Translations under genes and position numbers: made by a program | Notes under the pieces: model-generated | Database searches by the model: none | What the model was told of the DNA's origin: nothing | What the model saw: the letters and a program-made list of their open reading frames with translations, nothing else | Assembly: GCA_010909165.1 (NCBI GenBank) | Contig: MU008152.1 | Location: 124,001 to 188,000, forward strand | DNA from: Anthoceros angustus | Lineage: Eukaryota > Plantae > Anthocerotophyta | Reading direction: 5' to 3' | DNA: 64,000 bases | Shown: in pieces, positions 1-64,000 of the stretch | Layout of the letters: each line of letters opens with the position of its first letter | Numbering within the stretch: the stretch's first letter is position 1

Positions 1-739
1 CATGGGTAAGATGCCTTATCGTATGCATTGTGAAAGGTACTTGAGTTCTAAGGGTGTCTCTCTCTCTACCACCAGTTTCGCAACGGAGGTACGCTGCAGC
101 ATCCGGCAAGGGCTAGCAGGGGAAGGCGCGCAAGCATGTGTCGCAATCCTAGGTCCTTAACACGTCACCGAGTGCATACCTACGCCTTCCCGTACCTCAT
201 GGTTTCATGAGCACGAGATAAAGCCCCAGCTCTATTCTGTCGGTCAAGGCGAAATACATTGATAATCAATATACACGTTGATTGTCACAATCCAATCCCC
301 TGTTGTCGTCGCTGCTTGCATGTGGTTGTGCTAATAACGATGTGAAGGACCTTTTTTGCTTGCCGATGCCGCTGGGAACATGCAGCTCTGCCAATGGCAC
401 TATCACGGTTTGTAGCTACCCCTCTCCGATGTCACTGCTTGCATGTCGCTCTGCCAACGGTGTTGTGCCAGATCTCCCTTGCTTGCCGATATCACTGCTA
501 GCAACGAGTTTTGTAACTGATGTTGTGGCTAATCTTGCCCCTTTGTCGATGCCGCTACGAACACCTGGTTTTATTAATGGTACTGTAATGGCTTTTACCC
601 CTCTCCAATGTCACCATCATCATCTAGGTGACAAGTTGTTCACTGCTTTAGCTGCCCTCCACTTGCACTTCTACCAAATCCTTTGTATTCACACAGTCAG
701 CTACATCACCTTATCATTTCTCCTTGTCATTGCTAGGTA

Positions 740-1790
740 ACCCTACACCAAGCATCGGGCTTCCTTTGTAGCTTTGAGTGTGTCTTCTCAGCAAGCTAAG
801 AATGTCTCGCACCAATTTGGCATAAAAATAGTTATGAAACTTAATGACGATTTCTATAGAGTTGCGTGAAGCTGCTGTTGCGTCATCGTTTTACAAGCAT
901 TCTTCTCTATCTAGCTGCGGTTCTCAATTTGGTTATTTCCCCCTCGCTTGATTCATCCTGCTAGCTTGGATTATGTACTAGCCTCCATTTGGCTTGTTCT
1001 TTCAGCTTCTTTTGCTTAAACAACTCGGAAATTAATATTTCAATATTAGAAATAATTGCTCCTATATTATGGCCCAATAGTGGGTGGCATAACACTTATT
1101 CAAATTGTTTGTGTGGTGCCCCTAGCCTCTTCACAAGCACCCACACTTTTGGTAACAAAGGGGAAACCTGGATCAAACCGCCCATTCCCGAAGGCAAGAT
1201 GAAACCAAAAGCAAGCTTTAAATAGGAACCGACCTTTGCGTTGCCCATGGATTTAGCAACCAAGCCTTGCATATTGTGCGTGGATAGGGATGTCGCATGA
1301 GGCAAGCATTTGCATTCATGTAAGCACTTCCTCAACAGACAACCAAGCAAAACAAATTTAATACGCAAATATAAGTGCAAACCAATAGCAATAGGAGAGA
1401 GTAGCTCACACATCGTGGTACAAACACACTCTCTCCACGAGAACAACACGCAAATTTCTCACATCGCTCTCGGAGCCATAGCTTTGGCCTCCTCACAACA
1501 CTCTTGCGTTGCATATCTAGAGGGCCTCCTCACAACACTCTTGAATTGCATATCTACAGGCTCTCCTCACAACACTCTTGCATTGCATATCTAGAGGGTC
1601 TCCTCACAACAATCTTGCATTGCATATCTAGAGAATGATATGAGCTTGTCCTTTGTGAAAGGGTCTATATATACTAGCCCTTGGCATCGGCATATTCCTA
1701 AGATATCATATTGGCATCAGTATATACCAAAAATATCCTAAAAATACACTATAATATGCAAGGAATATGCTAAAGCATATTACTTGTGCT
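740..1790 (-). mobile_element. Possible decayed LTR-retrotransposon relic (LTR/leader-like)
   Basis: Stop-riddled non-genic DNA containing a 37-bp tandem array and a TATATATA tract, next to a copia remnant. No intact domain, PBS or TSD could be recognised. Confidence 0.25.
1486..1633. repeat. Tandem array, 4 x 37 bp (GGCCTCCTCACAACACTCTTGCATTGCATATCTAGAG consensus)
   Basis: Units at 1486, 1523, 1560 and 1597 are contiguous with a few substitutions and no spacers. Confidence 0.92.
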
Positions 1791-2669
1791 TATCCACTTA
1801 GCTATTGTTAACCATGTTTAATTACCATTAATCAATGCTTAATTAACATAAGCGCTTTAGCATTTGCGCGATATGCATTTGAATTATGGATGCTTCTAAC
1901 ATGTAGCTTAAGTAGTGGCTCTCATTACGCCTTTGCAATTGGACCCGTGTTAGTATGGAACATTAGATAATTTAACCATAGGTTGGGATCTTGGTTTTAT
2001 TGTAACCCTAGTTAATGAAAGTTGCTTTAACAATAAATATTAATACTGAATTTTGAATAACTGTTGAGTAATTTTAGGAACAAGAGAAAATTCCCTGTAC
2101 ATAAATTTAAATTTGGAATTCCAGCTAACCATTTTAAATTCTAGTGCTACCAGTGACGTACGCGTCACGAACCCACGCCCCCGCTTAAATCGAACTCTCC
2201 GTTGGACTCGGGTTTGTTTGGCAAATGTGATTAATATAATCATAGGTTGCCAACTCTGATTATTTATTGTGATCCTAGTTACTAGACGTTACTATTATAG
2301 TAAATAGTAAACCTCATCAATAATTAAGTATTTTTACCCCGTGACGAATCCCTCCTTGCATGAATTTCAAAATGGTTTTGTTAGCAGGCTATTTCAAATT
2401 TGGAAAGTGGTTAGCATGAGCGTTACGCAACCCATGCCTCTCCTTTGGCCCAAAACCCTACCTTCGCCGAGCTAAAGATTTGTCTGTGTAGTCCACACGG
2501 AAAAGCTGACATGTGTCAAGGCCGATCTAATAAATGCTGTTTGAACAGACAACTCGTAGGAGTGGCAAGAGCCGAGGGCTATAATTAGGCCCGAAGCCCC
2601 AATAAAATTACCTCCCTCTCTCCCCTTCTCCCCCGCCTCTCCCCCCCTTCTCCCCCTTCTCCCTCTCCC

Positions 2670-2845
2670 CTTCACCAGCTTCATCAATATGCTCAGAGAC
2701 ATCAAATTCTTTGCTATATGAGGCACATATAGGACATCATGCAAGATAAGTCTTGTGTTACCATGTAATGTGATTGTGCATGAGCCATGGCCCTCGATGC
2801 AAAGATCTGTTTAAATTTTTGCTCTTGCATCTCCAAGCAGCAACC
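2670..2845 (-). mobile_element. Ty1/copia pol (protease-region) remnant, degenerate
   Basis: Minus frame reads LLLGDARAKI*TDLCIEGHGSCTITLHGNTRLILHDVLYVPHIAKNLMSLSIL, matching the copia pattern LGDG..I.G.G.V....L.DVLYVP.L..NLLS. It has an in-frame stop and is followed by a long polypurine tract. Confidence 0.6.
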
Positions 2846-3949
2846 GAGACTCTCTTGTAGCTTGATGTCCGTTCGCAAGAATGCTGGACCATCTTCCTAG
2901 TGCTGTCAACTTTGTGTCTCTTTATCAAAATGTACGACATGAAACTTGTGCTTGCAACTAAGTCAACAAAGTACGTAGCCTTGCGTCCTGTCCTTTCACC
3001 AAAATGGGAATTTGAGTTGATTTATCCACTTGAGCTGCGTGTAGAGATCTAAACGCATTGTTTTTCTATCTTGGCACCTCGATGCGGGCCCTACTCGATC
3101 CGGGTTAAGAGTTAAGCACCCTTATTTTCCGACTCGGATTCATCTTCCTCGAGATGTAGAGAGTTAACGAGTTATGGATTCTTGTGGCCTGAAACCATTG
3201 GCACCCAATTTCGTCGAATGCACAGACTCAAGCCCGTTTCATTCTTTTATCTCCTAATTTAACCTAATACACCTAAATAATTATTTAATACCTATTTAAT
3301 ATTACATATTATTTTAGTTTTAGCGTTTGGAAGAGTTTACTCCAAACCAAATAAACAAGATAAAAGTGTAAATGTGAGTGCTCACTTGTGGTGTGTGAAC
3401 CCGAAATTCTGGGTGGGGTCGCGTCCATGTGATAGTCGGGCGGACTGGTTTTTATAGTGAACTTGATCGTGGATGGGTGGATTGGTTTCGGCCATTTTGA
3501 ATGTGTGTCCAAATGGCTTAGGCCAAATGGACACACATTTATAAGAACGTCGTGATTAAGCATCCTCATTTTGCTCAAAGGAGCATCCCAAGCGAATCTC
3601 GTGTTTATATGGCTTCTTCGGGCCTGTTTTGCCCACCGAACGGCATTTTGGTTGGCTGCCGGGTTTAACGTTAAGGCGTTCTATTTATCTTTTATCTTAA
3701 AGAAAAAAATTAAAGTTTCCAGAACTGGCTTTCTTAAGCACCGGCGGATCAGTATACCGTTGTAATATTTTCCAATTAGATAAGAGATTAATTATTTCTT
3801 CATGGTGCTTCTGATACCTACCCATATAAGCAATTGGGGCTCTTCTCCATAGCGAAAAGCCCTAGTCGTTTCTGCGCGATTGCATCGCATCCATGGGAGT
3901 ACATCGAGGACGATGCCCCGCGGGATGGTCACCGAACCCGCCTCGCGTC

Positions 3950-3957
3950 AAACCCTA
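3950..3957 (+). promoter_or_regulatory. Telo-box (AAACCCTA) upstream of UPF1
   Basis: Exact motif about 450 bp upstream of the UPF1 ATG; telo-boxes are common near plant housekeeping genes. Confidence 0.45.
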
Positions 3958-4408
3958 GAATTTGTCTCGTGAGTTTCCTGGATGTGACGAGTCACTGATG
4001 CGTTGCAGCTTGACCAACACGCTGCAGGGAGCAGCCCAGGTGGACACGACAGTGATCAGGAAGCCCCTAAGGCACAACCGCAGGATTGGGTTTAGGCGCC
4101 CGTAACAGTGGCTGCTGCTTGCGGACATATTAGGGTGAGAGTGTAGATCATTATGCATGTGTGCCATTCTGAGAAAGAGAATTTCTGAGGTGTGTATCTG
4201 AGTGCGAGAAACCTGGTGTCCTACGGCTGTGTCTTGTTTTCGGGAGAGTTATAGTTGGCTGTCGGGTCGGTGCTGGGTCTGCTGGGTTTGGAGGTCAGCC
4301 GATAGTGAACCACTCCGGAAGTTATCTGCAGTGGGCGCTTGGTTTGTCTCTTTGGAGCTGTCGAGTGGGATTCTGACTGGGTTTTTCTGCCAGGAGTAGA
4401 GTGGAGTC

Positions 4409-7400
4409 ATGGCGGCCCTGGAGGCCGTGAATACACATAATTTGTACGAGGACGCGGCAGCATCGCAGCAGAATCATGGGGATGCATACACTTTTTTGGA
4501 GTTCAACACGCAGGGGGATGATTATGATTATCCGGACTTTACTGAACTTAGTCAACCTGTCCAGCCTTCGTCAGTATGGACTGATGACAGCTCGCACCTC
4601 TCAGCATCCATGGATGCCAGTGTGTCGGTTGGGGGCCCTTCCGAGCTGGTTGTGCCCGCAGAGTCTTCGGATTCCAAGGCCAGCAGTCAAGTTTCGGCGT
4701 ACAACCTAATTGCAGCCGGGATGAGCGAGCTGAGTTTTGATGATACTGGGGAGGATGATAACCATGACTACTCTAAGAGGGACTTGCCGGAGCATGCATG
4801 CAAATACTGTGGGATCCACAACCCTGCTTGTATTGTTCGGTGCCATGTCCCTTCCTGCAGGAAGTGGTTTTGCAATTCTCGGGGGAATACCTCCGGTTCT
4901 CATATAGTGAATCATCTCGTTCGAGCCAAGCACAAGGAGGTTTGCCTTCACAAGGATAGTCCCCTTGGTGAAACTATACTGGAGTGTTACAATTGTGGTT
5001 GCAGGAACGTGTTTTTGCTTGGATTTATTCCTGCAAAGTCAGAAAGTGTGGTTGTACTTCTATGCCGGGAGCCCTGCTTGAGTGTAAATGGATTGAAGGA
5101 CATGAATTGGGACCTCAGTCAGTGGTTGCCTCTTATTGATGACCGCTGTTTTCTTCAGTGGCTTGTTAAAGTTCCTTCTGAGCAGGAGCAGCTTCGCGCC
5201 CGTCAGATAAGTGCGCAGCAGATCAATAAGGTGGAAGAGCTTTGGAAGACAAGTCCTGATGCCACGTTGGAGGACCTGGAGAAGCCTGGCGTAGATGATG
5301 AACCACAGCCTGTGGGTTTCAAGTACGAAGATGCTTATCAATATCAGAACGTATTTGGGCCTCTAGTCAAGCTGGAGGCTGACTATGATAAGATGATGAA
5401 AGAGTCCCAGAGCAAGGATAATATCACAGTTAGATGGGATGTAGGGTTGAACAAGAAGCGGGTTGCGTACTTTGTCTTCCCTAAGGAGGATAATGAACTG
5501 CGTTTGGTTCCAGGTGATGAGTTGCGGCTGCGTTGTGCTGGAGATGGAACTCATGGTGCCTGGCAGTCTGTTGGGCATGTCATCAAGCTCACAGCCCAAG
5601 AGGAGGTAGCGTTAGAGCTTCGTGCCAGCCAGAATGTTCCCATTGATGTCAACCACAACTTCAGCGTTGACTTTGTGTGGAAGAGCACAAGCTTTGATCG
5701 CATGCAAGTAGCAATGAAGACATTTGCAGTCGATGAGACAAGTGTTAGTGGGTATATATATCACAGGCTGTTGGGGCATGAGATAGAGTCTCAGACTGTG
5801 AGGAGTACATTGCCCCGACGCTTTGGGGCTCCTGGAATCCCAGAGTTGAATGTTTCCCAGGTGTTTGCAGTGAAGAGTGTGCTTCAGAAGCCAGTTAGTC
5901 TGATCCAGGGGCCACCAGGCACGGGAAAGACTGTTACTTCTGCTGCCATTGTGTATCATCTGGCTAAGCAAGGGCAAGGACAGGTTCTTGTTTGCGCTCC
6001 AAGTAATGTGGCCGTAGATCAGCTTGCTGAGAAGATCAGTGCAACAGGGTTGAAGGTGGTGAGGTTGTGTGCCAAGTCAAGGGAGGCTGTGAGCTCTCCT
6101 GTTGAGCATTTGACACTGCATTATCAGGTCAGGCACCTAGATACTTCTGAGAAAAGTGAGCTTCACAAGTTGCAGCTCTTGAAAGATGAACAGGGTGAGC
6201 TGTCAAGCTCTGATGAGAAGAAGTACAAGGCATTGAAGAGAGCAACCGAACGAGAGATAGCTCAAAGTGCAGATGTCATTTGTTGCACTTGTGTAGGAGC
6301 AGGAGACCCTAGATTGTCCAACTTTCGGTTTCGTCAGGTTCTGATTGATGAATCAACTCAAGCTACTGAGCCCGAGTGTCTCATACCTTTGGTTTTAGGA
6401 GCGAAGCAGGTTGTGCTGGTGGGGGATCATTGTCAGTTGGGCCCTGTCATCATGTGCAAGAAGGCTGCACGTGCTGGTCTTGCACAGTCTTTGTTTGAGA
6501 GGCTTGTACTGCTGGGTGTTAAACCTATTCGGCTGCAGGTGCAATACAGAATGCACCCGAATTTATCTGAATTTCCTTCTAACAGCTTCTATGAAGGGAC
6601 TTTGCAGAATGGGGTTGGAATGAATGAGAGGCTGACATCCGGGATAGATTTTCCCTGGCCAGTGCCAAACAAACCCATGTTCTTTTATGTTCAGATGGGT
6701 CAGGAAGAGATCAGTGCAAGTGGCACGTCTTATTTAAATAGAACAGAGGCTGCAAATGTGGAGAAAATTGTCAGTACTTTCTTGAAGAGCGGTGTCAACC
6801 CAGGTCAGATTGGAGTGATCACCCCATATGAAGGACAACGGGCCTACATTGTAAACCACATGGCTAGAAATGGCTCCTTACGCCAACAGCTCTATAAGGA
6901 GATTGAGGTTGCAAGTGTAGACTCTTTTCAGGGGAGGGAGAAAGATTTCATCATACTGTCTTGCGTGAGGAGTAATGAGCACCAGGGTATAGGTTTTCTT
7001 AATGATCCCCGCCGTTTGAATGTAGCTTTAACTCGCGCCCGGTATGGCATCGTTATTCTTGGAAATCCAAAGGTGCTGAGCAAGCAGCCTCTCTGGAACA
7101 GCTTGTTGTCACATTACAAGGAGCATGAGTGTTTGGTGGAAGGCCCTCTCAACAACCTGAAGCAGAGCATGGTGCAGTTCCAAAAGCCCAAGAAGATATA
7201 CAGTGACAGGCGCGTGTATCCTGGAGGTGCACCTGCGTTAGGGCCAGGTGAAGGTTTCGTGCCTGTTCCCGCTGCTAACAATGCCAGTGGCGCAGGATTC
7301 CCAGACAGAAGGGGCCGAGGACGTGGCAACAGCTATCTTCCTTTTGGAATGGCTAATGGTGGTCACAAGTCTGGCCTTCCTCATGGATTGTCCGCCGCAA

Positions 7401-8173
7401 GGATTCCACATCCTGCTTTTCCTGGTGCTCCTCATATGCAACCTTATGCTATTCCTGCTCGTGGAGGTGTGCATGGGCCTGTTGGTGGCGTTCCCCAAGT
7501 GCCCCAGTCTGGGAGCCGGGGCTTTGGAGCTGGAAGAGGCAGCACTGGAGGTCCTATCGGAGGACACCTGCATCATCAAGCAGCCCAGCAGCATGGAAAT
7601 CTTGGCTCTGCCTTTAGCTTTGTAGGTCTTGACAGTCTTGGCAGTCAATCCTCTGGTGGTGGTCCTTTGACACAGCAAGGTCCAATGACCCAGATGCAGT
7701 CACAGGGTTTAAGTCAGAACCTTCGAGATGGTTTTCCACTTGGGGGAATGTCACAGGACTTTTTGGGAGATGATTTCAAGTCTCAGGGCTCTCATGTGGC
7801 ATACACTGTGCCGGAGTTCTCAACCCAAGGTGGGTATGGGGTTGACTATGTGACACAGGGAAGTCAGGGTGCGTACACTGGTGATTTCATCACACAGAAT
7901 TCACAGGGTGGCTATGCGCTGCCTCCAGGAGGCAATGAGTTCAGTTCACAGGATTTTTTGTCTCATGGCTCTCAAGGCTTGTTTACCCAGGTGGGATTTA
8001 GTGATCGGACTCAGGATGGACCTGCAACACAGAGTCACTATGGACTAGGAGGTCCATTGCAGTCTCAGGGCATGGTTGCACCCATCTATACTCAGCCTTT
8101 TACTCAGTTGACACAGCCTCTGAATCAGCAGCAGCAAGCATCACAGCATCAGAGGCGCCACTACAACGGGTAA
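4409..8173 (+). CDS. UPF1: Regulator of nonsense transcripts 1 (UPF1 SF1 RNA helicase), single-exon CDS, 1254 aa
   Basis: CH domain ([17 protein letters not shown]...KWFCN...HIVNHLV), Walker [47 protein letters not shown] and an SQ-rich tail, all in one uninterrupted ORF. Confidence 0.98.
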
Positions 8174-9142
8174 TTTGGTTCGAGGATCTAGATTGGTATC
8201 ATGGGTATGTCCTTGCTTCCTGAAAGCACTCCATATTGACCTCCCCTGGGTATGTCATTTCATGTTGTGAAAACACAGTTTTGTCTGGTTGGCTTGCAAA
8301 GCTATCTTTCCACATGCAGTTGTTGGTAACTGTCAATGGAAGCTGTGCCATGTCATTATTTGGGGGCCAAGAGTGACGAGGTTTGGGACAAGATGAGAAG
8401 GTTCCACTTTTCAAGACATTTGAGATGGAGCAGTGAGGTGATTGCACGTCCCTAGATGTTGGCGAACGGGGCTGGCCAAGATTTATGAGCATGTTTGCCC
8501 GCTCTGCATGGATGTGAATCTGTGATCTGGAATTTCTGCTCTTCTGTACAGCCTTGAAGCAGAGGAGCTCTTACCATCTGCAGCTTCACCCCTCATCCTG
8601 CTATGGTCTCTCGGAGCCCAGTTCTGGAAGATAAGAATGTTTGTGTGAGGAGGGCAACTCTGTTGCGTTATGACCAATTGGTTGGGGCCGAGTGCTCTAT
8701 GCTGAGCGTATTTGGATCATGAGTGGACGTGTCCTCACCCCATACATGGCATGACTTTCTGCCAGAGAACTCCGGCCTGCGCTGGGAGACGCGCTCGAAG
8801 GAAAACAGGGTGTTTTGGGCTGAGGGTAGGTCCTCTGTAGAAAACTGAATATGTGTATTGCTTCTTTCCGCATGTATTGCAGTTAGCGTCCTTTCTTTTG
8901 TAATGACTTGCCACTGGCTTGCTGCACACTGTTAGAGCGGGTGCAGTGTAGAGAGGTGTGAAGTTGAAAACATCCGATCTCTTGTCATGGCTATGCTTCG
9001 TCTTGGCCGCCTTTTGGTGTTTTTAACACTTAAGTTGCTAAATGAACAAGCGTTCTCGATACACATTGAGATGACACAAAGCAAACGAATAAGAGAAACG
9101 TATCAGCCTCCTCCGCCTAAGTGGAACGTGTTACCCTCCTGT

Positions 9143-9820
9143 TTATCTGACAATGGCAGCTACTACTGGGTAACCGATCCCGTGTCTGGTTGTCGGATAG
9201 AAAATGAAGAACAAGGAGATAAAGAATCCCACCGTGACGGGCACCAGATTATACACCAACGGCGGAACGTCCGGGTAGAAACATGAACGGACGTTTTCCG
9301 TCAGCAGCGTGCTGGTGGCGAACACCAGCATCGACAAGACGGCATGCACCACATCCAAGAGCGTCAGGGCGTACTTTTGGCTCACTATCCTCCCTCCCTT
9401 GACAAACGGGGACCACAAGCCGTAGGGCATGACGAGGCCGTAGTACACCTTGCCGTTGGTGGCCTGGAACGAGTCGGAGAGCGAGAGGATGAAAGCCGAG
9501 CTACCGCAGAGTGCCAGCAGCACGGAGGTGAGGATGGTGAAGGTTAGGTTGGAGCAGCCTCCCGAGTTGGTGACGATCGGGGAGAGGATCTGGAAGGTGA
9601 GGAAGGACCCGGTAGGCAGCAGGTTTGCCAGATTGGCTGTGCCGCTGAAGGCCTGGTTGAAAATCTTGACGGCCTCCGTCTCCTCCTCCAGCTCCGCCAG
9701 CTCGTCTGCTGTGAATCCAGTGGCCACCAGAATGGGAGCCGGCGCCGGTTCCGGTGCCTTCAGCGGTGATGTGCCGGTGCCATCCACCAGAGGCGTGGTC
9801 AAGCTCTCTGCTGCTGACAT
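9143..9820 (-). CDS. DMP: DUF679 membrane protein (DMP family)
   Basis: LANLLPTGSFLTFQILSP, SDSF, YYG, VHAVLSMLVF, CFYP and PTTRHGIGYP motifs with hydrophobic segments. First ATG in frame is at 9820. Confidence 0.9.
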   Translation of the reverse strand: MSAAESLTTPLVDGTGTSPLKAPEPAPAPILVATGFTADELAELEEETEAVKIFNQAFSGTANLANLLPTGSFLTFQILSPIVTNSGGCSNLTFTILTSVLLALCGSSAFILSLSDSFQATNGKVYYGLVMPYGLWSPFVKGGRIVSQKYALTLLDVVHAVLSMLVFATSTLLTENVRSCFYPDVPPLVYNLVPVTVGFFISLFFIFYPTTRHGIGYPVVAAIVR

Positions 9821-11067
9821 GCTGCCGTGACTCAAGGCGAAATCTAAGATCTCGAGTAACACGGGAAATCAGCTTCAAGCACAAAACCTGTCTACTACCA
9901 GACACAGAACCAGGGACAAGCTCCGGCTTGATGAGGCTAGCCACGCTCTCCGCGGATCCCCGACAGGGAGAACATGAGCTCGCACGGCAGGACGCTATGG
10001 TCAGCCAGTTTTGTAAGTCGGCATCGGCTGCAATCTGCGAGGTGTGTGACGTGATTCCTTCCCATACGCTGCAATCAGGGAGCAGGGTGGGGCCGAGGTC
10101 GGCACAATGTAATATCATGCAGTCTCTGCAGTGCACTCACCAACCCGGCTGCTTTTCAGGTCAGTAGTCGTGCTATGGTTGCAGCTGTCCTACGGCTCCT
10201 TCTACCCGGCCTGCCGTCCCTTCATGCTCAGATGCAGAATGGCATGTTCGTGGGGATGAAATGTGTGAAAGTGCAGAACAAAATCAAATGTTCTCTTCCA
10301 TGGCAGCAAAACTCGAAGGCGACGTACAGGGACCGAGTTAGATGGGAATGTCGTTTAGATTCCATGGCAAAGGAACCAAAAGGGAATCTTCAAAGAACCA
10401 GATTGATCCAATATCATACACTCCAGTCGAATGAAGTGGAACCATAGCTGGATCCTTGACATAATGCTAAAGCCATGTGAAAACCTCCAGGGTATACTTG
10501 CCAATGGAGGAAAACAGTACCTACAGAGGAAAGGATTTTGCATAGCCATTGGATTAGATAGCAAGATCCTTGCTGTTTATCATTGTCGCACATAGATGTT
10601 ATGAAATGATTCCCCCAAGAGCCTGTTAAAGCTTATACATGTAGATCACGAGCCAGGGACTGTGTAGGTCTTCAATTGCTGCTTGGGAGCAGTACGCATG
10701 CATATCAGCCCTACGACAAAGTGGCTTTTTTCCTTGCAACCAGCACACGTCATGAGCCTCTCAGCAACGTAACAAGCTTGCAACCGACACGCTGCCGGTA
10801 ATCTGGTTACCGGTCACCGGCGTAGCTTAGACCGTTCTCGACATAAATAAATGATCACCAGCATAACTTATGCAATCCAGAGATCAATGGCCACCAAGAT
10901 AACTTAGCCCCTATCAGACGTCAATGCCAGTCCATTAGTAGGGGTTCATCAAGTTTACGGCGTCTCTTCTAACTCCAAGGGGAACAATGTGCGAACCTGA
11001 AGCGAGGACGCGGCAATTGCTCAAGACCTCGGGTTCTCTGGAAACCAGGGCTTCCCACTTTGTCAAC

Positions 11068-14000
11068 TCAGTGCCCAAAATTCATTTCTGAATATCTGCT
11101 CACAAATTATGCAAAAGTCAAGACTAGGGCTTTCGATCACCAGAGAGACGGAACAGATTGGGAGCACAGACGAGAGAATTCCATTCAAACCGACAGACAA
11201 ACACCTCAGACAGTCTCTCAGATTTACAAATCAAGGTAGCCCGGCAATCATTCAAGACAAACCTGCGAGGCTTGCTTTGGCGTTGCCCGAATTCATCAGT
11301 TCCGAGATCTACAGATCAAAGTGACAGATCATAAGCTTAAGACATTAAGAGCTCTTGCAATACGTCGTCTCGAGAGATCGATCGGAGGTGGCCACGAATT
11401 GACCGAGTTAGGCGCTTAGCTCAAATTACAAATTACAATGTTATTAAAATTGCTCAAACGACCTGCAGAATCTAACCTGAGCTAGGAGGTGGTTTCCAAA
11501 GCTTTGAGCCACTCATCAGTTCTCCCATTCTGTTCACACCAGGCATCATGTAAATGATTTCTGACCCTCAAGTTCTACGTCCGACATACTTCAGGTTGTA
11601 GATTCTAGAAGCCGAACTTCACAAGTTTACGTCACAATGCTGGCTTTGCTGAGCGCCAGCGACAGGCCGGATAGCACAATTTGTACAGTTTTCTAGATTT
11701 CTAACGTAGGGTACGGTACAGATATCCAGTAGTAGTGAATGAATCAAAGTACGTGATAACCTAGAGCCTCCTATCATATAACCGCCAAATCAAGCACTTC
11801 AACATGCTCATATTACTGACCCAGCTGGACGATACGATGCAGGCTGTGCCGAAGGTTGCGCATAGTACATGGGCGCAGCTGCACCATCAATAGCTATAAA
11901 TGGAGATGCAAATCCTGCCCCAACGCCAGCCCCCTGAGCTATCACAGGAACCCTGGACATAAAGAATGACATAAGTGGAAAGCCACAAATAGCTAGAGAA
12001 GCGCGTTAAATCTCAGAGTAACCTGTTGTCATTTGAGCATTGCATAATGGACAAGAGCACTCACCAAGTCACTTCAGAATTCGCAAACCCATATGGTGGT
12101 TGCCCAGAATAGTTCGGCATTGCCATACCCACAGCAGGCACTCCCATGCCTGGTTGTGACTGACCAGCGTATTGCAAAGCAACTGTTTGAAGGACATGTT
12201 AGGAGATTTAGAAGACATTCCCCGCATGCAAGACAGGTCAAGCTAACCAGACCCTATTGATGCAAGCAAGCTTACCAGGTCCTACCGGTGCCGTTGGGTA
12301 GCCTGGTTCTCCAATATGCATACCACTGCCAGCTCCGTTACTGAAAACGAATTGCCCCCTCCCAAGCTGCACATTATTACCTCTACCACCTCTCCCTCCA
12401 CCTACAGACTTGAATCGACTGTTATTACCCAAGTGTGATGAGCCTGCTGGAGCGCTGCTACTCGTCCTTACTGGAGTCCGAGTGTGGGCTGGTTGTCCTA
12501 CAGCTGGGGATGACTGATGCGTTTGGGCTTGAGACTGAGAAGACCTACTTTGGCTAGTTGCTTGGGCAGTATTCAGACCTTTTGCAGATTGCTGAGCCTG
12601 TGCAGAGCTTGCTGCTTGAGAACCCTGAGACTTCACCACATTCTGCTGTTGGAGAACAGATGATGAATATGGCTTTACACCTTGCTGGAAACTTGGGGCA
12701 GATTTAGATGAGATTCCCACATCCCCACTGCCTTGCAGATTTGCAGCTCCCAACGATACTTTCCCAGCAGATGTTGCAGGTTTTGAGACATAGACAGCTC
12801 CAGATGCAGAGAGACTCCAAGTGGATGACCCTTTCACTGTAACGGCAGGCTTGGCGGCCTGGCTCTTAACCTGAGAATTGGTGCCCTCCTCCCTGTTCAC
12901 CAACTTTGGCTGCGGCGCTCCGGACGGGAAAAAGGGAGGCGAGGCAGAGCTCAGGTGAGATCCTCCGTAAGGCTTCTTACCACTAGAGCTTTCTTGTTTA
13001 CTTGTCGTATGGCTCGACTCCTTCTCAGTCACCGGAGGGGCTGCCTCCTTTGCATTCACTGAATCACTGAATTGCAGACCAAGCATGTCAGGAAGTCTAG
13101 CAAACCCAATGTAGAGTAGCATGTATCAGCTAAACCTTCAACACAGGATACAAGTAATGCATTTTTACGTGCAGGCAGGAGACTTGTGGACGAAAATGGA
13201 ACTCACTAAAGGCTTGTACTGACAGCCGAGTCTGAGCGCCTATCAGTGTTCATGCCACGTCCACGTCCTCGTCCTCTGCGAGCGGCCCGTGTTGCCGTGT
13301 CTTCATTTCCAGACACCCGATTTCCACCTCTCCCCCTTCCCCTCCCTCGGCCACGACCACGCCCTACACCTCTTCCACCTCGGCGGGATCCCTGAGTAAG
13401 AAAGCATCAATTGTCACACCCTCTTTGCAACATCGTGGCCCAAAGCTATCACATAACTTCCATCTGCAAATTCTGCACAGGAAGACATACCTCCCCAGCA
13501 TACGAATCATCCCGAATGCTCATCTCCTCAAACATATCATGCACCCACGGTTTCTCATCCTTGGCCTCCCACAGTTTCCTTCCACCTATACTCCGCCTGC
13601 AACAACGTTTGGAGCTCCACATAAACCAGAGGAGAAAGATATCTCACGGCAACAAACCACGAGGATTACCAACAATTCAGCACAATTCAGTGGTCAGCTG
13701 CAGACCTCGGGCGAGCACCACCGCTATCGCGAAACCGGTCATCGTGCATGTAGAAAGCACCAGCGGTGGGCACAACAAACGGTTCCGCCTCCTTCTTCTC
13801 CTCCCCAGAGGCGTCCTTCCCAGCCGCATCCGCATTCCCATTCTTCCTCCGCTCAGCTGGCAACCCCTCACGCACGCTGGCCCCCTCCTGATCCTCCTCC
13901 TCTTCCTCCTCTGTCTCCCCCTCCTCCTCCTCCTCATCACTCCCCTTCCTCCGCCTCCTGGGCACCAACACTCCGCCCTCGTCCTCGTCCTCGTCCTCCT

Positions 14001-14265
14001 CATCGTCCAGCGGCTCCCCATCGTCATCCGAATAAGGCGGACCCCGAGGCTCCCCATCATCGTCCACAGAGGAGGTGGCATCTACCACCCCGGGCTCCCC
14101 AGTCGGGACCTGGCTCCTCCGCTCCTCCTCCTGCTCGTCGTCGCTGGCCTGCCGCCGCCGCGGCGCCAGCGTGGAAGGACCATCGCTGTCACTCTCGAAG
14201 TCTCCTTCTTCCACGCCCGAGGACAGGGCGTCCGAAGGCGCCTCGGTGCCTGCCTGCAACGCCAT
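11068..14265 (-). CDS. CASC3: CASC3/Barentsz/MLN51 exon-junction-complex protein, multi-exon
   Basis: Acidic N-terminus, BTZ domain split across an intron (EPFVVPTAGAFYMHDDRFRD...GGRKLWEAKDEKPWVHDMFEEM), RGRG repeats, plant C-terminal motifs GVPAVGMAMPNY...NSEVTW and a last exon RYSEMNFGH* (stop 11068-11070). Some middle exon boundaries are unresolved. Confidence 0.9.
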
Positions 14266-14571
14266 CTCAGCTGCTCACAACCCTAGGCAAATGCTACACA
14301 CTTCAAGCAAGCTTCCTTTCCTTACACACACCCGGCCTTCGCCTTTCTTCCCGCTTTTGGCTTCTGCTTCAAAAATCAGGCTCGGGTTAGGTAGACCGCT
14401 ACCCAAACTTTTATGCATACGCACCCGCCCGCTTCGGTATCCATATGTCCAAGCTTCCAGATACATCTATATAATTCGTATTTACTGCTGCCGGTACCTC
14501 CACAGTGGCGGATAATCGGCCTTCCACAAATCCTGACCGAGAAGGTGTGACAGTTTGTGGAGGTCACAGAG

Positions 14572-17500
14572 ATGTCGGGCCGGCAAGCGCAACAGAAGAA
14601 ATCTGGTAAGAGACTACCGCAGTTGCAAGATTCAATTTCGTGACACAGGAATTTTGAGTTTTGCAATGCTTTGAGGTGTGAAGTCGGTACGCGTTGTGCA
14701 GATGACGACTTCGAGAACGATTTCCTTTCATGGAAGCCAGTAAGCATGAAGGCAGACCTGAATTTGGACTTCGATGACGAGCCTCCACCTTCCACCTCGA
14801 AAAAGGACTTTGGAATGTCCAAGCTGTAAGAATGGGATCTGAAGAGTCGGCTACGGATCTGGCTTGTCTACTGATCTCCACCGCTGCGGCGTCTCCGATC
14901 CACCTGACTGTTGACAGGTATGTGATCACGTTGCAGGGATATGGACATCGATTTTGACGGAGGCTTTAGCAAGCTCATGTCCTTTGACATTGATATGTCC
15001 TCCTTTGGCGAGGAACCTGTCGCTGCTAAGGAAAGTAGCGTTAAGAAGTCTCCGAAGAAAGGCGTTGCTCGCACAAGCCCTCCCAGAGAGCGGAATACTG
15101 AGGATGTGGATATGCTGTTTGATGATACACATAAGCCTGGCAACGAGAAGATGGAACCGGAAGATGTCATGGATGCTACGATGACGGACTTTCACTTCTC
15201 CTTGGATAAGTATGATTTCGGTGTCCCAGAGCAGCGACAAACTGCAGCTGCGGCTGACGAGGCACGAATTATCCCTGAGGCTTCAACTGGGACCGATCGG
15301 CCACGGATAATGCCTCAAGCCGGGACCGAGGAGGCTCGAGTTATTCCTGAGGACGTCCAACATGAATCGGGAGGACTGGTTGATCGGAGCAGGGAGACTT
15401 CAGAGACACCGCGTCAGGCGGAACGAAGCTTATCTCAGGAATTTGGAATTTCAGACACGGTTGCAATCCTTGAGTCTCGAGGGAAAGGGTCTGATGGTTC
15501 TGCTCCTTTACCGGGTCCTTTGAGCGGTGCAGCCAGGCCAGCTTGCAGTCCTGCTGCATTTTCCAGCTCCGATGCAACCGCCGCAATAACCAAGGCACCC
15601 TCAATGACGAACCAGTTTGTTCGTGATACAATGAGGAAATTACGTCTGAAGGAAGGTGAGACAGTTTTGAAGTCGTTCCGTTCACAGAAAGCCGAAGTTG
15701 ACACTCCAGGACTGAACAAGCTTGGCGGCAAGTTGATCTCTGTGTGTGCCGGCGCTGATACGAATGTGGCGAACAACAATGTGACTTTGAAGCTTAGCTC
15801 AATCAGTCTGGTACCTGAGGCTAAGGGCTACCAACAGAGTCGATTGTTCTCCGCTGCATTAGGAGGTAAGGCAGCTCTGCAGCTTAAGACTGGGCCTCAG
15901 GAACGTGAATTCAAGGATATTCCACGCCAGAAGCAACTAACGGATCCTCAGAGGGGAAAGAGAAAGGGCTCTCCAAGAGCCACAACCTCAGGTGTCAAGG
16001 AACCGGAAGCGAACAAAACACTTGGAGCAGACAAACTACCACAGAGACCAGACTCACTGCCACAGAGACCGGAGTCCGTCGCAGATGTTGAGGTCACCTT
16101 GGACATCACCAAGGGTTCGGAGCCAAACCTCCGTGGCCCTGAAATCATGACTCGGTATTTACGGAGACGCTGCCTGCTCGTATCAACACTTGAGACTTGT
16201 GGAATTCAGGATCTTACACCTAATTTATGTTTTATATCCCAGAATAAGCAAACTGGTCCTGCCACCTCTCAAGCAGTCAGCAAAGGTAAGTTTGCCAACT
16301 GGAACGCCAAAACAACTTGTGGTGCGGGACATGGAGCAAGCATCGTCAGGACGGCCATCATATTATACTCGGCTCCAGGAGAGACGGGCAGCTCAGGTGA
16401 GACTCTACTGTAGGTCTTTTCATCTGTACAGCAGTGACTCGGACTCGGGTGCAGTTTTATGAAAATTGTATACGGTGTGTTACATGTTACTCAGCTTGAA
16501 GCCCAGAAAACTTCAGGTGGTTTGAGGAAGCAGGCCTCCCCAAAGAAGAACTCCAAATCCAAAGACAAATCTGCCGGGTAATCGCAGGGATGTCTTCCAA
16601 GTTCACCTTATTTGTTCCCTAGAAGTAAATCCATTTTGCCATGAACAGGAGGCCTGAAGCAGAAATACCCAGAGATGCAAATGACATGCAGGTACAGTTG
16701 ATGGCTTTTCTCTCTTCAACCCAGTGATAGGCTGTTCTCAGTTTACTGGATCGCATTTAGCCTAAATTTTGAAACGCTCTATGCCAGGACGTCAAGTGTT
16801 CGGGTCAGCCAAGTCCGAAGCATGTGCTCTCCATGGCACCATCCATTAAAACTGTGAGATTTGGTCCTTGATTAGATTACCTCTCACGGTACGTCCTTGG
16901 CGCATCCGATGTCCTCAGCTTGAATCCTTGCAGGAGCCCGAAGTCCTCCATCCCACGCCCATAGAGCAGCAACAGCAGGATAACACTCAGCAGAGCATCA
17001 ATGTTGGCACAGAAGCAATCGAGGCTGACGACCAGGCTGCACAAAATCCGCACGTAAGGGGGTGCGCTGACTTAGTTTCATTCCTGTGGCTACTTTTTGA
17101 GCAACGCATGAGAACGAATGTCTGCTTGATTCTCAGGAATCCGAAGCTCTCGAGGTAGCAGCGCATGGTGGCCTCGATCATATGGTAGAAGGAGAGCATG
17201 ATTCGCAGAGTACGTTGGTAGCACTGTGCACGCAAACAGCAGACCAAGCGGATAAGTTCTCACAAGACTTACACCAAGTAAGTCCGCCTTATACCTCTGT
17301 GCTTGGATTTGTGACGGATGATGACCTGATTCAAACCGTCTATACATGGGATGCTTGTATAACGGCATTGCCCAGCATGCTTCTCAGATTGAAAAAACGT
17401 TGCGAAAGAAGCATGACGAGGTCAAGGATTTGCTGGTGAGAGCTTGCGTTCTGAACAGCTCATTGCTAATGCTAAACAATCCTATGGACGAACTCAAAAT

Positions 17501-17623
17501 ATCCTTCGAGTTCTATGTGCATTCCGTCCATTTGCAGGTATCTTTGCCGATAATTCCCCTGAGTTGCTTAACCTCAGTCAAATTAGGGAAATTGAAGACT
17601 ACATCCTGATCTCTGGACTCTGA
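14572..17623 (+). CDS. Uncharacterised plant protein of the At4g18490-like family, multi-exon
   Basis: N-terminal DDDFENDFLSW...DMDIDFDGGFSKLMSFDIDM and C-terminal QADKFSQDLHQ|IEKTLRKKHDEVKDLLVRACVLNSSLLMLNNPMDELK resemble this family as recalled; not database-checked. The end assumes the AT-AA intron at 17499-17581. Confidence 0.65.
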
Positions 17624-17884
17624 GCGGGCATTGGAAGACTCGCAATGTCGGCAGTGTAGCTCAAGCAAGGCCAAACCGGTCCCGAGCTGTACGTGGTGGC
17701 GAGTGGAACTGCTTGTCCCCCGCGTGAGTTTTAGAGCTGGAAGCACTGGCAGGCGGCTGAAAGCAAACTGTTGTAAAAGGACGCTATCTAGGCTGGACGA
17801 TATCTAGAAAGCAAGTTTGTAGGTAGAACACTCCTCCCAAGGTTTAAGGGTTTAAGCCTGGAGACTGTCAGACGATAGCAGAGC

Positions 17885-20800
17885 ATGGAGATTCAAGGCG
17901 TCTCCAGCTACGAGGACTTCGTGCGCGTGCACGGACTGCTGCTGGCCTCTGCAGGCATTCCTGTTGATCTGCATCGGCAGCTGTTTGAGAAGTTGTCGGG
18001 AAGCATTTTCGATGGAGGAAGCTTTTTCGAGATCGAGCCATGTGAAGGAGGTCGGCAGCGGCGGCTGCTGCTATCCTATCCGAAAATGGCCAGACATTCT
18101 AATGTCTTCCTTGTTGATCATGCTTGGTCTTTTCGCCTACCTGAAGCTCGCAAACAGGTCCTCCCTTTTTTTGCGCTTGTTGGGTAGGTGCAAGATTGAT
18201 GGCCTTGATGCGTTCCTGTGCGTAACTCGAGCTGGGGTCAGAGTGAATAGCATGGGTTGATTCCATTTGAATTCGGTATTGCAGCTGAACGAGATTCCCG
18301 GTTTGGCAGAGAGGATGGCCAGATTGATGTGCCTGGGTGATGCTGACGATGAATCCCAGACGTCGGAGAAGGAACCTGTCGAGAAAGAGCAACCCAAAGC
18401 TGAAAATGTCATTGAGACGATAGAAGCGGAAGCAAAGGAGAGAGGGAAGGAAGTGCTTTGGCTGGAGCTTGACGACTTGAGGATCACTGATGAAGTTTTC
18501 ATGCATCTAGACCTACCTTCACGGTTCCCTGTAAGGCCATCTATAACTCTGAATTCTCCAAGCCCCCGCACGTTGATCTGGACATGCTGATAGTGCGGGG
18601 TCTCAGATGAAGTATTGTGTTTCTATTGCAGAACCTTGTTGGCCTAAGCCTCTGGGGAAACAAACTGCATTCCTCGGAAGTGGTTCTTGGGACAGTGAAT
18701 AGACTTGATAAACTGCGCGCCCTTTGGCTTAATGAGAACCCGGTTGACAAGGAAATGTATGTGACGTTTCTTTCAGCTGGAGGTAGAGGTTGAGCGCATG
18801 TGAAATTGAGCGCGTTGTGACTCTTGAGAATGGAATGTATGCAGAGGTGATGTTTTGAGAGATGCTATTGTTTCTGCCATGCCGACGCTTGAGATTTACA
18901 ACAGCAAGTTTACCGACAAGTACACCGAATGGGCGGTGGGATTCTGCTTTGATGTTTATGGCCCCGAGTCACCAGTGAAGACAACGTCTTCACATGACCC
19001 TTTTGTAGAAGTACAGGCTCTTGATTTGTCAAACAGGAATCTCTCAACATTCCCGATGAAGGTAACTTCTGGCTTTGTATTTTGTTTCCCTTGAGGGTGA
19101 ACGCTTTGATGCTGATTATATGTTCAAATTCTGGCAGATTTTCAATAGCAGCAGCTTCCCGAAATTGGCATCCCTGAATCTGCAAGGGAATCAATTTGTC
19201 TCAGAGCCTTACGATACCTTAGTACAGACGCTGGGATCGCTTGTATCTCTACAGTCACTTCAGGTAAGAAACCATCTGTTCCCTCATGTAACTGTTTGGT
19301 CATGCACTTAACAAGCTTGGCTCCCAGACTATATGAGAAGCATCCTCACATCTTTGTTTGAAGATTTCAGTTGCATGATTTGTGGACTATTGCAGGTGGA
19401 TATTCCTGGACCTCTTGGAAGCAGTGCTGTGACGATTGTTAAATCGATGCCAAACCTACGGGAAGTGAATGGTGTAGCAGTAGCACAGATTCTGGAGCAA
19501 AAAAGTGAGGTTGTCGACAGCAATCTTCGTCCACGGCTGCCATTTTTTTCCAGTGGAGAACCCCTTGTTGAGAGAGTTTTGCGGAGTATGTGGCTGTATA
19601 TAATGACATACAGGCTGTCTGATGATGAGAAGCTCGATGAGTCTCCTATCTGGTATTTTGTGGTATCTTACAATCGATGTTTCAATCATAGTCACTTCTT
19701 TCGTCTGGAGGGTCCATGATCGTAGCTGGCCTGATGTGCTGAATAGGTATGTGATGGATGAGCTTGGGTCGGCATTGAGGCACAGCGACGTCCCCAATTT
19801 TAGGGTTGCTCCATTTATGTTCTTACCTGATGGAACATTGAAGTCCGCAATCAGGTACTTTGTCGTAACTTGTGCAACACGAGACCTGACTTTAGCTCCG
19901 TCTTTGTGAGTTCCTGTCTAGCTCTGCTTTCTATCTTGTTTGGGATGAATGGTATAGTTCTTTTCTTTTGACATGTTTTGTGGTCGAATTGTAGTTATAC
20001 ACTGCTGTGGCCAGTAGAGGATGTGAAGGAGGGTGATGAATGCACTCGTGATTATTTGGATGGAGTGGGAGAGCAGCAGCAGAGGTCAGCTCGACTAACA
20101 GCATGGTTTCATACGCCCATCAACTTTTTCAAGAAGGTACGTATTGTTTGAACCTTCCAACAATACGTACCAACTGCTCTTTCATCTGTCCAACTTCCAG
20201 TGGGTAGCTCCATATCTGAATGGGCATGGCTGTGCAGGCTTATGATTTGCATGCTCAAAGTCTTGTATCGGACAACATAGAGAAACTGAATTTAAGTGAG
20301 AATGGACATGGACAAGGCATATCATCATGGACGGGTGGTATGCCAATGTCCTTGTACACAGACGTACCTCAAGTTTTTGAATTTCTGAGACGACCTGAAT
20401 TTGTGTTTGGTGAGTTCAGCGCAGTTCACTTGCTTGCTCGGTTTTGTGTAGTATCTGTTAGTGTTCCCACTCTGCTGCTTTATTTCTTCACACAGGTTCG
20501 AAGTCATCCATAGTGGTAAAACTTTGTGGCGTTTTGCAGTGGATGACCCAGATGAAGCACAGATTCTTTGGACAGGGGCGCAGATCAAGAGCTTGGGTGT
20601 CGATGGATACGAACCAACACCCTCTCAGTACATTAATCAGTTCCCATTCGAGGCTTGTCTTGTCATGAAACATCACCTTGCCCAGACTGTTAAACAGGTA
20701 TCCTGCATTCCAGATTCTAGATCAGGTGTACCATGCAGCTTTGTCACAAGAACGTTGATGGCAGACTTGTAGGTAATGTATGTACGTACATCCTGATGAA

Positions 20801-22006
20801 ATGTGTTATGTGCAGGCCTTTGGTTCCCCCTCCTGGATTCAGCCAACATATAATATGGAGTCAGAATTGGCGGCGTTGATTGGAGACTATAATGAGAGAG
20901 ACTTGAACCAGCAAGACAATCTGTGGATTGTCAAGCCCTGGAATATGGCCCGGACAATAGACACGACAGTGACAAGGAATCTTTCAGCATTGATCCGGCT
21001 GGTGGAGACAGGCCCAAAGATCTGCCAGAAGTACATCGAAAATCCTGCTTTATTTCATGGCAGAAAATTTGACTTGCGCTACATTGTGCTTGTACGGAGC
21101 ATACAGCCCCTTGAGATGTTCCTGTCTGGCGTATTTTGGGTACATCCAAGAACATCACATGTCTTCGAGCCTGTTCAGTTTTTGGAGTCAAGCTCTATTG
21201 TGCAATTCTGATCATGTCGTGTACCTACAGGCACGATTCTCAAACAACCAGTATACGACCGAGGAGCAGAGTCTGCTGGAGTATGAGACCCATTTCACAG
21301 TAATGGTACGTTATCCTTCTAGCTTGGCACATACTGACGAAGTCATGACTACGCAGCTTTCCAAGACTTCTCATTTGCTCGACCTTCATTGTGTACCCGA
21401 CAATCGGTTGGATTCAAGGCTCTTAAACATGTGCTGTCATGGTCCAGAATTATCGAGGGATAAAACTTAATCACGTTAACACGTCTGAGTTTGTACCTGA
21501 CTTTGAGAAGGAGCACAACGGTGAGTGTCTGAACCACCCAGCGCACTCTGAGACAAATGGTTCTGATCTGTACTAGCAGTGACCGTTCAACTAAAATTGG
21601 ACTGTGGTGTCTCGCAGTCAGGTGGGCTGATATACATGAAAGAGTGAAGCATATGCTGCGTTCTTTGTTCGAGGGTGCAGCCAGACTGCATCCTGATATG
21701 CACTGTCCCATGGCTAGAGCCATTTATGGAGTAGACGTTATGTTGGACAGCGCCTTTCAGCCAAAGCTATTGGAGGTACCATTGGACGGTCCCTTCCTCA
21801 TTGATGCCGTCCCGAAGTGGCCGTGGGAGACTGAATTCCTCATTTTGTTGTCGGCGCAGGTGACTTTCTGCCCGGATTGCACAAGAGCTACGAAGTACGA
21901 TTTCACAGATTTCAGCACAGGCGAAGTGATCAGAGGGAGTGATTTTTTCAACTCCGTTTTCGGTTGCTTGTTCCTCAGCGAAGTTAAGCATGCGGAGCCG
22001 TTGTGA
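17885..22006 (+). CDS. TTLL12: Tubulin-tyrosine ligase-like 12, multi-exon (LRR + SET-like + TTL domain)
   Basis: Exons encode VFLVDHAWSFR, YVMDELGSALRHSDVPNF, INQFPFEACLVMKHHLA, WIVKPWNMARTIDT, KICQKYIENPALFHGRKFDLRYIVLV, RAIYGVDVMLD and VTFCPDCTRA, with GT-AG introns of about 80-120 nt. Confidence 0.92.
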
Positions 22007-22167
22007 TAGGATGAACAGCCTCTGAGAGAGCTGCCCTTGATTTACATAGGAATGTTTCACACCAGAATCAGGTGAAAGGAAAGCGTACAACCTACCTACA
22101 CAGAGCTGCTCTCCTGCATGTCTGAAGGGCCTCTAATCGCCTTCAACATCCGCTCTGACCAAGCAGG

Positions 22168-22677
22168 CTACACAGAATTGCTTTGCTTAACCCGCGATCT
22201 CTTATCCCGGTCAGGAGAGCCCTTGGAGGACTCCCGCTGCTGCCTCTTGGTAACTCTGGCCTTGCGATTTTGGAACCAGTTGTATACATTGGTTTGCTGG
22301 ATGCACCCGTGCCTGCTGAGCTCTGCTGTGATGTCTCTGATCCGCAGCTTGTCTGGAGTGCCTCCGCCTTTTCGAAACAGCCTCTCCAAGATATGCAGCT
22401 GCTTCTGGCTGGGGGTCCACCGCGGCCGGGCGCCCACCTTCGGTGCTGGCGCGGCGGGCCCAGGCGCATGCTCCTGCGCGGTGGCGCAGTGCATTTCCAC
22501 CAACTGGTGGCATATGGTGGCGTACACCGCGATCTGCCGTCTTAGCGACTCCAGCTGTTCCTCCGTCATCACGTAAGTAGGCACTCTGCTGCACCCTCCT
22601 CCCACGTGAATTGCCATGTCTCTTCCATCCCCCTCCGCACTGAACCTCCCCTCGTCCTCGCCGCTCGCAGGATCCAT
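22168..22677 (-). CDS. WOX13: WUSCHEL-related homeobox, WOX13-like clade, single exon
   Basis: WOX13-type motif VMTEEQLESLRRQIAVYATICHQLVEMH followed by homeodomain RPRWTPSQKQLHILERLF...NVYNWFQNRKAR. No WUS box seen. Confidence 0.9.
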   Translation of the reverse strand: MDPASGEDEGRFSAEGDGRDMAIHVGGGCSRVPTYVMTEEQLESLRRQIAVYATICHQLVEMHCATAQEHAPGPAAPAPKVGARPRWTPSQKQLHILERLFRKGGGTPDKLRIRDITAELSRHGCIQQTNVYNWFQNRKARVTKRQQRESSKGSPDRDKRSRVKQSNSV

Positions 22678-23421
22678 CACCACAGCTGCTCGGAGCACCT
22701 GCTCGCCGGCCCTGACCTAACACAATGGCGGAGCCCGCCCTAGTCTAGTTTGTCGATGGCTGATGTGCAAACATCAACAACTCCGCACCGACTCGCGCCA
22801 TAGGATCAAGAGGAGAAAATTGCGCTGCCAGTCTTCTCCGACATCGCACTTCACAACCGCCAATCTGATAGCAGGTTGCACGCCATTTGCGCTCCAGCTC
22901 TGCTTTTCGCCAGTTGCGTACAGCATTTTCACGGTCCTCATGTTGTGCTCGTCGGTCGGTCGGCCGGTCGGTGGTCTGTTGCACGATATTGGCCTCCACT
23001 GTACCGACCTCCGGACGTGGACAAGTTGAGTGCGAGCTCATCCCTTGGGCAGCAACTTGGGGGGTTACATTCATGACAACTCTCTCTCGCTGTACTTTAT
23101 AATTTGAAGGCGTCAAGCTCCTGCAGCAGCCTTACACCTCTGTCAGGCCAGAGCTTGATTGCCTTTGAAGGCAAGTAGTGTACAATATTTAGTGGCGAAT
23201 GGAGTTCCGAGAGAAGGCTCCTTGCTCGTAACGGTTCTGAGCACAGACTCTTGTTTGCACCACTTCCGCCCGCTGCGTCACTGAAAGTCTCATATGGCGT
23301 TCCCCTTGCCAAATGGCAGAGTGATCCAGCCACTGGGCAATGCAGGGCCTTCGAAGTCAATCGTGCACGCCAACGGTTCGGTTCATTCGTCCAGAAAATG
23401 GCGTTTCTTACAAGGAGTGCA

Positions 23422-23465
23422 AGCTGACATCGATGAGGTAGCTGACATCGATGAGGTAGCTGACA
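23422..23465. repeat. Perfect 18-bp tandem duplication (AGCTGACATCGATGAGGT x2.4)
   Basis: Read directly; gives ADIDEVADIDEVAD in the small ORF 23294-23554. Confidence 0.85.
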
Positions 23466-24098
23466 ACCTGGTTTTCTTCAGAAACTTCGCTCTCACTCAA
23501 GGTTCCTTTGAGGACACTTCTGCACATAAGTTGGACAGGAGATTGAAATCCTAGACGGCGACTCTGATTTCATCACAAAGTCCTGCTGACGAGCATGTTT
23601 TGGCCGATAAGCTGGGAGAGAAGGTTCGAGATTATCAACGGCGTAGCGAACCACGACTTGGTGGCAAATAGCTTGAAGCTCCTTTGGTCGACTGTGGTGT
23701 GGTTACTTCACGCATAGTTTCGATATATCAGTCTTCGGTTACCCCCTGGACCCAGACAATGTAATTACTGTAGTATCAAGCATTAGGCAGTGAAGTCCGA
23801 CGTCCCCATCCTGTTTTGTGAGCTGGCCTCCTCCTCCTTTGCAGTGGAGATGACCAGATTCCTTCAGCGATTCGCGTCAAAATCAGGCCAGACAAAGGCT
23901 CTCTAAACGAAGTGTGCACGAAGAGTAGGAGTGAATTACGGGGACTTTAGCTTTGGGTATCACATATCTGAAAAATAGATGGTTGTATTGTTTGATAACT
24001 TATGAAAAAAGGCATCCTCCGTCAAGGAGTGACACTGTAGTCAAGAGTTAATGGAAACTTAGTGGTTAACCCCAGAATGGTCACCAATACTTTTCATC

Positions 24099-25000
24099 TC
24101 AGCAATAAATGTAACTCCGAGAGTTGCTGTGAGTTGCATCTTCAAAGTTCCAATTGTATCTATCATGAGGAATTGCATGCGTGTATGGGATTACATTCAT
24201 GGCTTCAACCCATGGCTGATCAATGATTGCTTTCATATGGACCACGGCGTTTTTTTGGGTCTGTCCACAATTCTCTTGTAACATGTTGTCATCGGGAATA
24301 TTCCAATCTTTCACCTCTCTTATACATGTGCTGGTCCCTTGTTGTCTGCCCAGAAGGCGGAGCAAGCTACCTAGTACCCCTATCCCTGAATATGTGACAA
24401 GGGAAATTACCTACAATGTATTACAACAAAACTTTGAAAATGGATAGTAGTTATGCCAAACGGCCAAAGCCATATGCAAATCCGAAATCGTTTTCCACTA
24501 CCCCACAAGGGACCATTGGACCATGAATATTTTACGGTTTCAATTTGTACAACTATCTTTTGTATCTTTTTTTTGTCGTCTCGGGGACAGGTGCACCGGA
24601 CTCCCTCGAGTGAGTTTTCCACCATGAGACGACGTTAGTTAAATAAAACTTGACTTGACTTGAAACAATATTTGCTGCTTTTGCTGTGGTAAAGCCCTTT
24701 GGGGTGGCTTGATTTTCGATCTTTGTTGTCTCACTTGCAAAATAAAAAAAGAGAGTTGTTGTTGTAAAGTCCTCTGGGTGGATTGATTTATGGTCTCCGT
24801 TGGCTGGACTATAATAGAATTTCTCTTCTTCTTGTTGTTGTCTTGCCTATAAAAGAAAAGGGTGTTGTAAGACCCCACAAGGGCTGTATGCTTGCAATTG
24901 GCTGCTATTGTAAGGCTCTACTGGACCTCTTAGGTTATCTCCGCTATTGAAAGGCCCTTTGGGAGTCTCTAAATTGAAATAACCGATGTATTTACAAAAG
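24099..25000 (-). mobile_element. Possible decayed Ty3/gypsy relic with adjacent LTR-like segment
   Basis: Minus-frame AIIDQPWVEAMNVIP weakly recalls the gypsy protease end (ILGRPW..AM..VP). The neighbouring AT-rich segment has TATAAAA and ends ...TTACA. Very degenerate. Confidence 0.25.
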
Positions 25001-25088
25001 AATTTGTTTAAGAAGGCACACAAAATTCGGAAAATTCAGGAACTCAAAAACTCTTAGATTTGCTTCTATGAAGAGAGGGTCTTGAGAC

Positions 25089-25180
25089 ATACACTGGCTG
25101 GGAATCGAACCCAGATCTATACCGTAGCAAGGAATTATTCATACACTGGCTGGGAATTGAACCCAAATCTATACCGTAGC
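25089..25180 (-). pseudogene. Two tandem degenerate 3' fragments of tRNA-Gly(GCC)
   Basis: Reverse complement of 25091-25140 (GAATAATTCCTTGCTACGGTATAGATCTGGGTTCGATTCCCAGCCAGTGT) aligns without gaps to the recalled plant tRNA-Gly(GCC) 3' part, with the T-loop GGTTCGATTCC intact. A second partial copy starts 52 bp away; the 5' acceptor stem and most of the D arm are absent. Confidence 0.7.
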
Positions 25181-26022
25181 TAGGTTGCAAATCCGTTGGA
25201 GGTGAAGTGTAAGAAATTTAAGTACAGATGTATGTATGCCGGCCTACACCCCGAGCTTGCCACTATCTTTGGTTCTGGGATGGTCGGAGGGTGGGCCAAT
25301 CTGGCCTGCCCGTTTTGGATCACGGAAGTCCTAAGCGAGACTTAAGTTGTTTCGGAAATGTATGTATGACGTAGCCATGGGGACATGTCCCGGAATACTT
25401 GAAGCTGAAAAAACATGATTTCAGGTTCTGGAGTAACTAGGTCATAGAAATGGTTCAGTCACGATGTTCCATTCTGGAATCAGCTCACCGACTGACCCAG
25501 TTTACTAGTTATTCCAAGTCCATAGTAGACAAGAAATTCAAGCAAGAGTCCTGTCGCCTACCAGGCCTTACGAACAGCTCCAAACAAGGTGTCCAACCTG
25601 ACTTCCGCGGCTTTCTAATGGAATCTGGGTTGTAGGAGCTGTGCAAGCAGCAAATGGGCACTGTTGAAGTCAGGACAAATGGACAGTAATGCATATTCCA
25701 TTTGTCAGATGGGTAACAAGGGAACAAGACAATAGCCTGACCTGCTGACGCCTTGTCCTCGTTCCACCCCATCATGCTTGGACCCTAAAAGCCTGCAGTG
25801 TTGGTGGGTACCTTCACCGCCTCCTCGCACTCAAGGCAGCTTCCGAACGATAGCGACAAATCAAGGATAGCGCCAAATCACCTAATACATGGACAACTGC
25901 CAGCAGCATTTGCTCCATCCATGATATGTAGGCCGTCACACAAAGCAAGGACTGTGTGTGGTTTCCCGTCGGCGAAACGTGTCACATGTATCCTAGCCAC
26001 TCAGAGCATCTTCAGCCAGCAT

Positions 26023-29000
26023 CTACATGAAGGGTGATGTCACAGCTCCAGTCGCCGCATCAGACCTCTCAACAGTGCCCATCCCACATATACTGCAACC
26101 TGCTGAGTTCAAGGCTGAAAATTTGGCCCCACATACATCGCAGCTATCATACCCAATTGTTGGAAGCCGAGCAAGGGTCGCTGCGCAGAATTGTGAGGCA
26201 TCCTCTGTCTCATCCATGGTCCTGTCTGCCAAGCCCCTCTGTACACAAAGTTGGATTAGAACTTTCAACTCATCCTGCTTGTTAGCTGGGGCTTTGGACA
26301 GAAGAAGGTCCAGCAACTTCTTTGCAAAAGCAAAATTTTGAACATCCATATTTCTCTTGATTGCCGTTCGAAGGCAGGTAATCCGATGCTTGGCTTGCAG
26401 GGGCAAGGAGCTCAAGTGTCGGGACAATCTCGCCATCTCCTCCTTTGCACCCACATTTCCCTGCTCGACTTTCTGCAGACGAGCAATTTCCTGGAGAAGC
26501 AAGACAGCAATCTTGTACTGTGCACATATCCTGGCTTGTGCTTTGACATTTACCCCAAGCGATTGATCCTTCGCCAGAGCCAGGAAAGCTTCGTCCAAAC
26601 AGGACATGGCATCCGCGAGTTGATTCTGCTCAATATGACCTACCCCAACTTTGAAACATTGAGACGCCGGAGCTCCTCTTGGCACCTGTCCAGGTTTATA
26701 CCTTGTAACAGTTGGAGTTGGTCGACTGACAGTTGGCATTGGAGGCTTCCTTGTCTGGCTGCCACCGCTATCCAACGGTCCAAGACTTGTGACACTTGCC
26801 ACCGTACTCTTGCCCTCAAAACTGCCCAAATCCACAGATACAGGTCCACCTACAGTACCCACTGAATCAGGAGGAATCCCACCATCTGGCAGCCCGAAGT
26901 CCATGGGGAACCCTTGTGATGTTGGAGGCACAGTTCCTCCACTCAACTCCAGGGTCTGAGGAGGGTTTGGTGCTGCTTGGAATGGCTCGGCAGCACCAAA
27001 GATAGCAGGAGCTCCTTGTGCAACTGCTGGTGGTGCCCCGGGATAAGTAGCCGTAAATGATGCATGTGCTGGTGGAAATGCTTGGAAAGTGCCTGAGGGA
27101 GGGCCAGGAGGCGACTGATACAAAGGACCTCCAGTGAGCGGGGGGATAGCTCCAGCCGGTATTGTCCCTTCAAAAAAGTCCTCTGGGATTGGACCTGATC
27201 CAGCACCCACGCCCATGGGAACTTGGGGTCTCAATATAGGAACTGGTGCAAGTGGTGGTATCTGACCCGAAACAGGAACAGGGGCAGCAAGGCCAGGGAA
27301 CAAGTCTGGAGGTGTCTCTGTTCGCCTTTGTGGCTTTGCCAATCCAGCAGTGAGTTTGAACGTTTGAGTAGCCTCCTTAACTTTGTTGGCATCAAATGTG
27401 GTAATCGCTGCACTCTTATCACGAATTTGAATACTGAATCTTCTCTTCCCCTTAGTTCCGTCTTCCTCATCACTGCTGCTGTTCTCAACAGCAAACATTC
27501 CCCTTTTGAATGCTTCGGCAGCTCTTGCTTGCTCGTCACCTTCAGCTTCATCACCAGACTTCTGCTTAGCCCCTGACTGACTCCCATCATCAGAGTTCCT
27601 CGAAATGCTCGAGGCAGATCGACCAGAACCCCCTGTGTCTTCCTGTGAAGTTTGCCCAAGGCGCTTCACCAGCATGTTATCCCTAACTTCAACCACTGTA
27701 CCCCTGCCTCTCAGAGTACCCAAATACACACCAATATGATCTGGAATAAGAGTAGGGATAGCTCCGTTCGCAGTCTTCATGTATGCTGTCACCTCATTGG
27801 ACAGCTCCCACTCTGGCATACTTCTCACAGGCGGATGAATTTTGATCTCCCAGTTCCCACCAGCCCATTCTGGACCTTTAGGAAGCATGCTGTCAGCAGC
27901 AAGATTGGCAAACACGCCTCCCTGTGCCCATCCAGAGGACCACACCAGCAGCACCTTTTCTACTTGCCGCTTCAACTCTGTGTCTGTACCCACCTCTTCT
28001 AGCTTTTGAGCAAGCCGCCGCATAGCACTTGGGTTGGAGTGACACAGAAACAGATTGAACATGCTTTCAAAGTCTGAAATCACCTCGAAAGTCTCCTTTG
28101 CTCTGTCAAACTGCCCATACCTAATACACGCCTGAGCCAGATCCCTAAATCGGTGGAACAAGCGAGTTGTTGGAGGGCACCTTGGGTAATCACGTGATCT
28201 CACATATTCATCTTTCAAGATGGAGATTGCCATTGCAAAACGATGAGCCTGAGCTGCATAATTGCATCTAAGTTCCTGGGAAAACTGAGGCCCTGCCTGA
28301 GCAAGCTGCACGGCAAGATCCGCACATACAGGAGAACCAATAGACAGCACATCCAGTGAATGTGGCGTTATTCTAGTGCTGTCAAATCTGGACGTCAGCT
28401 GGTAGATTGTTTCAGAGAGATCGAGCTTGGGATCCCAGGTTTGCTGATATGTGGTCCACCCAATGAGAAGGGGTTCCAGCAACCCAACTAACCGGATTTT
28501 GATGTCGACACCCTGCTTTTGCCGAGGATTTGGCTCATTCGCGCAAGCCAAAAGAAGCCGGTCATTCAATGCCCCTACCAGAGCATAGTTAGGAGTGCCT
28601 ATAGAGACGATAGACCTGGCGATCCCATCCCACCCAAGTACACAGACTGCTGTTGCTGTAGAGAAAAACAAAGCTGGACCTAGCCATACAAGCGATTTGA
28701 AGGGAGGAAAGCATCTGTCAAAAGTTGTGGAGCTGCTGGAAATAATCTCCAAATTGGAGGAAAGTATCATCACGCGCTGTGTAGTCATCACACCAGCCAC
28801 CAATCCAGTTGGAGTCTCCTGCCATCGCAGCTGAAGAACTGTTTCCAGTGGTTTCAGTTTCACACTCTGGCCTTCTTCCACTTTTGTTGATAGCATTTGC
28901 CCATCCGCAACATATGACGCATCTGCCAAAATTCTTGCAAGCCCAATGTGGCTCCCAGCCTTTGAATAGACAAGGAGTGACTCTAAAGGTGTAGAAAAAA

Positions 29001-31056
29001 TACGTTCCACAGGGGTCTCAAAGAAGAATGTTCCTGAAACGCCCTTACTTCCCACTGGAAGTTTAGCACCGGCAGGATATACGGCAGCTCCTGGATTCTG
29101 CTCTGAAAAGGCAAGGGGATCTAAGGCTTCATTTCCTTCTACTCCATATGACCCTATCTGCGCACTGCCATTGGACTCAACACCAGCTGGCAGGTGCGGG
29201 CCATCACTTCCTCCCAAATGCTTCTGACCACTTGCACCCAATGCACCATTTGGAGCCAAATGCATTGATACAACTCCATCCGAATCAACAGCCGACTGCC
29301 CACCCTCAGCCACCGCACTGAGGTCTTCCTCCAGAAACTGCACAATAAGCTCTTCGCCATTGTCATCCAGGATAGCATATTGTCTGTCTTTAGGGCCAAG
29401 GAAAGCAGCATCACGACCTGCAACAGTGTTGACGCGCTCGCCCACCATCTGTGCAGCAACGGGATCCCTGTAGATAACAACCTCACTGGGAGCTCCACGG
29501 CATTCACAAGAAAGGAGGAACAGGTGCTGCTTTGCACTGTACGCCATATACTTTGGCGTCCGTTCTGTCCCAGCAGCAGCATACGGAGACAACTTCTTGT
29601 ACGTGTTGTACTCCCCAGATGACAAGTTGTAGCCCATGAGATTACAACCGTCCATGAAAAAGGCTCTAACCGGGTACTCAAAGATACCGGCCTCCGAATT
29701 GAAGAAGCGCAATCCAAGATCCACAGGTTGGCAAACAGGAATGTCTCGAAGCAAGTGGCTCTCGTCAGTGATAGTGAGCAGCGGCACAGTGAGCACTGGG
29801 CCACCCCGCACATGTCCATCAGCCAAGTTCCCATACAGAAATGCCTTCCTTGCAAAATCGGAGTTGGTCAACTGGCTCCCTTTGCCCTGCTGCTGCTGAT
29901 CGGCCATAATATTGGTCACAGAGCCCAGCACCGCAAGCTTCTCCTTCAGGACAGTGGCAGGAGCACCTCTGGCACTCTGCAGAACAGCAAAGAGCTGTCT
30001 CCTAGCTTCTCTGGAAACTGGAGACCGTCTCTTGGAGTCATCCCCCCCAGCCGATACGTTGGTGAAAAGCACAGTTGCAAGATTCAACTTGGGATGAAGA
30101 GTAAGGTCCACAATCCGAGGCACAGGGTACACAGCTCCCTTATGAGCCAGCAGCTTGGTGAGCTCCAAAGGCTCCATCCCTGCAGATTCAAAGAAGTTAG
30201 CCCTCAAGTGAGACCGGTTGGGGTTAGACAAAACCCTCGGCCTGTACACCTGAACAGAACCATCCTTAGACAGCGCCACCAGCAGACTGTAGATGGAGTG
30301 CCAGGCCAGGGAAGACACGGGAGTCCCCACAGGAGCCTGCGTGGTCCCGATGAGGAGCGGACGTGCCGGAACAGACACGTCCCAGGCCAGGAGCGTGCCA
30401 CCCCGATCCCCCACAAAAATCCACTCCAGAGTGGAGTGGAACGCGAAGGCAGCCGCTCCCACCAGCCTGGTCACCGAGAGGTCCAGCAGCGAGTACACAA
30501 CGCTGAAGGTATGGATGTTGTAGCCCTTGATGAGCCCCTCCGCGTAGGCGACATACAGCACGGGGTTGCGGGGATGGCAGGCCAGCTGGGTGATGGGCTT
30601 CTTCACATCCGCCTTGATCTTGGCGCCCTGCTTCACGCCCTCCACCGTGCCCACCACATTGACGGTCATCCGGCGGTGCACCCCGAAGAAGAGCCATGGC
30701 CGGAGGGGAGTGAGCGCGATGTGCACCTCCGTGTTGGGTCCCCCAGAGCGGCGATCGGCCGGGGAGAAGAGCACGCTCACATGGTCCGTCTCCAGATCCC
30801 AGCCCTTGATGGTGAGATCCTCCAGCACAGCCACCACCACATGCCCCCCCGCGGGGCTGTAGGCCATGCGCAGCACGGACCCCCCGATGTCGATGTTGGC
30901 CAGCTTGCATCCTGTGAGCGCGTCGAACTCCACGATGTCCCGCCCCGCGGCCACGGCCAGCAGCGCCTGCGTGGGGTGGAAGGCTGCGCAGTGCGGCTGC
31001 TGGGGCGCCCGCCCCGCCAGCTGCAGATCCAGGTGCTGCAAACTGCCCCACTCCAT
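26023..31056 (-). CDS. TWD40-1: TWD40-1 WD40 subunit of the TPLATE/TSET endocytic complex, single-exon CDS, 1677 aa
   Basis: N-terminus MEWGSLQHLDL...AAFHP...EFDALTGCK, WD40 repeats, PEWAGGNWEIK, and an alpha-COP-like C-terminal region ending in CDVC...CSIC match At3g50590 as recalled. One uninterrupted ORF. Confidence 0.95.
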   Translation of the reverse strand: MEWGSLQHLDLQLAGRAPQQPHCAAFHPTQALLAVAAGRDIVEFDALTGCKLANIDIGGSVLRMAYSPAGGHVVVAVLEDLTIKGWDLETDHVSVLFSPADRRSGGPNTEVHIALTPLRPWLFFGVHRRMTVNVVGTVEGVKQGAKIKADVKKPITQLACHPRNPVLYVAYAEGLIKGYNIHTFSVVYSLLDLSVTRLVGAAAFAFHSTLEWIFVGDRGGTLLAWDVSVPARPLLIGTTQAPVGTPVSSLAWHSIYSLLVALSKDGSVQVYRPRVLSNPNRSHLRANFFESAGMEPLELTKLLAHKGAVYPVPRIVDLTLHPKLNLATVLFTNVSAGGDDSKRRSPVSREARRQLFAVLQSARGAPATVLKEKLAVLGSVTNIMADQQQQGKGSQLTNSDFARKAFLYGNLADGHVRGGPVLTVPLLTITDESHLLRDIPVCQPVDLGLRFFNSEAGIFEYPVRAFFMDGCNLMGYNLSSGEYNTYKKLSPYAAAGTERTPKYMAYSAKQHLFLLSCECRGAPSEVVIYRDPVAAQMVGERVNTVAGRDAAFLGPKDRQYAILDDNGEELIVQFLEEDLSAVAEGGQSAVDSDGVVSMHLAPNGALGASGQKHLGGSDGPHLPAGVESNGSAQIGSYGVEGNEALDPLAFSEQNPGAAVYPAGAKLPVGSKGVSGTFFFETPVERIFSTPLESLLVYSKAGSHIGLARILADASYVADGQMLSTKVEEGQSVKLKPLETVLQLRWQETPTGLVAGVMTTQRVMILSSNLEIISSSSTTFDRCFPPFKSLVWLGPALFFSTATAVCVLGWDGIARSIVSIGTPNYALVGALNDRLLLACANEPNPRQKQGVDIKIRLVGLLEPLLIGWTTYQQTWDPKLDLSETIYQLTSRFDSTRITPHSLDVLSIGSPVCADLAVQLAQAGPQFSQELRCNYAAQAHRFAMAISILKDEYVRSRDYPRCPPTTRLFHRFRDLAQACIRYGQFDRAKETFEVISDFESMFNLFLCHSNPSAMRRLAQKLEEVGTDTELKRQVEKVLLVWSSGWAQGGVFANLAADSMLPKGPEWAGGNWEIKIHPPVRSMPEWELSNEVTAYMKTANGAIPTLIPDHIGVYLGTLRGRGTVVEVRDNMLVKRLGQTSQEDTGGSGRSASSISRNSDDGSQSGAKQKSGDEAEGDEQARAAEAFKRGMFAVENSSSDEEDGTKGKRRFSIQIRDKSAAITTFDANKVKEATQTFKLTAGLAKPQRRTETPPDLFPGLAAPVPVSGQIPPLAPVPILRPQVPMGVGAGSGPIPEDFFEGTIPAGAIPPLTGGPLYQSPPGPPSGTFQAFPPAHASFTATYPGAPPAVAQGAPAIFGAAEPFQAAPNPPQTLELSGGTVPPTSQGFPMDFGLPDGGIPPDSVGTVGGPVSVDLGSFEGKSTVASVTSLGPLDSGGSQTRKPPMPTVSRPTPTVTRYKPGQVPRGAPASQCFKVGVGHIEQNQLADAMSCLDEAFLALAKDQSLGVNVKAQARICAQYKIAVLLLQEIARLQKVEQGNVGAKEEMARLSRHLSSLPLQAKHRITCLRTAIKRNMDVQNFAFAKKLLDLLLSKAPANKQDELKVLIQLCVQRGLADRTMDETEDASQFCAATLARLPTIGYDSCDVCGAKFSALNSAGCSICGMGTVERSDAATGAVTSPFM

Positions 31057-31421
31057 GGCTGCGCCTCGGCCGTGCGCCTCACCTCTGCGCTACTGCTCGC
31101 CCGAGATCCATCACCTCCATCGCCTCGCGTCCAGCACGCAGTTCATCCGGCCAGGAAGAGGAGACTGATGGTAGCGAGTGCCCGCTTCCGTCGCGGCTTC
31201 GAGCGTTCACACACAGCTGGACAAGAGGATGCATTTTATTGCCTTATTTGCGACCAAGGAGGAGGGGAGGAAGTGCTACTATACAAAGCTCTCACACAGT
31301 CACAGTTGGAAAGTGACGAAACCACCCAGGCCGTGAAGGCCATCCTAAAGGTACAGCAACAACGTTGGAAGTGCCCAGAGATCCATGGACACGGCTATGG
31401 CTAGGCGAACACGCCTCAGCC

Positions 31422-33551
31422 CTACAGCCTGGAGGACAGTCTGAGGCGCTCCGCTTCGGTCTGGACGTGGGAGCGGTTGATTTCAGACACCTTTGTACAG
31501 CCGGCCAGAGACATGGCCAACTCGAACTCGTCGTGAAGCATGCGCAGCATGTTGGAGACTCCAGCTTCCCCGGCAGTGGCCAAGGCGAAGACGACGGGTC
31601 TTCCCACCTGAGCATTGAACGAAAGTGGTGATATGGGTCATGGTGCTGCCAACCGACGCACCTGCATACAGTCATGGATGGAAACCATGGTTTCTGGGTA
31701 GATAACTTACGAAGACGCCGGCTGCTCCCAGAGCTAGGGCTTTCAGCACATCAGTCCCACGTCGAACTCCTCCGTCGAGGAAGACTGGGATCCTGCCCTC
31801 AGCGGCAGCCACAACCTGGTGAAGCAACAGAGCTCAGTTTGTCAGTCTTGGGTACTACGACAGTTTGGGCAAAAGACGCAGTGGCGTGAAACAGGCTCAC
31901 ACCTCCTCCAGTGCAGAGATTGTTGCAGGTACGTAGTCCAACTGGCGGGCACCGTGGTTCGAAACTATGATTCCCGCAACGCCATTCTGAAGAGCTATCT
32001 TGGCTGCACGACAGGACCTTCTTTGTCAGAGGGAGCTTTCAAGGGCGTGGAACACGTATCCCACTGAACAGCACGACGATGCTTACTGTCTTCAGCGGTG
32101 ATAACTCCCTTCACCAGGATTGGCAGCTTGGTGATGGTCTGCAGCCACTTCACATCCTGAAGGAGGAAACCGAGTTGTCAGAAACCACCGTTGCAGCAGC
32201 ACATGATGCAGCGGACCTGCGGTCTCTCAACAGGACAGTACAGCGTACCTTCCAGCTCAGAGATCTGTCAATTTGACCGGCAACATATGAGGCCAGCCCA
32301 GAGTCGTTCGACTGTTCCACCACGAGCTCAGCACATGTTAGCCATCAGCCCAAGATCACAGTCTAGAAAGCCGGCCCCAATTCAGAAGGTATGTTTCACA
32401 CCTTGTCCATCTTCCCAAGGTCCAGTCCCTCGAAATTCTTCAAGGTCAAGTGAGGCGGAAGAACAAATCTGTGACAAACGCCAAACCTTCAGCCCACCGC
32501 TCCACACAAAGGCTGCATGCATCCACGCCGCAGCGGATGAACTCGTCTACCATCACCTGTTCTTAATATCCGCCTCCCTCCGTCCAAGCCGAGGCGTGTC
32601 CACAGTAAGGGCAATGGCCTTAAACCCAGCACGCTCTGCTCGGCGGACAAGCTGAGCTACCACATTCCTATCCTTGTACACCTGCACGACGATGCCGCAC
32701 CCCACACTCAGCCCCGCACCACAATAACGGACACAGGCTCAAAAGGACCCTCAGAGAAAAACTCACATAGAGCTGGAAGAACCGGATGCCAGGGCCGACG
32801 GAACTGACTTCCTCCACACTGCTGGTTGCCCAGGAGGACAGCGTCTGCAACCACCCGGACTCGCTCAGTCCAGCCCACACAAGCTCAAGACAAACAACCG
32901 TCACCTCCACCCAACCCGCAGCAAGCCTACCATGATGGTCCCCGCAGCTGCAGCGGCTCTCGCAGTAGCCAGCTCACCTGCACATTCACACGGAATTGGA
33001 ATTCCAACCTAAGCAACAAAAAAGCTCTGCATTGAGGCGAGACAGCACCAAATCCACCCACCCGCCCCGGGGAGGCACAGCGTCAGCAGCAAGGGACCCA
33101 AACGCGGCGGGCACTCACCTTCCGGATGCGCCATCCTCTGCATTGCGGTGGGAGCCAACATGATGGGCATGGAAATCTTAAACCCGAGCACGGTGGTGGA
33201 GAGGTCCACCTTGGTGACATCCACCAGAATACGGGGACGGAACCTTCGCAGAAGCAGCAGGAAACGCAGCGCAGCGCACCGCACCGCACCGGACCTCCAC
33301 CGTCAGCAACAGCCACAGCCACAGCCAACCACCCACCGCAATGCTAAGAGCCCGGGAGCCCTGCTCCCGGGACAAGGAAGCCACCACGTTGCGAAGAAAT
33401 TTACTCACCGAATCCTCTCGAACGCATGCCGGTTCTCCTTCAAGGACCACTCGTCCTCGGCCCCGGACGCGTAGTAGTCGTAGACCATCTTGGGCAATTT
33501 CTGCCTGGCCAGCTCCTGGTACTCGGTCACATTCACCACCTGGTCCGCCAT
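31422..33551 (-). CDS. GOX: Peroxisomal (S)-2-hydroxy-acid/glycolate oxidase, multi-exon
   Basis: Exons encode [100 protein letters not shown], and a PTS1 SRL* C-terminus. Confidence 0.96.
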
Positions 33552-34473
33552 GGTGCGCGGCTTGCAATGTCCCCGCCCGGGATGCTCTGCTGGGATGCCG
33601 GAATCAGGCGGAGGCAGGGAGAGGCCAACCCCAGGACTGGCGCACCTGCCTCGCCTCGCCCGCTCCCCTCCGCGCTGGCCCTGGCCTGGCCTGGATTGCT
33701 GGAAGCAGAGCAAGGCCTCGGGAACTTTGACAGTCCGCTGGGAAGCCTCTGCCTTGTTCAAGGCGGATGGTTGAAGGCCCTTCGTGAGAGAGAGATAAGT
33801 TCCTGGTGGGGCCGACCTCCTCTTCGCCACGCTGATTATTGCGGACACGGACGCCGTACCGCATCCAGCCGTCGGCTCGCCCTCTCTTCCCGCATCTCAC
33901 CGTCCATTAGCCTGCTCTGCACAAAATGTGTGGATTTCCTCACACCGAAATACAGTACCTCGGGAATACGTACCATACATCAACTTGCTGGGTACGAGAC
34001 AGAGGCCGTCTGCCGCCTGCCACCAACGCGTCTATCTCTTTAACCTCGGGACTTGGAGTCATACATTTTACTATTTTCCTCGTCTTATCATGGTTAGAGT
34101 GATCGGCTTGGGCTTAGGACGGTTTTGAGTCATGTACAAAACACCGCGAATGGTTTCATGGTTTCTATGGAGGACAAAAAACTCGGCCGGCTTTCAAGTC
34201 ATTTTTTACACCTTTTTTATTGCAAGGCGCACGAGAGTCCGTCTCCGCTCTTATATTCCGGGAAGGGTGTATGAACTTGGGTATTAGCACCGACAACGTT
34301 TTTTTATAGCGATGTTTTGGGCTCCGTTCACCTAGTGGTTTCTCCCTTCTTTCTTGTGAATGTGGCTTTCCCTTTGGACGCAGCATAATGTGATAATATA
34401 TTGTCATTCATGATGTCATTCGTGATATTATATTTGTAATGGTTCGTGAAAGATATTATATGGCTTGGATATA

Positions 34474-34551
34474 TACTCCACTCATACCTCGTCCCAAGCA
34501 ACCAAGTCCAAGTACTCCACTCATAGTCGTCCCAAGCGACCAAGTCTAAAT
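34474..34551. repeat. Imperfect direct duplication, about 39 bp x2, in AT-rich intergenic DNA
   Basis: TACTCCACTCATACCTCGTCCCAAGCAACCAAGTCC is followed by TACTCCACTCATAGTCGTCCCAAGCGACCAAGTCT. Confidence 0.7.
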
Positions 34552-35761
34552 GGTAGACATGGTGGTTACTAACCCTATTTACATGGAATTCCACCTTTGA
34601 ACTAGTTATCCCAAACGGTCCAGGTTGGTTGGCAGATAAAACGGGTTGGTTGATCACCATTGGTTGGATCAACTTATGGGGGTAATTAGCTAAAGATTTT
34701 GATGAATTTATCCAAGTCCTGCGCCAAAGCATATATATCATGCAAGGAGACACGCAGCAGGGCTACCTCTCTCTCTTATTTCATGAACTGCATTTTTTCG
34801 GCAACGGGTGTCCATCGCCCTTTGAAGGGCACTTGCAGGGGCTATCTCACAAACGGCGACAACTGCTTGAAATGCATCCTCGACAACCACACTAGTATGT
34901 AGACCATCAATCTCCTTGGTACTGATACCATAGGTGGTATAAGTGATTTCACGCATGGAACTTAGTTGCTCATTTTCACACTACCTTTGGGGTCTGCCTT
35001 TGATGTCCTATGGCATATGGTCTCAGCTTCTCTCTTCCCTTTCAATAAAGGATTGCCTCCCATTACATACTTTAGCCTTCTTTTTTCTTTTCTTGTGAAT
35101 ATTAAGTTTGAACTAGTCTTTGTGAGTCTCAAGCATAATTTTCCAAAGGGAAATCAAGTTCGAGAGAAACAAAAACAAAAAGAAAAGCTATAGATTAGAA
35201 AAGTTCTTGTCCTATCACTCTCTCAGAGAGACACTGTCGAAGCACAAAAACAATCCCTAAATAAGCTCTTTAAAGTTTTAGAAATATAAATTATTATTCT
35301 TAAAATAATATTTTTAGATTATTTAGAGATTGTTTTATTATATTTATCTTAAAGATCTATCTTAATGGACGCATTATTTGTTATAACTTGATCGATCCTA
35401 TTATTTGCTATAACTTGATCCATGGTGTGGACAATGTATGTACATATGTACCCATCTCACGTGTGGATGAAGGATGGTGGGCGCACAGTACGGATTTGAT
35501 GTCAACGACCCAGTCGCGGGACGCGCAGTTGCGGGCCACCTTCGAAGGGGGGAGTTTTTTTTTTGTTTCCGTGGAAAACAGAGGAACGTTTTTGGATCGG
35601 ATTTCGCACCCCGATCCCGCTGTCATCCGCTACAAGTGCACACCTTTTGCTGGCTGCGATTTCTCTAGAGGCCATGGCCTAGCATGGCGGGAGTTGTGGA
35701 GAGATCTCCTGCATTTTCGCTCGATCGGACTGGGCTTGAGTTGCGCGGCGGCCAGCTCGCC

Positions 35762-38700
35762 ATGGCGGCGCTCCTGGCGCTGTGCTTTCTCCTGCTGCTG
35801 CAGCAGGGCCCGGCATCCGCGCAGCAGCAGCCCGTAGGTGGGAGCTCCAGGCCTGCCCTGCGGATGCGTATGGCGGCCGCTTGCATTTTCCACCTCCGAC
35901 TCACTCCGGCTTTCGTGTGACAGGATTCATCAACGTGGACTGCGGCTCCGCGCCCGGTGCCACGCCTTACACCAACCCGTCCACCGGGCTCCAGTTCGAG
36001 GCCGACAACTACATCTCCACCGGGCTCATCGGAACAGTGGACCCCGGGGTGGACGCCACTGCCGATCTGCAGACGCTGAGATACTTCCCGCCGGATTCCA
36101 CGCCCAAGAAGAACTGCTACGTCGTGCCGGTGCTGATCGGGACCCAGTACCTCATCCGGGCCTGGTTCCTGTTCGGGAACTTCATCAAGGCGCCGGATAA
36201 TGGGACCCTCTCGTTCCGGGTATGGGACCGTGATTTGCAGGATTGAAGGCGTGGGGTGGTGTGGGTTTGCGGAATTGTGCCCGCGGGTTTGTGGGTTTGC
36301 GGAAATGTGCCCACGGTTTTGTGGGTTTGTTGTGCAGCTGGGCATCGACGCCACGTTGTGGGGGAGCGTGCAAATCGACACGGTGAATGAGTACGCCAGT
36401 CCCTACTTCGAGGAGGCCCTCGTGTGGACGACCAAGCCCTTCGTGAGCGTCTGCCTGATCCGCCTCCACGACACCGACACCCCCTTCATCAACTCCCTGG
36501 AGCTCAGGCAGATCGGCCAGCCCAGCTCGTATCTGGGGGGCTTCGTCGATTCTGCTGCCAACTTGCTCGCCCTCGGGGTGAGACGGAACTTCGGGGCAGC
36601 GCCAGGCTCCGTCTTCAGGTGGCGTCATCGTTCCCCCGGCTTTGCTCTGTGGGTCGGGAGTTGGATCGCCCAGCTGGCCTCACGTTGGTTGCTGCTTGTG
36701 GGTGCTTTGCTTGGCCTTGGCCCTCCAGATTCCCGCAAGACAACTACGACCGGCTGTGGCCGGCCTACGTTCCGGCTCAAACCAGCTCGTGGACTTCCGT
36801 GGTGGCACCGCTGTACCCGGATCAGCCCATGGTCTACAACTCCTCCCAGCAGGCGGACTATGTTCCCAGCGTGGTCACGCAGACCGCCGCCACCTGCAGT
36901 GGCTGGATGTCGTACACCCTGTCGCTGGGCACTCCGCTGATTAGCTCCACCTTCTATGTGGCCATGAGCTTCGCCGAGCTCGAGGTTCTGCCGGCAGGAG
37001 AAAGGTATGTGGGACATGGTATGAGATGGCCCCTGCCTGTGCTTGATGGGCCGTGCTTGATGGGCATGCGTGTGCTCTTGGGTACCGTGCAGTCGGGGAA
37101 TGCAAGTTCGGACGAACTTCCTGAGGCCGCCATCCTCCGGCGACTACTACTATCTGGACTTGGCCGCTGTTGGAGCTCCTGGGCCATACCAAGTCTTCCA
37201 GTTTGGGAACCGGAACTACGAGCTTCCAGCCAGCGAGACGCCCACCCTCTTCTTCAACTTGAGCAGGGATCCCACGTCTGACAAGGACCCCATCATCAAC
37301 GCCTTCGAAGCCCACTTTGTCATACCAGTGGCTGCTGGAACTAGTACAGACGATGGTGAGCTGCTGTTGCACGTTTGTGTCATTGTTTGTTATTGTTTTC
37401 TCCGCTCTGCCTGCTTTCCGCAACTCACTGCTGGCCACCGTGGTGCCTTTTTCCAGTGGATGCGCTCACTTCAATCAATCTTGCAATCGGACTCCCGCAG
37501 TGGGTTGGGGATCCTTGCTCTCCCATCCCGTGGGACGAGCTCATCTGCACGGGGAACCGTGTGACAGGACTGTAGGTTGCTGCCCCGGCTCCTCTGCAGC
37601 GAAGGGAGTGTCGGAGAGGTTGCATTGGAAGGAAGTCTGTTTAAGTTCATGACGCCGCCTGCTTCTTGTCGGTGCTTGCAGGAATCTGTCGGGCAAGGGT
37701 CTCACCGGCCTCATTCCCTTCAACATCTCATTGCTCACGGAGCTCACCTCGCTGTGAGCACCGCTTCTCGATACCCTAGTCCCTTTCCACTTTGCAGCAG
37801 ACGGTCATTGTTTGTATCGAAGCTGACAGACGTTTGTGTAATGTGTGCAGAGACGTCTCTAATAACCGCTTTACTGGTCCCCTTCCGACCTGGGTGGCAA
37901 ATCTTCCTTTGCAGTCGCTGTGAGTGATAACGTCGGGTGTCGAGGAAAAACGTGCATTTGCGGTTTGCAGGATTTGTCTTCGACGTGCAGGGGACATGTT
38001 TTTGTGGTGGTGCAATCTAAAGTTTTCTTCTTCTGTTTCACAGGGATGTTTCCAACAACAACTTGAATGGTACCTTTCCTGCAACATACATCACAAGGAT
38101 ACCTACGTTTAGGTTAGGGGATGGCTTTGGTTTGTTGAATAGTCTGCGTTTCTTTTGATGCTGCAATCTGCTTGCGCCTAACCAGCAGTCATCCACCACT
38201 GTGTGCTGAAGGTATTCTGGGAATCTGCAGCTCAGCTGCCAACCTTCAAGCAGTGCCGTTTGTCCAGCATCACCACAAGAAGCTTGTGTCACTCGTCGGT
38301 TATTGTCAGGAAGGACCTGAGCGGATTCTCTTGTACGAGTTCATGCCAGGAGGAGACTTGCGGGATCGGCTTTACGCTGGTATGTCCAGCTTTGCCACCT
38401 CCGCAGTCTTCATGCTGTCCCCATGTGGGCATTCCGGTGACTTGGCCTGACTCTGATTGAAATTGTGATCGTAGGTAAACAAGCTCGACAATTTCCGCTG
38501 AACTGGAGGCAAAGGCTGCGAATAGCCCTGGATGCTGCCAAAGGTGGGGGATGAAGGCTCATGACGGTGTTCTTCATTGGCGTTCATTTCTTATGATGGT
38601 CTTTCAAGTTCTGTCCTATCTATGATCAGGTCTGGAGTACTTGCACCACGGGTGCAATCCAGCCATCATCCACAGGGATGTGAAGAGCAGCAACATCCTT

Positions 38701-39494
38701 CTGGACGACAAACTGGATGCAAAAGTTGCCGACTTCGGAATGTCCAAACTGACGGATGATGACCAAACCCATGTGATGACCATGGTGGTGGGGACTCTCG
38801 GATATCTGGATCCTGAGTAAGCACATCGTCCAGTGGCCACCCTCCGCATCCTTTCTTTGTGTTGGGGGCTTACCTCTTTGTTTCCTCCTCACCCACCATC
38901 TTACGCAACTGATGCAGGTATAACGGAACTGGGTTGCTGACCGATAAAAGCGACGTTTACAGCTTCGGGGTAGTGCTTCTTGAAATCCTTTGCGGCCATC
39001 CCCCCATCTATCACGACGGTGCTCACAACAAATTCATCGTGGAAAAGGTGACAAGTGCTGCAACCTTAGTGTGGGTTCCCTTAATTCAGACAACGTGCTT
39101 GGTTGCCCATCTCTAACAAAGCTCACACTCCAAGCAGGTGCGGGCTGCGATGAACACTGGTACCCTGGCGGAAATAGCGGATCCAGTTCTACGAGGCGAC
39201 TTCAAGCAGGAGGCAGTGTGGAGATACGTGGACGTGGCTATGTCGTGCGTGCCCCTCTCCGGCGCCGCCAGGCCCCCAATGAGCAAGGTGGTGTCCGAGC
39301 TTGTCCAGACCCTGGAGATGGAGTTCGGGCGCGACCAACTTGGGAGAAACTCCGGACACAGCGGCAACGGCAGCGGCAGCGGCTCCAACCCGCCTTCCGA
39401 CTTTTATCCCTCTGGCGTGTCACAGACAAACCCGTACGGCGTAGAGCAGCCTTCCCAAATCTTCTACAGCCATGAGGGCCCTCAAGCTCGGTGA
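35762..39494 (+). pseudogene. Malectin-like domain/LRR-I receptor-like kinase with internal deletion and frameshift
   Basis: Signal peptide, malectin-like exons (FINVDCG, YDRLW, IINAFE), GDPC motif, 3 LRR exons and kinase subdomains IV-XI ([46 protein letters not shown]). The TM helix and subdomains I-III are absent at about 38270, where the frame shifts (TGA 38318-38320). Confidence 0.8.
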
Positions 39495-39574
39495 TAGCAC
39501 GTCTTTTCGCGCTCTCCCTCCATGCCATACCGAGGTGAACGTGATCGCTCTGCCGTTCTCCCTTCCCATATTAA

Positions 39575-39864
39575 TATCTCATCCTTTCAGCCCGAGGCAG
39601 CTGCAGACTGATCAGGTCTTGGAGGAGCATCTAACGACGCAGATCTGTGCCAGTGCGTAGACATGTGTTGCGGTTGCGAAGGTGGAGGACGAGAAAGCTC
39701 GACGAGTAACGCGAATGACAAGGCTCCACATCAAATGTGTGTGCGTCCAAGAAACATGCACCAAAGACCTAATCAGCGCAGGTTGCGGGCTGACTGAATC
39801 AGACATCGACGATCTACAAGTCTTGCACAAGTCATGTGCCAGATGCAAAGACATGTCACTCCGC
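39575..39864 (+). repeat. Segment A (290 bp), copy 1; copy 2 at 42632-42921
   Basis: Same-strand direct repeat with a constant 3057-bp offset at both ends. Confidence 0.92.
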
Positions 39865-39916
39865 CAGTTATTGCCTGTTCCTACGCCCAAAATTGTCATT
39901 CATTGGTGGACGAGGA
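39856..39916 (+). repeat. 61-bp exact copy of the NAF1 3' end (55036-55096)
   Basis: TCACTCCGCCAGTTATTGCC...TGGTGGACGAGGA is identical at both places in the same orientation. Confidence 0.93.
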
Positions 39917-40050
39917 AAGCCCAGCCATTCACACTACAAGCTATTGTGACGGCCACCCAGAATTTCAAAGAAAAACTTGGAGAAGGAGCGTTCGGTCCAG
40001 TCTTCCTTGGAGTCCTCCCAGACAAACAACTCGTGGCTGTGAAACGCATG
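39916..40050 (+). pseudogene. Isolated receptor-kinase subdomain I-II fragment
   Basis: KAQPFTLQAIVTATQNFKEKLGEGAFGPVFLGVLPDKQLVAVKRM contains the Gly-rich loop and the VAVK lysine of an RLK/Pelle kinase. Confidence 0.85.
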
Positions 40051-41701
40051 ACAGCATGCCCTAACTCATGGACAGGAGAGAAATTTTCACACGTCCACAC
40101 ACAACTGCCAGTGCAAGTGCGAGTGCCAGTGCAGACCTACGGTGTCCTTGGCCGCCATGGTTCCGGTGCTACATGCGGGCCGGTGTGACCTAGCGGGCAC
40201 CGTCCGTGGTCCACACGGACGAACGAACGAACGAACGACTTGCTCACAGTCACTGCCTGCCCGATGCCTGATGCCTGATGTGGATGCCACCACGGCCTCC
40301 TCACAGCTCAAAGAAGCAGCAGCACGAAAGGCAGCAGCAATTCCGTTGGACTGTTACTGTTCCGTCGGACGCGCCATGTGTTGGTTGGCTCGACAACAAC
40401 GCAGCGGCAAGCGTTCGAGTTCAAAGCAGGAAGGGCAGCGTTGAGATATGACACGGACGTCACCCTGCCCCCGAGACCGGACCAGACCCAGGCCCAGACG
40501 GATTTAATTCAGCCTTCCTTCCCGTCCCCACTTCCCGCCATGCCCATGGGCCCCATGGGCCCCATGCGCCTCATTCATGGCCGATGATGACCATGGCCCC
40601 TTCTCACCGACAAACCCCATTATACCATCATACTGCCCTTTATACTCCATGCCCCGTCGGCCCCGTCGACTGGCCGTCGAGCCGGGGACCACGTCAAGCG
40701 GGCCGCGGGGCCACCTAACCAGCGCCCGCGCGCCAGTTCCGCTTCCGAATCGCTCTGGCCGCGGAGGCCGCCGTGGGGTAGCTTTAGGCCTGCCACAGCG
40801 GGGCCTCCTGTCTGTCGTCCATTTTATATTGCCTTTCGCCTCAAGCGCCTGCCGGCCGGGGGCCCTCTCTCATCACACTCATTCATCACTGTGAGCCGAG
40901 CCTGGGCCTGAGCCTGAGCCTGGGCCTGAGCCTGAGCCTCAGCCTGAGCCTGAGCCTGAGCCTCAGCCTGAGCCTCAGCCAGGAGCCGGATGAGACGCTG
41001 AGTCGGGCTGAGACGCGCTGAGACGCGCCGAGACGTCTGAGACGTTCTGAGACGCGCTGGCTGCTGCATTCCGTGCTGTGCGCGAAGCGAGGCCACGGGG
41101 GGCGGGGTGGGTGTGTGGCTGGCGCGCGGGCCTGCAGATCGGGGTGCTGGCCGGGGCGGGCGATGGCGATGGCGATCAGGAGGGCGGGAGCGCAGGGAGT
41201 GGTGGCAGCACAGACCTGAGACGTGAGATGTGGCCCGTGCTGGCGTTGGCTGCGGCTCCGCCGGGAGCGGGACGGCCTGGCTGCGCCCGCATTGGCTTCT
41301 GGAGCGGCTCCGCGGGCGGAAACCTGCGCCTTCGCAACTGGTGCCAGTCCGGGCCACCGATGAGGGCAGACGTGCACGCCAGAAATTGCGAGCTTCCCTG
41401 AATGTCAGAGTTTCTTTCCCGAATCAAGGCTCGCCTTGAACCCGGCCAACGCGCCCGCCTGTGATGACACAGGTAGGTGGAGTGGTGCAACGTCTTCCTG
41501 CCCGGCGGGACGCGGTGCCTGCTTGCCGGAATTTCTGACTGAGATTTGCATGATCCGTGGCCATGCGGCTTTCAGGGCGTGCCAGAAATTTTTTCTGGGT
41601 GAATTGCTTGCGAGTCTGCGGCTCGTTTTCGGTGGTTAGGTCGCTGGTTGGACATGGGTGGTGGTGGTGGAATCTGGATGTCTCGCTTCTCATTGTCGAG
41701 G
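40041..41701 (+). repeat. Segment B (GC-rich, about 1.66 kb, Raf-kinase upstream region), copy 1
   Basis: Repeated at 43238-44934, 45466-46924 and 47060-47897. Contains a (GCCTGA)n microsatellite and CTGAGACG repeats. Confidence 0.92.
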
Positions 41702-42637
41702 AGGGAAGGGGAGGAGTAGATCTAGTCGGAAGATAAGGTGTTCAATTATTCATGCTCTGTCGATCGGGCTCCGGAGTGTTTTGTAGGTTTCTTTCTTTTG
41801 GCGTCAGCGTCCTCTGTCCTGGACTGTGATGGAAGCTCTCTGCTTGCATGTAGTTTTAGGTGCTGTGCGCGTAACGGTCGGCACAAAGCTGGCAGAATTT
41901 CGACGCACGTGTATGGCCCTAGTCCCGACATACAATTGCCATTTGTTGTTAACGAGGCGCATGTGGATATTTGTAGTCACATATGTAGGTGTATGCCTTT
42001 GGTGCGGCTTTAGTATGATAGACACTCGTCCAGGAAAAGGATAATGCTCTCAGCCGCTGAAACATTTTCTTGCCAGAAGGCTTGGGGGGTCACCTTCCTT
42101 CAACTGTACGTTGCGGATCAGAGTTTCATGAGCTTTTCTGCACGCCGACATGATTCCTGCGTGAAGTGTTACCGAGCATTTCGGTTTGTCCTTCCAGTTG
42201 TCCCTAATCACTGGCTTGTTCTGGCTTGTCTTATCCCTAGGATGGGTCCGAGCAGCTCTGGCAAGCATCAAGAAAGGTTACTCCTTCCTCTGTATTTGGT
42301 CTGTCTTGACCCCAAGGACGGGATATGATGGAACTGTAGAGGCTATTATAAGTGCACTACGTCTCTGGTTTACGTCTTCTGCAGGATAGGCAATAGATGG
42401 CCGTGATTTCACTTTGCCTGTTTCCCGTTTACAGGGTCCTACACATCCGTGATTGAAATTCTTGTTCCTTTTGTATCTACTCAGGAAAGAGACTACGCCA
42501 TTATTCAGACAGACGGGCAGTCATCGGAAGGAAGCGGGTGTAAAACTTGGTTGGGAAGATGAGCAATATAGCGATTGTCTCCCAGGATGTAGGTAGAGCA
42601 GGAGGATCAGCCTTGTGTCCTCCTGAGGATGTATCTC
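41702..42637 (+). pseudogene. Truncated duplicate of the Raf-like kinase 5' leader and first coding exon
   Basis: Matches 47898-48851 with small indels and ends at TATCTC, where it joins segment A. Confidence 0.88.
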
Positions 42638-42921
42638 ATCCTTTCAGCCCGAGGCAGCTGCAGACTGATCAGGTCTTGGAGGAGCATCTAACGACGCAGA
42701 TCTGTGCCAGTGCGTAGACATGTGTTGCGGTTGCGAAGGTGGAGGACGAGAAAGCTCGACGAGTAACGCGAATGACAAGGCTCCACATCAAATGTGTGTG
42801 CGTCCAAGAAACATGCACCAAAGACCTAATCAGCGCAGGTTGCGGGCTGACTGAATCAGACATCGACGATCTACAAGTCTTGCACAAGTCATGTGCCAGA
42901 TGCAAAGACATGTCACTCCGC
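42632..42921 (+). repeat. Segment A, copy 2
   Basis: Direct repeat of 39575-39864. Confidence 0.92.
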
Positions 42922-42985
42922 GCCACGGCATGCCTTTTGCCCCAATAATTCACAGTCCTTCAGCCGCCGGAGAGGCGATGCCACT

Positions 42986-43190
42986 GATCTCGCTCTACAC
43001 CGGGAAAGCGAGAAACCGAGGCTGGTGAGACCTCCATCACACTTGTGTCTAGAAAGCAACGAATCCGAGCTTGCGAACACCGATCTCGTTCGTACACCGA
43101 GGAGAGCGAGAAGCCGAGGCTGATAAGATTGCCCTCACACTCTTGTGCCTGGACGCAACAAATCCGCGCTTGCGAACGCCAATCTCGCTC
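42986..43190. repeat. Imperfect tandem repeat, about 96-99 bp x2, within unique segment C
   Basis: Units start GATCTCGCTC (42986), GATCTCGTTC (43082) and AATCTCGCTC (43181), sharing GCGAGAA.CCGAGGCTG and GCTTGCGAAC. Confidence 0.7.
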
Positions 43191-43237
43191 CAATTTGTCT
43201 GGATGCAATGAATCACGAATTCGAGCTCGCAAGGTGC

Positions 43238-44934
43238 GAAACGCATGACAGCATGCCCTAACTCATGACCACAGGAGGAGAAATTTCACACAACGTCCAC
43301 ACACAACTGCCAGTGCAAGTGCGAGTGCCAGTGCGAGACCTACGGTGTCCTTGGCCGCCATGGTTCGGTGCTACATGCGGGCCGGTGTGACCTAGCGGGC
43401 ACCGTCCGTGGTCCACACACGGACGAACGAACGAACGAACGACTTGCTCACAGTCACTGCCTGCCCGATGCCTGATGCCTGATGTGGATGCCACCACGGC
43501 CTCCACTCACAGCTCAAAGAAGCAGCAGCAGCACGAAAGGCAGCAGCAATTCCGTTGGACTGTTACTGTTCCGTCGGACGCGCCATGTGTTGGTTGGCTC
43601 GACAACAACAGCGCAGCGGCAAGCGTTCGAGTTCAAAGCAGGAAGGGCAGCGTTGAGATATGACACGGACGTCACCCTGCCCCCGCGAACCGAGACCGGG
43701 ACCCAGACCCAGGCCCAGACGGATTTAATTCAGCCCCTTCCCCTTCCCCGTCCCCACTTCCCGCCATGCCCATGGGCCCCATGGGCCCCATGCGCCTCAT
43801 TCATGGCCGATGATGACCATGGCCCCCTTTCTCACCGACAAACCCCCATTATACCATCATACTGCCCTTTATACCTCCCCCCGTGCCCGTCGGCCCCGTC
43901 GACTGGCCGTCGAGCCGGGGACCACGTCAAGCGGGCCGCGGGCCGCACCTAACCCGGCGCCCGCGCCCACCGGGCTAGCGCTTCCGGGGGAATCGCTCTG
44001 GCCGCGGAGGCCGCCGTGGGGTAGCTTTAGGCCTGCCGCACAGCGGGGGCCTCCTGTCTGTCGTCCATTTTATATTGCCTTTCGCCTCAAGCGCCTGCCG
44101 GCCGGGGGCCCTCTCTCATCACACTCATTCATCACTGTGAGCCGAGCCTGGGCCTGAGCCTGAGCCTGGGCCTGAGCCTCAGCCTGAGCCTGAGCCTGAG
44201 CCTCAGCCTGAGCCTCAGCCAGGAGCCGGATGAGACGCTGAGTCGGGCTGAGACGCGCTGAGACGCGCCGAGACGTCTGAGACGTTCTGAGACGCGCTGG
44301 CTGCTGCATTCCGTGCTGTGCGCGAAGCGAGGCCACGGGGGGCGGGGTGGGAGTGTGGCTGGCGCGCGGGCCTGCAGATCGGGAATTGCTGGCCGGGGCG
44401 GGCGATGGCGATGGCGATCGGGAGGAGGGCGGGAGCGCAGGGAGTGGTGGCAGCACAGACCTGAGACGTGAGATGTGGCCCGTGCTGGCGTTGGCCAGGC
44501 TCCGCCGGGAGCGGAGGGACGGCCTGGCTGCGCCCGCATTGGCTTCTGGAGCGGCTCCGCGGGCGGAAACCTGCGCCTTCGCAACTGGTGCCAGTCCGGG
44601 CCACCGATGAGGGCAGACGTGCACGCCAGAAATTGCGAGCTTCCCTGAATGTCAGAGTTTCTTTCCCGAATCAAGGCTCGCCTTGAACCCGGCCAACACA
44701 GCAACGCGCCCGCCTGTGATGACACAGGTAGGTGGAGTGGTGCAACGTCTTCCTGCCCGGCGGGACGCGGTGCCTGCTTGCCGGAATTTCTGACTGAGAT
44801 TTGCATGATCCGTGGCCATGCGGCTTTCAGGGCGTGCCAGGAAATTTTTTCTGGGTGAATTGCTTGCGAGTCTGCGGCTCGTTTTCGGTGGTTAGGTCGC
44901 TGGTTGGACATGGGTGGTGGTGGTGGAGGAATCT
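43238..44934 (+). repeat. Segment B, copy 2
   Basis: Direct repeat of segment B that jumps into Raf exon sequence at 44934. Confidence 0.92.
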
Positions 44935-45474
44935 AGCGATTGTCTCCCAGGATGTAGGTAGAGCAGGAGGATCAGCCTTGTGTCCTCCTGAGGATGTATC
45001 TCCTCGGACTGCCTCTCAAGAACTTTGGGAGACAGGAAGTTTAAGATCGAGGATTCGGATGGCTTCTACTCAGTTGTGCGGTATAGCTTCTTTGGTTTGT
45101 GATATATGCATTGTTTTGCCTGCTGGCCATATTACTCTGATACGTGCGAGCTCCTTTGACAGTTTGGGCTGTTCACTGATGTTTTCTCACAGTTTATGGC
45201 ATTTACTTGATATTGCAGAGTGCAAGCTTGAAAGTTCGTTTCTCCAGTGGGCTACCGACTCTTAAAGAGCTTCAAGAACTGGGGACTGAGGCCCCCTCCT
45301 CAGATGTGCTACTTGTAGATACCAAGGAAGATCTGGTTCTCGCTGGATTGAAGGAGCTTGTCTCAGAACTAGTTAAAGATTTAGGAGCAAATGTTTCTCT
45401 TACAACCAAAAAATAGCAGAAGTGGTGGGCTACTCTTCACTCCTGTGACTTGATGCCCACTGCGGCTGATGCCT
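44934..45474 (+). pseudogene. Internal Raf-like kinase fragment (exons plus intron), frameshifted
   Basis: Matches 48783-49329; lacks one C in ATTCCGGAT and one A in the A-run before TAGCAG relative to the intact gene. Confidence 0.88.
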
Positions 45475-46924
45475 GATGTGGATGCCACCACGGCCTCCAC
45501 TCACAGCTCAAAAAGCAGCAGCACGAAAGGCAGCAGCAATTCCGTTGGACTGTTACTGTTCCGTCGGACGCGCCATGTGTTGGCTCGACAACAACAGCGC
45601 AGCGGCAAGCGTTCGAGTTCAAAGCAGGAAGGGCAGCGTTGAGATATGACACGGACGTCACCCTGCCCCGCAGACTGAGACCGGGACCCAGACCAGGCCC
45701 AGACGGATTTAATTCAGCCCTTCCTTCCCGTCCCGCCATGCCCATGGGCCCCATGGGCCCCATGCGCCTCATTCATGGCCGATGATGACCATGGCCCCTT
45801 TCTCACCGACAAACCCCATTATACCATCATACTGCCCTTTATACCTCCCCCCGTGCCCGTCGGCCCCGTCGACTGGCCGTCGAGCCGGGGACCACGTCAA
45901 GCGGGCCGCGGGCCGCACCTAACCCGGCGCCCGCGCCCACCGGGCTAGCGCTTCCGGGGGAATCGCTCTGGCCGCGGAGGCCGCCGTGGGGTAGCTTTAG
46001 GCCTGCCGCACAGCGGGGGCCTCCTGTCTGTCGTCCATTTTATATTGCCTTTCGCCTCAAGCGCCTGCCGGCCGGGGCCTCTCTCATCACACTCATTCAT
46101 CACTGTGAGCCGAGCCTGGGCCTGAGCCTGAGCCTGGGCCTGAGCCTGAGCCTCAGCCTGAGCCTGAGCCTGAGCCTCAGCCTGAGCCTCAGCCAGGAGC
46201 CGGATGAGACGCTGAGTCGGGCTGAGACGCGCTGAGACGCGCCGAGACGTCTGAGACGTTCTGAGACGCGCTGCTGCATTCCGTGCTGTGCGCGAAGCGA
46301 GGCCACGGGGGCGGGGTGGAGTGTGGCTGGCGCGGGCCTGCAGATCGGGAATTGCTGGCCGGGGCGGGCGATGGCGATGGCGATCAGGAGGAGGCGGGAG
46401 CGCAGGGAGTGGCAGCACAGACCTGAGACGTGAGATGTGGCCCGTGCTGGCGTTGGCTGCGGCTCCGCCGGGAGCGGGAGGGACGGCCTGGCTGCGCCCG
46501 CATTGGCTTCTGGAGCGGCTCCGCGGGCGGAAACCTGCGCCTTCGCAACTGGTGCCAGTCCGGGCCACCGATGAGGGCAGACGTGCACGCCAGAAATTGC
46601 GAGCTTCCCTGAATGTCAGAGTTTCTTTCCCGAATCAAGGCTCGCCTTGAACCCGGCCAACACAGCAACGCGCCCGCCTGTGATGACACAGGTAGGTGGA
46701 GTGGTGCAACGTCTTCCTGCCCGGCGGGACGCGGTGCCTGCTTGCCGGAATTTCTGACTGAGATTTGCATGATCCGTGGCCATGCGGCTTTCAGGGCGTG
46801 CCAGGAAATTTTTTCTGGGTGAATTGCTTGCGAGTCTGCGGCTCGTTTTCGGTGGTTAGGTCGCTGGTTGGACATGGGTGGTGGTGGTGGAGGAATCTGG
46901 ATGTCTCGCTTCTCATTGTCGAGG
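45466..46924 (+). repeat. Segment B, copy 3 (5'-truncated)
   Basis: Begins at CTGATGCCT (equivalent to 43472) and ends at TTGTCGAGG. Confidence 0.92.
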
Positions 46925-47068
46925 TAAGCTTAATTGCAACTAATTTGTGACTGGAAATGACCTCACTGTAATTGACTTCCAGTCCAGAGCATGATATGGA
47001 CAGTCAGCTACAGTACCTGAGAAGAGGGCAATCCTCGCCTGTTGCTGGGGCCATGATGATCATTCATC
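46916..47068 (+). pseudogene. 153-bp copy of Raf-like kinase intron plus exon (50276-50428)
   Basis: Identical by eye, including the GTAAGC...TTCCAG intron. Confidence 0.92.
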
Positions 47069-47897
47069 ACTGTGAGCCGAGCCTGGGCCTGAGCCTGAGC
47101 CTGGGCCTGAGCCTGAGCCTCAGCCTGAGCCTGAGCCTGAGCCTCAGCCTGAGCCTCAGCCAGGAGCCGGATGAGACGCTGAGTCGGGCTGAGACGCGCT
47201 GAGACGCGCCGAGACGTCTGAGACGTTCTGAGACGCGCTGCTGCATTCCGTGCTGTGCGCGAAGCGAGGCCACGGGGGCGGGGTGGAGTGTGGCTGGCGC
47301 GGGCCTGCAGATCGGGAATTGCTGGCCGGGGCGGGCGATGGCGATGGCGATCAGGAGGAGGCGGGAGCGCAGGGAGTGGCAGCACAGACCTGAGACGTGA
47401 GATGTGGCCCGTGCTGGCGTTGGCTGCGGCTCCGCCGGGAGCGGGAGGGACGGCCTGGCTGCGCCCGCATTGGCTTCTGGAGCGGCTCCGCGGGCGGAAA
47501 CCTGCGCCTTCGCAACTGGTGCCAGTCCGGGCCACCGATGAGGGCAGACGTGCACGCCAGAAATTGCGAGCTTCCCTGAATGTCAGAGTTTCTTTCCCGA
47601 ATCAAGGCTCGCCTTGAACCCGGCCAGCACAGCAACGCGCCCGCCTGTGATGACACAGGTAGGTGGAGTGGTGCAACGTCTTCCTGCCCGGCGGGACGCG
47701 GTGCCTGCTTGCCGGAATTTCTGACTGAGATTTGCATGATCCGTGGCCATGCGGCTTTCGGGGCGTGCCAGGGGGGAAATTTTTTTTCTGGGTGAATTGC
47801 TTGCGAGTCTGCGGCTCGTTTTCGGTGGTTAGGTCGCTGGTTGGACATGGGTGGTGGTGGTGGAGGAATCTGGATGTCTCGCTTCTCATTGTCGAGG
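47060..47897 (+). repeat. Segment B, copy 4 (5'-truncated), continuous with the intact Raf gene
   Basis: Begins at TCATTCATC and runs on into the Raf leader. Confidence 0.92.
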
Positions 47898-48658
47898 AGG
47901 GAAGGGGAGGAGTAGATCTAGTCGGAAGATAAGGTGTTCAATTATTCATGCTCTGTCGATCGGGCTCCGGAGTGTTTTGTAGGTTTCTTTCTTTTGGCGT
48001 CAGCGTCCTCTGTCCTGGACTGTGATGGAAGCTCTCTGCTTGCATGTAGTTTTAGGTGCTGTGCGCGTAACGGTCGGCACAAAGCTGGCAGAATTTCGAC
48101 GCACGTGTATGGCCCTAGTCCTGCACGACATACAATTGCCATTTGTTGTTAACGGAGGCGCATGTGGATATTTGTAGTCACATATGTAGGTGTATGCCTT
48201 TGGTGCGGCTTTAGTATGATAGACACTCGTCCAGGAAAAAGGATAATGCTCTCAGCCGCTGAAACATTTTCTTGCCAGAAGGCTTGGGGGGTCACCTTCC
48301 TTCAACTGTACGTTGCGGATCAGAGTTTCATGAGCTTTTCTGCACGCCGACATGATTCCTGCGTGAAGTGTTACCGAGCATTTCGGTTTGTCCTTCCAGT
48401 TGTCCCTAATCACTGGCTTGTTCTGGCTTGTCTTATCCCTAGGATGGGTCCGAGCAGCTCTGGCAAGCATCAAGAAAGTAGGTTACTCCTTCCTCTGTGT
48501 ATTTGGTCTGTCTTGACCCCAAGGACGGGGATATGATGGAACTGTAGAGGCTATTATAAGTGCACTACGTCTCTCTGGTTTACGTCTTCTGCAGGATAGG
48601 CAATAGATGGCCGTGATTTCACTTTGCCTGTTTCCCGTTTACAGGGTCCTACACATCC

Positions 48659-51600
48659 GTGATTGAAATTCTTGTTCCTTTTGTATCTACTCAGGAAAGA
48701 GACTACGCCATTATTCAGACAGACGGGCAGTCATCGGAAGGGGAAGCGGGTGTAGAAAACTTGGTTGGGAAGATGAGCAATATAGCGATTGTCTCCCAGG
48801 ATGTAGGTAGAGCAGGAGGATCAGCCTTGTGTCCTCCTGAGGATGTATCTCCTCGGACTGCCTCTCAAGAACTTTGGGAGACAGGAAGTTTAAGATCGAG
48901 GATTCCGGATGGCTTCTACTCAGTTGTGCCGGTATAGCTTCTTTGGTTTGTGATATATGCATTGTTTTGCCTGCTGGCCATATTACTCTGATACGTGCAA
49001 CGAGCTCCTTTGACAGTTTGGGCTGTTCACTGATGTTTTCTCACAGTTTATGGCATTTACTTGATATTGCAGAGTGCAAGCTTGAAAGTTCGTTTCTCCA
49101 GTGGGCTACCGACTCTTAAAGAGCTTCAAGAACTGGGGACTGAGGCCCCCTCCTCAGATGTGCTACTTGTAGATACCAAGGAAGATCTGGTTCTCGCTGG
49201 ATTGAAGGAGCTTGTCTCAGAACTAGTTAAAGATTTAGGAGCAAATGTTTCTCTTACAACCAAAAAAATAGCAGAAGTGGTGGGCTACTCTTCACTCCTG
49301 TGACTTGATGCCCACTGCGGCTGATGCCTTTGCCCTACCTGCAGTTTCTCTTTTCACATTCATGTCCTATTTGTGTTCACTCTCAGTTTTTGGCTGTACA
49401 GGTAGCTGACTTTTATGGAGGTCCAGTTTTCGAAGGTGGCAATCTAAAGACACATCCTGAGGAGAACTTGCAGGTTGTTATGGCCAGGGACTATAAGGTT
49501 CTGGGGCAGATCCAAAAGGGTTTCTGTAGGCCACGAGCACTGCTTTTCAAAGTTCTTGCAGATCATGTGGGGCTTCCTAGCCGTCTTTTCATGGTAAGGA
49601 GATTCTGGCGTGAGATTGCTAAGAAAGCTCGTGCTGTTTGATATCTTTGGTGCCCTACTATGCCCTGACACATTGCATTTTGTCAATCACAGGGTTTGCA
49701 GTTAGAATCTGTTCCCAGCAGCTCCCTCATATGTGCCATTCCAAACAAGCACCTGTCAAACATTGTGACATTGAATGGTGTGGAGTTTATCATTGATGTC
49801 CTGCGACATCCTGGTCACTTGCGGCCATTTTCCAGGAAGGTTTTGGTGATGTATCACATTGCAGGTGCTGGAGACAGCGACTCTGCAGACTATGATTCCT
49901 GTGACTCGCCTTTGGAGCCGAACAGCCCTCTTTTCGGATGTTCAGACAGGCCAGAGAGTGAGAGGTATATAGCTATGCACCCCTCCTGCAAGTGTGATGC
50001 ATACAATACAATATATCTGCAATATAGAAATCATCTTCCTCAATACTCAAACTGGCTGCCTCTTCTGCAAATCTTCCTCAGTGCTCCCTTGCATGAGCAG
50101 GATTAGGCTCTCCCACTGCAATACAAAATGGATGCGGTGACCTCAAAATGCATCTTGGCTCAACATATCCGTGCACTTGCCGAAGGAATTTGTAGTGGTC
50201 TAACTGCTTCAATACTTCTTAGAGCCTTGTGTGACTAGTGTATGCAAGGTCTTCTAATGTGTGAACACTGGAATCTTGTCGAGGTAAGCTTAATTGCAAC
50301 TAATTTGTGACTGGAAATGACCTCACTGTAATTGACTTCCAGTCCAGAGCATGATATGGACAGTCAGCTACAGTACCTGAGAAGAGGGCAATCCTCGCCT
50401 GTTGCTGGGGCCATGATGATCATTCATCCATCCTTACGGCCCCCTTCAGGTTCTGAGGGGAAGTTGAGGTGATTACTGGTGTCTTTGGAGCTGTCTGGTC
50501 CAATATTTCAAAAGTTTGTACTGCATTCACAGTGGAATTAGCCATCAACTTCTCGTATGAACCTGTTCTGTCATTTCTTTACTTATTTGGGTGCCTGAGT
50601 AAAGTTAAGATGTCTCTTCGTGCAGCCCATCACAGAGTGAGCCAGACCTTGTGAACTCATATCGTCGTCGGCATCGTCGTAAAGCTGGACCTGATGATCA
50701 TCCTATGGTTTTCAGGTCTGAATGCTTACTTATTGAGGCGTAGCTCACAGTTTTTCAGTGTGCATATTCTGTTTTGGTAGTTTGGACCTTGTACAAAGCC
50801 TTAGTTGCTGAAAATCAGGTTTCTCTTCAACAGCCCAGAACACTCTTATGAGTTGCAGCTGCCTCATGGGAAACCAAACTCGGATGGTGTTCACAGCTTT
50901 CCCTCAAGGTGAATTGAGTTTTCTATCTTTCTTTGTCATCGTGGCTGGCATGGTCAATATATCAGAGTCAACACATGTTCAACACCATGCAAGTATTTGC
51001 TGTCCTTGTCTTGGAGCTTCTCTTGATGCACGAATTGATTCACCTGGTCATCTTGTGACAGCCCTGAGCATCCTCAAGCGCGTTTCAGGTCGGTGAAGCG
51101 TGTAGGCTCAGAAGAAGGAAGTGTGTCAAGGTATTTATCCGTGTTGTCTCTGGTCATGGCACTCATGTTTGTTCTGGTGATGACAAGCGCATGGCTGTTC
51201 TTGTTTAAATCTTAGCAGTCCAGAACATGCAATATCCAGAGCACGCGTACCGTCAATGCTCAGTGGCAGTAGGCGTGGACCTGGAGAGGAGACGGACACT
51301 GTTTCAGTTTCCAGGTGAGTCGCGGTTACGGCTTGTTGGCCCTTCATTTAGCAGTGGAGCTATTTGTACTCATCTTACCCCGTTTCTTGATCTTTCAGCC
51401 CTGAGCATTCTCCTCAGCATGCGACGATGGCAGACAAGCCCTCAGCAATATTTAGAAGGAGGTCAGCATGTGGCTTCAATTCTAGAGAAGAGAATGGCAG
51501 GTGACATAGCTGTTTACTGGGGTGGTGTGTTCGTGTGTAGGTGAGGTAGAGCTGTTTCTTGTTGTAAATTCTTGTGTTGTATGCCCATCTGTCCTCCTGA

Positions 51601-54119
51601 TGGGTTCGGGGCTATGTAAAATACTTCTGGCAGTTGGACAGTCTCTAACTTATCTTCAAATTTACGTTAATGGGTATCTTCTCTCTTATGCAGGCGAGAG
51701 AGGTCCCTTTCAGTCGATATAAAACACGAGGGCCGAGGCATTGATTTTCTCCAGTACATTACAGAGCCATCTTCCTCCAAGTGAGGCTATTGCCTTGTCC
51801 TTGTACTAGAACGAATCTTTCTTTTTGTTGATCTGCTGGACCTTCTCTCTTGCTTCAGAGTGTGATGCACATATGTATGGTACTTCAACAGGGACACAAC
51901 GGCAGTAGCTGGAACTTGGCTTGGTGAAATGTACAGGTATGTGCTTAGTATGGAACTGCAGCTTATTTCTTCTGTTGATGAGTTGTAAGGCTAATGTGGC
52001 CCTCTTGCTGCAGGGGTAATCACAGCTCACCATCTGAGGCTCGCAGAATGAAAAAACGAAGTGCTGCACCTGAAGTCAGTGATGAAGTAGTCAGGTACTG
52101 GAACAGGCCTATAGTCGCACATTTATCTCTGTTGCGATCAAGAACCTGTTGGTCCATATAACTGAAGGAGTGCATGTTCAAGGCTGTGAAACTGTTGAAG
52201 CGTGACCGACTAGCCCAATATTTTTTGTAATGTTCCAGAGCTGTTCGTGCGATGAATGAAGCAATCAAGCAAGAGCGGCGCCGGTTGAAAGAGCAGGGTA
52301 GTGGAGATGTGATTTCGACTGGCTCCTTTGAGGGAAGTGAGGTATGTGTGGGTGACTGCGAGACAGACAGACCAGTCATGGTATGCACTTGCAGAGAGTC
52401 CACTTGTGAGGTTGCATAATGGGAGGTGGAAATATATTTTCTGTACCTTTGTAGTCATTTGGGAGGCTCTAAAGAAAGTAGATTGGATGCTTTTTATGAT
52501 GCAGGGATCAGACAGTAAACAGGCTTCTGAGGGCGATTCGCTCTTGCGGCATGTCCTTGGTGCACCAAGTGATTTATCCAGAGAAATAGCTGGTACCCCT
52601 TCTGGAGTTACTGAAGCAGAACAGGTGTCTTCTGGAAAGGCATCTTCATCCCGCTCGGATGGCTTCTCTACATTGAAGACAATCTCCCTTGTAGACCGGC
52701 AGTTGATGCCATATGAGGAGTGGAACATAGACTTTTCCGAACTTCGAATAGGTGTACGTGTTGGTATTGGTAAGTTGATTATGAATGCATTAGTGCAGGT
52801 ATTTGCAGCAGGCAGGTGTGCAGCTTGTGTCAACGTTTGTCTCAGCAACTGTGTAAACTACAGGGTCTTTTGGCGAGGTCTTCAGAGGTGTCTGGAAGGG
52901 GACTGAGGTGGCTATAAAGGTGATGCTTGAACAGGACTTGACCGAGGAGAATACGGAAGACTTCTGTAATGAAATATCCCTTCTAAGGTACGAGGTACTC
53001 TCTGTCCTCATCTAATCGTGTGACCCTATCTCTTACTTTCTGGTACAAGTAGGGAAGATCCAGTATTGCTCCTGGCTAGGATTGTCCAAAATCCGAGGAC
53101 ACTAATCCCGATGCCTGTCTGTTTTGCATCTTGCAGCCGACTGCGACACCCTAATGGTGAGCAGAATCTTCAGGACTCCTTTCTGGGGCTCTGCTCAGTT
53201 CGCTTAGGTACTGATGTCTTATGCAATGGTTGTGTGGATGGTTGCCAGTAATACTGTTCCTGGGCGCTTGTACAAAGCCACCTCATCTATCCATGGTTAC
53301 GGAGTACATGCACATGGGTTCTCTGTATCGACTTATTCACACCACTGGGCAAGGCAAGAAACTGAGTTGGCGGCGAAGGTTGAAAATGTTGCGCGATATT
53401 TGTAGGTCTGTCACTAGTGAATGGCTCTGCGTTGTGCATTGGGCTTCATAGGATTGAGGGCATATTGTGCTGTGCTGACTACGGGATTGGTTTGGTGCAG
53501 AGGAATGATGTGTATTCACCGAATGAATATTGTGCATCGTGATCTTAAAAGTGCTAATTGTTTAGTGGATAAGCATTGGGCGGTTAAAATATGTGATTTT
53601 GGCCTATCTCGAATAGCCAAAGATGGGCCAGTTCGAGACGCTGCTGCCGCTGGAACACCTGAATGGATGGCCCCTGAGCTTCTCCGGAACGAACCAGTTT
53701 CGGAAAAGTGTGACATATTCAGTCTAGGTGTGATAATGTGGGAGCTTTGTACCCTGAAAAAGCCCTGGGACGGCGTAAAACCCATGCAGGTATGGTGCTG
53801 AATTGCGTGGTTATGCACGTCCCGCAGTGTCTTCGTGCAGACCAATTGGTTTGATCTGTCCTTTTCCTTGCAGGTGGTTTACGCAGTTTCCCAGAAAAAA
53901 GCACGGCTGGATTTGCCTGAGGGATTTCTCGGCAAGTTGATTTCGGGTATGTTAGATGTACCTGTCTGACTTTTGTCTGGATACTGCCGGTCGTAATCGA
54001 GAATATTTGCTGAGGTGACGATGCGTGGTGCAGATTGTTGGGAAGAGGAGCCAAGTGCACGACCGAGTTACGATGAAATTCTTTCACGGCTACATGAATG
54101 TGAGTTTTTATTAAATTGA
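48659..54119 (+). CDS. Raf-like MAPKKK, B1/At3g58640-like (EDR1 N-terminal domain + kinase), multi-exon; start uncertain
   Basis: [12 protein letters not shown]...[104 protein letters not shown]; last exon ends ECEFLLN* at 54119. The true ATG is unresolved (about 48440-48775). Confidence 0.9.
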
Positions 54120-54460
54120 CCATGCCAGGAACCGCCGTGACCAGTAGCAAGTTTTGCAAAATCTCAAGTCTCGTCTCGAAAGGATACCTTGTGTATATGT
54201 AGGAACATTTCCCCTAAAAAAGTCCTGCACGTACTGCACAGTTGTACCATAGATGAATGAATGAGGATTTGTACACTTTCAATGCCAATTTCACCTAATA
54301 GAAATTTTCAAACATCCGACGACATCTCCCTTAGTGGTACAGAGATGAGACATTCCTGCGAGATGGGAAGGCTTCCTTTCTCGAGACCGTTTGCGTGGCC
54401 AGGGTGCGTGCACAATGTGATGCGCCCTACGCCTGTCATTAGCGAGGTTTGGCAAAAAAA

Positions 54461-54913
54461 TCACATAGAAGGGCCTCTGGGTGCATTTCCCTTGGACCAC
54501 TCCACTCCTCGGCTCTTCACCAAAATCCATCTCAACAGACGCTCCTCCTTGTTCAGGTAAGACAACTCCTCAACGATGCTCGGACTCACCATCATGGTCA
54601 TCTGCATCATTTGCGCCTGCACCCAGCAAACCGGAATACTCTAAGACAGTTGGATGGTGTGAGCTGGTAGCAAGGGACAGTGCACAGTAGCTGAGCTTAG
54701 CTGAGCTGAGCTGAGCTGAGCTGAGCTCACCTCACGATAGCGGCCATCACGCTTCTTAATACCGTAGGCCAGCCCTACGCGCCCGAACGACTTCACGTTG
54801 GTGATGACCCCTTGCTTGGCATACACGCGCTGGCCAAGGCGCCCCAAGAGCTCCACCATGCCGCGCCGCTCCAGCTGCGGCTTCGCTAGCATCACGAAGT
54901 CGTACAGCGGCAT
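54461..54913 (-). CDS. rps6: Bacterial-type (probably mitochondrial) ribosomal protein S6, two exons
   Basis: MPLYDFVMLAKP...GVITNVKSFG...LAYGIKKRDGRYRE | AQMMQMTMMVSPSIVEELSYLNKEERLLRWILVK. Confidence 0.88.
54690..54727. repeat. (GCTGA)n pentanucleotide microsatellite in the rps6 intron
   Basis: About 7 units immediately after the splice donor on the minus strand. Confidence 0.85.
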
Positions 54914-55047
54914 GCTTCCTTCCCTTGATGCCCAGATCTGCCCTGCCCTGTCTGATTGCTCCTCGCTCGCCCGCAGGTTACAAGTATCCTCCGTAATAGG
55001 GTTTGGGGACGGCCCAACTCACCGACATAAAGAGCTCACTCCGCCAG

Positions 55048-57331
55048 TTATTGCCTGTTCCTACGCCCAAAATTGTCATTCATTGGTGGACGAGGAGAGT
55101 CGAATGGCGGAGGCGCAGGATTCTGATGCAGGTACATCATATTCCCGGGCTGGGACTGCGGGATGTGAGGGTTGTAACCGCCTGGACTTGGGTTGTTCGG
55201 AGCCGACTGCTGCCTGTTGTCAAAATACACTAGGTTGCCTTGGTGCTGAATGTGCGGGTTGTAGGGGTTGCCAGCATTCTCCATGAAAACTAGGTTGCCT
55301 TGGGGAAAGCCGGCGTGACCAACATTACCGGCCTGGGAAGCGAAGCCTACGGGACTGGGATTTACAAAATTGGGGTGCTGCTGGAAGTGCATCTGCCCAT
55401 GCCCTCCCGCTGCCTGATAGAACCCACCTGGGCCGGCATGAACGGGCACACCCACGCTGAAGCCGGGATCCTGGACACCTCCGGCATATGGAGGATGAGG
55501 TGCAAAGCTTGAATGAGCCAAGCGCATAGCCTGTTGTAGAGAAGGTGGCGGGGGCATGGCAGGCAAACTGCCATGGACTGCGCTCGAAGGTGTCCCGCGC
55601 ATGGCCTGTCGAGAAGGTGGCGGGGGCAAGCTGCCATGCAATGCGTGTTGATAAGCACCTGGAATAGGCTGCATCCCTGCATTGAAGAGCCCGCCTGGCG
55701 CAGGGCCTGCTGCTTGCGCCCAGTGCATGGTAGGAGGCATGTTCTGAGGGACAGAATACTGAGCTCCAAAACCATGATTCGCTGGACCCGATTCTCCTGG
55801 GTAAGGTGCAACATTACTGGAAGCCAGGTCTGCGCGATCATGCGAAGGCCCCTCCCTCGGCATCTGCACAACCATCCAAGAACGGACTAATGACGCCAAG
55901 GCCAGCCTGGTACCCTAAAGAAATCAGGAGGTCGTGAGCGTTGCGTACCGTGTGTTGCTCGTCAGATTTACTTCTCGGCCTGAGCTGATTCCTGGCTTTT
56001 CTTCCCTTCGCTCTGTCAAGCTGGAATGCCCCAGACTCCAGCTCATCTCGTCCCGCCGCCTCCTTCTTCCTCCTAGCCAGTCCCTTCTTGTAGCTCGCCT
56101 CCTTCTCATCATCGGAGAACTCCACCTCTACATCTAGAAGCTCCTCGTCGTTGGACCCCGATGCGTCATAACCCTTCTTCCTTAACTCTGGATCCTTGTC
56201 CAACACGAAGCGCGCAAACTCTGGGACATAGGACACGTCTGCCGATTCCACCGCACCTTGTGGGACGTCCGACTCCTCGTTATACCGCACAATGTAAAAC
56301 GGAGTTCTCACCGGGCCAAACACTTCATCCACATACCCCAAAGGCACACGCTCCTTTGCAAGCCAGAGGATCGAACCCTCGTTGAGAACCTGTGCCACTT
56401 GCGAAATCGTTCCGGCCGTCTGGACGATCAGGCGGTTCCCTAAAACCTGTACCCCACAAACGATAACCATCAAAATAACACTCCGGCCAACAAAACAAAA
56501 AGCAACCGTTGAACATGGATGGAGAGACGCAACCATTGATTGGAACACTCACACCGCTGATTGAACCAAACGATCGCAGTTCATGATGCTCTTGAAGCAC
56601 GGCCTCCATTTTCGGCACCGGGGGCATCGCCTGCAAATCCGAAGCAAGCCGAGTAAGCTTCAGATCAACTCTCAGCATGAGGGACCGTCACCAATCAAGT
56701 TTCGAAACAAGCTTGAGCGACGAGCGGAGGAAATGCGTACAAATAACTCGTTTTTCGTGCGAGGAGGTTCCGCAATTTCGTCATCGCTGCTCTCCGCATC
56801 GGCCTTCTCCTTAGCGCCCAATTTGTTCTCCGGCTTCACCTGCGACTGGCCTTTTTCAAAATATCCCCCAAAGCGTATTCGTTCCTCCTCTGATGATGAT
56901 GACAAAGAAGAGGAAACATCATCTTCCTCCTCCTCTTCCTCCACCCCCACTCCTCCCTCCTCCTCTTCCTCTTCTTCCTCCTCTTCCTCCTCTTCCTCTT
57001 CCTCCTTCTCTTCCTCCTCCTCCTCCTCCTGCCCATCCCCAGCTATCCCAGCCCTACCAGCTCCTTCGGATTGTGGCCCCGTGTAGTCCATGGACTGAGC
57101 CACCCCTTCAGACGGCGGCGTTGCATCCTCCTTCTTCCCGGGACTCGCTGCAGGCACGTGCTCAGCAAAGGCAGCTGCATCCTCCGGCTTCATGCCAGTG
57201 GGCGCGGATTCGTCCAGAAGCGAGGGAGCCGGGTCCTCCAGCTTCATACGAGCCGCCACCGTCTCCTCCTCAGCAGAAGGAGCTGCATCCTCCATGTTCG
57301 ATGCAGACGCCATTGGAGGCACATGTTCCAT
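55048..57331 (-). CDS. NAF1: H/ACA RNP assembly factor NAF1, multi-exon
   Basis: Poly-Glu N-terminus, PPRTKNEL, Gar1/Naf1 core (LNEGSILWL...LGYVDEVFGPVRTPFYIVRY), KKGYDASGSNDEEL..EVEFSDDEKEA and a Pro/Gln-rich tail. Confidence 0.93.
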
Positions 57332-57377
57332 TGTCGCTCCTACGGTGCCTGCAAAGAACAGGGTTTAAGCGCATCAC

Positions 57378-57386
57378 AAACCCTAA
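57378..57386 (+). promoter_or_regulatory. Telo-box (AAACCCTAA) near the NAF1 start
   Basis: Exact motif about 50 bp upstream of the NAF1 ATG, as is typical of plant ribosome-biogenesis genes. Confidence 0.55.
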
Positions 57387-57989
57387 AATCTAAAACCCAA
57401 GCGGAAGGAATTTTTGCTCACTTTAAAGGATGGCGATGTTCTCAAACGGCCATGCGCGCGCTTGCGCTTGCGCTCCCCCTCCCCTCGCAAAGGATTGCAT
57501 TCCACTGGCGTTCGACACTGCTGTCAGGGATCTTGTTGGCGGTGACCGAATTCGGGTTTATCGCTCTCGCAGATGAAAAGAGCACGGCCCATGCACGATA
57601 GAGCTCCCGTGAGCGAGAGTGAGGAAGGAATTCCTGCAACGGAGGGTGCTGTCCGGAGACGGCCAGGTCGCTCTCCGGCTCGTGGCTGACTTTGGGTGCA
57701 TGGTATTCGCACCTGACAAGAGCTAAGGGCCATACAATTTTGAACTCCCCTGGGCGAGAGCGAGACAGAAATTGTTATCGTCACGGTTCAGGGACCGAAG
57801 GGGAGATCGAGTGAGGGAGTGGTTCGGGGCAAGGGGGAGGTAAAGGGAGACGTAGAGGGACAGGAACAGAGATAGTGACGGGGATCGCGATAGGCACAGG
57901 GATGGTTACGAAGAGATCCCAATGGACTCAGGGATGGTCACAGAGAGATCACAATAGGCACAGGGATGGTCACAGGGAGGAGGAGAGAG

Positions 57990-58570
57990 GAGAGTTGTTG
58001 CTTGGTCCAGCAAGCAACGCATACCTCAACATCAGTAATCGAAGGTGAGTGGTGAGCATTCAGTCATCCCTAAGTGTGGCCAAAGAGTATGCTGTTGTCT
58101 GAGTGTGGAGGATCGGACGTCTCGATTGATTTGTGAGATATGGGTATTGCCATGTAGTTCGGCATGGTTTGCACCCTGCAAGCAACGCATACTTCAACAT
58201 GAATAATTGAAGGTGGGAGTTGCCGTTCAGTTATTATGTAAAGGTGTGTTGTTGCGTGCAAGATGTCTTCCTCTACCTGGGATAGAGTATATTGTTGTCT
58301 AAGTGTGGAGGTTGGGTTTTGCTTGGTCCTGCAAGCAACACACACGCTAACATAAAGAATCGAAAGGTGAGAGGTGACCATTCGGTTATCTATGTGAACG
58401 TGTGTTGTTGTTTGTAGGGCCCCTGGCATGGTGAGAGGTGCGAGTCGGTTATCTATGTGAACGTGTGTTGTTGTTTTCAGGACCCCTGGCATGGAGTATG
58501 CTGTTGTTTAGCCGTGGATTGGACGTCTTGATTGGTTTGTCATATGTAGCTCTTGCCATGTTGCGTGAGG
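57990..58570. repeat. Degenerate tandem array (three units of roughly 160-200 bp) with an inner 63-64 bp duplication
   Basis: GCAAGCAACGCATAC..CAACAT and GAGTAT..TGTTGT motifs recur three times; 58366-58429 and 58430-58492 are near-identical. Confidence 0.7.
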
Positions 58571-59358
58571 TGGGCGGTATGGTTCGCAATTGTGATGTAA
58601 AGCGGACACAAAAGGATTAGTAACGTAGTATATGAGAAGAGGTCCTATACCCTTTACACATTGTGGCAACGACAGGTTCTGAGGAGAAATTTCTGATGGT
58701 GTGAATTGCAAATGCTTAAGCTCTTCAACAAGCTGTGGGAAGATGAACAGCAGAGGTGTCAAAACCCTACCCAGGTTGAACTCTGAGAGCAATAAGTGAT
58801 CTTTGTTAAGGCACATCCATCTTTCCTTCGTGGGTGTACTCTTACCCTGGGAACCTCACATAGTTTATTCCACGTTTTTTCGTTTCTCCCTCTTATACAC
58901 TTGTGTTCTTCGTTGGATACTCTGGAACTCATTGTATTTTCCAACTTGCCATTCCTTGCTGCGCCATGTTTCCTTTGCTTGGTCACCATGTAGCTCTTGC
59001 TGGCAAGGTTACTAGTCTTCAGTAGTGGGAGACACGGCGTGTGCAGTGTTGAATGGAGGACAAGGAGCTCCCCTGTAGCCCGTCTTCAGAAGGCTCCAGG
59101 TCTGTATTCAGCAGGTTGGCCTTTCTGAGTTCATTGCAAAGTTCAGGATCTTCCGCACTTCCAAGCTCATCACTGGTAGCTGGAGGAGTTCTCTTCTCAT
59201 GTGGTCGTATGTGGCCGGGTTCTACCCACTAACCAGTGTTGTTCTGGTGGGTGTGGCTTTGGGTGGCCTGGCTGCAGTAGTTCTCACTGTCATAGAGCTC
59301 AGTCATTCGGGTCCTGGATTTCACAGCACTTTTTGGGCCAATTTTGGGGCAAACTGCG

Positions 59359-62100
59359 TCACCAATAATCTCTGCAAGAGCACTTTCCGTCCTTGAAGTG
59401 ATGAAAGCGACTGACGTCCCGGGTCACAATCTCCCTCCCAATAGCCTTGGATATGTACTTGGCAGCGTTGTGGCAGTCTCCACACATCCGTAGGTTCTTC
59501 AAGATGAGAAGAGGTGTTCCTGGGGCAGTGTTGATGAGGGCAAAAGCAATGGTCAGCTTCTCGCTGTGGTAACGCAGGCACCTTTCCTTTTCCTCTTCAT
59601 CAACGTCATGGAGCACGAAGCTTGTATCCGGTACATAGCCTGCCTCCTTGATTGTGATAATCAGATTATCCAGTGTGTCGTAGATGATGTCAGTCTGTGG
59701 ATGCCTCTTGTCTTCCGCAAAGAAGAGATGAATTTCGTTTTTAATCTCCGTCCAACTGCATCCTGGATTTTTCTTCAACCCTTTGTCCTTCAACAGTCTT
59801 CTCACTGCAACCTTCTCCCGCCACATCCCTGCTGCAGCATAGGTGTTTGCCAGCAACACATGCGCTGCATCATGGCTAGGGTCCAGGTGCAGAACCCTCT
59901 CTGCAGCATGCTCAGCTATTCCAACATTGCCATGAAGTCTACAGGCGCCAAGCAGCGCCATCCACACTGCAACACCCGGTTGGGCTGACAGGTTAGTGAT
60001 AAACTCCTCAGCCTCGTCCAGCCTCCCAGCTCGGCCAAGGAGATCAACCATGCACACATGGTGTCCCTCTGTTGGGTTAATGCCGTGATCTAGAATCATG
60101 GACGTGTAATAGCTGCAGCCCTCCTTCACCAATCCAGCATGGCTACAGGCTGCAAGGACAGTCACAAATGTGATGTAATCAAGTTCAACTTCCATCTGCA
60201 GCAAGTGTTCGAAGATGATTAGAGCCTCCGTGCTCCTACCATGCTGCGTATACGCTGCCATCAATGCATTCCATGATATGATATCCCGCCGAGGCATATT
60301 ATCGAAAACTGTTCGTGCAATATCTAGCCGGCCACACTTGGCATACATGTCCACCAGAGCATTATTAACAAAAATGCGTGACCTGTGGCCACTTCTGTCG
60401 ATCATAGCGTGGATTCGCCTCCCCTCTCCAAGAACTGCGAGATTAGCACATGCGTTCAGGACGCAAACGAAGGTAACGTCAGTGGGCTGGACATCCTTCC
60501 GTAGCATTTCCTTGAACAGCTGAAGAGCATCTCTTTCTCGTCTATTGTGAATGTAAGCTGTTACCATAGCAGTCCATGCAACAGCATCTTTATCCGACAT
60601 GCCATCGAAGACCTCGAGTGCATCCTCCATGCTCTCACACTTGCCATACATGCTAATCAAGGCAGTACAGACGCAGAGGTCAGATGCAAACCCACAGCTG
60701 GAAGCATGGGTATGCATCTCTCTTCCCTCCGCCAGTGCTGCTGCATTGCCACAAGCATTCAGAACAGAGACTATGGTGCCTGAATTTGGCTTCACATCTT
60801 CTCGCTGCATCTCCTCAAACAGACTAAGCGCCTCCTTCGCAAGACCATGATCAGCATAACCTGAGAACATGGAAGTCCAAGAAACAACATCTCGCTTCGG
60901 CATTCTGTCAAATACTGCACGTGCACCTGCAATGAAGCCGCATTTGCAATACATGTCCACAAGGGCCGACCCAACAAAGATCTGTGATTCCAATCCGCAA
61001 CTTCGAACATGGGTGTGAAGTTGCTCTCCATCTTCTAGAGCCCCCAAGCTTGCACATGCGTTCAAGATCCCAACGAAAGTAATGGAGGTTGGTTTCACTC
61101 CCTTGTACAGCATTTGTCTAAAAAGCTGAAGGACGTCCTCGCTGTATCCATGACGGGAATACCCACTGATCATAGCATTCCATGACACAACGTCTCGTGT
61201 CTGCAAATTATCAAACACGGTCCTTGCAGCCTGCACGTTCCCGCATTTCGAATACATGTCCACCAATGCATTACACACATACACGTCAGACACCCATCTA
61301 CTCCTTGCAATCTGAGCATGTACCTGCTTGCCAAATCCACCATCTGCCTTAGAGGCACATGCATTCAGTACAGCAACAAAAGTCGACCCGTCAGCATTCA
61401 CTTTTGCTTCCTGCATCTGTCTATAAAGTCTGAGAGCCTTGGAGCCCTCCCCGGATCGTGTATATCCAGCAATCATTGTATTCCAGGATACTACGTCACG
61501 TTCATGCATTTTATCAAACACTGATGATGCTTCCTCCATGCTCCCACCTTTTGCATACAAATCTAGCAGGCAGTTGTCCACAATGACATCTGTCTCTGAC
61601 CAAATTTTAATGATCTCTGCATGGGTCTGCCGGCCCTCTTGGATGTTCCCCAGACTTGTGCACGCATTCAGAACAACAGTGAACACAAACTTGTCTGGCT
61701 TAACGCCTTCACCCTTCATGTTCTTGTAAAGGTCCAGAACCTGGTCTGCTTGACCACAATTAAGATAACCCTTCATTAAGGCAGTGAATGTGAACACATC
61801 ATGCCTGGACATCTGATCAAATATCTGCCGCGCAGTCAAGATCTTTCCCGAGCTGGCATACATCCTCACCAGACAGCACGCCAGCAAAGAGTTCATCTGT
61901 AGGCCACTCTTTCTGATGTGAGCATGAACTTGCATGCCATCCTGCCAGGCCTTCCTCTTTATGCATTGTTGCAACAGACGGTAATACGTATCAGGATGGG
62001 CCTGCATGCCCTGATGCTCCAAAGCATTCAATGACCGGACACATTCACTCAAACGTCCTTGGTCGCACAGGCTGCTTACATCTGCAGGTGTCATCCACAA
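59359..62100 (-). CDS. PLS-class PPR protein with E1/E2 and DYW deaminase domain (organellar C-to-U editing factor)
   Basis: About six P-L-S triplets (VFD.M..RDVVSW), PG box KKNPGCSW, HSEKL, CGDCH and terminal DYW. The ORF opens on TTG after an in-frame stop, so an upstream exon or the ATG at 62094 is likely used. Confidence 0.95.
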   Translation of the reverse strand: MWMTPADVSSLCDQGRLSECVRSLNALEHQGMQAHPDTYYRLLQQCIKRKAWQDGMQVHAHIRKSGLQMNSLLACCLVRMYASSGKILTARQIFDQMSRHDVFTFTALMKGYLNCGQADQVLDLYKNMKGEGVKPDKFVFTVVLNACTSLGNIQEGRQTHAEIIKIWSETDVIVDNCLLDLYAKGGSMEEASSVFDKMHERDVVSWNTMIAGYTRSGEGSKALRLYRQMQEAKVNADGSTFVAVLNACASKADGGFGKQVHAQIARSRWVSDVYVCNALVDMYSKCGNVQAARTVFDNLQTRDVVSWNAMISGYSRHGYSEDVLQLFRQMLYKGVKPTSITFVGILNACASLGALEDGEQLHTHVRSCGLESQIFVGSALVDMYCKCGFIAGARAVFDRMPKRDVVSWTSMFSGYADHGLAKEALSLFEEMQREDVKPNSGTIVSVLNACGNAAALAEGREMHTHASSCGFASDLCVCTALISMYGKCESMEDALEVFDGMSDKDAVAWTAMVTAYIHNRRERDALQLFKEMLRKDVQPTDVTFVCVLNACANLAVLGEGRRIHAMIDRSGHRSRIFVNNALVDMYAKCGRLDIARTVFDNMPRRDIISWNALMAAYTQHGRSTEALIIFEHLLQMEVELDYITFVTVLAACSHAGLVKEGCSYYTSMILDHGINPTEGHHVCMVDLLGRAGRLDEAEEFITNLSAQPGVAVWMALLGACRLHGNVGIAEHAAERVLHLDPSHDAAHVLLANTYAAAGMWREKVAVRRLLKDKGLKKNPGCSWTEIKNEIHLFFAEDKRHPQTDIIYDTLDNLIITIKEAGYVPDTSFVLHDVDEEEKERCLRYHSEKLTIAFALINTAPGTPLLILKNLRMCGDCHNAAKYISKAIGREIVTRDVSRFHHFKDGKCSCRDYW

Positions 62101-63827
62101 GTCTGGCCTACCGACCCCCTTGCTTGAACTGCCAGAATGGTAATCAGCGGCATAGTTTCAGCGGGATGGTCTGCATCACCTGACCACAAAGTGAACGCTT
62201 GCCCAGACTACGAGTGAAAAAAAAAGCCCCTTAAGCAAACTATCATCTGCAACACCCAGCAGTCAAACAGTTCCATTCAGGGTTTGGCCTACTTAAGACT
62301 CACATGCCCATCAGGCTGCCTGCCACGCAGACACTGGCTTCTGACTCCGTCCCAAAGGTTGCAACCTGAAGATGTTTGCCCTCTTTCATAGCCTTTACGC
62401 TGCTACGCAGGCAGAATGAAAATGTTGCCATTCCAGAACTCATGGATCATAAAAAGTTGCTGCTGAGGTGGGTGAGAAAATACCTGCCAGAACTCTCGAG
62501 CTCACCTCCGTAATGAACGGAATGCAAGCTGGAAACCCTTTCCCAGTCAATCCACAAGCCATCACTTCTGGACATTTCCACAGAGCCCGTATAATTCTTG
62601 TCTCCCTGTGGCGGTGACCAAAGATTAGCCTCACGCATGCCCACATCAGTGCCTGCTGAATTCAGTTGATAGAGCGACACTTTGTACCTTTCTCAACCTA
62701 GGATAGCCCAAGAAAGCTTCCTGTCGGGAAACCTCATCTGCATTTCAGATGCGAGGTGTTAATCATTCAAAGACGTTAAAAGTGCAGGAAACGTAGAAGC
62801 GGAATGAAGCTTGCTATTGTCACCTTCTTGTCCCTTTGTATTGCTCCGTAAGGTGGACAGACGCCTGAACCATTCCTCCATGATGATGTAGGGACTGAGA
62901 TTGGACTTCATCAAAATGCGCACCTTCACCTTCATACGGCTCTCCAATGCTCCAATCCTGGACATGAGCTACGAGATAGCTGAGAAAGACCTGCACCCTC
63001 CTCGTTTTCGTGAAACGAAATTTTTGGTTTCAACCGGAACTTTTGGTATCAACCGACTCTTTCGACGATTCCTTCAGCATTGGCAAACTTGAGTTTTCGT
63101 GGTGGAAACCCGACTGGCTGCGGTGTTTGTCTGGTATTTTATGACAGGACCGCGTGTCTGGTTGCCGGGGGTGGGAAATGAAGGCTCAAAGTGCGGTGGA
63201 GTACACTCCGTGTCTGGATGAGATACCAGCTACTGGGATACCCAGAATTTCATCGTTTCCTTTGAAATGGTCGGGGTGGATGGATTTTGAGCCAGTGTTG
63301 TGATGGTTGCCAGTCTGAAATTCAAATCTGGGACAACAAATATCTCAACTTCATTACATGCTAGGAAGCTTTGAAGAGTTGCCGTTGGCCGGACGATTTC
63401 CGCCAAACGAACAAAACATTCCCGGTCACCGGACTTTGAATCAAACGAAGCAAGGCCGCTCTTTTTTTGATTTAGACTGCTTTCACCAGGTTGTTACAGT
63501 TCGTACGCTGCGCTGACTTAATGCAATGACATCCTTGCTGAAGAAAGAAGCTTCCAATCGAACATCCATCGTCAAGGAAAGAATCACAGACACCGCCTCT
63601 AGATCAAACATCCATCGTCCACGAGGAATCACGACACCGTCGTCGATCTGTCGATTTCCGGCTCGAACGGTTTCGCTTTGGATGGTATCCAAGACATCCG
63701 ATTCGGGAAAGTACCCATAAAAAACTCGTGTTTTTTCGATTGAAGGAAAGGGACGAAAGGAAGCAAGGAGAGGCAGGAAAGGAAGGGAGGAAGGCATCGG
63801 TTGTTCGGCTGCGTCTGGAGGTAGAAA

Positions 63828-64000
63828 ATGGAAAATCTGAGCGAGATGGATGCCAGTCTGCCTGCAGGGGAGATGGCGAGCTACTGGCAGATGGAGTTCC
63901 CGGCGGAGGATATTTTGTTTGTGCAGTCTGCAGAATCTCCGAAATTCGAGCGCTTCATCGCAGCCTTGGAGGATGCCTGTATGGTAGGAATGGATGCCGA
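63828..64000 (+). CDS. 5' end of a probable 3'-5' exonuclease (WRN/Mut-7-like), truncated by the window edge
   Basis: MENLSEM...ILFVQSAESPKFERFIAALEDACMVGMDA(E) resembles the ExoI motif region (G.DAEW) of plant Mut-7-like exonucleases. Only 57 codons are visible. Confidence 0.55.
   Translation, partial: MENLSEMDASLPAGEMASYWQMEFPAEDILFVQSAESPKFERFIAALEDACMVGMDA

Follow-up and report, generated by a model that had tools for sequence, protein, structure and literature searches.

Organization of the assembled locus

The window, a stretch of 64,000 nucleotides from the Anthoceros angustus assembly (contig MU008152.1), carries a receptor-kinase (RLK) gene and an intact Raf-like kinase gene, with a mosaic of re-copied pieces assembled between them. 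The features are listed below, where A, B, C and X denote segments of the mosaic and X1 a short-read run from the same organism.

35600-39500, plus strand: RLK, Malectin-like/LRR receptor kinase gene (Pfam Malectin_like and PK_Tyr_Ser-Thr; translations)
39575-39864, plus strand: A copy 1; the native left context of A is the RLK 3′ UTR
39856-39916, plus strand: 61-nt NAF1-side piece, copy of 55036-55096
39904-40052, plus strand: X, RLK exon piece; juxtamembrane region and kinase subdomains I-II (LGEGAFGPV...VAVKRM)
40041-42640, plus strand: B1 with a Raf 5′ copy, matching 43238-44125 and 47060-48854; the noisiest copy
42632-42921, plus strand: A copy 2 (A2); joined on the left to the Raf 5′ copy (8/9 overlap), on the right the native A-C adjacency
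42922-43234, plus strand: C, native single-copy spacer containing a tandem repeat (99 bp, 2.1x); X1 contig depth 14-15
43235-44934, plus strand: B2, anchored on the left by native C; about 0.7% different from X1 contigs
44926-45474, plus strand: Raf (EDR1/CTR1-domain) exon copy; source region 48775-49329
45466-46924, plus strand: B3, matching 43472-44946; bounded by the 9-nt overlaps CTGATGCCT on the left and TTGTCGAGG on the right
46916-47068, plus strand: 153-nt Raf intron/exon piece, copy of 50276-50428, with a 9-nt overlap at each end
47060-54600, plus strand: B4 (to 48851) and the intact EDR1/CTR1-type Raf-like kinase gene (Pfam hits)

Self-BLAST and junction alignments recovered every repeat pair, reproducing the mosaic layout of the original prediction. 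Three pairs have 100% identity (39575-39864 and 42632-42921; 39856-39916 and 55036-55096; 46916-47068 and 50276-50428), and 44926-45474 matches 48775-49329 at 98.6% identity. Segment B occurs in four direct copies, at 40041-42637, 43235-44946, 45466-46924 and 47060-48851. The stretch from 47060 to 54600, in which Pfam places the EDR1 domain at about 48850-49640 and the kinase domain at about 53420-53800 of the Raf gene, is the native locus and the donor of most mosaic pieces. Its order is matched by a 2030-nt contig of X1 and by a 10.6-kb contig of the sister-species run X2. The surplus sequence amounts to 7.5 kb and comprises B1, A2, the Raf-exon copy and B3, together with inserts of 61, 149 and 153 nt.

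The first copy of A runs at its right end into the NAF1 fragment through a 9-nt overlap (39856-39864), while the X1 contig shows C as the native continuation of A. The source of the 61-nt piece lies within a minus-strand NAF1-side ORF (55048-55899); the copy thus keeps the genomic strand but not the gene strand. In the X1 and X2 contigs, this piece occurs solely with its native flanks.

The RLK gene retains kinase subdomains IV-XI but lacks the transmembrane segment, the juxtamembrane region and subdomains I-III between positions of about 38100 and 38262. Piece X is single-copy within the window, and a 1458-nt X1 contig has it between different flanks. The native flanks of X (30 letters from X1) were sought in the window and were absent from it. 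The truncated RLK may itself be a casualty of the mosaic artefact discussed below.

Joins between the pieces

Four junctions have exactly 9 nt shared by both donors, as had been claimed: TCACTCCGC at 39856, CTGATGCCT at 45466, TTGTCGAGG at 46916 and TCATTCATC at 47060. At all four, the flanking sequence of the other donor is unrelated. The junction alignments also reproduced the imperfect 9-mers at 42632 (8/9) and 44926 (7/9), the latter marking a 912-nt forward jump from B2 to the Raf exon copy. The notion of a uniform overlap of about 9 nt holds for the four exact junctions but not for the borders of X, which overlaps its neighbors by 13 nt (TGGTGGACGAGGA) and 12 nt (GAAACGCATGAC). Positions 42921 (A-C) and 43235 (C-B) are native adjacencies and contain no junction. 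The perfect overlaps (9, 9, 9, 9, 12 and 13 nt) have 3 to 8 G+C, with no GC dependence, and overlaps of at least 9 nt are far above chance expectation (about 4^-9 per junction).

All eight junctions are direct; relative to a baseline of native 9-mer matches, 539 on the same strand versus 298 on the opposite strand, this orientation bias is mildly significant (p about 0.03). The backward jumps are uniform, at 3284, 2922 and 3368 nt (2.9-3.4 kb). The original prediction had placed every donor within 15 kb; this is in keeping with donor distances of 0.9-9.2 kb but doubtful for X, whose native flanks in X1 are absent from the window. Microhomology at the joins and templated segments from nearby, by which MMBIR/FoSTeS products are recognized, are both present, and the junctions look like microhomology-guided switches.

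Two other readings of the 9-mers were rejected. They are not 9-bp target-site duplications of a Tn5- or Mutator-like element, because each 9-mer is native in both donors and therefore represents an overlap. Nor do they fit a k-mer rule on homopolymer-compressed sequence: after compression, the lengths vary (8, 8, 7 and 8) whereas the raw length is constantly 9, so that any seed rule would work on the raw sequence.

Native order in short-read contigs

Run X1 has 0 substitutions relative to the window over more than 3 kb, and its sample is common to an RNA run. On these grounds, it comes from the same organism and most likely from the same clone as the assembly. We used its Logan contigs, which show presence better than absence and drop rare variants. 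The RLK 3′ UTR, the 290-bp A and C lie in uninterrupted succession on a 770-nt contig, which a 31-mer graph could not have yielded had A been flanked by two different sequences on each side. A 572-nt contig links C to B, and the 2030-nt contig runs from B through the Raf 5′ region into the Raf exons.

Depth agreed with this order. The 770-, 572- and 2030-nt contigs have depths of 15.2, 14.0 and 14.8, respectively, versus 14.3 for the unique X, and the word depth of 14.8 of the 2030-nt contig compares with about 38 expected under the copy numbers of the assembly. The X1 depth bins equal the sum of the native contigs to the second decimal. The re-copied segments therefore show no copy-number gain; B is present at 1x, and the fourfold depth predicted for it was not borne out. 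No X1 contig spans the junctions at 39856, 39916, 40041, 42632, 44926 or 45466; breakpoint junctions were thus absent from the organism's genomic reads as represented by these contigs, contrary to the expected junction support. Unspanned junctions and 1x depth of B, the outcomes that the original prediction had itself named as speaking against a real rearrangement, were both obtained in same-clone short-read contigs.

Around the junctions at 46916 and 47060, X1 contains 12 of 17 sampled words (0.71) of the interval 46886-47098. Junction-specific sequences account for 23% of the 31-mers there, and none of the runs has a larger share of the words across the two junctions than X1. An X1 contig ends no more than 1 nt from the donor breakpoint 49329/49330, perhaps a sign of a weak branch, but the partner breakpoint, 43472, is crossed unbroken. 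A low-frequency subclone with the mosaic is conceivable, since Logan drops rare variants.

The sister species carry the simple order. In X2, B, Raf and NAF1 follow one another in native order within the single 10.6-kb contig, and the Raf exons lie 5708 nt from the NAF1 piece, versus a native distance of 5707. In X12, the B-to-Raf joint is the same as the native one. The mosaic is thus absent from the X1 short reads, and the relatives are collinear (X2 and X12). The native order RLK-A-C-B-Raf, which had been proposed from the window, is directly confirmed by these short-read contigs, from the organism itself as well as a sister species. A mobile-element identity for B (transposon, Helitron or Pack-MULE with gene fragments) was rejected because B corresponds to the Raf upstream/5′ region, which is conserved in the sister species and single-copy in short reads. 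No usable newer assembly of the species was found in our search, and the window ORFs (UPF1, B-region, A/C and Raf 5′) had no record in the public contig index.

Sequence differences among the copies

Nearly all differences among the B copies are small indels, with hardly any substitutions. B1 has 0 substitutions and 18 letters deleted in 918, with 17 gaps relative to X1; compared with B4 and with the X1 contig, it shows deletions only. The Raf-exon copy likewise has 0 substitutions and 6 letters deleted in 547 relative to the native sequence, and the upstream parts of B1 and B3 have 4-7% indels. Letters present in X1 and in the relatives are missing from the window at 41953 (G), 42274 (AGT), 42290 (TG), 42319 (G), 44512 (G) and 45078 (C). 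In contrast to the copies, the long unique ORFs for UPF1 (1254 aa) and TWD40-1 (1677 aa) are intact, showing that the noise is confined to duplicated copies. The errors of the extra copies are of the platform-type consensus kind: deletion-only differences that represent long-read consensus noise and not divergence. Local reassembly by Pilon was rejected as a source of these copies, since they have long-read-type deletion noise and are not Illumina-accurate.

Origin of the mosaic

Taken together, the mosaic is present in the assembled contig but very probably has no counterpart in the genome of the clone that was sequenced, where the locus would read RLK-A-C-B-Raf with each segment once. The original prediction had favored one genomic replication event (MMBIR/FoSTeS or Pol theta), for which we found no support, as same-clone contigs show the native order at 1x; its fallback, a technical artefact, is the reading that these contigs uphold. 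We infer the step at which the artefact arose. The extra 7.5 kb would have been introduced at the long-read stage, by either of two routes. A layout or consensus error may have strung overlapping tiles together at short exact seed matches instead of merging them, or the assembler may have retained one aberrant long molecule or read. Short-read polishing would then have cleaned the copies that touch unique native flank (B2 by C, B4 by Raf), and the unanchored copies (B1, B3 and the Raf-exon copy) would have been left with raw long-read deletion noise. On the other side, exact overlaps of 9-13 nt and pieces templated nearby resemble the products of genuine template switching by a polymerase. A literature search for long-read artefacts with microhomology joins found nothing specific.

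We give an even chance to the first route, in which the layout or consensus step of the assembler linked overlapping read tiles from a single locus wherever short seeds matched exactly, without merging them. Direct repeats, skips and uniform back-jumps are as expected from it, with all junctions direct. The overlap minimum is threshold-like (9, 9, 9, 9, 12 and 13 nt) and GC-independent, and the starts and ends of the units both move rightwards, tile-like, with back-jumps of 2.9-3.4 kb. Moreover, published hornwort ONT assemblies were made with layout or fuzzy-graph assemblers (miniasm; wtdbg-1.2.8) that apply no read-consensus voting at layout. The consensus tool of wtdbg v1 is k-mer-based, but papers quote wtdbg-cns commands with k=15 and not 9-mers, and one jump, of 9.2 kb, is long for a local consensus window. 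To our knowledge, joining at 9-mers is not documented for any assembler routine.

The second route, one or a few long molecules with serial switches made by a library-prep polymerase or in a rare somatic cell, is possible but less probable. An assembler would keep such a read, as it is contained in no normal read. Each pass through B has its own noise pattern, as from passes along one read, and exact microhomologies with local, same-strand donors suit copy-choice on one template. Single-molecule, ultra-complex MM-BIR products are known in human cells (PMC13065848). However, the hornwort papers name ligation kits without amplification, and in vivo joins usually have 0-9 bp (median about 3 bp), are often blunt or inserted and occur in both orientations (PMC6902434, PMC13065848).

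A real clonal rearrangement, made by one or a few MMBIR/FoSTeS-type events, private to the long-read culture and absent from the X1 material, is unlikely. It would fit the microhomology, the templated local pieces and the alternation of forward and backward jumps; in addition, the RLK gene has lost an exon region, of which X in the mosaic may be a part, an arrangement expected from a conservative BIR path. However, X1, most likely from the same clone, shows the native order at 1x, and the copies carry 1-7% deletion noise, whereas real copies under many long reads should polish equally. We regard as equally improbable a real serial switching process with a threshold of at least 9 nt, strictly direct, private or somatic, chromoanasynthesis-like and acting at many loci, from which the short-read tissue was free.

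An old history fixed in the species, in which successive tandem duplications upstream of Raf were followed by microhomology-mediated deletions, is scarcely credible: the structure is formally equal to three nested tandem duplications and three deletions, and the 94-99% identity of the B copies is age-like, but the differences are deletions with essentially no substitutions, and a single copy, in native order, occurs in short reads of the species itself and in two sister species. An RNA-templated (reverse-transcriptase) mosaic was rejected on account of the intergenic C context, the promoter-side B, the intron sequence included and the NAF1 piece antisense to its gene. An MDA/phi29 chimera was rejected as well, since all junctions are direct and the candidate source papers describe ligation libraries and mention no amplification.

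Comparison with known systems

As in long-read false duplications and misjoins, the structure is found only in the long-read contig, short-read depth is 1x, and the duplicated copies are unpolished with deletion-biased errors. The joins on exact 9- to 13-nt overlaps and the templated pieces of 61-153 nt are not commonly described for such artefacts.

Chimeras made by phi29 in MDA are reportedly mostly inverted, with partners within about 10 kb and short junction overlaps. The mosaic shares the local partners and short overlaps but has 8/8 direct junctions. Templated insertions by Pol theta, or plant filler DNA, form at repaired breaks. They consist of nearby short pieces with microhomology borders, usually overlap by 1-6 bp with inserts measuring tens of bp, and are heritable and present in all reads. 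The pieces described here are likewise copied from nearby with microhomology borders, but the segments reach 2.6 kb and are absent from short reads.

The mosaic resembles FoSTeS/MMBIR products, such as those at the PLP1 locus (PMC6902434) and in mitotic MM-BIR chromoanasynthesis (PMC13065848), in its serial forward and backward switches, the amplification of one locus, locally templated segments and microhomology at the joins. It differs in that it is absent from the organism's short-read DNA and all segments are direct. Furthermore, overlap at FoSTeS/MMBIR join-points has a median of about 3 bp and amounts to 2-9 bp in roughly a quarter of them (PMC6902434, PMC13065848), whereas the mosaic has no blunt joins or untemplated insertions and its perfect overlaps are all at least 9 nt long.

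Significance

The relevance of these observations is to data quality, as a warning for users of the assembly. False mosaics, with their duplicated promoters, gene fragments and apparent "arrays," can be misread as tandem duplication, exon shuffling, gene-family expansion or pseudogenes. Two signs together flag them: at the donor sites, short-read contigs of the same clone continue without interruption at 1x, and the copies depart from the native sequence by deletions only. If a specific assembler routine or library step is the cause, uniform 9-nt joins and back-jumps of about 3 kb would be its fingerprint. The locus itself is an ordinary single-copy neighborhood of a receptor-kinase gene and a Raf-like-kinase gene, and the mosaic has no biological importance.

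Structure of the mosaic

Self-BLAST of the window reproduced exactly every repeat pair listed in the original prediction, which had proposed serial template switching (MMBIR/FoSTeS) in the genome. The flanking genes and the pieces of the mosaic are as follows, A being a segment that follows the 3′ UTR of the receptor kinase gene (RLK).

~35.6-39.5 kb, + strand: RLK, malectin-like/LRR receptor kinase, upstream of the mosaic
39575-39864 = 42632-42921: repeat pair A, 290 nt, 100% identical
39856-39916 = 55036-55096: NAF1-side piece, 61 nt, 100% identical
40041-42637: B1, direct copy of the GC-rich segment B
43235-44946: B2, direct copy of B
45466-46924: B3, direct copy of B
47060-48851: B4, direct copy of B
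44926-45474 = 48775-49329: Raf-exon copy, 98.6% identical
46916-47068 = 50276-50428: Raf piece, 153 nt, 100% identical
~48.85-49.64 kb (EDR1 domain) and ~53.4-53.8 kb (kinase domain): EDR1/CTR1-type Raf-like kinase, downstream of B4
55.8-56.5 kb, minus strand: Gar1/Naf1 gene

Identity among the four B copies is 94-99%. Three-way alignment of junctions with their two donors bore out the exact 9-nt overlaps at 39856, 45466, 46916 and 47060, as well as the imperfect 9-mers at 42632 (8/9) and 44926 (7/9). An RLK exon piece, X (39904-40052), has overlaps of 13 nt with the NAF1-side piece and of 12 nt with B1. The perfect overlaps are 9, 9, 9, 9, 12 and 13 nt long, with G+C counts ranging from 3 to 8. 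Converted to native coordinates, the back-jumps measure 3284, 2922 and 3368 nt and the forward jumps 9180, 912 and 2379 nt, and each unit of the series (39575-48851) both starts and ends further to the right than the one before, like overlapping tiles.

The part of B common to all four copies starts with a (TGAGCC)n microsatellite of 14-15 units followed by a 10-mer repeat (40892-40980, 44138-44220, 46106-46194 and 47073-47161); junction 47060 directly precedes that of B4. The native single-copy spacer C contains a 99-bp tandem repeat (42987-43190; 2.1 copies, 79% matches), within which the short-read contigs break (43104/43110).

Genes around the mosaic

The RLK gene has a gap at 38100-38262, where the TM, the juxtamembrane region and kinase subdomains I-III should be encoded. 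X, 149 nt long and 1.7 kb downstream of this gap, is unique within the window and encodes a receptor-kinase juxtamembrane segment with subdomains I-II, i.e., the protein part missing from RLK. In the short-read run X1, X lies in a 1458-nt contig between different flanking sequences, for which a search of the window found no match. The truncation of RLK may be a further skip of the same artefact, or X may be a piece of a paralogue.

Elsewhere in the window, UPF1 is one uninterrupted ORF of 1254 aa (4409-8173, +). Its protein is 85% identical to that of a liverwort and 79-82% to those of other land plants, and no annotated protein is closely related to it. As UPF1 is a single ORF in a relative's contig too (L001:1120-4890; 94% aa identity), the intronless state looks like a lineage trait rather than an assembly or cDNA artefact.

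Short reads of the same strain show the native order

X1, whose sample also has an RNA run, contains 65% of the 31-mers sampled from 42500-48500, compared with 5-9% for three related species. Contigs of X1 and the three relatives were aligned over 39530-45529. Because X1 shows no substitutions relative to the window over >3 kb, only small gaps, it most likely represents the same strain.

Over this region the X1 contigs show a simple order only. One of 770 nt (depth 15.2) links the RLK 3′ UTR to C across the full 290 nt of A, another of 572 nt (depth 14.0) links C to B, and a third of 2030 nt (depth 14.8) leads from B through the 912 nt skipped by B2 into the Raf exons, its parts matching 44355-44927 (B), 41669-42568 (the 912 nt) and 44934-45474 (Raf exons). 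Together with B-Raf contigs of sister species, they confirm the native order that had been proposed, RLK-A-C-B-Raf. In a 31-mer graph, an exact 290-nt repeat with two left and two right contexts would stop a contig; since the 770-nt contig traverses the whole of A, junctions 42632 and 39856 are absent from X1, or at most rare.

Depth points to a single copy. The 2030-nt contig has about the depth of C (15.2) and X (14.3), both unique, whereas the copy numbers of the assembly (4x, 2x and 2x for its three parts) would give a mean of ~38; the ~4x depth over B anticipated for a real event was not seen. No X1 contig other than the native ones was found over the junctions of this region, 39856, 39916, 40041, 42632, 44926 and 45466, and the depth bins at each of them equal the contributions of native contigs almost exactly (2.43 = 32 x 15.2 / 200; 7.39 ~ (61 x 18.1 + 26 x 14.3) / 200; 10.3 ~ (39 x 14.8 + 98 x 15.2) / 200). 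For junctions 46916 and 47060, X1 contains 12 of the 17 sampled words of 46886-47098, where 23% of 31-mers are junction-specific, and no public run contains more. The 2030-nt contig ends within one base of donor breakpoint 49329/49330 (equivalent to 45474) of junction 45466, either by coincidence or at a weak graph branch; the partner breakpoint, 43472, is traversed unbroken.

Thus, the mosaic is present in the assembled sequence but absent from the clone's short-read DNA. The native order at single-copy depth does not support a replication-based genomic rearrangement.

In sister species, one 10.6-kb contig of organism B carries B, the 912 nt, the Raf exons and, 5708 nt beyond these, the 61-nt NAF1-side piece (native distance in the window, 55036 - 49329 = 5707), and organism D has the same B-to-Raf joint. 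These contigs identify B as the conserved region upstream and at the 5′ end of the Raf gene, not as a mobile element.

Differences between the copies

Relative to B4, B1 (41669-42568) lacks 18 letters, and the Raf-exon copy lacks 6 relative to its native counterpart. All of these deletions fall in B1 or the Raf-exon copy, and neither comparison shows a substitution. The X1 contig represents the native copy, as it shows 17 and 6 gap letters relative to B1 and the Raf-exon copy, again without substitutions. Letters present in X1 and the sister species are missing from the window copies at 41953 (G), 42274 (AGT), 42290 (TG), 42319 (G), 44512 (G) and 45078 (C). Compared with B2, the upstream parts of B1 and B3 show differences of 4-7%, nearly all small deletions in homopolymers or short repeats. 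B2 itself differs from the X1 contigs by ~0.7% at most. This pattern is that of errors in a noisy long-read consensus, not of divergence. The noise is confined to the duplicated copies, since the long unique ORFs of UPF1 (1254 aa) and TWD40-1 (1677 aa) are intact. Copies adjoining a unique native flank (B2 at C, B4 at Raf) would have been polished and unanchored ones left unpolished.

B4 has a G/T homopolymer expansion at 47755-47790 (GGGGGGAAATTTTTTTT) that is absent from B1-B3 (B2 equivalent, 44818-44850). As the X1 contig is closer to B2 there, even the "native" B4 seems not to be error-free, polishing having apparently been divided among the copies.

Origin of the mosaic

The native order at 1x and the deletion-only noise support the technical artefact that the original prediction held in reserve, and the mosaic is very probably not a real genome feature. 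It would have arisen at the long-read stage. We favor, at roughly even chances, an in silico layout or consensus error of the long-read assembly: every junction is direct, the minimum overlap is sharp and independent of base composition, the units progress like tiles, and back-jump size is fixed at ~3 kb. No tool routine joining at 9-mers was found. One hornwort nanopore project used minimap2-miniasm, Racon and six rounds of Pilon (PMC8075897), and another wtdbg-1.2.8, Pilon and SSPACE, on a single-spore clone that was also the source of RNA (PMC7027989). Miniasm and wtdbg build contigs from read layouts, with no vote on structure across many reads, and the wtdbg v1 consensus tool is k-mer-based. 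The artefact verdict is independent of the assembly route used.

The main alternative, less likely, is a physically aberrant single molecule retained by the assembler, produced by polymerase switching at the library stage or by a rare somatic event; both hornwort projects prepared ligation libraries without amplification (PMC8075897, PMC7027989). In vivo join-points described in the literature differ: at PLP1, only about a quarter have 2-9 bp of microhomology and many are blunt or with insertions (PMC6902434), and mitotic MM-BIR has a median overlap of 3 bp in both orientations (PMC13065848). In contrast, the perfect overlaps of the mosaic are 9-13 nt, all direct. A genuine clonal rearrangement, confined to the tissue behind the long reads, is improbable. 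Short-read contigs drop rare variants, and a low-frequency subclone carrying the mosaic could escape them. Since the copies lack substitutions and the locus is single-copy both in this species and in relatives, an old evolutionary origin is excluded.

The mosaic is therefore of low biological interest, and useful as a warning flag on this assembly.
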